Shown here one piece after another: positions 1 through 40,000 of a stretch of DNA of 40,000 nucleotides. Under the pieces are notes generated by a model that saw nothing but the letters and a program-made list of their open reading frames with translations, was not told the origin of the DNA and did no database searches. The DNA is from Pseudoalteromonas sp. AOP31-A2-14 (GTDB lineage Bacteria > Pseudomonadota > Gammaproteobacteria > Enterobacterales > Alteromonadaceae). Location of the stretch: NCBI GenBank assembly GCA_052378035.1, contig JBQSXI010000001.1. The stretch is one strand, 5' to 3'. Every line of letters starts with the position of its first letter. The first letter of the stretch is position 1. The translations under genes and the position numbers were made by a program.

Positions 1-959
1 ACTCTTCTGTAATTTCAGCAATCACACAGCGCTTTGCTGCTAAACGTGTTGAAGATAACGACGAAAGCGATGCATGGTGGCCAAGACTTCATTCGTTTTC
101 TGTTGGTCTTGAAGGTTCACCGGATTTAGCTGCAGCACAAAAAGTAGCTGATAAGATTGGTACAATTCACCACCCTATCCATTTTACGATTCAAGAAGGT
201 ATAGACGCGCTTAAAGAAGTGATTTACCACATTGAAACTTATGATGTAACAACAATTCGTGCATCAACCCCAATGTATTTAATGGCTCGTCAAATTAAAG
301 CTATGGGTATTAAAATGGTACTATCAGGCGAAGGCGCTGATGAATTATTTGGTGGTTACTTGTATTTTCATAAGGCGCCTAATGCAAAAGAGTTTCATGA
401 AGAACTTAATCGCAAAGTATCAAAACTACATATGTTTGACTGCCTACGCGCCAATAAATCAATGGCGGCTTGGGGAGTTGAAGCACGAGTTCCTTTCTTA
501 GATAAAGAATTTGTTGATACCGCCATGCGTATAAATCCAGAAGCAAAGATGTGTATAGATGAAAAAATCGAAAAACATATATTACGCGAAGGCTTTGAAG
601 GTTACTTACCTGATGAAGTTTTATGGCGCCAAAAAGAGCAGTTTTCTGATGGCGTAGGTTACAGCTGGATAGATACTTTAAAGGAATATGTCGCTGAACA
701 AGTAAGTGACCAAGACTTAGCTAACGCCCACTTCAAGTATCCTATTAATACGCCTGATTCAAAAGAAGCATATTTTTATCGCCGTATTTTTGAATCACAC
801 TTTCCAGGTGATGCCGCGGCTAAATGCGTACCACACGGTAAGTCTGTCGCATGTTCGACTCCTGAAGCGCTAGCTTGGGATGCATCATTTCAAAACAATG
901 CAGATCCTTCAGGCCGTGCCTCAGGTATTCACAACGACGCCTATGCCCAAAAGAAATAA
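1..959 (+). CDS. asnB: Asparagine synthetase B (glutamine-hydrolysing), C-terminal part; the 5' end lies outside the window
   Basis: Frame 3 is open from base 3 (SSVISAITQRFAAKRVEDNDESDAWWPRLHSFSVGLEGSPDL...). It continues into the listed ORF (LSGEGADELFGGYLYFHKAP, WRQKEQFSDGVGYSW), which is typical of the AsnB synthetase domain. Stop at 957-959. Confidence 0.9.
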   Translation, partial: SSVISAITQRFAAKRVEDNDESDAWWPRLHSFSVGLEGSPDLAAAQKVADKIGTIHHPIHFTIQEGIDALKEVIYHIETYDVTTIRASTPMYLMARQIKAMGIKMVLSGEGADELFGGYLYFHKAPNAKEFHEELNRKVSKLHMFDCLRANKSMAAWGVEARVPFLDKEFVDTAMRINPEAKMCIDEKIEKHILREGFEGYLPDEVLWRQKEQFSDGVGYSWIDTLKEYVAEQVSDQDLANAHFKYPINTPDSKEAYFYRRIFESHFPGDAAAKCVPHGKSVACSTPEALAWDASFQNNADPSGRASGIHNDAYAQKK

Positions 960-1017
960 TAAGTATCCTTACTTATTAGCCGGCTCACTGCACAAAGCAA
1001 CCCGCTTTGTGCAGTTT

Positions 1018-1791
1018 GTGGGTATAGAGCGTGTTTTTTATCATACAAAGACACACCAACAAGGTTCATCTGCATTAATTGTTATTTATACACATGGATT
1101 GACTACATTCATGATGCAGAAAATAGCAAAAAAAACAGATCAACCCGCCACTGTTTTTTTAAATAAAGCCGATATATCCAAACCAAAATGTGCAATTAGG
1201 TGGTTTAATCCAAATAAAGAAATTCTTCGCTGCGGTCACGGTACATTAGCGGCGGCCTATTTTTTAAAAAAATACCAAGGGTATTGTCCGGCTGTATTTA
1301 GAAGGGGTAAAGGGATTGTAAGTAATGAAGAGTTTAAGATAATAAGTCAAAATGGCGCATTACAACTTCAACTAGCACCTATCATCAGTAACACTATTAA
1401 CAATATTGAGATATTATCAAAAGCAGTTCCGGTAACTTTAAAGAGGCTTTATCAAACAACTGGCCATGAGGGTTATACAACGGCGTTAATTGATAGTGAA
1501 GTATCCCTAAAAAATTTAAAGGTTAACGTGGAACAGCTGAAGCTCCACCCTTTCGCTTTAATTATTTTACAAAAAACGAAAAACAAACGACATCAGACGC
1601 AATGGAGGTTTAGGTATTTTGCACCTTATTTTGGCGTCAACGAAGATAATGCAACAGGTTCAGCACTGAGTATAATAGCACCTATCATAAAATCACTAAG
1701 CGCCCAAACTCACGCCGTACTAATACAGGAGTCACCGAGCGGTGCTGTTATTAATTATCAATTAAAAAATAATGTCATCAATATCAGTTAA
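1018..1791 (+). CDS. PhzF-family isomerase-like protein (YddE/PhzF superfamily), divergent
   Basis: Motif IRWFNPNKEILRCGHGTLAAAYFL resembles the PhzF family xRxFxPxxExxxCGHaTla core. The listed ORF start (880) overlaps asnB, so I prefer the in-frame GTG at 1018 just after the asnB stop. The start is uncertain. Confidence 0.5.
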   Translation: MGIERVFYHTKTHQQGSSALIVIYTHGLTTFMMQKIAKKTDQPATVFLNKADISKPKCAIRWFNPNKEILRCGHGTLAAAYFLKKYQGYCPAVFRRGKGIVSNEEFKIISQNGALQLQLAPIISNTINNIEILSKAVPVTLKRLYQTTGHEGYTTALIDSEVSLKNLKVNVEQLKLHPFALIILQKTKNKRHQTQWRFRYFAPYFGVNEDNATGSALSIIAPIIKSLSAQTHAVLIQESPSGAVINYQLKNNVINIS

Positions 1792-1868
1792 CCTAGCACT
1801 TTTTATATAGCTATAAAGTACTCCTTTTAATAGCAAATGTGTCAATTTAAAGCTCAACATTATTTAAT

Positions 1869-2270
1869 TTAAACGTATTGAGAGGTTTCTTGGTTTAAAA
1901 GTTCACTTAATACATCAGGTTCAATTTCATCAAATACCCATTGTTGGTTTGGAAACACTGCTATATTAATACTTTCGTTTTTAAAAAGTGGTAACCAGTA
2001 ATCTATAAATTCATGTAACGATAGTTCACATACAGCGTAGTTCTCAATGCTATTTGTGAAAACGTCTGCATAATCGGGATGCGGCCACACAGGAACCGAT
2101 TTCATGCCTTCAGCATTTATACAAAAAAAGAAACCGTCATCATTTTTCACACCCCAGAGTTGTTCCCAATCTGCGACTCGCTCAATAAAATGGCGACTGC
2201 GTTTTTCAGCACTTAAAGATAACACTGCACTGAATTGATGCTCATTCATTTTATATGGCATAAAAACCAA
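1869..2270 (-). CDS. DUF2750-like small cytoplasmic protein
   Basis: 133 aa. The pattern SAEKRSRHFIERVADWEQLWGV...VPVWPHPDYA resembles my recollection of the DUF2750 family. No database search was possible. Confidence 0.55.
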   Translation of the reverse strand: MVFMPYKMNEHQFSAVLSLSAEKRSRHFIERVADWEQLWGVKNDDGFFFCINAEGMKSVPVWPHPDYADVFTNSIENYAVCELSLHEFIDYWLPLFKNESINIAVFPNQQWVFDEIEPDVLSELLNQETSQYV

Positions 2271-2308
2271 ACGCTCACTATATAAATTAATACAACAAAT
2301 TGTAAATT

Positions 2309-2716
2309 TTATTCTATTACTGTTGGATGAAAAAAGGTTTCTGCTTCAGAAATCAAATGCTCTAATTGTCCAGACTCTATAATAAGTGAAACTTGGGTAC
2401 TCCAAAAAGGCTCCCACGTCCCTGTACATAGTTTTGCTGTTAAAGTTATATGGCCTGTTTTGTCAGAAGTTGCGAAAAGCTGAAACTCCCCTTCGAGGGC
2501 ACTCCAGGATTTTTCACCTTCCCAGCCATTTCTATTTTGAAATAACTGATTGAAAAAATCTATCGGACTTTCACCGTATACATGATTAGTAACACGAATA
2601 TTAGCACTTAATTCGTTCCCGATTAAGGATACACAATAAAAATCAACCCAGCCTTGGGAATTAACTTCTGGTGAATGTAATTCTATTGATATATTTTCTG
2701 TTGAGGTTATTTTCAT
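2309..2716 (-). CDS. Hypothetical protein (135 aa, no recognised domain)
   Basis: Clean ORF 38 bp upstream of the DUF2750-like gene on the same strand, in an AT-rich setting. Confidence 0.45.
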   Translation of the reverse strand: MKITSTENISIELHSPEVNSQGWVDFYCVSLIGNELSANIRVTNHVYGESPIDFFNQLFQNRNGWEGEKSWSALEGEFQLFATSDKTGHITLTAKLCTGTWEPFWSTQVSLIIESGQLEHLISEAETFFHPTVIE

Positions 2717-2767
2717 TTGTATTGCTATAGTTTCCTATTGTAATTAGTAATTTAACTTACAATCTAA

Positions 2768-3247
2768 TTAGGTTAATTCAGCAGGACCAACTTTTTCGCT
2801 CATTAAAGCTATAAAATCGTCATGCTCTGTTACAGCTCGTTTAGGTATTATATGAAAAAACTGATTGCTAATATAAATTAAGTAAAGATCTGGAGTATTA
2901 GCCCATTTATGAATCTCTTCCCATGTAAACTTACTGATTGTTTGGGAGTTCTTATGGGTAACATACTCAGGAGTTAATTCAACTTCAGTATAACTTGCTA
3001 TCGCCTTATTTTGCGTAAAATGCTTTTTACTAATATAAGGCATGAGCCAAAGCTGGGCACCTAAGAAGCCTAAAAAGCCAAATACCAACGGTGTGAAAAA
3101 CAATAAATACATGCCTGTTAGTAAACCCGCAACGAAAAAAATGCTTCCCATAGTTAGATAGATAGGTAGTAAAATTTTATTGTTTTTAACGCTTATTTTG
3201 ACCGCTTGGTGAAACTCGGATTCTTTTAATGTATATTCAATTTTCAA
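2768..3247 (-). CDS. YcxB-like membrane protein (two TM helices plus a C-terminal YcxB-type domain)
   Basis: The hydrophobic pair LLPIYLTMGSIFFVAGLLTGMYLLFFTPLVFGFLGFLGAQLWL is followed by WEEIHKWANTPDLYLIYISNQFFHIIPKRA, typical of the YcxB family. Confidence 0.5.
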   Translation of the reverse strand: MKIEYTLKESEFHQAVKISVKNNKILLPIYLTMGSIFFVAGLLTGMYLLFFTPLVFGFLGFLGAQLWLMPYISKKHFTQNKAIASYTEVELTPEYVTHKNSQTISKFTWEEIHKWANTPDLYLIYISNQFFHIIPKRAVTEHDDFIALMSEKVGPAELT

Positions 3248-3567
3248 ACTTTAACCCTTTTTATGATTTATTTAATGTGCAAGTTTTATGAACCAAATGG
3301 TTTAGTGAGTTATTGATAAACACTTCTAACATTAATTTACCGAACGTACGCCCCATAGGTTTGACTATTTCATACAGGCTTTTGTTAATTATATAAATTT
3401 CCAACTTAGTCTAAACTGAATAGCTTACTGTTTACATAACCTTGGTAATCATACATGCTGTTCTTATAAAGCGCTGTCATTCATGTTTCATATTATATTG
3501 TGCCCTAATGGCTGTTTATGTTTGATAACACAGCAATCGTAAACTAAACCGTAAAGAGGCTTAATCA

Positions 3568-3972
3568 TTGAGTAAAGTACAACAAAGAATCGACTCTGCA
3601 ATTGCTAATTATTCTGTCGCTTTGATGAATAATACTAAATGGAAGCATGTTTTCAAAAAGCTAACAGAGTTTCAAATGATATTTCAAATAGCTTTTGTAC
3701 GTGAGCATAAGTACGGATCATTACAAAAGATTCATACGTTAGATGTTATTGATGACCACTTAGCAGATGGGTGTGTATGCGGGGGACCTACGTACTTTAA
3801 GGAAATATATGCAGTGAAAATAATACGCTTTAACAAAAGCCAAAATGCTGCAACGGGAAGGTACGAGAATACAACAACATCAAGCAATGCATTTTTAGAT
3901 AGCCTGCAAGCATTTGGTAGGTTCCCGATAGAAATAACCGAGGAAAATATTTATATACACGGGTATCAATAA
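3568..3972 (+). CDS. Hypothetical protein (134 aa, TTG start)
   Basis: ORF only, with a non-ATG start and no recognisable motif. Confidence 0.3.
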   Translation: MSKVQQRIDSAIANYSVALMNNTKWKHVFKKLTEFQMIFQIAFVREHKYGSLQKIHTLDVIDDHLADGCVCGGPTYFKEIYAVKIIRFNKSQNAATGRYENTTTSSNAFLDSLQAFGRFPIEITEENIYIHGYQ

Positions 3973-4049
3973 GGTAACTACCGCTTGGTGAATTAAACAC
4001 TCAGCTACAACAAACTATAACTGACTACGATTAGCTAAGCTTAATAGAC

Positions 4050-5027
4050 TCAAATTGGCCTTAATAGGCATAAGGCAAAGTAGTTCTTATCATCTTGCCA
4101 GGTATTCTCTAATGACAAATTGGCTTGTTTGGCTAAGTTATTAAATGATTCGAGTGTGTACTTGTGCGAATTTTCAGTGTGTATACTCTCTCCTTTTTCA
4201 AACCTAACTGATTGACCATCAATAGTAACTGTTTGTGCGATATCACTGACTAAATGCATTTCTATACGACTATGTTGCTCATTAAAGCGCGATTCATGGC
4301 TAAAATGCTCGAGCATGAAAGTACCACCTAATTCATTATTAATACGCTGCAATAAATTTTTGTTAAATGCAGCAGTAATCCCCGCTTTATCGTCATAGGC
4401 ATCAAGAAGCACTTGCCTTTGTTTAACCAAATCAATTCCGACCAATACATAGCCGCCTACACCACACAATCGGTTAAAGTTTTTTAAGATCTCGATTGCT
4501 TTTACTGGTGAGAAGTTGCCAATAGTAGAACCTGGAAAGTACACTAAGTTGGTCTGATTATCTAATGCATGCTCTACTGATAACTGTTTTACCATGTGAC
4601 TGTCAGTAAAATCACCAAGCAATGGGCTGATTGCCAATGTTGGAAATAACGGGCCTAAATGTGCAAGAGAATAGTTCAACATTTCTGCAGATATTTCAAA
4701 AGGTACAAAATTTTTAACGGCTTTTAAATGTGCCAGTAAATAAGCAATTTTTTTGCCTGAGCCACAGCCTGGCTCTATTATTGATAAATTATCTGGCAAT
4801 AACTGTGCAATAGCTTGGCTATGCTTAGTTAAAATTGAAAGTTCTGCTCGGGTTACATAATATTCATTTAATTCAGTTATTTGTTCAAAAAGAGCAGCGC
4901 CCGCATCATCGTAAAAGTATTTACATGGTAAGTTTTTTTGCTGTTGTACAAGTCCTGTAGTTACATCATTTAAAAAATCATTATCAATCATCTCAGTTAA
5001 CTTAAAGTCACCTTGAATTTGGTTCAT
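4050..5027 (-). CDS. egtD: L-histidine N-alpha-methyltransferase (ergothioneine biosynthesis, EgtD)
   Basis: N-terminal KYFYDDAGAALFEQITELNEYYVTRAE and the SAM-binding IIEPGCGSGKK are characteristic of EgtD. It overlaps egtB by 4 bp, which suggests translational coupling. Confidence 0.85.
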   Translation of the reverse strand: MNQIQGDFKLTEMIDNDFLNDVTTGLVQQQKNLPCKYFYDDAGAALFEQITELNEYYVTRAELSILTKHSQAIAQLLPDNLSIIEPGCGSGKKIAYLLAHLKAVKNFVPFEISAEMLNYSLAHLGPLFPTLAISPLLGDFTDSHMVKQLSVEHALDNQTNLVYFPGSTIGNFSPVKAIEILKNFNRLCGVGGYVLVGIDLVKQRQVLLDAYDDKAGITAAFNKNLLQRINNELGGTFMLEHFSHESRFNEQHSRIEMHLVSDIAQTVTIDGQSVRFEKGESIHTENSHKYTLESFNNLAKQANLSLENTWQDDKNYFALCLLRPI

Positions 5028-6244
5028 AATTTATCCTTAGCGAGTCTAATTCCGCTTTGCATCCATGCTTGATGTGCATAGTAAAAGTTACGATAGCTAA
5101 CACGTAAGTGTTTATCTGGAGTTAGTGCGCAACCACCACGTAGTACCATTTGGTTACTCATAAACTTTCCGTTGTACTCACCAGCAACACCAGCAATAGG
5201 TTGAAATCCGGGATAGGGTAAATAACTACTGTTTGTCCATTGCCAACAGCAATCATCCAACTGAGAAAATAAAGCACGCTCAGGCGAACTCGCCGCTCGC
5301 TCCCACTCAAACTCAGTAGGCAGACGAGCATCGGCAAAGGCCGCATAAGCACTGGCTTCATAAAAAGAAACATGTGAAACAGGGGCATTTAAATCAAGTT
5401 TTTTTAAGCCATGTAAAGTAAACTCAAACCAACACCCTTCTATTAAATGCCAATAAAGCGGTGCTTTAGTATCGAGTGTATTAATATGTGCCCACCCATC
5501 ACTTAGCCAATACTCTGGATTCTGATAGCCTTTCGCTTCTATAAAGGCTAAGTATTCACCATTTGTTACCAGCCTATTAGCTAAACTAAAGTCATGGCTC
5601 AATACTTGGTGGCAAGGTCTCTCATTGTCATAACTAAAGCCTTCACTCATCGCTCCAATATTAATTATAGATTGGTCAAAGTCGTAAAATACCATTGCAG
5701 ATGATGAAGTGTGTTTACTGGGTTTATCGTCATTTTTGCGGTAGCTTGGAAAAATAGGGTTAACTGAAAAGTTATACTTTATATCCATTAACATTAATTC
5801 TTGGTGCTGCTGCTCATGATTAATGCCCAACTCAACTATTTCAAAGTGCTCATGATTAACTGTTGCACTTAAAAGTGTGGTTACTTGGTTATCTATATAT
5901 TCACGATAACTTAGGATATCAGTCAAGCTCGGTCTTGATAAGCAGCCCCGCTGGGCACGACTAAATTGCGAACCAATGCCGTTATAATAAGAATTAAATA
6001 ACACGGTGTAATATTTATTAAACTCAGTGTAATTGGCCATGTGGGCCTTGAGTAAAAACGTTTCAAAAAACCAACTTGTATGGGCTAAGTGCCACTTGCT
6101 AGGACTTACATCTGCCATTGCCTGTAATTGGCAATCCTCTGTTGATAAATCACTTATAATGCTTCGTGTTACTTGTCGCGTTTGTTTAAAACGTAAAATA
6201 AGTGACTCGTTGAGTGTCGATGCAGTTATCCTTTGATCTATCAT
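5024..6244 (-). CDS. egtB: Hercynine oxygenase / sulfoxide synthase EgtB (DinB_2 plus FGE-sulfatase domains)
   Basis: DinB-type SPSKWHLAHTSWFFETF and HEQQHQELM are combined with a C-terminal FGE-like GNVW-type region (WQWTNSSYLPYPGF...RGGCALT...RVSYRNF). Length is 406 aa. Confidence 0.85.
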   Translation of the reverse strand: MIDQRITASTLNESLILRFKQTRQVTRSIISDLSTEDCQLQAMADVSPSKWHLAHTSWFFETFLLKAHMANYTEFNKYYTVLFNSYYNGIGSQFSRAQRGCLSRPSLTDILSYREYIDNQVTTLLSATVNHEHFEIVELGINHEQQHQELMLMDIKYNFSVNPIFPSYRKNDDKPSKHTSSSAMVFYDFDQSIINIGAMSEGFSYDNERPCHQVLSHDFSLANRLVTNGEYLAFIEAKGYQNPEYWLSDGWAHINTLDTKAPLYWHLIEGCWFEFTLHGLKKLDLNAPVSHVSFYEASAYAAFADARLPTEFEWERAASSPERALFSQLDDCCWQWTNSSYLPYPGFQPIAGVAGEYNGKFMSNQMVLRGGCALTPDKHLRVSYRNFYYAHQAWMQSGIRLAKDKL

Positions 6245-6624
6245 TTTATTATTCTGCCTTTATCCTTGCCTAACTAGAAATAAAATAGGCCTCTATTCTT
6301 TTAAATCATATTTAGATGACACCCAGATTAATTGTTTATGCAAAATAGAGCTACCCCATTTATCATAAAAATTATTTATCACTAATTTAGTATAGTAGTA
6401 AATAGCTAACAGCTCATTATTTTTTATGAATATTACCTATTATTCAGATATTTAGCAGTGCTACTGTTTACATTTGTAATATACCACCTAAACTAATGGG
6501 GCACTTTCAAAATAATTTACCCAATTTTGGTATTATTTTTAAACGACATAACTAGTTTTGACTATATTAGAGTCCTATCAGCTGATCTAGCATCAAAATA
6601 GATAGCAACAACAAGAGGTATTAC

Positions 6625-8202
6625 ATGAGCGAAAACCATGATAAATACAGTATAGACAATACGGACTATACCGTAGGTCAAGATAATGTGAAAAAGTGGG
6701 GGTTTGATGTTCATAATCCCGTTTTTGGGTTCAGTGCGGGCTTAATTATCATTTTTTTACTCGCTGTCTTAATAACTGATGCTGAAACAGCGAAAGCCAC
6801 CCTTGATGGTATCAAAAAAGATATAATTAATAATTTCGATGGCCTTTTTATGTGGGCTGCGAATTTCTTTGTATTATTTTGTATTGGCTTAATTGTTTCT
6901 CCTTACGGGAAAATTCGTTTAGGTGGTGATGAAGCACGCCCTACCTACACTAGATTGTCTTGGATGGCAATGTTATTTGCTGCAGGTATGGGTATTGGTT
7001 TAATGTTTTGGGGGGTCGCAGAGCCGCTAGCTTATTATACTGGGTGGTTCGAAACGCCACTGAATGTTGCAGCTAATACACCTGAAGCTGCAAAACTTGC
7101 CATGGGAGCAACCATGTTTCATTGGGGTTTACACCCATGGGCAATATACGCAGTAGTGGCCTTATCATTAGCCTTTTTCACATATAATAAAGGATTACCA
7201 CTTTCAATTCGTTCTATTTTCTTTCCTATCCTAGGTGATAGAGTGTGGGGTTGGCCAGGACATATAATTGATATCTTAGCGGTACTTGCAACCCTATTTG
7301 GTCTTGCAACATCCCTAGGATTAGGTGCACAACAAGCCTCTGCTGGTATTAACCATGTATTTGGTACAGATGGTGGCATCGGCTTAGAAATAATTGTCAT
7401 CGCGGCAGTGACACTACTCGCTGTATTTTCAGTTATTCGTGGTATTGATGGTGGCGTTAAATTATTAAGTAACGTTAATATGGGCCTAGCATTTGTATTA
7501 TTACTATTTGTTTGTCTAGTAGGTTTTGCTGTTGCAGTGGGCAATCTTCCAAATACTATAATGGGCTATGTTGAAAATATTATTCCTCTTAGTAACCCTC
7601 ACGGACGTGAAGATGAAGGCTGGATGCATGGCTGGACTGTAGCTTACTGGGCATGGTGGATTTCGTGGTCACCGTTTGTAGGTATGTTCATTGCTCGCGT
7701 ATCTAGAGGACGTACTATTCGTGAGTTTTTAATTGCAGTATTACTTATCCCAACTCTAGTCACTGTGGTGTGGATGTCTATTTACGGTGGCATTGCGATT
7801 GATCAAGTTAAAGAAGGTATTGGCGAATTGGGTCAAAACGGTTTAACCGAGGTACCTCTGGCTATGTTCCAAATGTTTGACGTATTGCCGATGTCGCAAG
7901 TACTGTCATTTATTGCAATTGTATTAGTGTTAGTGTTCTTTATCACCTCATCTGATTCTGGGTCGTTGGTTATTGATTCTATCACCGCTGGTGGTAAAGT
8001 TGATGCGCCTGTACCTCAACGTATCTTTTGGGCCACCATTGAGGGCGTAATTGCTGCTGCACTCGTTTGGATTGGCGGCACTGAAGCTATTGAAGCATTA
8101 CAAGCTGGTGCGGTGTCAACAGGCTTACCATTTACTATCGTACTTTTATTAATGTGTGTTAGTTTATTGCTAGGCCTTCGCACAGAGCCTCGCCCTAAAT
8201 AA
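6625..8202 (+). CDS. BCCT-family (betaine/carnitine/choline type) transporter
   Basis: 525 aa polytopic protein with the BCCT signature WTVAYWAWWISWSPFVGMFIARVSRGRTIREF. RBS AAGAGG lies upstream of the ATG. Confidence 0.9.
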   Translation: MSENHDKYSIDNTDYTVGQDNVKKWGFDVHNPVFGFSAGLIIIFLLAVLITDAETAKATLDGIKKDIINNFDGLFMWAANFFVLFCIGLIVSPYGKIRLGGDEARPTYTRLSWMAMLFAAGMGIGLMFWGVAEPLAYYTGWFETPLNVAANTPEAAKLAMGATMFHWGLHPWAIYAVVALSLAFFTYNKGLPLSIRSIFFPILGDRVWGWPGHIIDILAVLATLFGLATSLGLGAQQASAGINHVFGTDGGIGLEIIVIAAVTLLAVFSVIRGIDGGVKLLSNVNMGLAFVLLLFVCLVGFAVAVGNLPNTIMGYVENIIPLSNPHGREDEGWMHGWTVAYWAWWISWSPFVGMFIARVSRGRTIREFLIAVLLIPTLVTVVWMSIYGGIAIDQVKEGIGELGQNGLTEVPLAMFQMFDVLPMSQVLSFIAIVLVLVFFITSSDSGSLVIDSITAGGKVDAPVPQRIFWATIEGVIAAALVWIGGTEAIEALQAGAVSTGLPFTIVLLLMCVSLLLGLRTEPRPK

Positions 8203-8227
8203 GTGATTTAACAAATTAGTAAACAAC

Positions 8228-8256
8228 AAAACGCCGCATTTTTGCGGCGTTTTTTA
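8228..8256. terminator. Rho-independent terminator between the convergent BCCT and exonuclease genes (bidirectional)
   Basis: Stem ACGCCGCA (8231-8238), loop TTTT, stem TGCGGCGT (8243-8250). It is flanked by an A-run and a T-run. Confidence 0.75.
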
Positions 8257-8320
8257 TTGGTATAAATTTATTAATATGAATATGCAGTTTGAAATGTTGC
8301 GATATAAATACGCCTCTATA

Positions 8321-9025
8321 TCAAACCCAAAGAGCTGATAGCGGTGTGTCAGGCCGATAATGGTGACATAACTGTGCTTGCAATAACTCTGCGGTTGCCA
8401 ACGCGTCTGTTAACGCATTATGGCTATTATATGCTGGTAATGAATAGCGCGCACGTGTATCACCTAAGCGTAACGAATCGAGCTTAGTATTAAATATCTT
8501 CCCTAATAAGCCTTGTCGTGCTTGTAAAGCGCGCTTTTCAATTTCCATCGTGTCTATAACGGCAAACTCAATACCCTCTCCTAGTCTTGCTAATAAGGCT
8601 TTATTTAAAAAATGCCGCTCAATTGCACCAAAATGTACTACTATAATTTTACCGGTTAACGCTGCTAATAACTGATTTAAAATAACACTTAAATCGGGTG
8701 CATCATTAACCTCTGAATGAGTTATACCATGTATAACAATCGACTTTTCTTTTAAGTCTTGTCGTGGCTGTACTAACCAATGCGCACTTTCTCGGCAATA
8801 AATACGTGCAAGCGTAAACGGCACTAACCCAACGCTTACAATATCATCACTTTTGAAGTTTAGACCGGTCGTCTCAAAATCTAACGCCACCATAGGGACT
8901 TCATTAATAGCTAAGTTGCCATCACTTATGCTGTGCTTATAAAAGCTTTGTAACTGTTGATCACAAGCGCTTGCAAATAATTGCTTATAGCGACTATGCC
9001 AGTTTACTTTTTGCTTATTTACCAT
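8321..9025 (-). CDS. DnaQ/DEDD-family 3'-5' exonuclease (Pol III epsilon-like, stand-alone)
   Basis: Exo I VALDFETTGL, Exo II VVHFGAIE and Exo III HNALTDALATAELL motifs. Confidence 0.8.
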   Translation of the reverse strand: MVNKQKVNWHSRYKQLFASACDQQLQSFYKHSISDGNLAINEVPMVALDFETTGLNFKSDDIVSVGLVPFTLARIYCRESAHWLVQPRQDLKEKSIVIHGITHSEVNDAPDLSVILNQLLAALTGKIIVVHFGAIERHFLNKALLARLGEGIEFAVIDTMEIEKRALQARQGLLGKIFNTKLDSLRLGDTRARYSLPAYNSHNALTDALATAELLQAQLCHHYRPDTPLSALWV

Positions 9026-10934
9026 TTAATACTGTCATACTTGTATTGGCCAAATAACTATACTTTAAGTAACTCTGTGCTTTTTCTAAAATAGCAAAGG
9101 CTTCTTTTAAGTTGCGCTGTTCAAATGGTGATAGTAAATGCGGGTCTAAATCATTGTCTGGTGCTTCACCCTGTTCTATTTGCCATGCTTGATGACGAAT
9201 ACGCATCATGGCAATGTATTCAAGCGCATCACGTAAGTCTTGTCCTTTGCCCTCAGGTAATAGTTTCGCTGCGATAATATCTTCAAGGCGTTCAAAAGAA
9301 TTTTGCTTTCTTGAACCCACCGCAAGAGCATGCACTCGAATAACATCCGATAACGGCGCAGTGCCTCGACGCTTTAAATTCATTGCACGTTTATGCTGGC
9401 CATTATGCTCAAGTACAAAACCTTTAAAAAAGCCAAGTGGAGGTGTCCTGTTACGCGCATTTGCAGCCATGTTAGCTAAAAACCGTTTGTTTTGTCGCCC
9501 CGTTCTTCCCACATAGCTTTTTAGTTCATCGGCCCATTTTAATTTACCCCACACACCATCTAAATCAAAGAAAATGGAGCTATGTAACAGCGATTGTGGT
9601 TTAGGCTCTTTAATCCAACTGGCAAACTGCTCGCGCCATTGATCTCGTGTCAGACGCCACTTTTTAAAAGACGCCATTATCTCCCCAGTACAATAGGTAT
9701 AACCACACAAAGCTAAACCGTCACAAACAAAATCGGATAGTTTTTGAAAGTAGCCATCATGGAGTTTTTCATCAAAGCTATTATCTAAAATCAAAGCGTT
9801 ATCTTGGTCAGTTACAATCAACTGCTCGTCTCGTGCCATTGAGCCAAGTGCAATAAAGCAATAAGGAACGGGTGGTGGGCCATATTTTTCTTCAGCTAAC
9901 TGCAGTAATTTTTGTTTAAAGGTACGGCCAATAACAGCCATTGCTGTACCAACCATGTGCGAGTTAGCATCTTCGTTAACCATACGAACAAATACATTGG
10001 GTACTTGGCGGGCATAATGAGTTAAGTCCTCAATCGATTGCTGAGCTAATATCCCACGTACTAATAGTAAGCTACTTTGTGACTCGTGACGTAAAATATC
10101 CGATAAAGAAATAACACCAATAGGTTTACGTTTATGGACAACAGGTAGATGGTGCAAATTTTCACGAAGCATCGCAAGAACCGCTTCAAACACATAGGCA
10201 TTAGCATCTAATAAAACTAAGTTTGTTGACATAATTTCATCAGCCCGAGTGTCATACGTCATGCCCTTGGCGATCACTTTACTACGTAAATCTCGGTCTG
10301 TAATGATACCCACAACTTGACCATCATCTTCTTCTGGGTCATCGCTTAGTTGTTTTTGTGCATCGGTAACTAAAACTGACGATACCGATTCTTGGGTCAT
10401 TAATTCAGCAACGTCTCTTATTGAAGCATCATTAGGGGCCGTTACTACCCCTCGATGCAGTAACGATTTAATTTTTGCGGTGGTTAAATCATTACTGTCG
10501 GCTTGCTCTAAAATTGCTTGATGCAAGCGCACATTACCATCAGATTCAAAATAATCTGCGAAAGCATCAAACTCACTACAATAATGCTCAAAAAGCTCTG
10601 CATTAATGCAATACACTAACGTGTCTTCAAGGGCTTTGGCGGGGAATCGTACTTTACGATTCATTAGTAGTCCCATTTGACCAAAAATTCCACCAATTGC
10701 TAAACGATTATATAATTCGCCATCACGGCGATACATTTCCACAGAGCCACTACGAATAATATATAAGTCGGCGATGTCTTCACCAAATTGCAAAATATCA
10801 GTACCGGCACGAAAATAACTTACCTCAATTTGTTGAGCGAGCTTGTTAAGCGCTTCAATAGGGAGTTTATCGAATGGCGGATGTACAGTTAAAAATTGTG
10901 CTACTTCAAATTGTTCGGTCTGCATAACAAGCAT
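9015..10934 (-). CDS. Cyclic-nucleotide-binding / tandem CBS / DUF294 nucleotidyltransferase signalling protein
   Basis: N-terminal cNMP-binding fold (FRAGTDILQFGEDIADLYIIRSGSVEM...GGIFGQMGL) and a CBS pair (VGIITDRDL, IGVISLSDIL). The NTase core is FIALGSMARDEQLIVTDQDNALI, followed by a DUF294_C-like tail. It overlaps the exonuclease gene by 11 bp. Confidence 0.8.
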   Translation of the reverse strand: MLVMQTEQFEVAQFLTVHPPFDKLPIEALNKLAQQIEVSYFRAGTDILQFGEDIADLYIIRSGSVEMYRRDGELYNRLAIGGIFGQMGLLMNRKVRFPAKALEDTLVYCINAELFEHYCSEFDAFADYFESDGNVRLHQAILEQADSNDLTTAKIKSLLHRGVVTAPNDASIRDVAELMTQESVSSVLVTDAQKQLSDDPEEDDGQVVGIITDRDLRSKVIAKGMTYDTRADEIMSTNLVLLDANAYVFEAVLAMLRENLHHLPVVHKRKPIGVISLSDILRHESQSSLLLVRGILAQQSIEDLTHYARQVPNVFVRMVNEDANSHMVGTAMAVIGRTFKQKLLQLAEEKYGPPPVPYCFIALGSMARDEQLIVTDQDNALILDNSFDEKLHDGYFQKLSDFVCDGLALCGYTYCTGEIMASFKKWRLTRDQWREQFASWIKEPKPQSLLHSSIFFDLDGVWGKLKWADELKSYVGRTGRQNKRFLANMAANARNRTPPLGFFKGFVLEHNGQHKRAMNLKRRGTAPLSDVIRVHALAVGSRKQNSFERLEDIIAAKLLPEGKGQDLRDALEYIAMMRIRHQAWQIEQGEAPDNDLDPHLLSPFEQRNLKEAFAILEKAQSYLKYSYLANTSMTVLNGK

Positions 10935-12639
10935 TCCTAATCGCGGTTTAGGCGTTAATTGTGTGCCTAATCGACTATTTTTTCAAAGAAAAATAGTCGA
11001 TTTCAGATTTTAGTTGTAGCTCAGGTCATTTTATCAAGTTCTTGGGCTAATTGTTTAGACTCATCACCTCTAGGCGAAGTGAAGCGTGCAAGCCCTAAAT
11101 AAATAACAGGAGTAAGGTAAAGCGTAAATAATACCGCAAGTGCAAGACCACCAAATACAACCCAACCGATGGCATTACGTGCCTCGGCTCCCGCCCCTGT
11201 TGATAATATAAGAGGTAGAGCACCCAATAGCGTAGATACTAAAGTCATGGTAATAGGTCTTAATCTAACTAAAGCGGCCTCTTCCACTGCTTTACGCACT
11301 GAGTTTCCTTGGTCACGAAGTTGATCAGCAAACTCGACCAATAAAATGGCATTTTTCGCAATTAATCCAATCAGCATGACTAAACCTATTTGCGAGTAAA
11401 TATTTAAGGATGTACCTGTCAGATAAAGAGCTAAAATTGCTGAGGTGATGCCAAATGGCACAGTAATCATGACAACTACAGCACTATTTATACTTTCAAA
11501 TTGTGCTGCAAGTACAAGTAAAACAATTAACAATGCTAAAATATAGGTTAGCAATATTTCATTACTGGTCTCTTCAAATGTAAGTGCTTCACCTTTAAAC
11601 ATTAAAGTAATACCATCGGGTAAAGAGGTATCAGATACGTCTCTAATGTGTGTTACTAGCTCTGCTAATGTTAAATCTTCCGGAAGCTCCATATCTACTT
11701 CAATAGAGCGACGCTGGGCGTGCCGTTCAAGTTCAGCGGCAACACCTTCCTCTGTTATTGTAGCGAGACTGCTTAATGGAACCAATCGACCATCAGCAGC
11801 ACCTATATATAGGTTTGCTAAGTCGCTGGGATCATTAATTGTCTGGTTTTGAGCTTGTAGCATGATGGGTATAGATTGGTCACCTATATTTAAATCAGCC
11901 ACATCCTCACCATTTATAGCAGCGCGCAAAGTAATAGCTATATCACTGAGCTCAACACCGAGATCTTCAGCTCTATGCCTGTCTATATTTACCCGTAGCT
12001 GTGGCTGGGAAGGTTGATAAGAAATACGTACCGGCGCAACGGCTGGAATTTTTTCTTCAAGAGCTGCAGAAAATTGTTGTGCTGCTTTAAATATTTGCAG
12101 GTAATCTTGACCTAATAAAGCGAGTTCAATTCCACCCCCTTGGCCACGTAAATTAAGACTATTAGAGCCAGATACTCGCCCTGGAGCTCCTGGAATAGCA
12201 CTAACTGGTTCACGTATTTTATCGATAATTTCTTGTTGGCTAAATTGTCGTTCGTCCCAATGCTTCAATGGCACTGTAATTAATACAATATTAGGATCAT
12301 ATTGACCAACAACAGTATACATAGATTCGATTTCACCACTTTCAAGGTATGGCATTAAAGTATCTTCTATTTGCAGTGCCTGCCTGTCCATAAAATTTAG
12401 GCCAACGCCATCAGGGCCTCGCGCAAAAATACGGATTTCACCGCGATCCTCTGAAGGTAATAATTCATTGTCTAAATTTAAATAAAGCGCACCAGAACCT
12501 GTTGCAACTAAAACACAAACAGCGAACGTAAGCCAAGCATGATCAAGAACCCAATGTATTGACTTTGTGTAAATACGCGCAAGTATATGGCCAAATTTAG
12601 CGAATGGGTGAAAACCACCTGGCTTCAATTTTAATTTTG

Positions 12640-13441
12640 GGTGGTGTGTCAGAAAGTATGCTGAAGAAATAAAGGAGGGTGACAGCCAAAGCAAGATGAT
12701 ATATTTGAGGTTATGAAGACACAAATAGATATCAGCTGCCCCGACTGTCACAGTCCCAGTTTAAAGAAAAACGGCATAAAAAGCTATGGCAAGCAGAACT
12801 ACCAATGCAAGGACTGCAAACGTCAATTCATTGGTGACCATGCCTTAACTTATAAGGGCTGTCACTCTAAAATAGAAGACATCATACGGCTAATGACGGT
12901 GAGAGGTTGCGGTGTTAGAGACATAGCTATTATAGCCTCAGTCAGTATCGGTAAAGTATTGGGCACCATAGGCTCATCTGTTTATAAGATCGCGCCTAAG
13001 AAGCGCTACTATGAACGCTTAGAGGTTGATGAGTTCTGGACTTACGTGTATCGCAAGAAGCGTAAAGTCTGGCTCATCTACGCTTATGACCGTGCTACTA
13101 ATGAGATTGTCGCTTATGTCTGGGGCAAACGTGACTTAAAAACAGCTAAGAAGCTAAGAGCACGTTTAAAGCAACTTAAAGTAAGCTATGGCTCTATCAG
13201 TATGGACAACTGGGATAGCTTTAAAACCGCCTTTAAAGGTGATCACAAACAGGTTGGCAAACAGCATACCATAGGTATAGAGGGTAATAACTGTCGCCTT
13301 AGACACCGATTAAGACGAGCGGTTAGAAAGACTTGTTGCTTCTCAAAAAAGCTTGATAATCATTTTAAAGTGTTTGATTTGGTGTTCTTTTACATCAATT
13401 ATGGCTACGTCTGATGCCAGCATACTTTTTAGAACACCACC
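12640..13441 (+). mobile_element. IS1-family insertion sequence (802 bp)
   Basis: Terminal inverted repeats are GGTGGTGTGTCAGAAAGTATGCTG (left) and CAGCATACTTTTTAGAACACCACC (right). It is flanked by the 8-bp direct repeat TAATTTTG (12632-12639 and 13442-13449). Confidence 0.85.
12713..13414 (+). CDS. IS1-family transposase, single fused ORF (Zn-finger, HTH and DDE)
   Basis: CPDCHSPSLKKNGIKSYGKQNYQCKDCKRQF is an InsA-like zinc finger. EVDEFWTYV...WLIYAYDRATNEIVAYVWGKR...TIGIEGNNCRLRHRLRRAVRKTCCFSK is InsB-like. Unlike E. coli IS1, no frameshift is needed. Confidence 0.85.
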   Translation: MKTQIDISCPDCHSPSLKKNGIKSYGKQNYQCKDCKRQFIGDHALTYKGCHSKIEDIIRLMTVRGCGVRDIAIIASVSIGKVLGTIGSSVYKIAPKKRYYERLEVDEFWTYVYRKKRKVWLIYAYDRATNEIVAYVWGKRDLKTAKKLRARLKQLKVSYGSISMDNWDSFKTAFKGDHKQVGKQHTIGIEGNNCRLRHRLRRAVRKTCCFSKKLDNHFKVFDLVFFYINYGYV

Positions 13442-13993
13442 TAATTTTGAAGTCAGTGCAGGTACTAATGATAAGGCAACAAAGCTTGAAATAATGACAG
13501 CGCCAGCAAGTACACCACCAAACTCTCTAAACAAACGCCCTACTGTTGATGGTAAAAAGGCAATCGGTACAAATACTGCAGCCAAAACAGCAGTAGTAGC
13601 TATTACAGCAAAAAACACTTCACGAGTGCCAATTACAGCGGCTGCCCTTCGGCCAAGCCCCAAACCACGCTGCCTTTGAATGTTTTCACTGACAACAATG
13701 GCATCGTCCACAATTAGGCCTGTAGCAAGAACTAGGGCGAGTAATGTTAAAATATTAATTGAAAAACCAAGTACCCATATTAACGCCAGCGATCCCACCA
13801 ATGCAACAGGAATTGCAAAAGCAGGAACAAGCGTTGCCCGCCAAGAACCGATAAATACCCATAGGGTAATGATCACCAAAAGTACTGTTAAAACTAACGA
13901 AGTGATCACTTCTTTAACTGAGCTTCGAATAAATAACGCATCGTCAGATGTAAGAGTAAACTGTAATTCAGGAAAACGTGTGCGCATTCCATC

Positions 13994-15076
13994 CTAAATT
14001 CGGATAATAAGTGCAATTTCTCAGATTAGATGGCCAGCTGTTATAATTCGGCCATTTTCTCGCCAAAGGAAATTGCTTTAATGAAATATAAACAGCTGAC
14101 ACAAGAAGAAAGATACCAGATTTACGCGTTAATAAAAGCAGGAAATAACCAAAAGCAGATAGCTGAAGAACTAACTCGTTCACCGTCATCTATTTCTAGA
14201 GAGCTAAAACGCAATAAAGGACTTAAAGGCTATCGGCCTAACCAAGCCAATAACTTTGCTGAACAAAGACGTAAGTCATCTTTCAAAGCAAGTAAGTTAA
14301 CAGAGGACGTCACTCACTGGATTAATAAATTGTTGCATGACGGACTTTCCCCTGAGCAAGTGGCAGGCCGCTTAGCTTTAGAGAAACAGGTCGTTTTACA
14401 TCATGAAACAATTTATCAATATATTTACAGAGACAAGGCTCGTGGTGGCAAGCTACATAAGACACTCACTCGTGCATGTAAAAAGTATAAAAAACGCTAT
14501 GGAAGCTATGATAAACGTGGACAGATAGTTAATCGAGTCAGCATTGATGAACGCCCAAGTATTGTGGATTCAAAGTCTAGGATTGGTGATTGGGAGGGCG
14601 ATACAGTGATAGGTAAAGGGCGTAAAAATGCGCTTGTCACAATGGTTGAACGTAAAACGTTATATACAGTCGTTCACAGAATTGAAAGCAAGCATGCGAA
14701 AATAACAGCCGATGCGCTGATCACGTGTATGACACCATATAAAGGTAAGGTTATTACCGTGACGTTAGATAATGGAAAAGAGTTTGCTCACCATGAGCAT
14801 GTTGCACAAAAATTAGAAGCTGATGTGTATTTCGCTCATCCCTATTCATCATGGGAGCGGGGCATAAATGAGAATACCAACGGCTTACTTAGACGCTTCT
14901 TCCCCAAGGGAACTGACTTTATGGCGCTAAGTGAAGCAGAGATACAGGCGGCAGTTGATAAGCTCAACCATCGGCCAAGAAAAACAAGAGGGTATAAAAC
15001 CCCTCATGAATTATTTACGGGGCAATCAGAAGTTCTGGTGGCTGCATAATGATTGCACTTAATACTTGAATTCAAG
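13994..15076 (+). mobile_element. IS30-family insertion sequence (1083 bp)
   Basis: Imperfect terminal inverted repeats share AATTC..TAAGTGCAAT (left CTAAATTCGGATAATAAGTGCAAT, right complement CTTGAATTCAAGTATTAAGTGCAAT). An apparent 4-bp direct repeat CATC flanks it (13990-13993 and 15077-15080). Boundaries are good to +/- 2 bp. Confidence 0.75.
14081..15049 (+). CDS. IS30-family transposase
   Basis: MKYKQLTQEERYQIYALIKAGNNQKQIAEELTRSPSSISRELKRN is the IS30 HTH. The DDE region includes IGDWEGDTVIG, LDNGKEF and SWERGINENTNGLLRRF. The listed ORF starts at 14030; the ATG at 14081 matches family N-termini better. Confidence 0.85.
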   Translation: MKYKQLTQEERYQIYALIKAGNNQKQIAEELTRSPSSISRELKRNKGLKGYRPNQANNFAEQRRKSSFKASKLTEDVTHWINKLLHDGLSPEQVAGRLALEKQVVLHHETIYQYIYRDKARGGKLHKTLTRACKKYKKRYGSYDKRGQIVNRVSIDERPSIVDSKSRIGDWEGDTVIGKGRKNALVTMVERKTLYTVVHRIESKHAKITADALITCMTPYKGKVITVTLDNGKEFAHHEHVAQKLEADVYFAHPYSSWERGINENTNGLLRRFFPKGTDFMALSEAEIQAAVDKLNHRPRKTRGYKTPHELFTGQSEVLVAA

Positions 15077-16001
15077 CATCTAATAAATTTAATACTTCAT
15101 CTGAAATCTCAATTGTATTAGATTGCGCTTGACGGATAATTTCCAACCCGATAACTGGAACACCATTTAAGCGAACCATTGAAAGCGGATCTGCAGGGCC
15201 AAAGTAAACAGCGGCAACATCACCAATACGAGTATCACCCTGTATTATAATATCAGCTATTTGTTCAGCATTAATTGAAGTTGCATCAGCACGTACAATA
15301 ATTTGCTGATCATTGGCTTTTAAGCTACCCGCAGGTACATCAAAGGGAGCTTCGAGAAGCACATCTGCTACGTCAGGCACGGTAAGGTTAAAACTGCTCA
15401 GTTTTAAAGGATCAATACGAACCCGCAAAACACGCTCTCTATCACCATTTAAGCGCACATCAGCCACGCCAGGAATGGTTAAAAATTGAGGCGCTAAATC
15501 TGTTTCAACACGTTCGGTTAGTGCCTCTAGAGATACTGTGTCACTTGAAACAGTTAAAGAGACAACAGCTTCAGCATCATCATCAGCCTTAATAATTGAA
15601 ACCTGCTCTACGTCGTCAGGTAGTTCACGCTCTATTCTAGCAACTGATTCTCGGGTTTCGTTAGCTGCATTATCGAGATTAACCCCCGGGCGAAACTCAA
15701 CCACAATACGTGAGTTACCTTCCTCACTTTGTGCGCGAATAGACTTAACGCCGCTTACACGAGCGACCGCGCCCTCTAATTTACTAGTAACTTCGGTATC
15801 TACTGTTTCGGGAGATCCTCCAGGAAATGCCGCACTAACCGTTATCTTAGGCATATCAACATCAGGAAGTTCACGCACCTCAACACCTGCAATTGCAGCA
15901 ATACCAGCAATTATGATCAACAAATTTAAAACCACAATCAGCACTGGACGGCGAATAGCCATTGAGGGCAAATCGTTCATTAGTGGGAGTTGTTTCATAA
16001 C

Positions 16002-17021
16002 TTACTCCTGAACGCTTGAACTGGTCGAGTTAAAAATTAGGTCCTGCTGAGAACGTAAAGTCTGTACACCTTCTACCACTAGTAAGTCATCAGTTTTTAA
16101 GTTACCGCTTACAAGCAGTCTTCCAGCTAAACGTTGAGCTATTTTCACATCAACACGCACTGCTTTTTTATCAATACTTTTCCATACATAAGGCCCCGTA
16201 GCTCCCCATAAAAGTGCAGCTTCAGGGATCACAGCAAAGTTATCCCCTTGGGACTGAATATGCACCCGAAAACTCATCCCTGGAATAAATTGTTGATTAT
16301 TATTGTTAACTTTTGCTTTCACTCTCAATGTACGAGTTTGTGAATCTATCCGAGAGTCTAAATAAGCAACTTTAGCAGCAACCTGTTGTTCTCCCTGCCA
16401 TGGAATAACCACAACTTCTCCCTCAGTTTTCAGTATATTTATTGCAGATTCGGGAGCATTAAAATTAATATAAAGTGAGCTAGTGTCATCGATTGTCGCA
16501 ATAGCGGTTTGCGGTGTTATCCGATCGCCTACTTCTACGTCGGTTAAACCCATAATACCACCAAATGGAGCAATTACGGTTCGATCCTCAAGTTCAGTTT
16601 CGGCTTGTGTTACAGCGACCTTTGCAAGCTCAAAAAGAGTTTTAGCATCATCTAAGTCACTTTGAGGCACGGCACCTTTAGCATGACTTTCAATTAATCG
16701 TTCAACCGTTCTTTGAGTATCATTAAAGGTTATTTTTGCTTCGCTAAGTGCTGTTTTTTGTCTACGTGAGTCAAGTTCTAACAGTATTTCACCTGCTTCA
16801 ACTTTATCTCCTGGTGCAAAATGCACGGCCGTTACTTTATCTCCAACAGCAGGGTAAAGCGTCACCGAACGTATTGCTTCAGCGTCCCCAACTGCTTGAA
16901 CTTTCTTTTCACTACGCTCCATCGTTATTGGTTTTACAATTACATTAGCTGCAATAGCTGTTCTTGCAAAAATTACACTAATAAAGATTAAAATACTGAA
17001 TGATAAAAGTTGTCGCTGCAA
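16002..17021 (-). CDS. RND efflux periplasmic adaptor (membrane fusion protein, HlyD/AcrA family)
   Basis: Signal/anchor sequence, a coiled-coil hairpin region and beta-barrel motifs (IAPFGGIMG, VKAKVNN...PGMSF). The stop lies 3 nt before the permease ATG. TTG start with a GGTGA RBS. Confidence 0.85.
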   Translation of the reverse strand: MQRQLLSFSILIFISVIFARTAIAANVIVKPITMERSEKKVQAVGDAEAIRSVTLYPAVGDKVTAVHFAPGDKVEAGEILLELDSRRQKTALSEAKITFNDTQRTVERLIESHAKGAVPQSDLDDAKTLFELAKVAVTQAETELEDRTVIAPFGGIMGLTDVEVGDRITPQTAIATIDDTSSLYINFNAPESAINILKTEGEVVVIPWQGEQQVAAKVAYLDSRIDSQTRTLRVKAKVNNNNQQFIPGMSFRVHIQSQGDNFAVIPEAALLWGATGPYVWKSIDKKAVRVDVKIAQRLAGRLLVSGNLKTDDLLVVEGVQTLRSQQDLIFNSTSSSVQE

Positions 17022-17154
17022 AAGTTCACCTAAATGATAACTATTTTATTTATGTACGTAGTGTAACAACAGTAAGTTCAATGAAAAGAAAAGTTCGATT
17101 AATTAACATAATGCTGAGGTAAGTATAAAAAGGTGGCTAGGGTGAATAGCTAGA

Positions 17155-17186
17155 TATAAAAAAAGCCCTACTAGGGCTTTTTTTAA
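17155..17186 (-). terminator. Rho-independent terminator downstream of trhO
   Basis: AAAAAAAGCCCTACTAGGGCTTTTTTT: a 7-bp stem AGCCCTA/TAGGGCT with a flanking T-run on the minus strand. Confidence 0.65.
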
Positions 17187-17207
17187 TTAGAACATACTGT
17201 ATTAAAG

Positions 17208-18215
17208 CTACTTTTGACGTTGAGCGTCTTTTTGTGCTTTTTTAGCATCTTTACGTTTTTGTAAAACAGCTTGAGCTTCATTACCGATGTGACCTTCGCC
17301 ACGGGCTTGTGCAAGTTCTATTTGTTTTTGTCGTTCAGCAAAGCGCGCTCTTTGTTCATCAGTAACATTATCTATACAATGATGACATGACACACCTTCC
17401 ATGTACTCAGGCTTTTGTTTTTCTTGCTCAGTGATAGGCATACGACACGCATGACATTGATCGTATGAACCCTTTTGTAAATCATGATCTACGGCAACGC
17501 GATTATCAAATACAAAACACTCACCTTCCCACATGGTTTCCTCTTTTGGCACTTCTTCTAAATATTTTAAAATACCACCTTCAAGGTGATATACATCATC
17601 AAAGCCCTTCTCTTTCATGTAGGCAGTTGATTTTTCGCAGCGAATACCGCCAGTACAAAACATGGCTACTTTTTTATGCTTTTTAGGATCTAAATTTTCT
17701 TTTGCCCACTGCGGAAATTCACGGAATGTAGTCGTATTTGGATCGACTGCATTTTGAAAAGTACCAATCTCAATTTCGTAGTCATTGCGTGTATCAATTA
17801 AGATAACCTCTGGATCTGAGATTAAAGCATTCCAATCTTTTGGTTTCACATAGCTACCGACAGCTTTTAGAGGGTCTATACCCTCAACACCCATTGTTAC
17901 AATTTCTTTTTTGAGTTTTACTTTAGTACGGTAAAATGGGCATTCGTCATCAAACGATTCTTTAGTCACTATATTATCAAGGCTTGGTTGTGTGCTAAGC
18001 CATGCGAGTAAATTGTCAATACCTTGGCGTTTAGCCGATACCGTTCCATTAATACCTTCAGCGGCAAGTAATAATGTACCACGTACCTCATTGGCTTCCA
18101 TTACCGCTAACAGCGGCTGACGTAATGCTTCAAACTCAGGTAAAGCAACAAATTTATAGAGCGCGCACACAACAAAGTGTTCACTGGTGACATTATCTTT
18201 ATGTACAGCAGACAT
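17208..18215 (-). CDS. trhO: Rhodanese-domain tRNA uridine(34) hydroxylase TrhO (YceA/UPF0176 family)
   Basis: N-terminal ALYKFV...[11 protein letters not shown], the rhodanese active-site loop [12 protein letters not shown], and a C-terminal Cys cluster CHACRMP...CHHC. Confidence 0.8.
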
Positions 18216-18411
18216 GGGGATTCCTATTTTGCTTTGAGAGCCAATATTGGCAACAACCGAATCGTAAATCCGGCGCAGGCGCGCATTTTACCCGATTTAC
18301 ATTTAATTGCAAAAACTAGCTAAGTTACTGCGTTTTTCCTGTCTCCTTGGTGTATATCTACGTTATAATAAACTGTATTTTATTTGATTTTGCTCATCGG
18401 AGAACAACACA

Positions 18412-19740
18412 TTGCATTTTACTGAACTTGGGATTGATACACGCCTTGAAAAGCAGCTTGCCCACCAAGGGATCACTCAGCCCACTGATATTCAAGCCCA
18501 TGCGGTGCCTACAGCACTTGCAGGCCATGACATTTTCGCTCAGTCTAAAACGGGGTCAGGTAAAACATTAGCGTTTTTATTACCTGCCGTGCAGCGTGTT
18601 ATGAAGCAAAGAGCACTCAGTAAACGTGATCCTCGGGCATTAATTGTCGCTCCCACTCGCGAGCTTGCAACCCAAGTATTTACCCAACTTAGATTGCTCA
18701 TTGCGGGTACTAATATAAAAGCAGTAAAAATACTCGGTGGCGAAAACTTTAATGACCAAGTTAAAGCACTACGTAATGATCCGCAATTTGTCATCGCCAC
18801 ACCAGGGCGTTTGGCTGATCATCTGACTCAACGTTCATTACAGTTAAGTGGCCTTGAGTTACTTATATTTGATGAAGCCGACCGCATTTTAGACTTAGGT
18901 TTTTCTGAACAAATAAAAATGATTAATGAGTTGGCCGACCATCGATTACGCCAAACGTTATTGTTTTCAGCAACACTTGATCATGCTCAAATTGATGCCC
19001 TATCACGTAATTTATTACGTAAACCAAAACAAATTACGCTAAGCGCCGCTAACGAGCAGCATTCAGATATTAAACAAAGCTTATATTTAGCAGATCACTT
19101 AGATCATAAAGAAGCCCTACTTAAGCATTTTGTCACGCAAGATGATGTGGGACAGTGTATTATCTTTACTGCTACGCGCTCTGATACTCAAAGATTAAGT
19201 GATTTATTAACTGCAAAAGGCATTAAAGCACAAGCACTCGCTGGCGATTTAACACAAAATAAACGTCTCGATATTATGGATGCGTTTAGTCGTGAAAACT
19301 TTAAAGTACTGATCACCACTGATGTAGCCTCTCGTGGCTTAGATTTATTAAGTGTAACTCATGTTATTAATTTTGACTTACCTAAACACGCCGAGGAATA
19401 TGTACACCGCATAGGTCGTACCGGCCGTGCTGGTTTTAAAGGAACTGCGATTTCGTTAGTCGGACCAAAAGATTGGCTGAGCTATAAAGCAATCAAAGCA
19501 TTTTTAAATGACGAACTAACTTTTCATACTATCGAAGGCCTTACCGGTAAATTTAAAGGCTTACGTGAGAAAAAGGTTACTCCAGAATCAGTTAAAACAG
19601 ATAAAAAAGCCGTTGTTTCAAAAAGTATAAAACCAAAGCGAAAAACCAGCCCCAAAAAACCAAAAGCGCCAATTAAAGCCCCTATTGATATAGACGCTAA
19701 TACGCCCATGCGTCGCAAAAAAAAGCCTGAGCAGGAATAA
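18412..19740 (+). CDS. DEAD-box ATP-dependent RNA helicase (SrmB/RhlE-like) with a basic C-terminal tail
   Basis: Q motif TDIQ, motif I SKTGSGKT, PTRELA, DEAD (FDEADR), SAT, and HRIGRTGRAG. TTG start preceded by GGAGA. Confidence 0.9.
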   Translation: MHFTELGIDTRLEKQLAHQGITQPTDIQAHAVPTALAGHDIFAQSKTGSGKTLAFLLPAVQRVMKQRALSKRDPRALIVAPTRELATQVFTQLRLLIAGTNIKAVKILGGENFNDQVKALRNDPQFVIATPGRLADHLTQRSLQLSGLELLIFDEADRILDLGFSEQIKMINELADHRLRQTLLFSATLDHAQIDALSRNLLRKPKQITLSAANEQHSDIKQSLYLADHLDHKEALLKHFVTQDDVGQCIIFTATRSDTQRLSDLLTAKGIKAQALAGDLTQNKRLDIMDAFSRENFKVLITTDVASRGLDLLSVTHVINFDLPKHAEEYVHRIGRTGRAGFKGTAISLVGPKDWLSYKAIKAFLNDELTFHTIEGLTGKFKGLREKKVTPESVKTDKKAVVSKSIKPKRKTSPKKPKAPIKAPIDIDANTPMRRKKKPEQE

Positions 19741-19742
19741 TT

Positions 19743-20573
19743 ATGAGTTACCTCGGAACCACCCAAACCTTATTTGTAAATGAAGTATCAAACGAAGGTG
19801 CTTATCTTGATGGCCATGATTTAGGTGAAGTATTTTTACCTAGCCAAGAAATTAAACATGAGCTTGAAGCCGGCGATAGCATTAGCGTATTTATTTACCT
19901 TGATCATGCCAATCTTGCTACAGCAACAACTAAAAAGCCGATTGCTCAAGTTGGTGAATACGCCCTACTTCGTGTTAAAGAAATCAACAGCATTGGGGCT
20001 TTCTTAGATTGGGGATTAGACAAAGATGTACTTGCCCCGTTCAATGAACAAAAACCACGTATGCAAGAAGGCCACTCCTACTTGGTACGTCTTTACTTAG
20101 ATAACGCAAGCTCACGTATTTGTGCATCTAGTAATTTCAATCGTTTTCTATCAAAAGATGAACCACAATACACTGCCCTTCAGGAAGTCAATTTAATTGT
20201 GGCTGGCAAAACAGATATCGGCTACAAAGTATTGATTGAAGAAGCACATTTTGGTGTGGTTTTTTATAATATGGTATTTAAGAATTTATTTATCGGCCAA
20301 AAATTAACAGGCTTTATCCATAAAGTCCGTGAAGATGGCAAAATTGACGTGATACTTGAAAAGCCAGGTATGGGAAAAGTAAGTGAACTAGGTGAAAAAA
20401 TCATGCAAAAGCTAAAAGACGAAGGCGGTGTTTTAGCAATTGGTGATAAGTCAGATCCTGTACTTATTAAAAAGGTCTTCGCTACTAGTAAAGCAAACTA
20501 TAAAAAAGCCATAGGCGGTTTGTTTAAGCAAGGTTTAATTGATATTGAAGCTAAGTCTATTAAGTTAAAATAA
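19743..20573 (+). CDS. S1-like RNA-binding protein, CvfB/YitL family
   Basis: 276 aa with repeated S1-like barrels (GAYLDGHDLGEVFLP, GAFLDWGLDKDVLAP) and a C-terminal winged-helix-like tail. The ATG is 2 nt after the helicase stop. Confidence 0.7.
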   Translation: MSYLGTTQTLFVNEVSNEGAYLDGHDLGEVFLPSQEIKHELEAGDSISVFIYLDHANLATATTKKPIAQVGEYALLRVKEINSIGAFLDWGLDKDVLAPFNEQKPRMQEGHSYLVRLYLDNASSRICASSNFNRFLSKDEPQYTALQEVNLIVAGKTDIGYKVLIEEAHFGVVFYNMVFKNLFIGQKLTGFIHKVREDGKIDVILEKPGMGKVSELGEKIMQKLKDEGGVLAIGDKSDPVLIKKVFATSKANYKKAIGGLFKQGLIDIEAKSIKLK

Positions 20574-20603
20574 TAAAAACTAATAATATTAAATGCTTAA
20601 TAA

Positions 20604-20634
20604 AAGAGTAAAGTGAAAGCTTTGCTCTTTTTTA
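20604..20634 (+). terminator. Probable rho-independent terminator of the helicase-cvfB operon
   Basis: AGAGTAAAG / CTTTGCTCT forms a 9-bp stem (one U.G pair) with a 6-nt loop, followed by TTTTTT. Confidence 0.5.
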
Positions 20635-20724
20635 TAAGCTTCAATGGCAACTATGAGCTGTGAGTTCAGACGGGCGATAAACTCGCTTTCGGTGTTTGTC
20701 AAACTAGTTGTCGCGATCACTACG

Positions 20725-21774
20725 TTATGCACTCTCAGCCTTGACACTATTTTGTTCAGGGTTTAAGTACACTTCTTTTGGTAAATCCCAATTACGGATA
20801 TTACCGCTCCAGCGCTCAGGGTGAGCATCTTTAGCACCTTGATAAACTTCTTTTCTATTAGCCAATATGTCACCCGCTAATCCTGAATGCCTTTGATGTG
20901 GGCTGACGTATTTGATGCCACTATGTTTGTGGTTAAAATTATACCAGTGGCTAAATTTCAACACCCAACTACGCGCCTCATCAATTGTTGAAAACCCTTT
21001 ATACGGATAGTCAGGCCGATATTTACACGTTTTAAATATCGACTCAGCATAAGCATTATCATTGCTCACCCTAGGACGATTAAAAGACGACACGACACCT
21101 AAACTATAAAGTGTTTCAAGCATTGATGAGCCTTTCATTGGGCTTCCATTATCCGAATGCAGTACCAGAGGATTATCTTTAACTCCTTCTTTTAAATGAG
21201 CTTTCTTAATTAATATTGATGCATTTTCTGCTGATTCGTCATCATGAATTTCCCATCCAACAATCTTTCGACTAAATATATCGAGTATCAAATATAAATA
21301 AAAATGCAGCCCTTTAGCGGGGCCTGGTAACCAAGTAATATCCCAACACCACACTTGGTTTGGCCCTGTAGCACAGTGTGTCGTCGGTACTTTTCTCTCT
21401 TTTATCTGACTACGTCCGCGAGCGTTTTGCTGTTTTTCTTCATGAAGAACACGATAATATGTTGATTCAGAAGCAAGATAAATACCCTCATCTGCTAATG
21501 TAGGGACGATTTGGCTTGGTGGTAAGCTCTTAAAATCATCGCTATTAACGATGGCTAATATGTTATCTCTCTCTGCTTTTGATAGCTTATTTTTTGGCTC
21601 AGGGCGCTGAGATATTGGTCTACCATCTGTTTTTATGTTCCCGTCAACAGTCCAACGTTGATACGTCCGGACACTGATCCCAAGTTCACGGCAAGCTTTA
21701 AACTTTGGCGCACCAGAACTCACAGCTTCATTAACTAGTTTAACTGCTTGAATGCGAGCTGAGTCGAGGATCAT
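20725..21774 (-). CDS. IS3-family transposase OrfB (DDE integrase core)
   Basis: WCWDITWLP..., HSDNGSPMKG and SNDNAYAESIFKTCKY are rve-type DDE motifs. Confidence 0.85.
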   Translation of the reverse strand: MILDSARIQAVKLVNEAVSSGAPKFKACRELGISVRTYQRWTVDGNIKTDGRPISQRPEPKNKLSKAERDNILAIVNSDDFKSLPPSQIVPTLADEGIYLASESTYYRVLHEEKQQNARGRSQIKERKVPTTHCATGPNQVWCWDITWLPGPAKGLHFYLYLILDIFSRKIVGWEIHDDESAENASILIKKAHLKEGVKDNPLVLHSDNGSPMKGSSMLETLYSLGVVSSFNRPRVSNDNAYAESIFKTCKYRPDYPYKGFSTIDEARSWVLKFSHWYNFNHKHSGIKYVSPHQRHSGLAGDILANRKEVYQGAKDAHPERWSGNIRNWDLPKEVYLNPEQNSVKAESA

Positions 21775-22268
21775 TCGTCCTCGGCTTCCCCCCAGATCGC
21801 ATTTGCTTTTTTTCTTAACACCAATAGTGCTGCGGTTTCAGCGAGTGCCTTATCTTTTCGACGTAGCTCCTTTTCTAATTGATTGATCTGTTTTTTATCT
21901 TTCTTTGTTTCGGTGGAGAAGGCTTTTTCTTGCTCTTTAACGTTAGCGTTTGCATCTATACACGCATTTCGCCAAGCCGATACTTGTTCCACATAAAGAC
22001 CTTTGCCTCGGCAATATTCCGCTAACTCAGCTTGATTTAAAGAGGCTGTTTCCAACACGACTGAGAATTTATTTGCTGATGACCACTGCTCAGCATTCTT
22101 TCCATCACCTGGCACTAAATGCCCCTTATCAATTGCTTGTTTTCGCCAATTATACAAGGTTGATTCACCAATCCCCATCTCGATTGATAATTGGGCTATT
22201 GCTATATTATTTGGAGGCATCATCTTCTGAAGAGCCGACTCTTTGCTTTGCGCTGAATAATGTTTCAT
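21771..22268 (-). CDS. IS3-family transposase OrfA (HTH / leucine zipper)
   Basis: 165 aa; the HTH is IAQLSIEMGIGESTLYNWRK, with a coiled-coil C-terminus. Its stop overlaps the orfB ATG (ATGA), and orfB is in the -1 frame. Confidence 0.85.
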   Translation of the reverse strand: MKHYSAQSKESALQKMMPPNNIAIAQLSIEMGIGESTLYNWRKQAIDKGHLVPGDGKNAEQWSSANKFSVVLETASLNQAELAEYCRGKGLYVEQVSAWRNACIDANANVKEQEKAFSTETKKDKKQINQLEKELRRKDKALAETAALLVLRKKANAIWGEAEDE

Positions 22269-22315
22269 TGTTACTCCACGCCCTCTGTTTAATGGTTGAA
22301 TATTAAGCGCGACAA

Positions 22316-22780
22316 CTAGTCTGACAGAGAGGGATATTTCCGAATCACTGCTATTTTTCCATCTTCGATTTCCAAAACTTCCATCGTTGAGTAGTGTAAT
22401 TCAATGAGTTTATTTGTTTGAGGGTGAATTCCCTTACTAGATGTGGTGTATGTAATGGTAATCACATTGTGAGCGGGAATAACTTGGTTCAAAGTAGCTT
22501 CATGTTCAGAATGAGATCCTAAATAAAACAACATCCCTTCGCGAATACTTTCTTTGCCGTCAGGTAACCGGGAGTCATCCGAATCGTAGGGCAAGTGTTG
22601 GTGGGCGACATCAGGTTTAAGGAAAGACAGGTAGTGCTCTAAGTCTTTTTCAGTAGCATCAGGTGCCTGTGTTGCTGCCCATGCTAAAAAATACTTTTTT
22701 CCGAATACGGATAAATCTGTGTCTGCTATCGCGTTAAATGACGAGACTAAGGTAAAAAAAGTAAGCATCCATCTATTCAT
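22316..22780 (-). CDS. Cassette 8: secreted NTF2/SnoaL-like protein; its 3' end runs into the IS3 inverted repeat
   Basis: GGAGG RBS before the ATG at 22780 and signal peptide MNRWMLTFFTLVSSFNAIA. The last 4 codons and the stop (S-L-S-D-stop) are encoded in full or in part by the IS3 terminus, so the native C-terminus and this cassette's attC are missing. Confidence 0.6.
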   Translation of the reverse strand: MNRWMLTFFTLVSSFNAIADTDLSVFGKKYFLAWAATQAPDATEKDLEHYLSFLKPDVAHQHLPYDSDDSRLPDGKESIREGMLFYLGSHSEHEATLNQVIPAHNVITITYTTSSKGIHPQTNKLIELHYSTMEVLEIEDGKIAVIRKYPSLSD

Positions 22781-22804
22781 AAAAACCTCCACTGTTTAGA
22801 TTAG

Positions 22805-22889
22805 GTATAACGCCAGCAATAAACGGCGCCCTGACAAGGGCGTCCGGTGGAGGCCGAAGGCCGGAACGAATTTAATTGCCTTGTTAAAT
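22805..22889 (-). other. attC site (85 nt) of cassette 7
   Basis: Plus strand reads GTATAAC-GCC...(GC-rich imperfect palindrome GGCGCCCTGACAAGGGCGTCC / GGCCGAAGGCC)...CCTT-GTTAAAT. Confidence 0.75.
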
Positions 22890-22891
22890 CG

Positions 22892-23203
22892 TCACTTCCC
22901 ACGGCAATGGTTCTCGTAGAAATCTAACAGAAAATCGTCAGTTTCTTGGTTAGCTGCGGACCAATCATAACCAAACCAATTGTCCCAACCAGATTCGATA
23001 ATCAACTTACCCCGATGAAAACGTGGATGGACGGCCTCATCTGTTACCGGAGGGACATACGGCCCCCAGCGGTAAAAGCCATAGCGCAGCATGAGTAACA
23101 GACTGACTTTCCATGAACGCCAAAATGAGAAGGTCGAAATGGTTACCCTCCCACTGGCGTTATCTCTGACTTCGAATCCCTTACTCATAGTCTGTCGTGA
23201 CAT
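22892..23203 (-). CDS. Cassette 7: hypothetical protein (103 aa)
   Basis: ORF fills the cassette. Its first ATG lies inside the R' core (GTTAAATG), and no SD is visible. No recognised domain. Confidence 0.45.
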   Translation of the reverse strand: MSRQTMSKGFEVRDNASGRVTISTFSFWRSWKVSLLLMLRYGFYRWGPYVPPVTDEAVHPRFHRGKLIIESGWDNWFGYDWSAANQETDDFLLDFYENHCRGK

Positions 23204-23268
23204 TTAACGCCGAAGCTCAGTTGCCGCTGTAGAGCGAAGCGGAACAGCGGTCAATTGCAGCGACTTGT
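23202..23268 (-). other. attC of cassette 6, R' side (67 nt); the remaining 5 nt (TAGCT) are at 25238-25242, after intron copy 1
   Basis: Plus strand reads ATTTAAC-GCCGAAGCTCAGTTGCCGCTG...CAGCGGTCAATTGCAGCGACTTGT | intron | TAGCT. Joining the exons restores ACTT-GTTAGCT, which matches the GTTRRRY ends of the other sites. Confidence 0.75.
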
Positions 23269-25237
23269 GTACGCCCGACATGGGCATTGACTTATGAGGT
23301 GAAAGTCCTCTGTAGGAAGATCACCGTTTAAATAACACACTGTTATTAAACGATAACTACTAGCGAATGGCAAGGGCTAAATCGCGAGAGATAGTCTAGA
23401 GGAAGCCGCTAGCAAATCTGTGAGCTGATGAACAAAAACATCATATGAGGCGTAGGCTGGAGACGAGCTAGCACAAGATAGCGAAGTCATGTGATCTAAC
23501 GGCCACCGTAAATGATGCAGTTGTGCAGAGAAAGTCGATGCACCTTATTCGGGGAGATCTGATAAACACGCATCCGCGCTAACGCTTGGAGATTACCAGT
23601 TAGGGACTGGTTGTTCAACCCTTGGCGCTTTGGTTGCTGCGACCTACAGCGAGCGAAATAGCAGTAAACAAGCATTAGTTTCGACGCGCTTTATCGAGTA
23701 ATCGCTAGAGTGATTTATCAGAAGTCAGCAGACGGCATAGTAGCCAAACGCCCATCGTAATGGAGGGGACACGGTGAAGGCCTGAACATCTTAACCAGAG
23801 GAGATACTACAAATGAACTTGAATTCACATAGATCACCGTGTTGTGATAGTGATGAACAGCGTTCGACTGTGAATAATACCTCGAATGAATACAACAAAA
23901 CAGATCGTGACCTGATGGCAAGGGTACTGAGCAACCACAACATTGGTGCAGCATGGCAACATGTTAAGCGCAATAAAGGGGCTGCGGGTATTGATAATAT
24001 GAGTATTGAGGAATTTAATGACTTCGCTAAGTTACATTGGCTGGGTATTAAACAACAATTACTTAGCGGCACTTATCAACCCTTGCCAGTCAAACGCGTG
24101 ATGATACCCAAACCCGATGGCGGTGAGCGAATGCTTGGGATCCCTTCTGTTATTGACAGAGTAATCCAACAAGCTATTGCTCAAGTGATTAGCCCTTACT
24201 TTGAGCCTCTATTTTCACCACATAGTTATGGTTATCGCCCTCATAAAAGAGCCAGCCAAGCAGTAAATCATGTTCAATCTTGTGTTAAACAAGGTTATAA
24301 AACAGCAGTTGATATTGACTTGTCTAAGTTCTTTGATGAAGTAAACCATGACATGCTGATGAATCGTGTTGGTCGTAAAGTCAAAGACAAAGCACTCATG
24401 CGCCTACTTGGTAAATACCTCCGAGCGGGGATCGCAGAGCGCGAAACGGGTCTGTGGTTTGAGTCAACCAAAGGAGTCCCTCAAGGTGGGCCATTATCCC
24501 CTTTGCTTTCCAACATCTTACTCGATGAATTAGATAAGAAGCTAACCTACAAACACCTTAAGTTTGCACGTTACGCTGATGATATAATCATTTTAGTAAA
24601 AACGAAAAGCGAAGGACTCATAATCCAGCGGGAAATTACTGCGTTCATCACTCAGCGATTAAAACTCAAAGTGAATGAATCGAAAAGTCGAGTCGGTCCC
24701 GTATCAGGCTCGAAATTTCTCGGGTTTACCTTCCGTTACGCTCAAGTGCAGATCCACGAACAGGCGCTAAAGAAATTCAAAGCAAATGTAAGAGAACTCA
24801 CTAACCGCAACTGGGGGATCTCAATGACCCTACAAATTCATAAACTCACACAGTATTTGCGCGGCTGGGGGAACTACTACCTAATAGCCAACGCTTATCA
24901 GCTAACGGTGGATTTAGATCACTGGATCCGACGTAGGATAAGAATGTGCTACTGGCGGCAATGGCGTAAACCTCGCACCAAAGTACGCAGTTTAATGAAA
25001 TTGGGTGTTAGCGAACGACTCGCCATAGCCTGTGGTATCACCAGTAAAGGCCCTTGTAGAAGCTCAAAAACAAAAGGAATTAACATTGCGCTAGGTAATG
25101 ACTATTTAGCATCACAAGGTTTAGTGTCATTGAAAGATATTTGGATCAAAATTCATTACGGGAGATGAACCGCCCATTGCGGACCCGCATGATGGGTGGT
25201 GTGGGGGCTGGAGGTTAGAGACCTCCGGCTACCCGAT
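23269..25237 (+). mobile_element. Group II intron, bacterial class C (IIC-attC type), copy 1, 1969 nt
   Basis: 5' end is GTACGCCCGAC (GUGYG-like). Domain V is at 25170-25199 (CCGCCCAU UGCG-GACC-CGCA UG AUGGGUGG, with a CGC triad and a 2-nt 3' bulge). Domain VI is at 25203-25234 with bulged A25231 six nt from the 3' end (...CCCGAU). The RT/maturase ORF sits in domain IV. The intron lies in the attC bottom strand, antisense to the cassettes. Confidence 0.88.
23813..25168 (+). CDS. Group II intron-encoded protein: reverse transcriptase plus maturase (X) domain, no endonuclease domain
   Basis: RT motifs are RVMIPKPDGGERMLGIPSVIDRVIQQA, GVPQGGPLSPLLSNILL and FARYADDIIILV (YADD). The maturase motif is LTQYLRGWGNYY. 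It ends shortly after domain X, as in class C intron-encoded proteins. Confidence 0.92.
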   Translation: MNLNSHRSPCCDSDEQRSTVNNTSNEYNKTDRDLMARVLSNHNIGAAWQHVKRNKGAAGIDNMSIEEFNDFAKLHWLGIKQQLLSGTYQPLPVKRVMIPKPDGGERMLGIPSVIDRVIQQAIAQVISPYFEPLFSPHSYGYRPHKRASQAVNHVQSCVKQGYKTAVDIDLSKFFDEVNHDMLMNRVGRKVKDKALMRLLGKYLRAGIAERETGLWFESTKGVPQGGPLSPLLSNILLDELDKKLTYKHLKFARYADDIIILVKTKSEGLIIQREITAFITQRLKLKVNESKSRVGPVSGSKFLGFTFRYAQVQIHEQALKKFKANVRELTNRNWGISMTLQIHKLTQYLRGWGNYYLIANAYQLTVDLDHWIRRRIRMCYWRQWRKPRTKVRSLMKLGVSERLAIACGITSKGPCRSSKTKGINIALGNDYLASQGLVSLKDIWIKIHYGR

Positions 25238-25563
25238 TAGCTTTGTTTGCCAAGGTATTCTTTAGCGTACAGGCCAACTAAACTACGCCCAGGATTTTGA
25301 CCGTTAATCCATTCATCAACGGAGAATAGCTCAAACAATCCAACTTTAATCAAGGTCGGTACTGCGATCTTCAGCTGCTCTTCTACCTCGCCACGCTCAC
25401 CTGCGTTGTATAAAGCGACGTTGCGGAGCATCGTGGCAACCGTACCTGTTTGTACCTTACTTCCATCTTTAAGGGTGACTGCGGGAAGCTCTTCTCCTTC
25501 GGCCACGATCTTTTTATTGATCGAACCAAGTTGCTCGATATTTTCTGGTGAACCTTCGGACAT
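25237..25563 (-). CDS. Cassette 6: hypothetical acidic protein (108 aa), flanked on both sides by intron copies
   Basis: AAGGAG RBS before the ATG at 25563. The stop codon TAA (25237-25239) spans the intron/exon junction and is preserved in the intron-less configuration. No recognised domain. Confidence 0.55.
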   Translation of the reverse strand: MSEGSPENIEQLGSINKKIVAEGEELPAVTLKDGSKVQTGTVATMLRNVALYNAGERGEVEEQLKIAVPTLIKVGLFELFSVDEWINGQNPGRSLVGLYAKEYLGKQS

Positions 25564-25591
25564 CTCGATCTCCTTCAATAATTTTCGTAAT

Positions 25592-25719
25592 AGCTAACGC
25601 CCAGCTCAGCCGCAGTTTGTAAGTTGACGTTTTGTGGAAACCTTTTGCGTAGCAAAACCACAAAACGGCGACTTACAAACTGTCGAGCGCACGAAGTGCG
25701 CGTTGCTGGAGCGACTTGT
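25592..25719 (-). other. attC of cassette 5, R' side (128 nt); the remaining 5 nt (TAGCT) are at 27689-27693, after intron copy 2
   Basis: Plus strand reads AGCTAAC-GCCCAGCTCAGCCGCAGTTTGTAAG...long palindrome (GTTTTGTGGAAACC / CCACAAAAC; CTTACAAACTG)...GGAGCGACTTGT | intron | TAGCT. Confidence 0.72.
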
Positions 25720-27688
25720 GTACGCCCGACATGGGCATTGACTTATGAGGTGAAAGTCCTCTGTAGGAAGATCACCGTTTAAATAACACACTGTTATTAA
25801 ACGATAACTACTAGCGAATGGCAAGGGCTAAATCGCGAGAGATAGTCTAGAGGAAGCCGCTAGCAAATCTGTGAGCTGATGAACAAAAACATCATATGAG
25901 GCGTAGGCTGGAGACGAGCTAGCACAAGATAGCGAAGTCATGTGATCTAACGGCCACCGTAAATGATGCAGTTGTGCAGAGAAAGTCGATGCACCTTATT
26001 CGGGGAGATCTGATAAACACGCATCCGCGCTAACGCTTGGAGATTACCAGTTAGGGACTGGTTGTTCAACCCTTGGCGCTTTGGTTGCTGCGACCTACAG
26101 CGAGCGAAATAGCAGTAAACAAGCATTAGTTTCGACGCGCTTTATCGAGTAATCGCTAGAGTGATTTATCAGAAGTCAGCAGACGGCATAGTAGCCAAAC
26201 GCCCATCGTAATGGAGGGGACACGGTGAAGGCCTGAACATCTTAACCAGAGGAGATACTACAAATGAACTTGAATTCACATAGATCACCGTGTTGTGATA
26301 GTGATGAACAGCGTTCGACTGTGAATAATACCTCGAATGAATACAACAAAACAGATCGTGACCTGATGGCAAGGGTACTGAGCAACCACAACATTGGTGC
26401 AGCATGGCAACATGTTAAGCGCAATAAAGGGGCTGCGGGTATTGATAATATGAGTATTGAGGAATTTAATGACTTCGCTAAGTTACATTGGCTGGGTATT
26501 AAACAACAATTACTTAGCGGCACTTATCAACCCTTGCCAGTCAAACGCGTGATGATACCCAAACCCGATGGCGGTGAGCGAATGCTTGGGATCCCTTCTG
26601 TTATTGACAGAGTAATCCAACAAGCTATTGCTCAAGTGATTAGCCCTTACTTTGAGCCTCTATTTTCACCACATAGTTATGGTTATCGCCCTCATAAAAG
26701 AGCCAGCCAAGCAGTAAATCATGTTCAATCTTGTGTTAAACAAGGTTATAAAACAGCAGTTGATATTGACTTGTCTAAGTTCTTTGATGAAGTAAACCAT
26801 GACATGCTGATGAATCGTGTTGGTCGTAAAGTCAAAGACAAAGCACTCATGCGCCTACTTGGTAAATACCTCCGAGCGGGGATCGCAGAGCGCGAAACGG
26901 GTCTGTGGTTTGAGTCAACCAAAGGAGTCCCTCAAGGTGGGCCATTATCCCCTTTGCTTTCCAACATCTTACTCGATGAATTAGATAAGAAGCTAACCTA
27001 CAAACACCTTAAGTTTGCACGTTACGCTGATGATATAATCATTTTAGTAAAAACGAAAAGCGAAGGACTCATAATCCAGCGGGAAATTACTGCGTTCATC
27101 ACTCAGCGATTAAAACTCAAAGTGAATGAATCGAAAAGTCGAGTCGGTCCCGTATCAGGCTCGAAATTTCTCGGGTTTACCTTCCGTTACGCTCAAGTGC
27201 AGATCCACGAACAGGCGCTAAAGAAATTCAAAGCAAATGTAAGAGAACTCACTAACCGCAACTGGGGGATCTCAATGACCCTACAAATTCATAAACTCAC
27301 ACAGTATTTGCGCGGCTGGGGGAACTACTACCTAATAGCCAACGCTTATCAGCTAACGGTGGATTTAGATCACTGGATCCGACGTAGGATAAGAATGTGC
27401 TACTGGCGGCAATGGCGTAAACCTCGCACCAAAGTACGCAGTTTAATGAAATTGGGTGTTAGCGAACGACTCGCCATAGCCTGTGGTATCACCAGTAAAG
27501 GCCCTTGTAGAAGCTCAAAAACAAAAGGAATTAACATTGCGCTAGGTAATGACTATTTAGCATCACAAGGTTTAGTGTCATTGAAAGATATTTGGATCAA
27601 AATTCATTACGGGAGATGAACCGCCCATTGCGGACCCGCATGATGGGTGGTGTGGGGGCTGGAGGTTAGAGACCTCCGGCTACCCGAT
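25720..27688 (+). mobile_element. Group II intron, class C (IIC-attC type), copy 2, identical to copy 1
   Basis: Offset is exactly 2451 nt from copy 1. Every stretch I compared by eye is identical, and the 451-aa intron-encoded proteins and all internal six-frame ORFs are identical. It has the same TTGT|T insertion point. Confidence 0.88.
26264..27619 (+). CDS. Group II intron-encoded RT/maturase (copy 2)
   Basis: Translation is 100% identical to 23813-25168. Confidence 0.92.
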   Translation: MNLNSHRSPCCDSDEQRSTVNNTSNEYNKTDRDLMARVLSNHNIGAAWQHVKRNKGAAGIDNMSIEEFNDFAKLHWLGIKQQLLSGTYQPLPVKRVMIPKPDGGERMLGIPSVIDRVIQQAIAQVISPYFEPLFSPHSYGYRPHKRASQAVNHVQSCVKQGYKTAVDIDLSKFFDEVNHDMLMNRVGRKVKDKALMRLLGKYLRAGIAERETGLWFESTKGVPQGGPLSPLLSNILLDELDKKLTYKHLKFARYADDIIILVKTKSEGLIIQREITAFITQRLKLKVNESKSRVGPVSGSKFLGFTFRYAQVQIHEQALKKFKANVRELTNRNWGISMTLQIHKLTQYLRGWGNYYLIANAYQLTVDLDHWIRRRIRMCYWRQWRKPRTKVRSLMKLGVSERLAIACGITSKGPCRSSKTKGINIALGNDYLASQGLVSLKDIWIKIHYGR

Positions 27689-27692
27689 TAGC

Positions 27693-28109
27693 TTATGATT
27701 TTGCGGCACCAATAGTTTTACAAAAGCTTTCAATAACAGCTTTTTCAGGTGATGAAACGCCACCAGAAATAGAATAACTAATTGATATTTTTGAATTTGA
27801 ACCGGATTCTTCTACGACCACATTAAGGGGTGCAGTTTTACCGTTACCGTATGAAACGTCTTGGCCTGCGGAAATAATACCAAGATCTTTGTCAGAACTT
27901 GAAATTTTCCAGCCGCCTTTTGCTATTTGTTGGTATATTTTTTTGTAGGCTTCTGCGGTTGAAACCCCTTCAACTTCAGCCCATGTTTTAAAGGTTTTTC
28001 CTTTAAAAAAGCTGCCTTCTTTTGTGAAGTTAGTTTCGCATTGCTCCGCTGCCAAAGTATTAAAACTAACGCAGAAAGAAAGTAACAGAATTGCTTTAGA
28101 TTTTTTCAT
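27693..28109 (-). CDS. Cassette 5: secreted protein of unknown function (138 aa)
   Basis: GAGGGA RBS and signal peptide MKKSKAILLLSFCVSFNTLAAEQ. The mature part is Gly/Ser-rich and likely beta-rich. Confidence 0.6.
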   Translation of the reverse strand: MKKSKAILLLSFCVSFNTLAAEQCETNFTKEGSFFKGKTFKTWAEVEGVSTAEAYKKIYQQIAKGGWKISSSDKDLGIISAGQDVSYGNGKTAPLNVVVEESGSNSKISISYSISGGVSSPEKAVIESFCKTIGAAKS

Positions 28110-28163
28110 AATTCCCTCAATTGGTTATACCCTAAAAATTGTTGATAGCTTCGGGCATGGAAA

Positions 28164-28235
28164 AGCTAACGCCTGAATTCAGCCGCCGGCCGCTGGCGCA
28201 GCCAGTGGACGGTCGGCTGGAATGAATTGTTAGCC
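28164..28235 (-). other. attC site (72 nt) of cassette 4
   Basis: AGCTAAC-GCCTGAATTCAGCCGCCGGCCGCTGGCGCAGCCAGTGGACGGTCGGCTGGAATGAATT-GTTAGCC. The arms CAGCCG.../...CGGCTG pair with extrahelical bases. Confidence 0.8.
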
Positions 28236-28236
28236 A

Positions 28237-28653
28237 TCAACTCGAATTCTTCTTTAGAGCAGACGCTATTAGTTGGCTACAACCGAACCAACCCCAATAG
28301 ATTCTATGGTTCATGATTTTGTAGTCAGAAATCTGCATGACTTCGAGAATGTCGATTTGATCGCCTTCAGGAGTTTCCCTCGGGTACTCCCAAATAAGGG
28401 TGTCACCGTTGATGAAGTATTTGCCTGTTCGATGCCAACGAACTAGATCATTGGGTCTTCGCTTAGTACCCTCCTCCAAGAAGCGAACAATCTCCTGCCG
28501 CCCCCGAAGAACGCCAGAGTCTTGATCTAGGATGGCTGGCACAAGCGGGCTTTCGAAGACAGCATCTTCAGCGTACAGATTGATGAGGGATGGAACATCC
28601 CGACCCTTGGCATATTCGTGCCATTTCTCATAGATGGTTTCAAACTCGTTCAT
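28237..28653 (-). CDS. Cassette 4: NTF2/SnoaL-like protein (138 aa)
   Basis: GGGAGAG RBS before the ATG at 28653; the longer listed ORF start lies inside the attC. LINLYAEDAVFESP...IMNHRIYWGW is typical of SnoaL-like folds. Confidence 0.6.
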   Translation of the reverse strand: MNEFETIYEKWHEYAKGRDVPSLINLYAEDAVFESPLVPAILDQDSGVLRGRQEIVRFLEEGTKRRPNDLVRWHRTGKYFINGDTLIWEYPRETPEGDQIDILEVMQISDYKIMNHRIYWGWFGCSQLIASALKKNSS

Positions 28654-28667
28654 ATCTCTCCCATGAA

Positions 28668-28716
28668 GGCTAACGCCCGCCATCATGCGCTTGTCGCATG
28701 CATGGCATTGTTATGT
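28668..28716 (-). other. attC site (49 nt, unusually short) of cassette 3
   Basis: GGCTAAC-GCCCGCCATCATGCG-CTTGT-CGCATGCATGGCATT-GTTATGT. The arms GCCATCATGCG / CGCATGCATGGC pair with one extrahelical C. Confidence 0.7.
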
Positions 28717-28718
28717 GT

Positions 28719-29048
28719 TTATTTTTCAGATTTTTTGATTTCATATTGGTCTGCGCCATGATTCCCCAGATTCGGGGCACTATTTCTTGGCTTAAATATT
28801 GGAGCCGTCGGATGCTTCGGGTAGTAAAGGTTGATAGTAAACCGTTCGGCATACTCACAAGAACGAAGATCAACCAATGTTCCGGCCTCAACAGTGACTC
28901 CTTGAGCCTCCACATCTTCTGCCAGCTCAGCAACGAAGGGCTTAGAACACAATAGGTCCATGCCTGGAGAATTTGCCCACCAACCTACTGCCGCACCTAC
29001 AATTAGGCTCAGGGCAACGGTCAAAGCAACCAGAAACACTCTCTTCAA
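28719..29048 (-). CDS. Cassette 3: small exported or membrane-anchored protein (109 aa, TTG start)
   Basis: GGGGGGTGA RBS 4 nt before the TTG. N-terminal hydrophobic anchor MKRVFLVALTVALSLIVGAAVGWW. No recognised domain. Confidence 0.5.
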   Translation of the reverse strand: MKRVFLVALTVALSLIVGAAVGWWANSPGMDLLCSKPFVAELAEDVEAQGVTVEAGTLVDLRSCEYAERFTINLYYPKHPTAPIFKPRNSAPNLGNHGADQYEIKKSEK

Positions 29049-29066
29049 TCTTCACCCCCCTGCAAC

Positions 29067-29127
29067 ACATAACGCTAAGCTAAGCCGAGCGCGCTTTTTG
29101 CGCGTCGGCTTGAGCTTTTTGTTAGAG
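29067..29127 (-). other. attC site (61 nt) of cassette 2
   Basis: ACATAAC-GCTAAGCTAAGCCGAGCGCGC-TTTTT-GCGCGTCGGCTTGAGCTTTTT-GTTAGAG, with the palindrome AAGCCGAGCGCGC / GCGCGTCGGCTT. Confidence 0.8.
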
Positions 29128-29132
29128 CCATT

Positions 29133-29831
29133 TTAACTTGCAATCTCAGGAAGAAAAGAAATGTCAACATGGTATTTTTTGGGGTTGTCTCTTTCTATTA
29201 GAACAGTAATTTCATCAGTATTAATGTGCTCAGTGGGATCGAACCATATATTTTCACTACTAAATAAGTGTATTTCAGATGTGGTAGGGTTTTTCCATTG
29301 AGCACAAATTTTATATGGGTTTCTACCATTTACTTCAAGTGAGCCATTGATTTCCACGTTTTGAAATTTGGCCTTAATTGGAATCCCATTTTTTTTCAAA
29401 TATTCAATCTTTTTACCCTTCAAGCTTCCTAGCAGTATGATTAAGAATCCAGTGAGGAAAAAAACCGAACCTAGCCCCCCCAAAATAGTTGGCGCACCCC
29501 ACAAAGAAAAGAAACCATTTATTTTAGCTCGCTCAGGAAAAGTCTCTTGATACAAAATTTCAACAATTTCGCCTCTAGAATAACTTGGAGGGTTACTTCC
29601 AGACGACGAGGTGAATTCAATAGTTGAACCATCTTGTGTTATAAATTCAATCATCGGTCTATATGTATCTGAGTCACTTGATCTTGAGCGTACAAGTTCT
29701 ACGACTGTCCCGTCAGCTGTTAGCGCATTCTTCAGAAAATCCTGTGTATTTGTAAATAAGAAAAATGCCCCGACTAGCATGCCAAGCCCGACCACTGTAA
29801 ACGTATATTTTATTATTGAAATTGTTCTCAT
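29133..29831 (-). CDS. Cassette 2: membrane protein with tandem DUF3592-like domains (232 aa)
   Basis: TM helix, then GTVVELVRSRSSDSDTYRPMIEFITQDGSTIEF...SYSRGEIVEILY, then a second TM helix, then a second similar barrel (KAKFQNVEING...ITVLIERDNPKKYHVD). AAGGAAA RBS. Confidence 0.6.
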   Translation of the reverse strand: MRTISIIKYTFTVVGLGMLVGAFFLFTNTQDFLKNALTADGTVVELVRSRSSDSDTYRPMIEFITQDGSTIEFTSSSGSNPPSYSRGEIVEILYQETFPERAKINGFFSLWGAPTILGGLGSVFFLTGFLIILLGSLKGKKIEYLKKNGIPIKAKFQNVEINGSLEVNGRNPYKICAQWKNPTTSEIHLFSSENIWFDPTEHINTDEITVLIERDNPKKYHVDISFLPEIAS

Positions 29832-29845
29832 ATTTTTCCTTGTAG

Positions 29846-29946
29846 CTCTAACGCCGTTGTAACCGGCAAAAAATTGTTGGCTAAAATTTTGTGAAGTACG
29901 AGCAAAGCCAACAAATTTTTTGTCCGCGTTGACGACTTTGTTATGT
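29846..29946 (-). other. attC site (101 nt) of cassette 1
   Basis: CTCTAAC-GCCGTTGTAACCGGCAAAAAATTGTTGGCT...AGCCAACAAATTTTTTGTCCGCGTTGACGACTTT-GTTATGT. The stop codon of cassette 1 lies inside the GTTA of R''. Confidence 0.78.
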
Positions 29947-30450
29947 GAATTCTCGATTGAAACGCCGAACTTTTGTACGCATATTTTTCATAGGTGACGA
30001 TGTATTAAACTGAATCATACGCCCCAAAGTCCATTGTTCATACCACGCAACACCATACAAATCATGGTCACTTAAGCTTGAAATGAGTAAAAGTATCTCG
30101 TTAACCGTAGACTCAAGCTCAATGAGTAAATCGTCATATTTCCACTGACGATACTCTTCGTGGAAGCTTTCAGCAAGCGAGCCTAATTGATTCCATTTAT
30201 AACCTGTTTCTGGGAAATCAACTTGTTGGTTTTGAGCTCTTAAGTTATACCATTTAAGAACGAGTCTCCCCCAACCAATCAAGTAAGCCACTGTGTCACT
30301 AACGCTAATGACTGTACCTTTGATATTTCCCTCTACTCCAAGTTTGCGAGCTTTGCTTTCCGGAATTGAACGATAGTCAGCCATGAGTTTCGGAAATATT
30401 GAGTTTATCGCTAACTCCAATTCATCCTTGTTTTTTGGCACAGAAGACAT
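29941..30450 (-). CDS. Cassette 1 (next to attI): ClbS/DfsB-family (DUF1706) four-helix-bundle protein
   Basis: GGAGA RBS before the ATG at 30450 (MSSVPKNKDELELAI...). VSDTVAYLIGWGRLVLKWYN and the C-terminal SSPMKNMRTKVRRF pattern match my recollection of the ClbS/DfsB family. Confidence 0.65.
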   Translation of the reverse strand: MSSVPKNKDELELAINSIFPKLMADYRSIPESKARKLGVEGNIKGTVISVSDTVAYLIGWGRLVLKWYNLRAQNQQVDFPETGYKWNQLGSLAESFHEEYRQWKYDDLLIELESTVNEILLLISSLSDHDLYGVAWYEQWTLGRMIQFNTSSPMKNMRTKVRRFNREFT

Positions 30451-30462
30451 TTTGATCTCCAT

Positions 30463-30628
30463 TCACATAACAATTTTATAGTGCGCTCATTGCGCATATA
30501 TCTGCCAATGTCACGCTCATGTATTCAATAATTCTTTTTAACAAATAACTTAACACATTGCTACATATAATTTTTTATTAGTACTCAAACTCTCAATAAA
30601 AGACAAAATGCGCTCGCCGCTCATTTTC
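30463..30628 (-). other. attI region, with the attI x cassette-1 junction at 30465-30471; the cassette promoter Pc should lie here or in the intI 5' end (not resolved)
   Basis: The minus strand reads GTTATGT at 30471-30465, immediately upstream of cassette 1. This is the same core as the R' ends of two attC sites. The AT-rich 220-bp spacer runs to the divergent intI. Confidence 0.55.
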
Positions 30629-30656
30629 TTGAATATGTGTGCATCACAACTATACT
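30629..30656 (+). promoter_or_regulatory. Candidate sigma70 promoter of intI (PintI)
   Basis: TTGAAT (30629-30634), a 16-nt spacer, then TATACT (30651-30656), about 35 nt upstream of the intI ATG. Confidence 0.5.
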
Positions 30657-30670
30657 GTATATAAAAACAG
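30655..30670. promoter_or_regulatory. LexA (SOS) box overlapping the intI -10 region
   Basis: CTGTATATAAAAACAG is a perfect CTGT-N8-ACAG palindrome with an AT-rich centre. The E. coli consensus is TACTGTATATATATACAGTA. Confidence 0.8.
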
Positions 30671-30689
30671 CACTATTATTGGTAATAGT

Positions 30690-31661
30690 ATGAAAACACG
30701 TTCCCCATTTTTAAATTACATAGCTGAATATATGCTAGTTCGTCAATATTCATTGCGCACCGTAGATACGTACCTAAGATGGATTGCATCTTATATCCAT
30801 TTTCATAATAAACGTCATCCCGCCTCAATGGGGGACAATGAAGTCGAACGCTACTTAGAACATTTAGTGTTAAAGCAAAACGTTGCACCACGTACGCAAG
30901 CTACCGCACTCAATTCATTGTCATTTTTATACAAGCACATAATAAAAAAAGAACTCTCATTAAATTTAAATTTTGCTCGTAGTAAAAAACAAGCAAAGCT
31001 CCCTGTAGTGATGACCCCAGAGGAAGTTAAAATGTTGATGGCTCATTTAAATAAGCGCTATTATTTAATTGCAGCCCTTATGTATGGAAGTGGCTTAAGA
31101 GTAATGGAAGCGGTGCAATTAAGGGTGAAAGATATTGATTTTGATTACAAGTGTATTCAAGTATGGAATGGCAAAGGTAATAAACACCGTATTGTAACGC
31201 TGGCCACCGAGCTAATTCCTATGCTGAGAAATCAAATTCTGCAGGTTGATGACTATCTAAAACTTGATTTAAATAATACGGAATATGCTGGCGTATGGAT
31301 GCCTTATGCTTTAACAAAAAAATATCCTTCTGCCTCAAAATCACTTGCGTGGCAGTATTTATTTCCCTCACATATATTAAGTACAGATCCTCAAAGTGGT
31401 GAAATAAGACGACATCATTTTCATCACTCGTGTATAAGAAAAGAAGTAAAAAAAGCCGTTCAAAAATCGGGATTAACAAAAATAATAACACCGCATACCT
31501 TGCGTCATTCATTTGCAACGCATCTATTGCAAAGTGGCGCCGATATTCGCACCGTTCAAGCACAATTGGGCCATTCTGATGTCAAAACCACACAAATATA
31601 TACGCATGTTTTACAACAAGGAGCAAACGGTGTTGTAAGCCCATTAAGCAAAATTTTCTAG
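30690..31661 (+). CDS. intI: Integron integrase IntI (tyrosine recombinase)
   Basis: N-terminal FLNYIAEYMLVRQYSLRTVDTYLRWI and box I GSGLRVMEAVQLRVKDID. The IntI-specific extra segment is WMPYALTKKYPSASKSLAWQYLFPS. Box II is HTLRHSFATHLLQSGADIRTVQAQLGHSDVKTTQIYTHV, containing the catalytic Tyr. I prefer the start at MKTRSPF (323 aa) over the upstream GTG. Confidence 0.92.
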   Translation: MKTRSPFLNYIAEYMLVRQYSLRTVDTYLRWIASYIHFHNKRHPASMGDNEVERYLEHLVLKQNVAPRTQATALNSLSFLYKHIIKKELSLNLNFARSKKQAKLPVVMTPEEVKMLMAHLNKRYYLIAALMYGSGLRVMEAVQLRVKDIDFDYKCIQVWNGKGNKHRIVTLATELIPMLRNQILQVDDYLKLDLNNTEYAGVWMPYALTKKYPSASKSLAWQYLFPSHILSTDPQSGEIRRHHFHHSCIRKEVKKAVQKSGLTKIITPHTLRHSFATHLLQSGADIRTVQAQLGHSDVKTTQIYTHVLQQGANGVVSPLSKIF

Positions 31662-31880
31662 TTAACTTACTATGAGGCGAAAAGTGCGTTAGCGGAACGG
31701 CCGCTTTGTAGAATAAAGAAAATAGCATTAAACGACTTGAACCATCTCTTGCTCGCTCAAAGTCGCCATTAAAGTATTTACTTTAACTGATTTTAGAACA
31801 TAAACGAGTTAGTACAACCGGCCGCTTATGGCACATTGCGGGCTATTTATCGCCAAGTTAGTAAGTTTGTATACCTAAAA

Positions 31881-31910
31881 GCAAAAAGAGCAAAGTAAGT
31901 ACTTTGCTCT
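31881..31910 (-). terminator. Rho-independent terminator downstream of pyrF
   Basis: AGAGCAAAGT-AAGT-ACTTTGCTCT is a 10-bp stem. On the minus strand it is followed by TTTTTGC. Confidence 0.7.
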
Positions 31911-31947
31911 TAGTATTAGTAATAGTACTAATTGAAATAACGCTTGG

Positions 31948-32652
31948 TTATTTTAACGAGTCATTAATTTCTTTAAGAACCGTCACCGGATCAACAGCTT
32001 GTGTAATCGGACGCCCAACAACTAGGTAGTTACTACCATCATCAATGGCTTGCTTTGGTGTCATGATACGTTTTTGGTCGCCTGCATCACTGCCTGTAGG
32101 GCGAATGCCTGGGGTCACTAGTTTAAAATCTTCACCTAGTTCTACTTTTAATTGCTTGGCTTCTTGTGCTGAGCACACTACTCCGTCAAGGCCTGCTTCT
32201 TTTGCAAGTTTTGCTAAATAGATAACCTGTTCTTCTGGGGTTTTATCAACACCTAAACGAGTAAGCTCAACTTTATCCATGCTGGTTAAAACAGTAACCG
32301 CAATTAATAAGGGGGCTTTATCACCAAACGGTTCAAGTGCTTGTTTCGCCTTGGTCATCATTTCAACACCACCACTGGCATGCACATTAACCATCCATAC
32401 TCCCATCTTAGCTGCTGCAGTTACAGATTTAGCTACCGTGTTGGGAATATCATGAAATTTTAAGTCTAAAAATACATCAAAGCCTAAATCAATTAGTTCT
32501 TTAACAAATGCAGGACCAAAGTAAGTAAACATTTCTTTACCTACTTTTAAGCGACAATTGGTAGGTGATAATTGTTTAACAAAATCCAGTGCTGTTTGTT
32601 GATCGTCATAATCAAGCGCTATAAGAACTTTTTTTGAATCTTTTAAAGACAT
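31948..32652 (-). CDS. pyrF: Orotidine-5'-phosphate decarboxylase
   Basis: [22 protein letters not shown] and VTPGIRP...DQKR motifs. The ATG at 32652 has an AGGAAA RBS; the listed TTG at 32667 is less likely. Confidence 0.9.
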
Positions 32653-32696
32653 AACTTTCCTAAACAAGTTGTAAATATGTGTTCTAACTAGAAGAA

Positions 32697-33833
32697 TTAA
32701 AAGCCGTCAATACCACGGCTTGGGACAATTGTTTCCCAATGTTTGCACGATGGGCAAACCCAATAAATAGTATAACTTGTAAAACCGCAATGCTGACACT
32801 GAAAGTCAGGCTTGGTGGCGATATAAGACGTTACTAGCTTATCAATTTGATCAAGCACTTCTTTTATATCGCCATTTTGTTTAGCTAACAACTGCAGTAA
32901 AAAACTGAAACCACGAATTGTGGGTTGTCGCTTTAAGCTATCAGTTAAAAACGTTATCGCCTGGTCAGTATGACCCTGCTCGAGTAACGCTTGGCAATGT
33001 TTTATTTTTATTAACACCCCACCTTTATCAAGAAGCTGTACAACTAACTCATGAAACTGTGATGTTAAATTCAATTGATTATAGCTATGTGCAAGCTCTT
33101 CTATAAAGAGCGGAGCAAAAAATGTAAAATTACAAATGAGTTCTCGCCAATAGTAAATAGCTTTTACATAATCTTCTTTTGCGTAGGCAGACTTACCCAA
33201 TTCATACAAAGGCCTAATTACTTTGTGATTTAAGCTAATAGCTTTACGCATTATTTGTGGGTTGTTTTCAACTAAAGCAGCTTCACAATAAAAATTAGCA
33301 ATGGCTTTAAAGTGTTGAGGTTTTGAGAATAACTCTCTGTGGCCTTCAAACATACTAATGCCCTTGCCCCACTCACGGGTTTGCGAGTATAGATTCAAAA
33401 TCGGGTCTAATGCGTCTATGTGATGGGCTTTAACTAACCAGACTAGGTGCTCTTCGGCACTATCTAATAGCCCTGCCATAATATAATCTTCGGCAAGTTC
33501 TAAGCGACTAGCAGTTGCTTGTTGCTCATTAAGACTTGGATGCTTTAATAGCAACTCGTGGATTTTTATTGCGCGGTCAAGCTCGCCGCGGCGCCTAAAC
33601 ATAGTGGCAAGCGTTGAATAATGCTCAACAGAGTCAGCAGCGACTTCTAGTAAATTAATAAGGTGTTCAAGGCCTTGATCTTCTTCTCTATCAAGAAGAA
33701 ACTTCAACCCTTTACTGTATTCAGAGGTGATCTGACGATTAAGTTGATGAGCTTTATTTTTAGCACTGTTTTTTCCCATGATCCAGCCATAACCAGCTGC
33801 CACAGGCAAAAGTAAAAACAAAAGCTCAATCAT
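32697..33833 (-). CDS. lapB: Lipopolysaccharide assembly protein LapB (YciM): TPR repeats plus a C-terminal rubredoxin-type zinc site
   Basis: N-terminal anchor, TPR-like repeats, and the C-terminal [21 protein letters not shown]. Confidence 0.88.
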
Positions 33834-33835
33834 AG

Positions 33836-34117
33836 TTAGGTGTCTTTATTAGCAACAAGCTTTTTATTGTCTTTTTCAGGCGCTAATCTTTTTTTCAAAC
33901 GATAGTTTTGCCACTTCAACTGCGAAAACAGTTTAAAGCTGATAAAACAACCAATTGCGACACCTAAAGCAAAGCAGATACTTATTATCATGGCTAGGGG
34001 TAATGTACTACTAGCAATAATATAATTTATTTGCACAAGTTGTGGATTTTGCGAACCAAGCACAAATGCAAATATGAAGCATATTGCTACCAGAATAATT
34101 TTTAATACCCTAAACAA
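33836..34117 (-). CDS. lapA: Lipopolysaccharide assembly protein LapA (YciS, DUF1049)
   Basis: 93 aa, two TM helices, directly upstream of lapB. TTG start with a GGAG RBS. Confidence 0.75.
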   Translation of the reverse strand: MFRVLKIILVAICFIFAFVLGSQNPQLVQINYIIASSTLPLAMIISICFALGVAIGCFISFKLFSQLKWQNYRLKKRLAPEKDNKKLVANKDT

Positions 34118-34138
34118 GTAACTACTCCAATCAATAAA

Positions 34139-34426
34139 CTAGGCAATACTCGCGTTTACGCGATCACGTAATTCTTTACCTGGTTTGAAATGTGGTACAT
34201 GCTTACCATCAAGCTCAACAGTGTCACCGGTTTTAGGATTACGGCCAGTACGTGGAGAACGGTAATGCAGTGAGAAACTACCAAAACCTCGGATCTCAAT
34301 ACGATCTGAGCTCGATAATGATCCGGCCATTTGTTCAAGAATTTCTTTTACTGCATTTTCAACATCTTTCACTGGTACATGTGCGTGTTGTTCGCCAAGT
34401 GTTTCTATCAATTCTGACTTAGTCAT
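34139..34426 (-). CDS. ihfB: Integration host factor beta subunit
   Basis: MTKSELIE...[50 protein letters not shown]. Confidence 0.95.
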
Positions 34427-34435
34427 AGCGTTTCC

Positions 34436-34474
34436 TTAAAAAAAGATAAAGGAAGGGCAATAGTGCCCTTCCCA
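34436..34474 (-). terminator. Rho-independent terminator downstream of rpsA
   Basis: GGAAGGGCA-ATAG-TGCCCTTCC stem, followed on the minus strand by a T-run (TTTATCTTTTTTT). Confidence 0.75.
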
Positions 34475-34488
34475 TTAAGACTGATTAA

Positions 34489-36156
34489 TTAGTCTTTTTG
34501 AGCACTTTTAAATGCTGCAGCCATTGCGTTTTCAAACACTGGCTCTTCTTTCTTAAGCTTCTCAATTACTTCTTTCTCTTCTGCTTCGTAAAGAGCTTTA
34601 ACAGATAAGCTTAGGGTGCGGTTCTTACGATCAACACCAACATATTTCACTTCGATCTCGCTGCCTACAGAAGTAACTGTTGTTGCGTCTTCAACACGCT
34701 CTTGAGAGATATCAGCTACACGAATGTAACCTTCAACACCTTCAATAAGCTCAACAGTTGCACCTTTAGCATCAACTTCTGTCACTTTACCTTTAACAAT
34801 AGCACCTTTTTTATGTGCATCAAGATAGTTATTGAATGGGTCAGCTTCGATTTGCTTAACACCTAGCGAAATACGTTCGCGCTCTGGGTCAACTTGCAAT
34901 ACGATTGCAGTGATTTCGTCGCCTTTCTTAAACTCACGTACAGCGTCTTCGCCAGGCGTGTTCCAAGAAATATCTGAAAGATGTACAAGACCGTCAATGC
35001 CACCTTCAAGACCGATAAAGATACCGAAGTCAGTGATTGATTTGATCTTACCAGTAACTTGGTCGCCTTTGTTTTGAAGACGAGCAAATTCCTGCCAAGG
35101 ATTAGCAATACATTGCTTAAGACCAAGAGAAATACGACGACGTTCTTCGTCGATTTCGAGAACCATAACTTCAACTGTGTCGCCAAGGCTAACAACTTTT
35201 GAAGGATGGATGTTCTTGTTAGTCCAATCCATTTCAGAAACATGTACTAGACCTTCAACGCCTTCTTCGATTTCTACGAAGCAACCGTAATCTGTAAGGT
35301 TAGTAACACGACCAGAAAGTTTAGAACCTTCTGGGTAACGACCAGCGATAGCGGCCCATGGATCTTCGCCAAGCTGTTTAAGGCCTAGAGATACACGAGT
35401 CTTTTCTTTGTCGAATTTAAGAACTTTAACTGCGATTTCGTCACCAACATTAACGATTTCTGAAGGGTGCTTAACACGCTTCCACGCCATGTCAGTAATG
35501 TGTAGTAGACCATCAACACCACCAAGGTCAACGAATGCACCGTAGTCAGTAAGGTTCTTAACGATACCTTTAACTTCTTGACCTTCAACAAGGTTAGCAA
35601 GAAGTTCTTCACGTTCTTGTGAGTTTTCTGACTCGATAACTGCACGACGTGAAACAACAACGTTGTTACGTTTTTGATCAAGCTTGATTACTTTAAATTC
35701 AAGCTCTTTACCTTCAAGGTGTGTTGTGTCACGTACAGGACGAACATCAACAAGTGAACCAGGTAGGAAAGCTCGGATTGAATCAACTTCAACTGTGAAG
35801 CCGCCTTTAACTTTACCGTTGATAACACCAGTAACAGTTTCTTGCTCTTCACATGCTTTTTCAAGACGGATCCACGCTTCGTGACGCTTCGCTTTCTCAC
35901 GAGAAAGGATAGTTTCACCGAAACCGTCTTCGATTGCATCAAGTGCAACATCTACTTCGTCGCCTACAGCAACTTCTAGTTCACCAGCAGCATTTTTGAA
36001 CTGCTCTGCAGGGATAGCACTTTCTGATTTAAGACCAGCATCTACAAGTACAATGTTATTCTCGATAGAGATTACTGTACCTTTAACAATAGAGCCTTGC
36101 TCTGCTTCAAAACCCTTTAAGCTTTCTTCAAATAACTGCGCAAAATTTTCTGACAT
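34489..36156 (-). CDS. rpsA: 30S ribosomal protein S1 (six S1 domains)
   Basis: [14 protein letters not shown]... is 555 aa with repeated S1 motifs. The listed ORF has 16 extra N-terminal codons, which I reject. Confidence 0.95.
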
Positions 36157-36251
36157 ACGAATATACGTCTCATATATTAATACCAATAAGCAACCATGCT
36201 GCATGGGGTTGTTAAAATAGCACTGGCATCCTGCTGGCGCATAAAATGTGT

Positions 36252-36962
36252 TTAGCTTCGTTTAGGAAGCTTACCTTCAGAGATTGCAATATCAATTAAA
36301 TTGATTACTTTATCAAATACTTGCTGAGCATTAAGCTCGCTAGTATCTATTTCAATAGCATCTTCTGCCGGCACAAGCGGCGCAACGGTACGATTCATAT
36401 CGCGATCGTCACGAGCTTTAATGTCTTCAAATAGACCACTCAGTGTAACACTTAGTCCGCGCTCGTTCAACTCAACAAAGCGACGGCGCGCGCGCTCTTC
36501 TGCGCTAGCTGTTAAATATATCTTTAGCGTCGCATCAGGGAATACAACGGTGCCCATATCACGGCCGTCAGCAATTAAACCATTTTCGGTTTTAAAAGCG
36601 CGCTGGCGACGTAGCAACGCTTCGCGAACGCGAGGTAAGGCAGCAACTGTAGATGCTTCAGCGCCTACTTCTTCATCACGTATTGTTGTAGTAACATCTT
36701 CGCCTTCTAATACCACTTTAGATTTATTTGTTTGACTATCGACCAAAAACTGTACATCGAGATTGGCAGCAAGGGGCACTAACGCTTCTTCATTATTTAA
36801 TGCAATTTGATGATGAAGTGCTGCTAGCGATAAAACACGATAAATCGCGCCACTGTCCAGCACATCCCATCCTAATGTTTCGGCTAACAAGCGACAAACG
36901 GTTCCTTTACCTGAACCACTTGGACCATCAACGGTGATTACGGGCATTAATAACGCCTGCAT
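36252..36962 (-). CDS. cmk: Cytidylate kinase
   Basis: [16 protein letters not shown]-loop and [14 protein letters not shown] strong AGGAGG RBS lies 5 nt before the ATG at 36962. Confidence 0.92.
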
Positions 36963-37064
36963 TTAAACCTCCTGCAATGCACACCAAAATAAACGACAGC
37001 ATTATACTTCAGATAATAAAATATATCCGCTTTTTTGTGGTTAACTTTTTATTATGACCTATTT

Positions 37065-38345
37065 TTATACACCGCTGACTGAGCGTAAAACCTTAAAAAA
37101 AGTAGGGAAAGTTTTATATGTACACTTAGGGTCGTTGATTGTTATGGGCTTACCCCCGACCGCAACCATGGCAAAACACATCGCTATGCGATGGTCGTCA
37201 TAAGTATCAATATCTACATCATAAAACGTTGTCGGCGGTGTTATTTCAATAAAGTCTTTACCTTCTATGACTTTTGCGCCCACTTTACGAAGCTCTGTTG
37301 CCATAGCGTATAAACGGTCAGTTTCTTTAACACGCCAATTATAAATATTACGTATGGCTGTAGGACCATCAGCAAATAAGGCTACTGTGGCAAGTGTCAT
37401 AGCAGCATCAGGAATAGCATTGGCATCAATATCAACGCCTTTAAGCTGGCCCTTACGAACGACTAGGCGCTCATCATACCAATCAATCTTGGCCCCGACT
37501 TGCTCCATCACTTTGGCAAAGCCGATATCGCCTTGTACGGATTTAGCGCCAACGCCTTTTATTTCAATTTCACCGCCAGCAATAGCAGCTGCTGCAACAA
37601 AGTATGATGCGGATGAAGCATCCCCTTCAACCATAATACGATCAACCGCTTGGTACTGTTGTGCGCCTTTAACGTGAAAGGTTTGATAGTCATTATGAGA
37701 AACGTTAACACCAAAACGCGCCATTACATCTAACGTAATATCAATATAGGGCTTTGATACTAAGGTGCCTTTTATAGTAATTTGCGTGTCGCCTTTAAAT
37801 AATGGTGCTGCCATTAATAACGCAGTTAAGAATTGGCTCGAAATACTGCCGTCAATTTCAACTTCACCGCCATTTATTTGCCCACCCACTATTTTAAGTG
37901 GAGGATAGTCTTTATGCTTTGTATAAGTAACATCGCCACCAAGCGCTTGTAGGGCATCAACTAAGTGCCCTATCGGACGCTCTTCCATGCGTGGCTCGCC
38001 AATAAGTTCATATTCACCTTTTACAGCCGCAAGCACCGCTGTTAATGGACGATATGCTGTACCCGCATTACCTAAAAATAACGACTCTGTAGGCGTTAAA
38101 AACTGCCCACCAACACCTTCTACGGTAGCCACAGTTTTATCATCATTAAGACTTACATTGACACCTAATAGCTTTAGAGCATCAAGCATATGACGGATAT
38201 CATCGCTATCAAGTAAATTTTCAACAACAGTGGTACCTCGTGCCAACGCTGCCAATAATAAAATCCGATTTGATAAACTTTTCGAGCCAGGCAAAGTGAC
38301 ACTACCATTTACTTTTTTAATTGGCTCTAAGCGTAACTGCTCCAT
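37065..38345 (-). CDS. aroA: 3-phosphoshikimate 1-carboxyvinyltransferase (EPSP synthase)
   Basis: [28 protein letters not shown], and 426 aa. The ATG overlaps the serC stop (TAATG). Confidence 0.95.
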
Positions 38346-39427
38346 TAGTTATGCTCCTTGGCAAATTTCTCCATAAAGTCTACTAATGCTTGCACACCGG
38401 CAAGTGGCATAGCGTTATAAATGCTGGCACGCATGCCCCCAACACTTCTATGGCCTTCAAGTGCCATTAACCCCGCATCGTTTGATTGAGCGACAAACTT
38501 ACTGTTCAAGCTTTCGTCATTTAGCCAAAAAGGCACGTTCATACGCGAGCGGCTATGCTTAGCTACTTTATTAAAATAAAAATCAGAATTATCGATAAAA
38601 TTATAAAGAAGTTCAGCCTTTGCAATATTTTGTGTTTCCATGGCTTTTACACCACCATTTTGCTCAAGCCATTCGAATACTTCAGCCGCTAAATACCATG
38701 CAAATGTGGGTGGCGTATTAAACATACTGCTCTGCTTGGCCTCTAGTGCATAATCTAAAATCCCCGGCCTAGGAAGCCCCTCTCGCGCCAGTAATGTTTT
38801 ACGCACTATAACGATTGATATGCCCGAAGGGCCTATATTTTTTTGTGCACCGGCATAAATTAAGTCAAATTGATTAACGTCTATTTCGCGCGATAAAATA
38901 GTTGACGACATATCTGCGATAATTGGCGCTGTTGGATGGCTCGGTACATCAAAAATTTCTAGTCCATCAATAGTTTCATTGGGACAATAGTGAATGTACG
39001 AGGGATCTGCTGGTAACTGCCAGTCAGTCACCGGTTTGATCGAAAATTGACCATTGGCATCGTTACGTATATCGATAGCAGTAATTTGTGTAAACTTATT
39101 TGCTTCATCCGTTGCACTTTTTGACCAAACACCGTTTTCGTAGTAAACCGCTGATTTATTTTCCTGATGTAAATTTAATGGTACAGCACTAAATTGACCC
39201 CGTCCGCCGCCGTGCATAAATAGTATTTCAAACTCGTCACTAATATTCATTAGGCGACGTAAGCTTGCTTCGCATTTTTCTGTTAGAGCAAGAAATTTTT
39301 TACTACGGTGACTTATTTCCATCACCGACACACCTAAACCTTGCCAATCGATAAACTCTTTTTGTGCTTTTTCCATAACTGCCGGTGGCAACATTGCAGG
39401 CCCCGCACAAAAGTTATATTTACTCAT
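38345..39427 (-). CDS. serC: Phosphoserine aminotransferase
   Basis: [36 protein letters not shown] (PLP lysine), and 360 aa. Confidence 0.95.
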
Positions 39428-39499
39428 TACCTTTCCTCATTCCAGTAATTTGATTATCTGATACTAAATTATTTTTATTAATTAGTATTGTTATACTAC

Positions 39500-39527
39500 A
39501 AAAAAAAGCGGCCTAAGCCGCTTTTTA
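39500..39527 (-). terminator. Rho-independent terminator downstream of gyrA
   Basis: AAAAAAAAGCGGCCTAAGCCGCTTTTT: stem AGCGGC/GCCGCT with a CTAA loop and flanking A and T runs. Confidence 0.75.
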
Positions 39528-39537
39528 TTTATTAATG

Positions 39538-40000
39538 TTATTCAGCTGGAGGGTGATCCCCAGTTTCATCATCAATAATTTCATCGCTTGGTGTATCAGT
39601 AATTTCGACGCTTTCGCCCTCAATGGCTAATAGCTCATCAATTTCGATTTCTTCGATACGTTGTAAACCAACGACTTGCTCTTCTTCAATGGTTCTAATT
39701 AAGATCACACCTTGAGTATTACGACCAACCGTCGATACTTCATTAACGCGTGTCCTAACTAATGTGCCACGATTAGAGATAATCATGATCTCGTCGTTAT
39801 CATCTACTTGTACAGCACCAACTACAGCACCATTTCGCTCTGAAACCTTGATTGAGACTACACCTTGAGTTGCACGACTCTTCGATGGGTAATCTTCAAG
39901 TAGCGTACGTTTACCATAACCGTTTTCTGTCACAGTTAAAATAGCGCCATCTGTTTTTGGTACAATTAACGATACAACACGTTGCTCGGCAGACATTTTT
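39538..40000 (-). CDS. gyrA: DNA gyrase subunit A, C-terminal end; the 5' part lies outside the window
   Basis: GyrA C-terminal beta-pinwheel blades ([27 protein letters not shown]) and an acidic tail. The frame is open to the window edge. Confidence 0.9.

Follow-up and report, generated by a model that had tools for sequence, protein, structure and literature searches.

In integrons, the integrase IntI catalyzes recombination, at the crossover G/TT (here and below, the slash marks a junction), between the folded bottom strand of an attC site and either attI or another such strand; promoterless cassettes are thereby inserted, excised and reshuffled, and they are read from the promoter Pc in the attI region. 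The described systems closest to the locus analyzed here are the chromosomal integrons of Vibrio cholerae (integrase VchIntIA/IntI4) and of Alteromonadales (Pseudoalteromonas, Shewanella and Rheinheimera), with which it shares an IntI that contains the integron-specific domain, an intI-attI module oriented divergently from the cassettes, a LexA box in the promoter region of intI, attC sites with an R box, an unpaired spacer and extrahelical bases, and a majority of cassettes without known function. The differences are that the array is small and heterogeneous, whereas VCR-type repeats are near-uniform, that its position next to pyrF is not common to the sampled relatives, and that its far end is truncated by an insertion sequence (IS). 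Two further known systems are superimposed on the array, namely group IIC-attC introns of the type represented by S.ma.I2 from Serratia marcescens, E.c.I7 and the introns in the arr-2 attC of pKPX-1-type Klebsiella plasmids, and an element of the IS3 family.

The stretch of DNA analyzed here, 40 kb in length, is hereinafter called the window. Judging from the sequence, the locus is, with high confidence, a functional chromosomal integron of what is probably a marine Pseudoalteromonas-like gammaproteobacterium. It is a genuine and recently active gene-capture element, an ordinary representative of a well-known kind of system, complete in the usual sense, with intI, attI and attC sites in a chromosomal setting. 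The present array consists of seven complete cassettes and a truncated one, of mixed origins, to which the intron and IS layers were added later; the integron interval (22316-31661) spans 9.3 kb, about half of which (3.9 kb) is taken up by the two introns (Table 1).

Table 1. Coordinates of the integron components, introns and insertion sequence within the window
Feature	Position	Strand	Description
intI	30690..31661	+	323 aa from ATG 30690; longest ORF begins at GTG 30639
LexA-box-like site	30655..30670		CTGTATATAAAAACAG; adjoins -10 of candidate intI promoter
attI and Pc region	30465..30620	-	crossover G/TT at 30471/30470, GTTATGT on minus strand
cassette 1	29852..30470	-	ORF 29941-30462, DUF1706 (Pfam E 1e-55), 173 aa; attC1
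cassette 2	29073..29851	-	ORF 29133-29831, DUF3592 membrane protein (Pfam); attC2
cassette 3	28674..29072	-	ORF 28719-29048, 109 aa, no family; attC3
cassette 4	28170..28673	-	ORF 28237-28653, SnoaL-like (Pfam SnoaL_2), 138 aa; attC4
cassette 5	25598..28169	-	ORF 27693-28109, 138 aa, no family; attC5 split by intron copy 2
cassette 6	23208..25597	-	ORF 25237-25563, DUF7709 (Pfam E 3e-42), 108 aa; attC6 split by intron copy 1
cassette 7	22811..23207	-	ORF 22892-23203, 103 aa, no family, no clear RBS; attC7
cassette 8 (truncated)	22327..22810	-	ORF 22316-22780, SnoaL-like (weak SnoaL_2), 154 aa; no attC
attC1	29846-29946		101 nt; R2 55.2 bits
attC2	29067-29127		61 nt; R2 42.9 bits; bottom-strand fold with extrahelical G
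attC3	28668-28716		49 nt; R2 35.9 bits
attC4	28164-28235		72 nt; R2 39.4 bits
attC5	27689-27693 and 25592-25719		133 nt reconstructed; fold -45 kcal/mol; R2 22.5 bits despite interruption
attC6	25238-25242 and 23202-23268		72 nt reconstructed; split by intron copy 1
attC7	22805-22889		85 nt; R2 33.0 bits
intron copy 1	23269..25237	+	1969 nt; RT/maturase ORF 23813-25168; D5 and D6 25169-25237; Pout motifs on complement 23345-23373 and 23590-23618
intron copy 2	25720..27688	+	1969 nt; RT/maturase ORF 26264-27619; identical to copy 1; Pout motifs on complement 25796-25824 and 26041-26069
IS3-family IS	20697..22326	-	orfA 21771-22268, orfB 20725-21774; 26-nt inverted repeats; far array end

The integrase and the attI region

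The open reading frame at 30639-31661 matches the profile TIGR02249 ("integron integrase") with 461.8 bits (cutoff 265) and is free of frameshifts and premature stops. Its product aligns without gaps to VchIntIA (PDB 2a3v, residues 3-320; E 1e-116, 54.7% identity), and the ALTKKYPSASKSLAWQYLFPS segment aligns with the matching segment of VchIntIA, which bears out the claim of an earlier note on this DNA that an intact IntI with the integron-specific insertion is present. Three of the Xer matches (XerA, XerC-like and XerH) are each confined to one side or the other of approximately residues 183-247. The residues R, K, H, R, H and Y at positions 135/160/267/270/293/302 of VchIntIA, which we take to be the catalytic ones, are all conserved in this IntI. 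The protein is 94-96% identical to Pseudoalteromonas IntI, and the host assignment is based on this identity. Translation likely starts at ATG 30690, and the resulting 323-aa sequence is found in exactly this form in other assemblies; exact look-ups of the 340-aa form with the GTG start, the 235-aa pyrF product and the product of cassette 5 returned nothing on record.

Upstream of intI lies a candidate promoter, TTGAAT-16-TATACT (30629-30656, plus strand, 9/12 consensus match), and the site CTGTATATAAAAACAG next to it is the only CTGTN8ACAG sequence in the window. Of 77 related loci, 58 contain the motif in the 160 nt preceding intI, mostly at a distance of about 27-44 nt among the loci listed; its background frequency is 0.06 per kb. 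This conservation is consistent with a scheme in which LexA probably represses IntI and the SOS response would induce it. In the attI region, a candidate Pc (TTGAGA-18-AATTAT at 30596-30567, also a 9/12 match) may direct transcription of the array; promoter-like sites in the intI/Pc region are fewer than in shuffled versions of the region. The attI site adjoins intI, and the cassettes are joined to it at G/TT. The intI-attI module is 88-92% identical at the nucleotide level to those of six Pseudoalteromonas relatives, with the homology ending at 30465-30472, and locus L083 contains the same intI followed by different cassettes from the attI crossover onward; in all these comparisons, the end of the homology falls at GTTATGT (30471-30465). 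From the other side, cassette 1 recurs in an unrelated context (L103) starting at this very junction point.

The attC sites and the cassettes

For identification of attC sites, a scanner combining regular expressions with minimum free energy folding, which recovered only four of the seven sites along with several false positives, was replaced by covariance models. Model R2 was trained on 105 attC sites from 43 other integrons, with the sites of the window left out; given that these training sites were picked with a window-derived model, the cross-validation is not fully independent. In a scan of the window with R2, the best seven matches (20-55 bits) are the seven proposed attC sites, all on the plus (bottom) strand. 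Another match (10922-10960, 17.5 bits) lies outside the array and, at 39 nt, is too short for an attC. Neither between the IS and cvfB nor downstream of intI did the covariance models detect further sites, and no attC family was found in Rfam at the gathering and E-value thresholds. A model trained on the sites of the window itself, R1, identified 143 sites in 80 related loci, all on the plus strand and, in every spot-checked case, upstream of intI. Across the 105 related sites, compensatory changes occur at 9 of the 10 L-stem pairs, and 94% of the cells are paired, compared with 38-47% when the partners are slid. Folding of the bottom strands, a check that the earlier note had proposed, yielded in all seven cases R''/R' cores and L boxes, the R box being 5 bp long, with 2-5 unpaired spacer nucleotides and single extrahelical bases on the '' arm.

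The lengths of the seven sites (49, 61, 72, 72, 85, 101 and 133 nt) are exactly as first read; attC5 and attC6 reach 133 and 72 nt, respectively, only once the two 1969-nt introns are taken out. The little likeness among their interiors is also borne out, with a mean pairwise identity of 48% (range 33-62%). The array, accordingly, is not one of the large, near-uniform, host-specific kind, and it is more mixed than those of Pseudoalteromonas, Psychrosphaera and Thalassotalea, in which the dominant attC is approximately 99-104 nt long and the mean identity is 56-74%; attC1 alone among the seven belongs to this roughly 100-nt Alteromonadales type. The suggestion that such heterogeneity is unusual did not survive the comparison because the small chromosomal arrays of Zobellella, Rheinheimera and Chromatiaceae are similarly mixed (49-56%). 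The further proposal that the array was assembled from diverse sources fares better: in addition to attC1 of the Alteromonadales type, attC5 is 87-90% identical to attC sites of Rheinheimera and Cellvibrio arrays, and two of the cassettes are shared with a distant integron (see below).

All eight cassette ORFs are oriented in the same direction, on the minus strand. As read from the sequence, a clear Shine-Dalgarno motif precedes seven of the eight, cassette 7 being the exception to the claim that each cassette has its own ribosome-binding site. The stop codon is located within the TAAC of R'' in cassettes 1 and 6, whereas that of cassette 5 merely abuts TAAC, so that "several" such cases was a generous count. 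For the product of cassette 3, there was no match in Pfam, NCBIfam or PADLOC, and no defence family was detected by PADLOC in any cassette. The eighth ORF is present but truncated: its last three codons, part of the preceding codon and the stop codon come from the inverted repeat of the IS.

Introns and the insertion sequence

Both intron copies belong to class C of group II. The RNA matches the group II D1-D4 families of Rfam (RF02001, 130 bits; RF01998, 65 bits), and the 3' region including D5/D6, which matches no Rfam family at the gathering and E-value thresholds, folds into a D5 with a CGC triad and a D6 with a bulged A. The encoded protein matches TIGR04416 (393 bits) and contains the Pfam domains RVT_1 and GIIM only, that is, an RT and X domain without an endonuclease domain, as in S.ma.I2, E.c.I7 and the introns of the pKPX-1-type plasmids. 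As in these introns too, the insertion is antisense to the cassettes and interrupts R'' on the bottom strand of the attC at TTGT/T, which is the group IIC-attC consensus (PMC7923331); the intron copies in three other loci (L081, L053 and L095) are likewise bounded as TTGT/intron/T. The motifs TTGCCA-17-TTTAAT (complement 77-105) and TTGAAC-17-TAATCT (322-350) coincide in both sequence and position with the motifs of the outward promoters (Pout), a feature of domains I and II in group IIC-attC introns, as given for S.ma.I2/E.c.I7 in Table 3 of PMC3001079. Over its full length, the intron is 96.5% identical at the nucleotide level to an intron located in the attC of arr-2 in class 1 integrons of Klebsiella plasmids. 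In contrast to the intron's clinical class 1 counterparts, the host here is a marine chromosomal integron; and the two copies of the Klebsiella plasmid lie head-to-tail in a single attC, whereas here two identical introns occupy neighboring cassettes.

The boundaries of copy 1 are fixed by empty-site alleles (AAGCTA/ACAAGTC) in L097, L096 and L105. These alleles rule out a longer intron, for which the identical 13-nt and 6-nt flanks of the two copies might be taken; these flanks belong to the related L''/R'' arms of attC5 and attC6. An intermediate of cassette genesis in the sense of Léon and Roy, with the intron at a terminator, is rejected as well, both targets being genuine attC sites. The most plausible history is that an S.ma.I2-type intron retrohomed into the bottom-strand TTGT/T of attC5 and attC6. 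Because the intron parts R'' from the rest of the site, these two sites should no longer be substrates of IntI; the introns should also block read-through from Pc, leaving cassettes 6 and 7-8 to be expressed from the predicted outward promoters of the introns.

The only transposase in the window is that of the IS that abuts the far end of the array. This 1630-bp element resembles the IS3 family in its overlapping orfA (HTH_Tnp_1) and orfB (rve) and in its 26-nt terminal inverted repeats starting with TG, and differs in that it is not surrounded by a 3-4-bp target duplication, the flanks being ...GTT on one side and GAG... on the other. The absence of a target duplication points to a deletion or rearrangement rather than to a simple insertion. 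There is no eighth attC because the IS truncates cassette 8; the element appears to have taken away the end of this cassette and whatever lay beyond. The integron is thus complete, as originally described, with respect to intI, attI and attC sites, but not at its far end. The introns, the IS and the LexA box had gone unmentioned in the earlier note. Contigs of near-identical strains break inside the IS.

Probable cassette exchange, chromosomal position and alternative interpretations

Several cassettes are found elsewhere, with boundaries at G/TT. In L103, cassette 1 is 100% identical over 628 nt. Whole, intron-less copies of cassette 6 with 99.7-100% identity are present in L096-L099 and in L101, and on either side the identity stops at G/TT. 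Cassette 4 (99.1% over 530 nt in L100) and cassette 6 are both shared, at 99-100% nucleotide identity, with an integron whose IntI has only 43% identity to the one described here. Diverse origin of the cassettes is thus supported by the presence of cassettes 1, 4 and 6 at 99-100% identity in other loci. Moreover, contigs that are 98-100% identical to the window differ from it by whole cassettes, exactly at G/TT, and in whether the intron is present; for example, L104 and L105 contain an acetyltransferase cassette of 531 nt between cassettes 7 and 8, exactly at the G/TT of attC7. Such differences among nearly identical contigs point to very recent activity. It appears most likely that IntI inserts, excises and reshuffles the cassettes of this array and that Pc in the attI region reads them.

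The position of the locus raises the question of whether this is a vertically inherited, sedentary integron or a mobile or recently relocated one, carried by a genomic island or a transposable unit. The integron lies, as noted earlier, between pyrF and the helicase-cvfB pair: the gene order on one side is pyrF-lapB-ihfB-rpsA-cmk-aroA-serC-gyrA, and on the other a DEAD-box helicase gene is followed by cvfB. In none of the 80 related loci is intI adjacent to pyrF, and no fixed position across the genus was found: outside the stretch from about 30465 to 31645-31660, the six Pseudoalteromonas intI-attI modules have nothing in common with the window, and four of them (L001, L002, L005 and L006) share a downstream context different from that of the window. 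Furthermore, the agreement of near-identical contigs with the window breaks off at 20668 and around 31780-31810, delineating an 11-kb variable block that comprises the IS, the array and intI; the heterogeneity of the attC sites resembles that of mobile integrons; and for Shewanella and Pseudoalteromonas, strain-specific intI genes that different genera have in common are reported, which the authors regard as chromosomal integrases (PMC9229058). Against relocation, core housekeeping genes are present on both flanks, the window shows neither flanking inverted repeats nor genes of the tni, Tn7-like, plasmid or conjugation kind, and the covariance models found no attC-like half-site at the intI-distal junction. 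On balance, we consider relocation unlikely.

Less probable still is that the integron is decaying, with an IntI that is intact by sequence and an array that is a relic frozen by the introns and the IS. The splitting of the R'' boxes of attC5 and attC6 by 1969-nt insertions and the cut through cassette 8 are compatible with such decay, as are the insertions of IS1- and IS30-family elements that interrupt a gene for an RND pump in the same genome and the loss of intI from the chromosomes of L096, L098, L099 and L101, which retain an attI-like region and cassettes. However, the reading frame of intI and the six presumed catalytic positions are preserved, the LexA box is conserved, five attC sites are uninterrupted, and the variation among contigs at G/TT and in intron presence bespeaks activity. 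Part of the system may nevertheless be locked because two of the seven attC sites are disrupted and the array is truncated. Finally, the interpretation of the attC sites as terminator- or REP-like palindromes downstream of small genes, with a Xer- or phage-type integrase nearby, to which the few unrelated palindromes caught elsewhere in the window by the initial folding scan could lend some credence, is refuted by the match of IntI to the integron-specific model and its extra domain, the covariance matches on the predicted strand only and, in the spot-checked loci, on the predicted side of intI only, the bulged bases mostly on one arm, and the recurrence of cassettes bounded at G/TT.

For the chromosomal integron favored here, a broader interpretation can be offered tentatively, although we find it rather doubtful: that the array actively participates in a shared marine pool of cassettes and introns extending to clinical class 1 integrons, with the intron still retrohoming and the intI-attI platform relocating. 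If so, identical cassettes would pass between integrons whose integrases are as distant as those compared above, and a split R'' together with an outward promoter would leave formerly movable cassettes fixed in place and expressed separately. No mechanism at this locus is new, but one small array brings together three known processes, namely cassette exchange across distantly related integrons, intron invasion and IS erosion, and the intron that invades its attC sites is almost identical to one from clinical resistance integrons. With near-identical contigs that differ by one cassette and one intron, it offers a convenient non-clinical system in which cassette dynamics and the effects of the intron on attC function and on expression of downstream cassettes can be measured.

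Integrase gene, control region and cassette products

Reading of the ORFs bore out the earlier note, which had described an integrase gene divergent from eight minus-strand cassettes, and revealed two additional reverse transcriptase (RT) genes.

Coordinates of the main features of the integron locus
Feature	Position	Strand	Remarks
Integrase gene (intI)	within 22316-31661	+	from ORF reading
Eight cassette ORFs	within 22316-31661	minus	from ORF reading
Two RT ORFs	23813-25168 and 26264-27619	+	451 aa each; absent from the earlier note
Intron copy 1 (in attC6)	23269-25237		1969 nt
Intron copy 2 (in attC5)	25720-27688		1969 nt
IS3-family orfA/orfB transposase	bracketed by 26-nt inverted repeats 20697-20722 and 22301-22326		just outside 22316-31661

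The IntI ORF matches the TIGR02249 profile ('integron integrase') with 461.8 bits (cutoff 265) and aligns without gaps to residues 3-320 of the Vibrio cholerae integrase VchIntIA (PDB 2a3v; E 1e-116, 54.7% identity), with R, K, H, R, H and Y at the positions that we take to be catalytic in the latter protein. Matches to XerA, XerC-like and XerH proteins cover IntI either before or after approximately residues 183-247 but do not span this segment, which contains ALTKKYPSASKSLAWQYLFPS, the integron-specific insertion named in the earlier note. The intI gene probably starts at ATG 30690; the resulting 323-aa protein is recorded in other assemblies, and an exact look-up among assemblies yielded no record of the 340-aa form with a GTG start. 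The motif CTGTN8ACAG occurs only once in the 40-kb window, at 30655-30670, where it adjoins the promoter-like TTGAAT-16-TATACT; of 77 related loci, 58 have this motif no more than 160 nt upstream of intI, mostly at about 27-44 nt among the loci listed, against a background of 0.06 per kb. In published integrons, a LexA-type box near intI is associated with SOS control, and the motif found here indicates that this intI is likely to be controlled in the same manner.

The eight cassette products include DUF1706, DUF3592 and DUF7709 proteins, two proteins with SnoaL-like folds and three without a family, and the earlier count of six with no assignable function or only a fold-level one stands; PADLOC matched none of the eight.

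Structure and diversity of the attC sites

On the minus strand, we identified by eye seven sites with RYYYAAC...GTTRRRY ends, of the same lengths as previously listed. Their bottom strands share one fold that consists of a 5-bp R box (TAACG/TGTTA), an unpaired spacer of 2-5 nt and a short L stem, after which a single extrahelical base is located on the 3' ('') arm (G, G, C, G, G, C and A, in attC order); additional single-base bulges are mostly found on the same arm. The extrahelical bases that the earlier note had proposed to seek by folding are therefore present in all seven sites.

Rfam contains no attC family, and two covariance models were used for attC detection. The first model (R1), based on the window's own seven sites, was searched against 80 related intI loci and recovered 143 sites at E<=0.01, all on the strand expected of bottom strands and, in all spot-checked cases, upstream of intI. 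The second model (R2) was built from 105 of these sites in 43 loci, with the window excluded, the choice of training sites being not fully independent of the window. Across these 105 aligned sites, the R box hardly varies, 9 of the 10 L-stem pairs show compensatory changes, and paired cells account for 94%, compared with 38-47% in slid controls. In an R2 search of the window with filters off, the seven proposed sites ranked first to seventh (55.2 to 20.0 bits, all on the plus strand), followed by a match outside the array with 17.5 bits. This best outside match (10922-10960, minus strand, E ~0.009) is probably an unrelated hairpin given that it spans only 39 nt and is located between a cNMP-binding/CBS gene and an RND pump gene.

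The mean pairwise identity of the window attCs is 48%, compared with 56-68% in Pseudoalteromonas-type relatives and 74% in Thalassotalea and Vibrio arrays, whereas Zobellella, Chromatiaceae and a Rheinheimera MAG yield 49-56%. Thus, the heterogeneity stressed in the earlier note is real but not exceptional for small chromosomal arrays.

The GC skew of the plus strand is negative almost throughout the window, and the minus strand carries most of the core genes along with all cassettes. This would place the bottom strands of the attC sites on the leading-strand template, the orientation reported for sedentary integrons.

Group IIC-attC introns

The RT genes are contained in two identical stretches (23259-25243 and 25710-27694), in both of which Rfam detects group II intron domains D1-D4. 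Three features place these introns in class C, namely the RT/maturase without an endonuclease domain, a 3' end that folds as D5 with the CGC triad, a mark of this class, and a D6 with a bulged A. Both window copies, as well as the related copies in two comparison loci (L081 and L053) and a Klebsiella plasmid, show TTGT|intron|T junctions, in agreement with the published insertion consensus (PMC7923331). The 1969-nt boundaries are confirmed by the existence of empty-site alleles: cassette 6 without the intron (99.7-100% identity, empty site AAGCTA|ACAAGTC) is found in five other loci, and copy 1 is missing from L105, a contig that otherwise matches the window at 100% identity. In another integron, L100, the attC of an identical cassette 6 is occupied at this very position by a different IIC-attC intron (4327-6249, 74-83% identical), which implies that this attC was invaded independently.

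Copies with 96.5% identity over the full intron length are present on at least 160 plasmids, most of which come from Klebsiella. In the one plasmid examined, NZ_OV049814.1 from Klebsiella pneumoniae, a class 1 integron (gene order intI1-arr-2-intron-intron-aac(6')-Ib-rmtF) has two head-to-tail copies within its arr-2 attC; in this region (4455-8395 of locus L095), the RT gene of the second copy is broken.

The intron complement contains TTGCCA-17-TTTAAT at 77-105 and TTGAAC-17-TAATCT at 322-350, matching in sequence and position the outward promoter (Pout) motifs in the S.ma.I2/E.c.I7 row of Table 3 in Léon et al. 2010 (PMC3001079), where P2out of S.ma.I2 was shown to be active and the intron to impede transcription from the cassette promoter Pc. 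In the window, the two copies would be expected to block Pc read-through and may drive cassette 6 and cassettes 7-8. The introns also part R'' from the remainder of attC5 and attC6, so that IntI would be expected not to act on either site any more. In addition, homologous recombination between the two identical direct repeats of 1985 bp could lead to the loss of cassette 6.

Cassette origins, array end and genomic setting

The closest IntI proteins (94-96% identity) come from Pseudoalteromonas, in which the intI-attI DNA shows 88-92% identity to that of the window, with the homology ending at the attI crossover (30465-30472) and the intI 3' end. In a metagenome contig with an identical 323-aa IntI (L083), the cassettes differ from those of the window starting precisely at the attI crossover point. 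Contig L103 contains a copy of cassette 1 with 100% identity over 628 nt, beside TniA/TniB-like genes; cassette 4 is 99.1% identical in L100, where it is directly followed by cassette 6 encoding an identical protein; and cassette 6 is 100% identical in L097. Both L097 and L100 are integrons with an IntI 42.8% identical to that of the window. The junctions of cassettes 1 and 6 were read directly, and identity stops at the G|TT crossover; two other contigs, L104 and L105, contain a 531-nt acetyltransferase cassette precisely at G|TT of attC7. Furthermore, attC1 resembles the ~100-nt type dominant in Pseudoalteromonas, Psychrosphaera and Thalassotalea arrays, and attC5 is 87-90% identical to attCs of Rheinheimera and Cellvibrio arrays that bear other genes. 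The recurrence of cassettes 1, 4 and 6 and the resemblance of attC1 and attC5 to sites of different arrays support the proposal that the array was built from diverse sources, and the attC heterogeneity reflects this mixed origin.

In L103 (Logan ERR12057298), cassette 1 (2987-3614; DUF1706 and attC1; junction ...AAATTG|TTATGTG) also neighbors an SBF transporter gene, and intI is absent from the surrounding 3 kb. A Tn7- or Tn402-like element may carry a cluster of cassettes here.

Where the array ends, ORF 8 owes its stop, its last three codons and part of the preceding one to the left inverted repeat of the IS3-family element, and the attC models detected no attC8 in the window. No target duplication surrounds the element (flanks ...GTT| and |GAG...), which argues that a deletion or rearrangement took away the original array end. 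Contigs of near-identical strains break within the same IS, and a 98%-identical contig departs from the window at 20668. The edges of the strain-variable block are at 20669-20696 and ~31780-31810, and a 28-nt orphan segment separates the conserved cvfB flank from the IS. At the opposite edge, metagenome contigs bearing intI (L083, L084) or pyrF (L086, L087) leave the window around ACATAAACGAG|TTAGTAC. Elsewhere in the window, an AcrB-type RND transporter gene is cut into three ORFs (11021-12751, 13343-13987 and 15072-15998) by IS1-family (12640-13441) and IS30-family (13994-15076) elements that are missing from three contigs with 100% identity elsewhere (L088-L090); insertion sequences are abundant in this genome.

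The integron is flanked by core genes, and pyrF is beside intI in none of the 80 related loci. Four close relatives have another genomic context in common (L001 from Pseudoalteromonas sp. FUC4, L002, L005 and L006; intI-attI 91-92% identical to the window); in FUC4, no attC was detected within 10 kb upstream with filters off. Strain-specific intI genes common to Shewanella, Vibrio and Pseudoalteromonas have been reported, and the authors treat them as chromosomal integrases (PMC9229058). Four 3.9-Mb chromosomes (L096, L098, L099 and L101, e.g., CP098523.1; locus positions ~3170-5460) contain a 185-nt region ~70% identical to the attI/promoter region of the window, followed by cassettes that include an identical cassette 6, together with a group II maturase remnant and a lactate permease gene in place of intI, an arrangement that resembles an integron after loss of the integrase gene.

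Taken as a whole, the earlier observation is confirmed and its interpretation supported, the main additions being the two S.ma.I2-type introns, the IS truncation and the conserved LexA box; everything at the locus fits the known biology of integrons and IIC-attC introns.

Follow-up and report, generated by a model that had tools for sequence, protein, structure and literature searches.

What occupies two neighbouring attC sites of a Pseudoalteromonas integron, and how did it come to be there twice? The window, a 40,000-nt stretch of Pseudoalteromonas sp. AOP31-A2-14, includes an eight-cassette chromosomal integron adjoined by pyrF, lapB, and rpsA. A sequence-only reading had placed two group II introns in attC sites that follow one another in a chromosomal integron, and both the integrase and the adjacent genes bear out this setting. 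The integrase gene intI (30639-31661, plus strand) matched TIGR02249 with 462 bits (cut-off 265). Translation probably begins at the ATG at 30690, and the gene lies on the intron strand, divergent from the cassettes. A LexA-box-like sequence, CTGTATATAAAAACAG, is present at 30655-30670. The array is closed by an IS3-family insertion sequence (20697-22326, minus strand; transpos_IS3 (NCBIfam), 188 bits; HTH_Tnp_1 in the upstream ORF) with terminal inverted repeats at 20697-20715 and 22308-22326, which interrupts the last cassette ORF (22316-22792). With a probability of about 0.92, we conclude that the locus holds two copies of one group IIC-attC intron, a close variant of S.ma.I2, in a small Pseudoalteromonas chromosomal integron.

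Copy 1 (23269-25237) is located in attC of cassette 6, the DUF7709 cassette, and copy 2 (25720-27688) in attC of cassette 5, which encodes a 138-aa hypothetical protein; both are on the plus strand. Direct alignment of the two 1,969-nt elements gave 0 mismatches (100% identity), as the base-for-base identity claimed earlier would have it. The copies are direct repeats 482 nt apart (2.45 kb spacing) with a 482-bp unique cassette between them, and no third copy or fragment was found within the 40,000-nt window. Outside the introns, the two loci agree over 10 nt on the left side (AGCGACTTGT) and over 6 nt on the right side (TAGCTT) and then diverge, which indicates two separate insertions rather than a segmental duplication. 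An assembler that doubled a single copy might also yield such a pair, since two-kilobase repeats are frequently mis-assembled; moreover, many relatives stand on ~1.97-kb contigs whose ends coincide with the intron boundaries, pointing to repeat collapse in draft genomes. Such an artefact is very improbable here. A single 3.41-Mb contig carries both copies, the identical protein has two separate accessions in this strain, and there are four distinct intron-exon junctions; because the unique 482-bp cassette is bounded by an intron 3' end on one side and an intron 5' end on the other, a single chromosomal copy cannot explain the locus. The cassette 5-intron junction was also reproduced in independent assemblies (L087, L088, L090, and L091), and both cassette 6 junctions in L099.

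The intron begins with GTACGCCC, in which the previously noticed GUACG 5' end is seen, and its 3' end, CUACCCGAU, is kept in at least 50 relatives. The Rfam search matched RF02001 (130 bits) and RF01998 (65 bits) over the full length of both models in each copy. RF00029, covering domains V-VI, gave 40.5 bits at 25168-25237, a margin of 0.5 bit over the gathering score of 40; this match appeared only in a scan of a short stretch and was removed by the filters when larger searches were run. Domains I-IV and V-VI were covered in each copy, and the covariance models supported them at or above the gathering scores, as the sequence-only reading had anticipated. Domain V (25169-25200; copy 2, 27620-27651) carries the CGC catalytic triad and a 2-nt UG bulge. 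Its fold had a minimum free energy of -43.5 kcal/mol (z -5.75), and the RF00029 alignment agreed; the triad and bulge stand as first described, and the bounds given with them, 25170-25199, are replaced by those of the fold. Domain VI (25202-25235; copy 2, 27653-27686) has its bulged branch-point A exactly at the predicted 25231 (27682 in copy 2), and the GAU 3' terminus at 25237 in copy 1 was likewise as expected. Among 27 relatives, eight pairs showed compensatory changes (three in domain V and five in domain VI), and 94.9% of the cells in these domains were paired vs ~44% in slid controls. In domain I, the hairpin loop GCACAAGA contains EBS1 (ACAAG; 23473-23477 and, in copy 2, 25924-25928), which pairs with CUUGU of the 5' exon. 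EBS1 and IBS1 covary: relatives with the loop ACAAG have the 5' exon end (Y)TTGT, and L022 and L023 have CCAAGCA with the exon end CTTG.

The protein encoded by copy 1 (23813-25168, plus strand) and that of copy 2 (26264-27619, plus strand) are identical, with 451 residues comprising a reverse transcriptase, a maturase (X), and a short C-terminal region. A GGAGA sequence lies upstream of the start. Pfam matched RVT_1 (residues 98-307) and GIIM (319-396) only, so that no endonuclease domain was found in the 451 residues, and NCBIfam TIGR04416 gave 393 bits; these matches confirmed the initial description of the protein. A YADD motif is located at residues 254-257, and neither copy shows damage to the ORF or to any catalytic motif. 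Among solved structures, group IIC reverse transcriptases scored 415 and 365 bits, the best matches being the GsI-IIC RT 6AR1 and the E. rectale IIC RT 7UIM, vs 136 for LtrA (IIA) and 105 for TeI4h. By its CGC triad, its endonuclease-less protein, and its closest solved-structure relatives, the intron is assigned to class C, as had been proposed.

Both copies were inserted between TTGT and TAGCT in the R'' core of the attC bottom strand, the same place in each site, as the sequence-only reading had it. In attC of cassette 6, the 5'-exon part (23202-23268, plus strand of the window; R' complement ATTTAAC ... ACTTGT) is continued by the remaining 5 nt (TAGCT) at 25238-25242, and the joined exons fold as a hairpin. 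In attC of cassette 5, the corresponding parts are 25592-25719 (plus strand; AGCTAAC ... ACTTGT) and 27689-27693 (TAGCT), and joining them gives a 133-nt site with a folding energy of -45.8 kcal/mol (z -9.2). The five unoccupied attC sites, that of cassette 7 (22805-22889, plus strand) and those at 28164-28235, 28668-28716, 29067-29127, and 29846-29946, all have the RYYYAAC ... GTTRRRY frame and hairpin-forming bottom strands. All contain TTGTTA, with varied flanks (CCTTGTTAAAT, which ends the cassette 7 site, AATTGTTAGCC, CATTGTTATGT, TTTTGTTAGAG, and CTTTGTTATGT); the likeness to the joined exons that was claimed for them is therefore limited to the core and does not extend to the flanks. 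The 5' junctions of relatives ended in TTGT in 44/46 cases, with C or T at position -5 in 42/46, and their 3' junctions began with T in 56/56, with TA in 50. This bottom-strand target between TTGT and T of the R'' core places the intron, as judged from the junctions, in the attC-targeting sublineage. The strands also confirm that both introns are antisense to the cassette ORFs, namely cassette 6 (DUF7709; 25237-25563, minus strand; 108 aa from ATG), which has an intron copy on each side, and cassette 5 (27693-28109, minus strand; 138 aa), for whose protein no Pfam family was matched. The stop codon TAA of cassette 6 spans the insertion point and is retained with or without the intron.

The search for empty sites, proposed together with the initial assignment, was carried out in silico and was positive for both attC5 and attC6, the intron-less alleles, which come from other assemblies, matching the predicted joined exons exactly. 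Across the junction, 805 nt of the intron-less attC5 allele (L089) aligned at 99.6% identity, and the occupied alleles were those of L087, L088, L090, and L091, from other assemblies or samples. An uninterrupted, identical attC6 follows the identical DUF7709 gene in at least eight loci (L092-L095, L097, L098, L100, and L101), where homology stops at the G|TT crossover, and the exact DUF7709 protein was found in at least 23 contigs with varied array contexts. In L099, attC6 is occupied by a 98.6% identical variant of the intron, and elsewhere by a much more distant one (76-87% identical in aligned stretches), which shows that attC6 was invaded repeatedly. Each cassette could instead have come with its intron already aboard, captured by the integrase as one unit and with no retrohoming within the array. 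Both occupied cassettes do have other neighbours elsewhere, as cassette 6 with its intron is the first cassette of L099, adjoining attI, and in L087 a different cassette precedes cassette 5 with its intron. However, units acquired separately would be expected to differ, as seen for L099 with 28 differences in the 1,969 nt of the intron, and here there are none. The exons of L099 showed 0/425 differences and its intron was 1.4% different, which indicates separate insertions into one cassette type and not co-inheritance. Furthermore, the intron splits the halves of the attC hairpin (R'' and L'') by 2 kb, a distance that, going by established attC biology, should hamper recombination by the integrase. 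Such a capture is thus quite unlikely.

Somewhat less easily dismissed, though still unlikely, is the idea that the insertions are old, that the element is not mobile now, and that gene conversion (concerted evolution) between the direct repeats keeps them identical. The copies are just 482 nt apart. S.ma.I2 is reported not to be transcribed in its S. marcescens clinical host (PMC3001079), which means that antisense copies within arrays can be silent, and a generic sigma-70 scan found promoter-like sites no more often than expected by chance and none on the plus strand upstream of copy 1. Against this idea, the intron of attC5 is present or absent among cassettes that are 99.6-99.9% identical, and the insertion is accordingly recent relative to the divergence of the cassettes; the intact ORF and catalytic motifs of both copies also argue against it. 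Gene conversion would account for the identity but not for the origin, as both sites would still have needed invasion. The copy identity and the presence/absence polymorphism suggest that the intron was probably active recently, and its current activity may reasonably be inferred from them.

The route by which such an intron would spread is taken from what has been published on the family, and the sequence determinants of this route are present in both copies. A plus-strand transcript spanning a copy would fold into domains I-VI, and the intron-encoded protein would bind the folded RNA and aid splicing. The RNA-protein particle would then recognise the folded attC bottom strand, a DNA hairpin, in which EBS1 (ACAAG) would pair with (C)TTGT of the exon and EBS3 with the following T, and reverse splicing would insert the intron between TTGT and TA of the R'' core. 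The inserted intron would be copied into DNA; lacking an endonuclease domain, the protein would have to depend on a nascent strand at a replication fork for priming. One copy would have seeded the other, or both would have a common source, so recently that the 1,969 nt show no difference yet. Local GC skew suggests that the leading strand is templated by the intron-sense strand, although 40 kb is too little to decide. This orientation is not the usual preference of endonuclease-less introns.

The copies had been regarded as 2-kb polar barriers for cassettes 6-8. Being antisense, they cannot be removed from Pc-driven cassette RNA by splicing and probably impede it. S.ma.I2 itself impedes Pc transcription, yet it carries functional outward promoters (PMC3001079). 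The barrier view thus gives about half of what has been published, as it omitted the outward promoters P1out and P2out, which are conserved here. P1out (TTGCCA-17 nt-TTTAAT; intron positions 77-105) points at cassette 7 from copy 1 (23345-23373, minus strand) and at cassette 6 from copy 2 (25796-25824, minus strand); Table 3 of PMC3001079 gives this sequence at this position for S.ma.I2 and E.c.I7, an analogy by which it may function as a promoter here. P2out (TTGAAC-17 nt-TAATCT; intron positions 322-350; 23590-23618, minus strand; copy 2, 26041-26069) matches in sequence and position the P2out of S.ma.I2, which is functional in E. coli (PMC3001079). An inward promoter-like site (CCTACA-N16-TAAACA; intron positions 375-402; 23643-23670, plus strand; copy 2, 26094-26121) lies upstream of the protein ORF, with the sequence and position of the inward promoter of S.ma.I2, reported to be functional as data not shown (PMC3001079). 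The conserved P1out and P2out probably restart downstream cassette transcription. As each copy has two S.ma.I2-type outward promoters, copy 2 would probably drive transcription of cassette 6, and copy 1 that of cassettes 7-8.

S.ma.I2 (class 1 integron of Serratia marcescens SCH909), E.c.I7, and the Klebsiella dfrA12-gcuF-aadA2 intron are near-identical copies, and the last was used as a stand-in for the S.ma.I2 reference AF453998 on the basis of a figure legend in PMC7845606 and matching published coordinates. The present intron was 96.6% identical to this S.ma.I2-type plasmid intron over the whole element (1,969 vs 1,970 nt; ~3.4% divergence), and the proteins differ at 17/451 residues, a closer relation than the S.ma.I2 lineage guessed at first. 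The two are alike in the GUACG and GAU ends, the insertion between TTGT and TA of the attC bottom strand, the antisense orientation, and the equal intron coordinates of P1out, P2out, and the inward promoter. Unlike S.ma.I2, the present intron resides in a marine Pseudoalteromonas chromosomal integron with cassettes of unknown function, not in a mobile class 1 resistance integron, and it is found as two identical copies in adjacent cassettes. Other IIC-attC introns (Sh.ba.I2, Shewanella array introns, Kl.pn.I3, N.e.I1, and G.s.I1) have the target motif, orientation, protein architecture, and P1out position in common with it; their proteins are 55-62% identical to the present one and their DNA ~63-80% over full-element alignments (L052, 63%), and some have extra insertions in domain I. 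Multiple introns per array are on record, as the 5' exon of a Shewanella putrefaciens intron is a "second group II intron" (Table 3, PMC3001079), and several intron ends per locus were observed in L006, L014, L018, L041, and L061.

The terminator-targeting IIC introns (B.h.I1, O.i.I1, GsI-IIC, and E. rectale) share the CGC triad, small ribozyme, endonuclease-less protein, and lack of an EBS2-type long pairing, and they likewise recognise a DNA hairpin together with an IBS1 of 4-5 nt; these class features are taken from PMC4424553. They are located just after intrinsic terminators and sense to the upstream gene, whereas the present intron is antisense in the R'' core of the attC bottom strand. 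The IS1111-attC elements (ISPa21 and ISPst6) are, like the present intron, mobile and antisense to cassettes, and they target the 5' side of attC (PMC3001079); in contrast, they are DNA transposons with a transposase rather than ribozyme retroelements, and an outward promoter has not been demonstrated for them.

The lineage had been called rare, which our counts contradict: 372 plasmid records matched the intron DNA, and 431 stretches of the genome collection encode relatives of its protein. The intron is a clear but ordinary member of an already known family. The S.ma.I2-type intron is present on more than 160 clinical plasmids, and this clinical intron falls within the diversity found in Pseudoalteromonas.

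The integrase gene of the array, intI (30639–31661, plus strand, from a mechanical GTG start), matched TIGR02249 with 462 bits and was flanked by pyrF, lapB, and rpsA. Eight cassettes on the minus strand extend from attI (around 30465) down to 22316, and an IS3-family element and a DEAD-box helicase gene lie on the far side. Seven attC sites (attC1–attC7) were recognized by the RYYYAAC ... GTTRRRY frame on the plus (bottom) strand and by their hairpin folds, and cassette 6, carrying a DUF7709 gene, was also found in other arrays with homology stopping at G|TT. Hence, the locus has the IntI-type recombinase, the adjacent attI, and the attC-ended cassettes of an integron. Both introns are on the plus strand, the same as intI and opposite to the cassette ORFs. 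Copy 2 (25720–27688) occupies the attC of cassette 5 and copy 1 (23269–25237) that of cassette 6; therefore, the occupied sites of this chromosomal integron are consecutive, as the sequence-only reading had claimed.

Other features of the array were also observed. A LexA-box-like palindrome, CTGTATATAAAAACAG, is located at 30655–30670, upstream of intI, and overlaps a promoter-like site, TTGAAT-16-TATACT (30629–30656), which suggests that intI may be under SOS control. Because of these sites, the GTG at 30639 is probably not the true start of intI, which would instead be the ATG at 30690. The IS3-family element (20697–22326), consisting of two minus-strand ORFs with terminal inverted repeats TGTCAAACTAGTTGTCGCG and CGCGACAACTAGTCTGACA, closes the cassette array; it interrupts the last cassette ORF (22316–22792, SnoaL-like), a cassette with no attC after it.

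The claim that the two elements are base-for-base identical was borne out by pairwise comparison: 23269–25237 and 25720–27688 are both 1,969 nt long and differ at no position. Their flanks are identical for 10 nt on the left (AGCGACTTGT) and 6 nt on the right (TAGCTT), and then not at all. What is repeated is thus the intron alone, without any neighbouring part of the array, and a segmental duplication was ruled out. No third copy or fragment of the intron was found in the 40-kb window. Duplication of a single intron during assembly would also yield two identical copies, but it is unlikely considering the four distinct junctions, the unique cassette between the copies, and the 3.4-Mb contig; in addition, independent assemblies reproduced the 3′ junction in cassette 5, and a fetched locus carrying cassette 6 (L099; the L-numbers denote loci fetched from other genomes or assemblies as relatives of the intron protein or of the cassettes) reproduced both junctions in that cassette. 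The finding is real and had been rightly read.

The RNA of each copy was matched at full length on the plus strand by two Rfam models, group-II-D1D4-3 (RF02001, 130 bits) and group-II-D1D4-1 (RF01998, 65 bits). The domain V-VI model (RF00029) also matched at full length, at 25168–25237, with 40.5 bits against a gathering score of 40 when a 141-nt stretch was searched, and the match terminates precisely at the proposed 3′ end of the intron; its absence from the 40-kb and 2.1-kb scans (E<=1) was an effect of speed filters. The thermodynamic fold of 25166–25237 had a free energy of −43.5 kcal/mol (z = −5.75). In this fold, domain V (25169–25200, plus strand) displays the CGC triad and a 2-nt UG bulge, and domain VI has a single bulged A at 25231, seven nt from the intron end. 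An alignment of 27 relatives supported the domain V-VI structure, as 94.9% of its cells were paired, compared with about 44% for slid partners, and compensatory changes were present in eight pairs. The Rfam models, the fold, and the covariation therefore agree on the six-domain RNA of a group II intron. The anatomy read beforehand from the sequence was correct, apart from the ends of domain V, which were off by one nucleotide at each side.

Domain IV contains an ORF (23813–25168, plus strand, in copy 1) that encodes a protein of 451 aa, preceded by a GGAGA ribosome-binding site. The protein scored 393 bits with TIGR04416, the family of group II reverse transcriptases/maturases (cut-off 300), and consists of RVT_1 and GIIM with nothing else in Pfam; that is, a reverse transcriptase with a YADD motif at residues 254–257 and a maturase X domain, and no endonuclease domain. 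Accession numbers for the exact protein are MGP9671178.1 and MGP9671180.1, both from the 3.41-Mb contig of Pseudoalteromonas sp. AOP31-A2-14. In a ranking by similarity to solved structures, which is less than a complete phylogeny on the Zimmerly references, the bit scores placed the protein with class C: the GsI-IIC RT scored 415 and the E. rectale IIC RT 365, the 5HHJ and 5HHL enzymes scored 261 and 257, and LtrA (IIA) and TeI4h scored 136 and 105. Also present, and also marks of this class, are CGC (not AGC) in domain V, an EBS1 of 4–5 nt for a short IBS1, and the attC hairpin upstream of the insertion point, which takes the place of an IBS2. The assignment to class C without an endonuclease domain thus held.

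To define the target, about 80 loci encoding relatives of the protein were fetched and the intron ends were mapped. At all mapped 5′ junctions the intron begins with GTACGCC, nearly always GTACGCCC, and nearly all mapped relatives terminate with ...TACCCGAT. The 5′ exon ends with TTGT at 44 of the 46 junctions and has C or T at position −5 at 42 of them; the 3′ exon starts with T in 56/56 and with TA in 50/56. IIC-attC introns are known to insert antisense to the cassettes, at the TTGT/T of R″ on the bottom strand of attC (PMC7923331, PMC3001079), and both window copies are inserted in exactly this manner. In domain I, the loop of a hairpin at 23471–23478 (plus strand) reads GCACAAGA, of which ACAAG can pair with (C/U)UUGU. 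This loop was assigned as EBS1 because it covaries with the 5′ exon: in two relatives (L022 and L023), the exon ends with CTTG and the loop reads CCAAGCA, that is, CAAG. CTTGT, which forms five Watson–Crick pairs with EBS1, is present at both occupied sites and at attC7. TTTGT at attC1 and attC2 gives a wobble at −5, and ATTGT at attC3 and attC4 gives a mismatch. In this small sample, the pattern is consistent with a preference for better-pairing sites.

Two further observations were made among the relatives. The intron of an uncultured Alteromonadaceae MAG (L026) has two added blocks of about 50 nt in domain I that are absent from other relatives, one past the GGAGG motif and one within the region adjoining EBS1. 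IIC-attC introns of Huaxiibacter chinensis (L052, 570–2516) and a Klebsiella plasmid (L001, 3208–5177) share one exact insertion position in the same aadA2 attC, where the 70-nt 5′ exon sequence is identical, although the introns are only 63% identical to each other.

Empty sites were searched for in silico in sequences from related strains and were found for both attC5 and attC6, establishing the exact insertion point. For attC5, the empty allele was found in the Logan assembly of SRR25395012 (L089, a closer cluster member than L082–L086), where an uninterrupted attC links cassette 5 to the start of cassette 6; over 805 nt across the junction, this locus shares 99.6% identity with the window exons when these are joined. 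The same site is occupied in L087, L088, L090, and L091. For attC6, eight loci (L092–L095, L097, L098, L100, and L101) have an identical 108-aa DUF7709 gene followed by an uninterrupted attC. This attC does not differ from the joined exons as far as the G|TT crossover; beyond it the loci diverge from one another, which is the signature of a mobile cassette. In L099, attC6 holds a variant of the window intron, with 0/425 differences in the exons and 28/1,969 in the intron, and in L096 it holds a much more distant intron, 76–87% identical in aligned stretches. On this comparison of alleles, the insertions are polymorphic and attC6 has been invaded more than once.

The zero differences between the window copies could also be maintained by gene conversion between them; this would leave the presence/absence polymorphism unexplained. 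Another possibility is that the cassettes were captured already carrying their introns. This is unlikely, as the window copies show 0 differences from each other and 28 from the L099 copy. The apparent copying of the element to the next attC and its polymorphism among near-identical arrays argue indirectly for ongoing mobility in what would be its natural host. The scarcity of these introns in integrons has been called perplexing, and antisense insertion was proposed to limit their spread (PMC3001079).

Several of the fetched loci differed from the window in other respects. In L099 (GCA_014861425.1, RRYZ01000036.1; 1280–3760), the DUF7709 cassette with an S.ma.I2-like attC intron is the first cassette and directly adjoins sequence matching the attI of the window integron (…GCGCACTATAAAATTG|TTAGC); the integration site is thus taken by a cassette that bears an intron. 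Downstream of the empty DUF7709 cassette in L094, L095, and L097 (5331–5459), a 42-aa GIIM-only ORF has about 82% DNA similarity to the 3′ part of the intron, and is a remnant of a decayed intron. L082–L086, homologues of the 138-aa protein encoded by cassette 5, were rejected as empty attC5 alleles, since they have a two-gene version about 86% identical in which the ORF–attC junction differs. In these loci, homology to cassette 5 (window 27693–28236) begins upstream at the GTTAGC core, and a second gene (119–123 aa) follows 14 nt after the first; in L085 and L086, an attC with 94% identity to attC5 comes after the two genes. It thus seems that cassette 5 of the window, with its one gene, derives from a cassette that had two. 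L087 (ENA ERZ18545343, 3,211 nt), which begins within a further intron 5′ end, contains window cassettes 2 and 3 at 100%, a different cassette replacing cassette 4, and then cassette 5 with the intron. As cassette order and intron positions vary among near-identical arrays, the integron is not static.

Over its whole length, the element shared 96.6% identity with an intron that occurs in 162 plasmid records (95–99% identity), mostly from Klebsiella. In one example, this intron occupies the aadA2 attC of a dfrA12-gcuF-aadA2 array, and a published diagram of class 1 integrons with these cassettes labels the intron S.ma.I2 (PMC7845606). The proteins are 96% identical. Three published promoter landmarks of S.ma.I2 are found in the window copies with unchanged sequence and at the same coordinates: P1out (TTGCCA-17-TTTAAT, intron 77–105), P2out (TTGAAC-17-TAATCT, intron 322–350), and an inward promoter (CCTACA-N16-TAAACA, intron 375–402). 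The nearest chromosomal relatives (94–97%) were all from Pseudoalteromonas species. In a neighbour-joining tree of the DNA, built without non-attC class C references, the Klebsiella copy, standing in for S.ma.I2, fell inside the Pseudoalteromonas group. The joint clade was recovered in 200/200 bootstraps and the Klebsiella copy was paired with the P. ostreae copy in 192/200; a Pseudoalteromonas clade excluding the Klebsiella copy was never formed in the 200 bootstraps. In addition, seven loci (L004, L005, L010, L011, L014, L046, and L074) have a related intron with a same-strand integron integrase gene downstream, a geometry like that of the window. The nesting of the Klebsiella copy among those of Pseudoalteromonas points to a marine chromosomal source for the S.ma.I2-type intron now moving with resistance cassettes.

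Contigs of about 1.95–1.98 kb (L002, L027, L029, L047, L054, L058, and others) that start and stop within a few bases of the intron boundaries were observed in many drafts of Pseudoalteromonas, Shewanella, Morganella, and Parashewanella. Such contigs are those of a multi-copy repeat collapsed in short-read assembly, so that copy numbers are under-reported. In the 2,293-nt contig L044 (Shewanella sp. Isolate7), the 3′ end (...CUACCCGAU) directly adjoins the 5′ end (GUACGCCC) head to tail at 131/132 and 2093/2094; candidate explanations of this junction are a repeat contig that was circularised, a genuine tandem, and an intron circle.

The mechanism of the family has been established for IIC-attC introns (PMC3001079, PMC7923331, PMC4424553), and the sequence determinants of all its steps are present in the window copies. 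In AOP31-A2-14 itself, we infer that an RNA–protein particle would recognise the folded bottom strand of attC and pair with it through IBS1–EBS1 and IBS3–EBS3, that the intron RNA would reverse-splice at TTGT|T, and that cDNA synthesis would be primed by the replication-fork strand because the protein has no endonuclease domain. In the chromosomal flanks, the plus strand has a mild excess of C (GC skew, −0.03 and −0.10), although 40 kb with strand-biased genes is too little to decide on a lagging-strand template.

The introns had been viewed as polar barriers for cassettes 6–8. This was partly supported, as S.ma.I2 impedes Pc transcription; however, outward promoters located in its domains I and II drive expression of the following cassette, and the net decrease in the tested case was 72% (Leon et al., PMC3001079). 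Since P1out and P2out are conserved at the published positions in both copies, a restart is likelier than silencing: cassette 6 is likely transcribed from copy 2 and cassettes 7–8 from copy 1. A generic sigma-70 and terminator scan of the array yielded fewer sites than shuffled sequence; its rule excludes TTTAAT and so missed P1out, and the scan is uninformative on what drives plus-strand transcription of the introns. Because the two introns have the same orientation, transcription from the inward promoter of copy 1 could continue across cassette 6 and produce a complete precursor of copy 2, including the attC hairpin and IBS1. This idea goes beyond the published literature.

Here, the element is a new instance of a well-described kind: it differs little from S.ma.I2 and extends the known hosts by one genus. 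The introns, their target, orientation, and outward promoters have been described since 2002–2010, and the picture of the IIC-attC family is little changed; the pair of identical copies, the matching empty sites, and the link between Pseudoalteromonas and the clinical intron are useful details that do not make this a system of a new kind. For mobility work, a natural target set is at hand in the two attC sites known in both empty and occupied form, together with three different occupants of one of them. Considering the above together, we give about one chance in four to a joint reading in which the chromosomal integrons of Pseudoalteromonas are where S.ma.I2, the intron of more than 160 clinical Enterobacterales plasmids, naturally resides and multiplies. 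In this reading, the same-orientation tandem may also explain how the element stays mobile although it is inserted antisense. A cassette flanked by identical copies would then be the substrate required by the Leon–Roy model of cassette formation, which, with the requirement for a bulged stem-loop, is summarised in passages of PMC7923331 and PMC3001079. Homologous recombination would then re-assort ORFs and attC sites, and between the two window copies it would join the ORF of cassette 5 with the cassette 6 attC.
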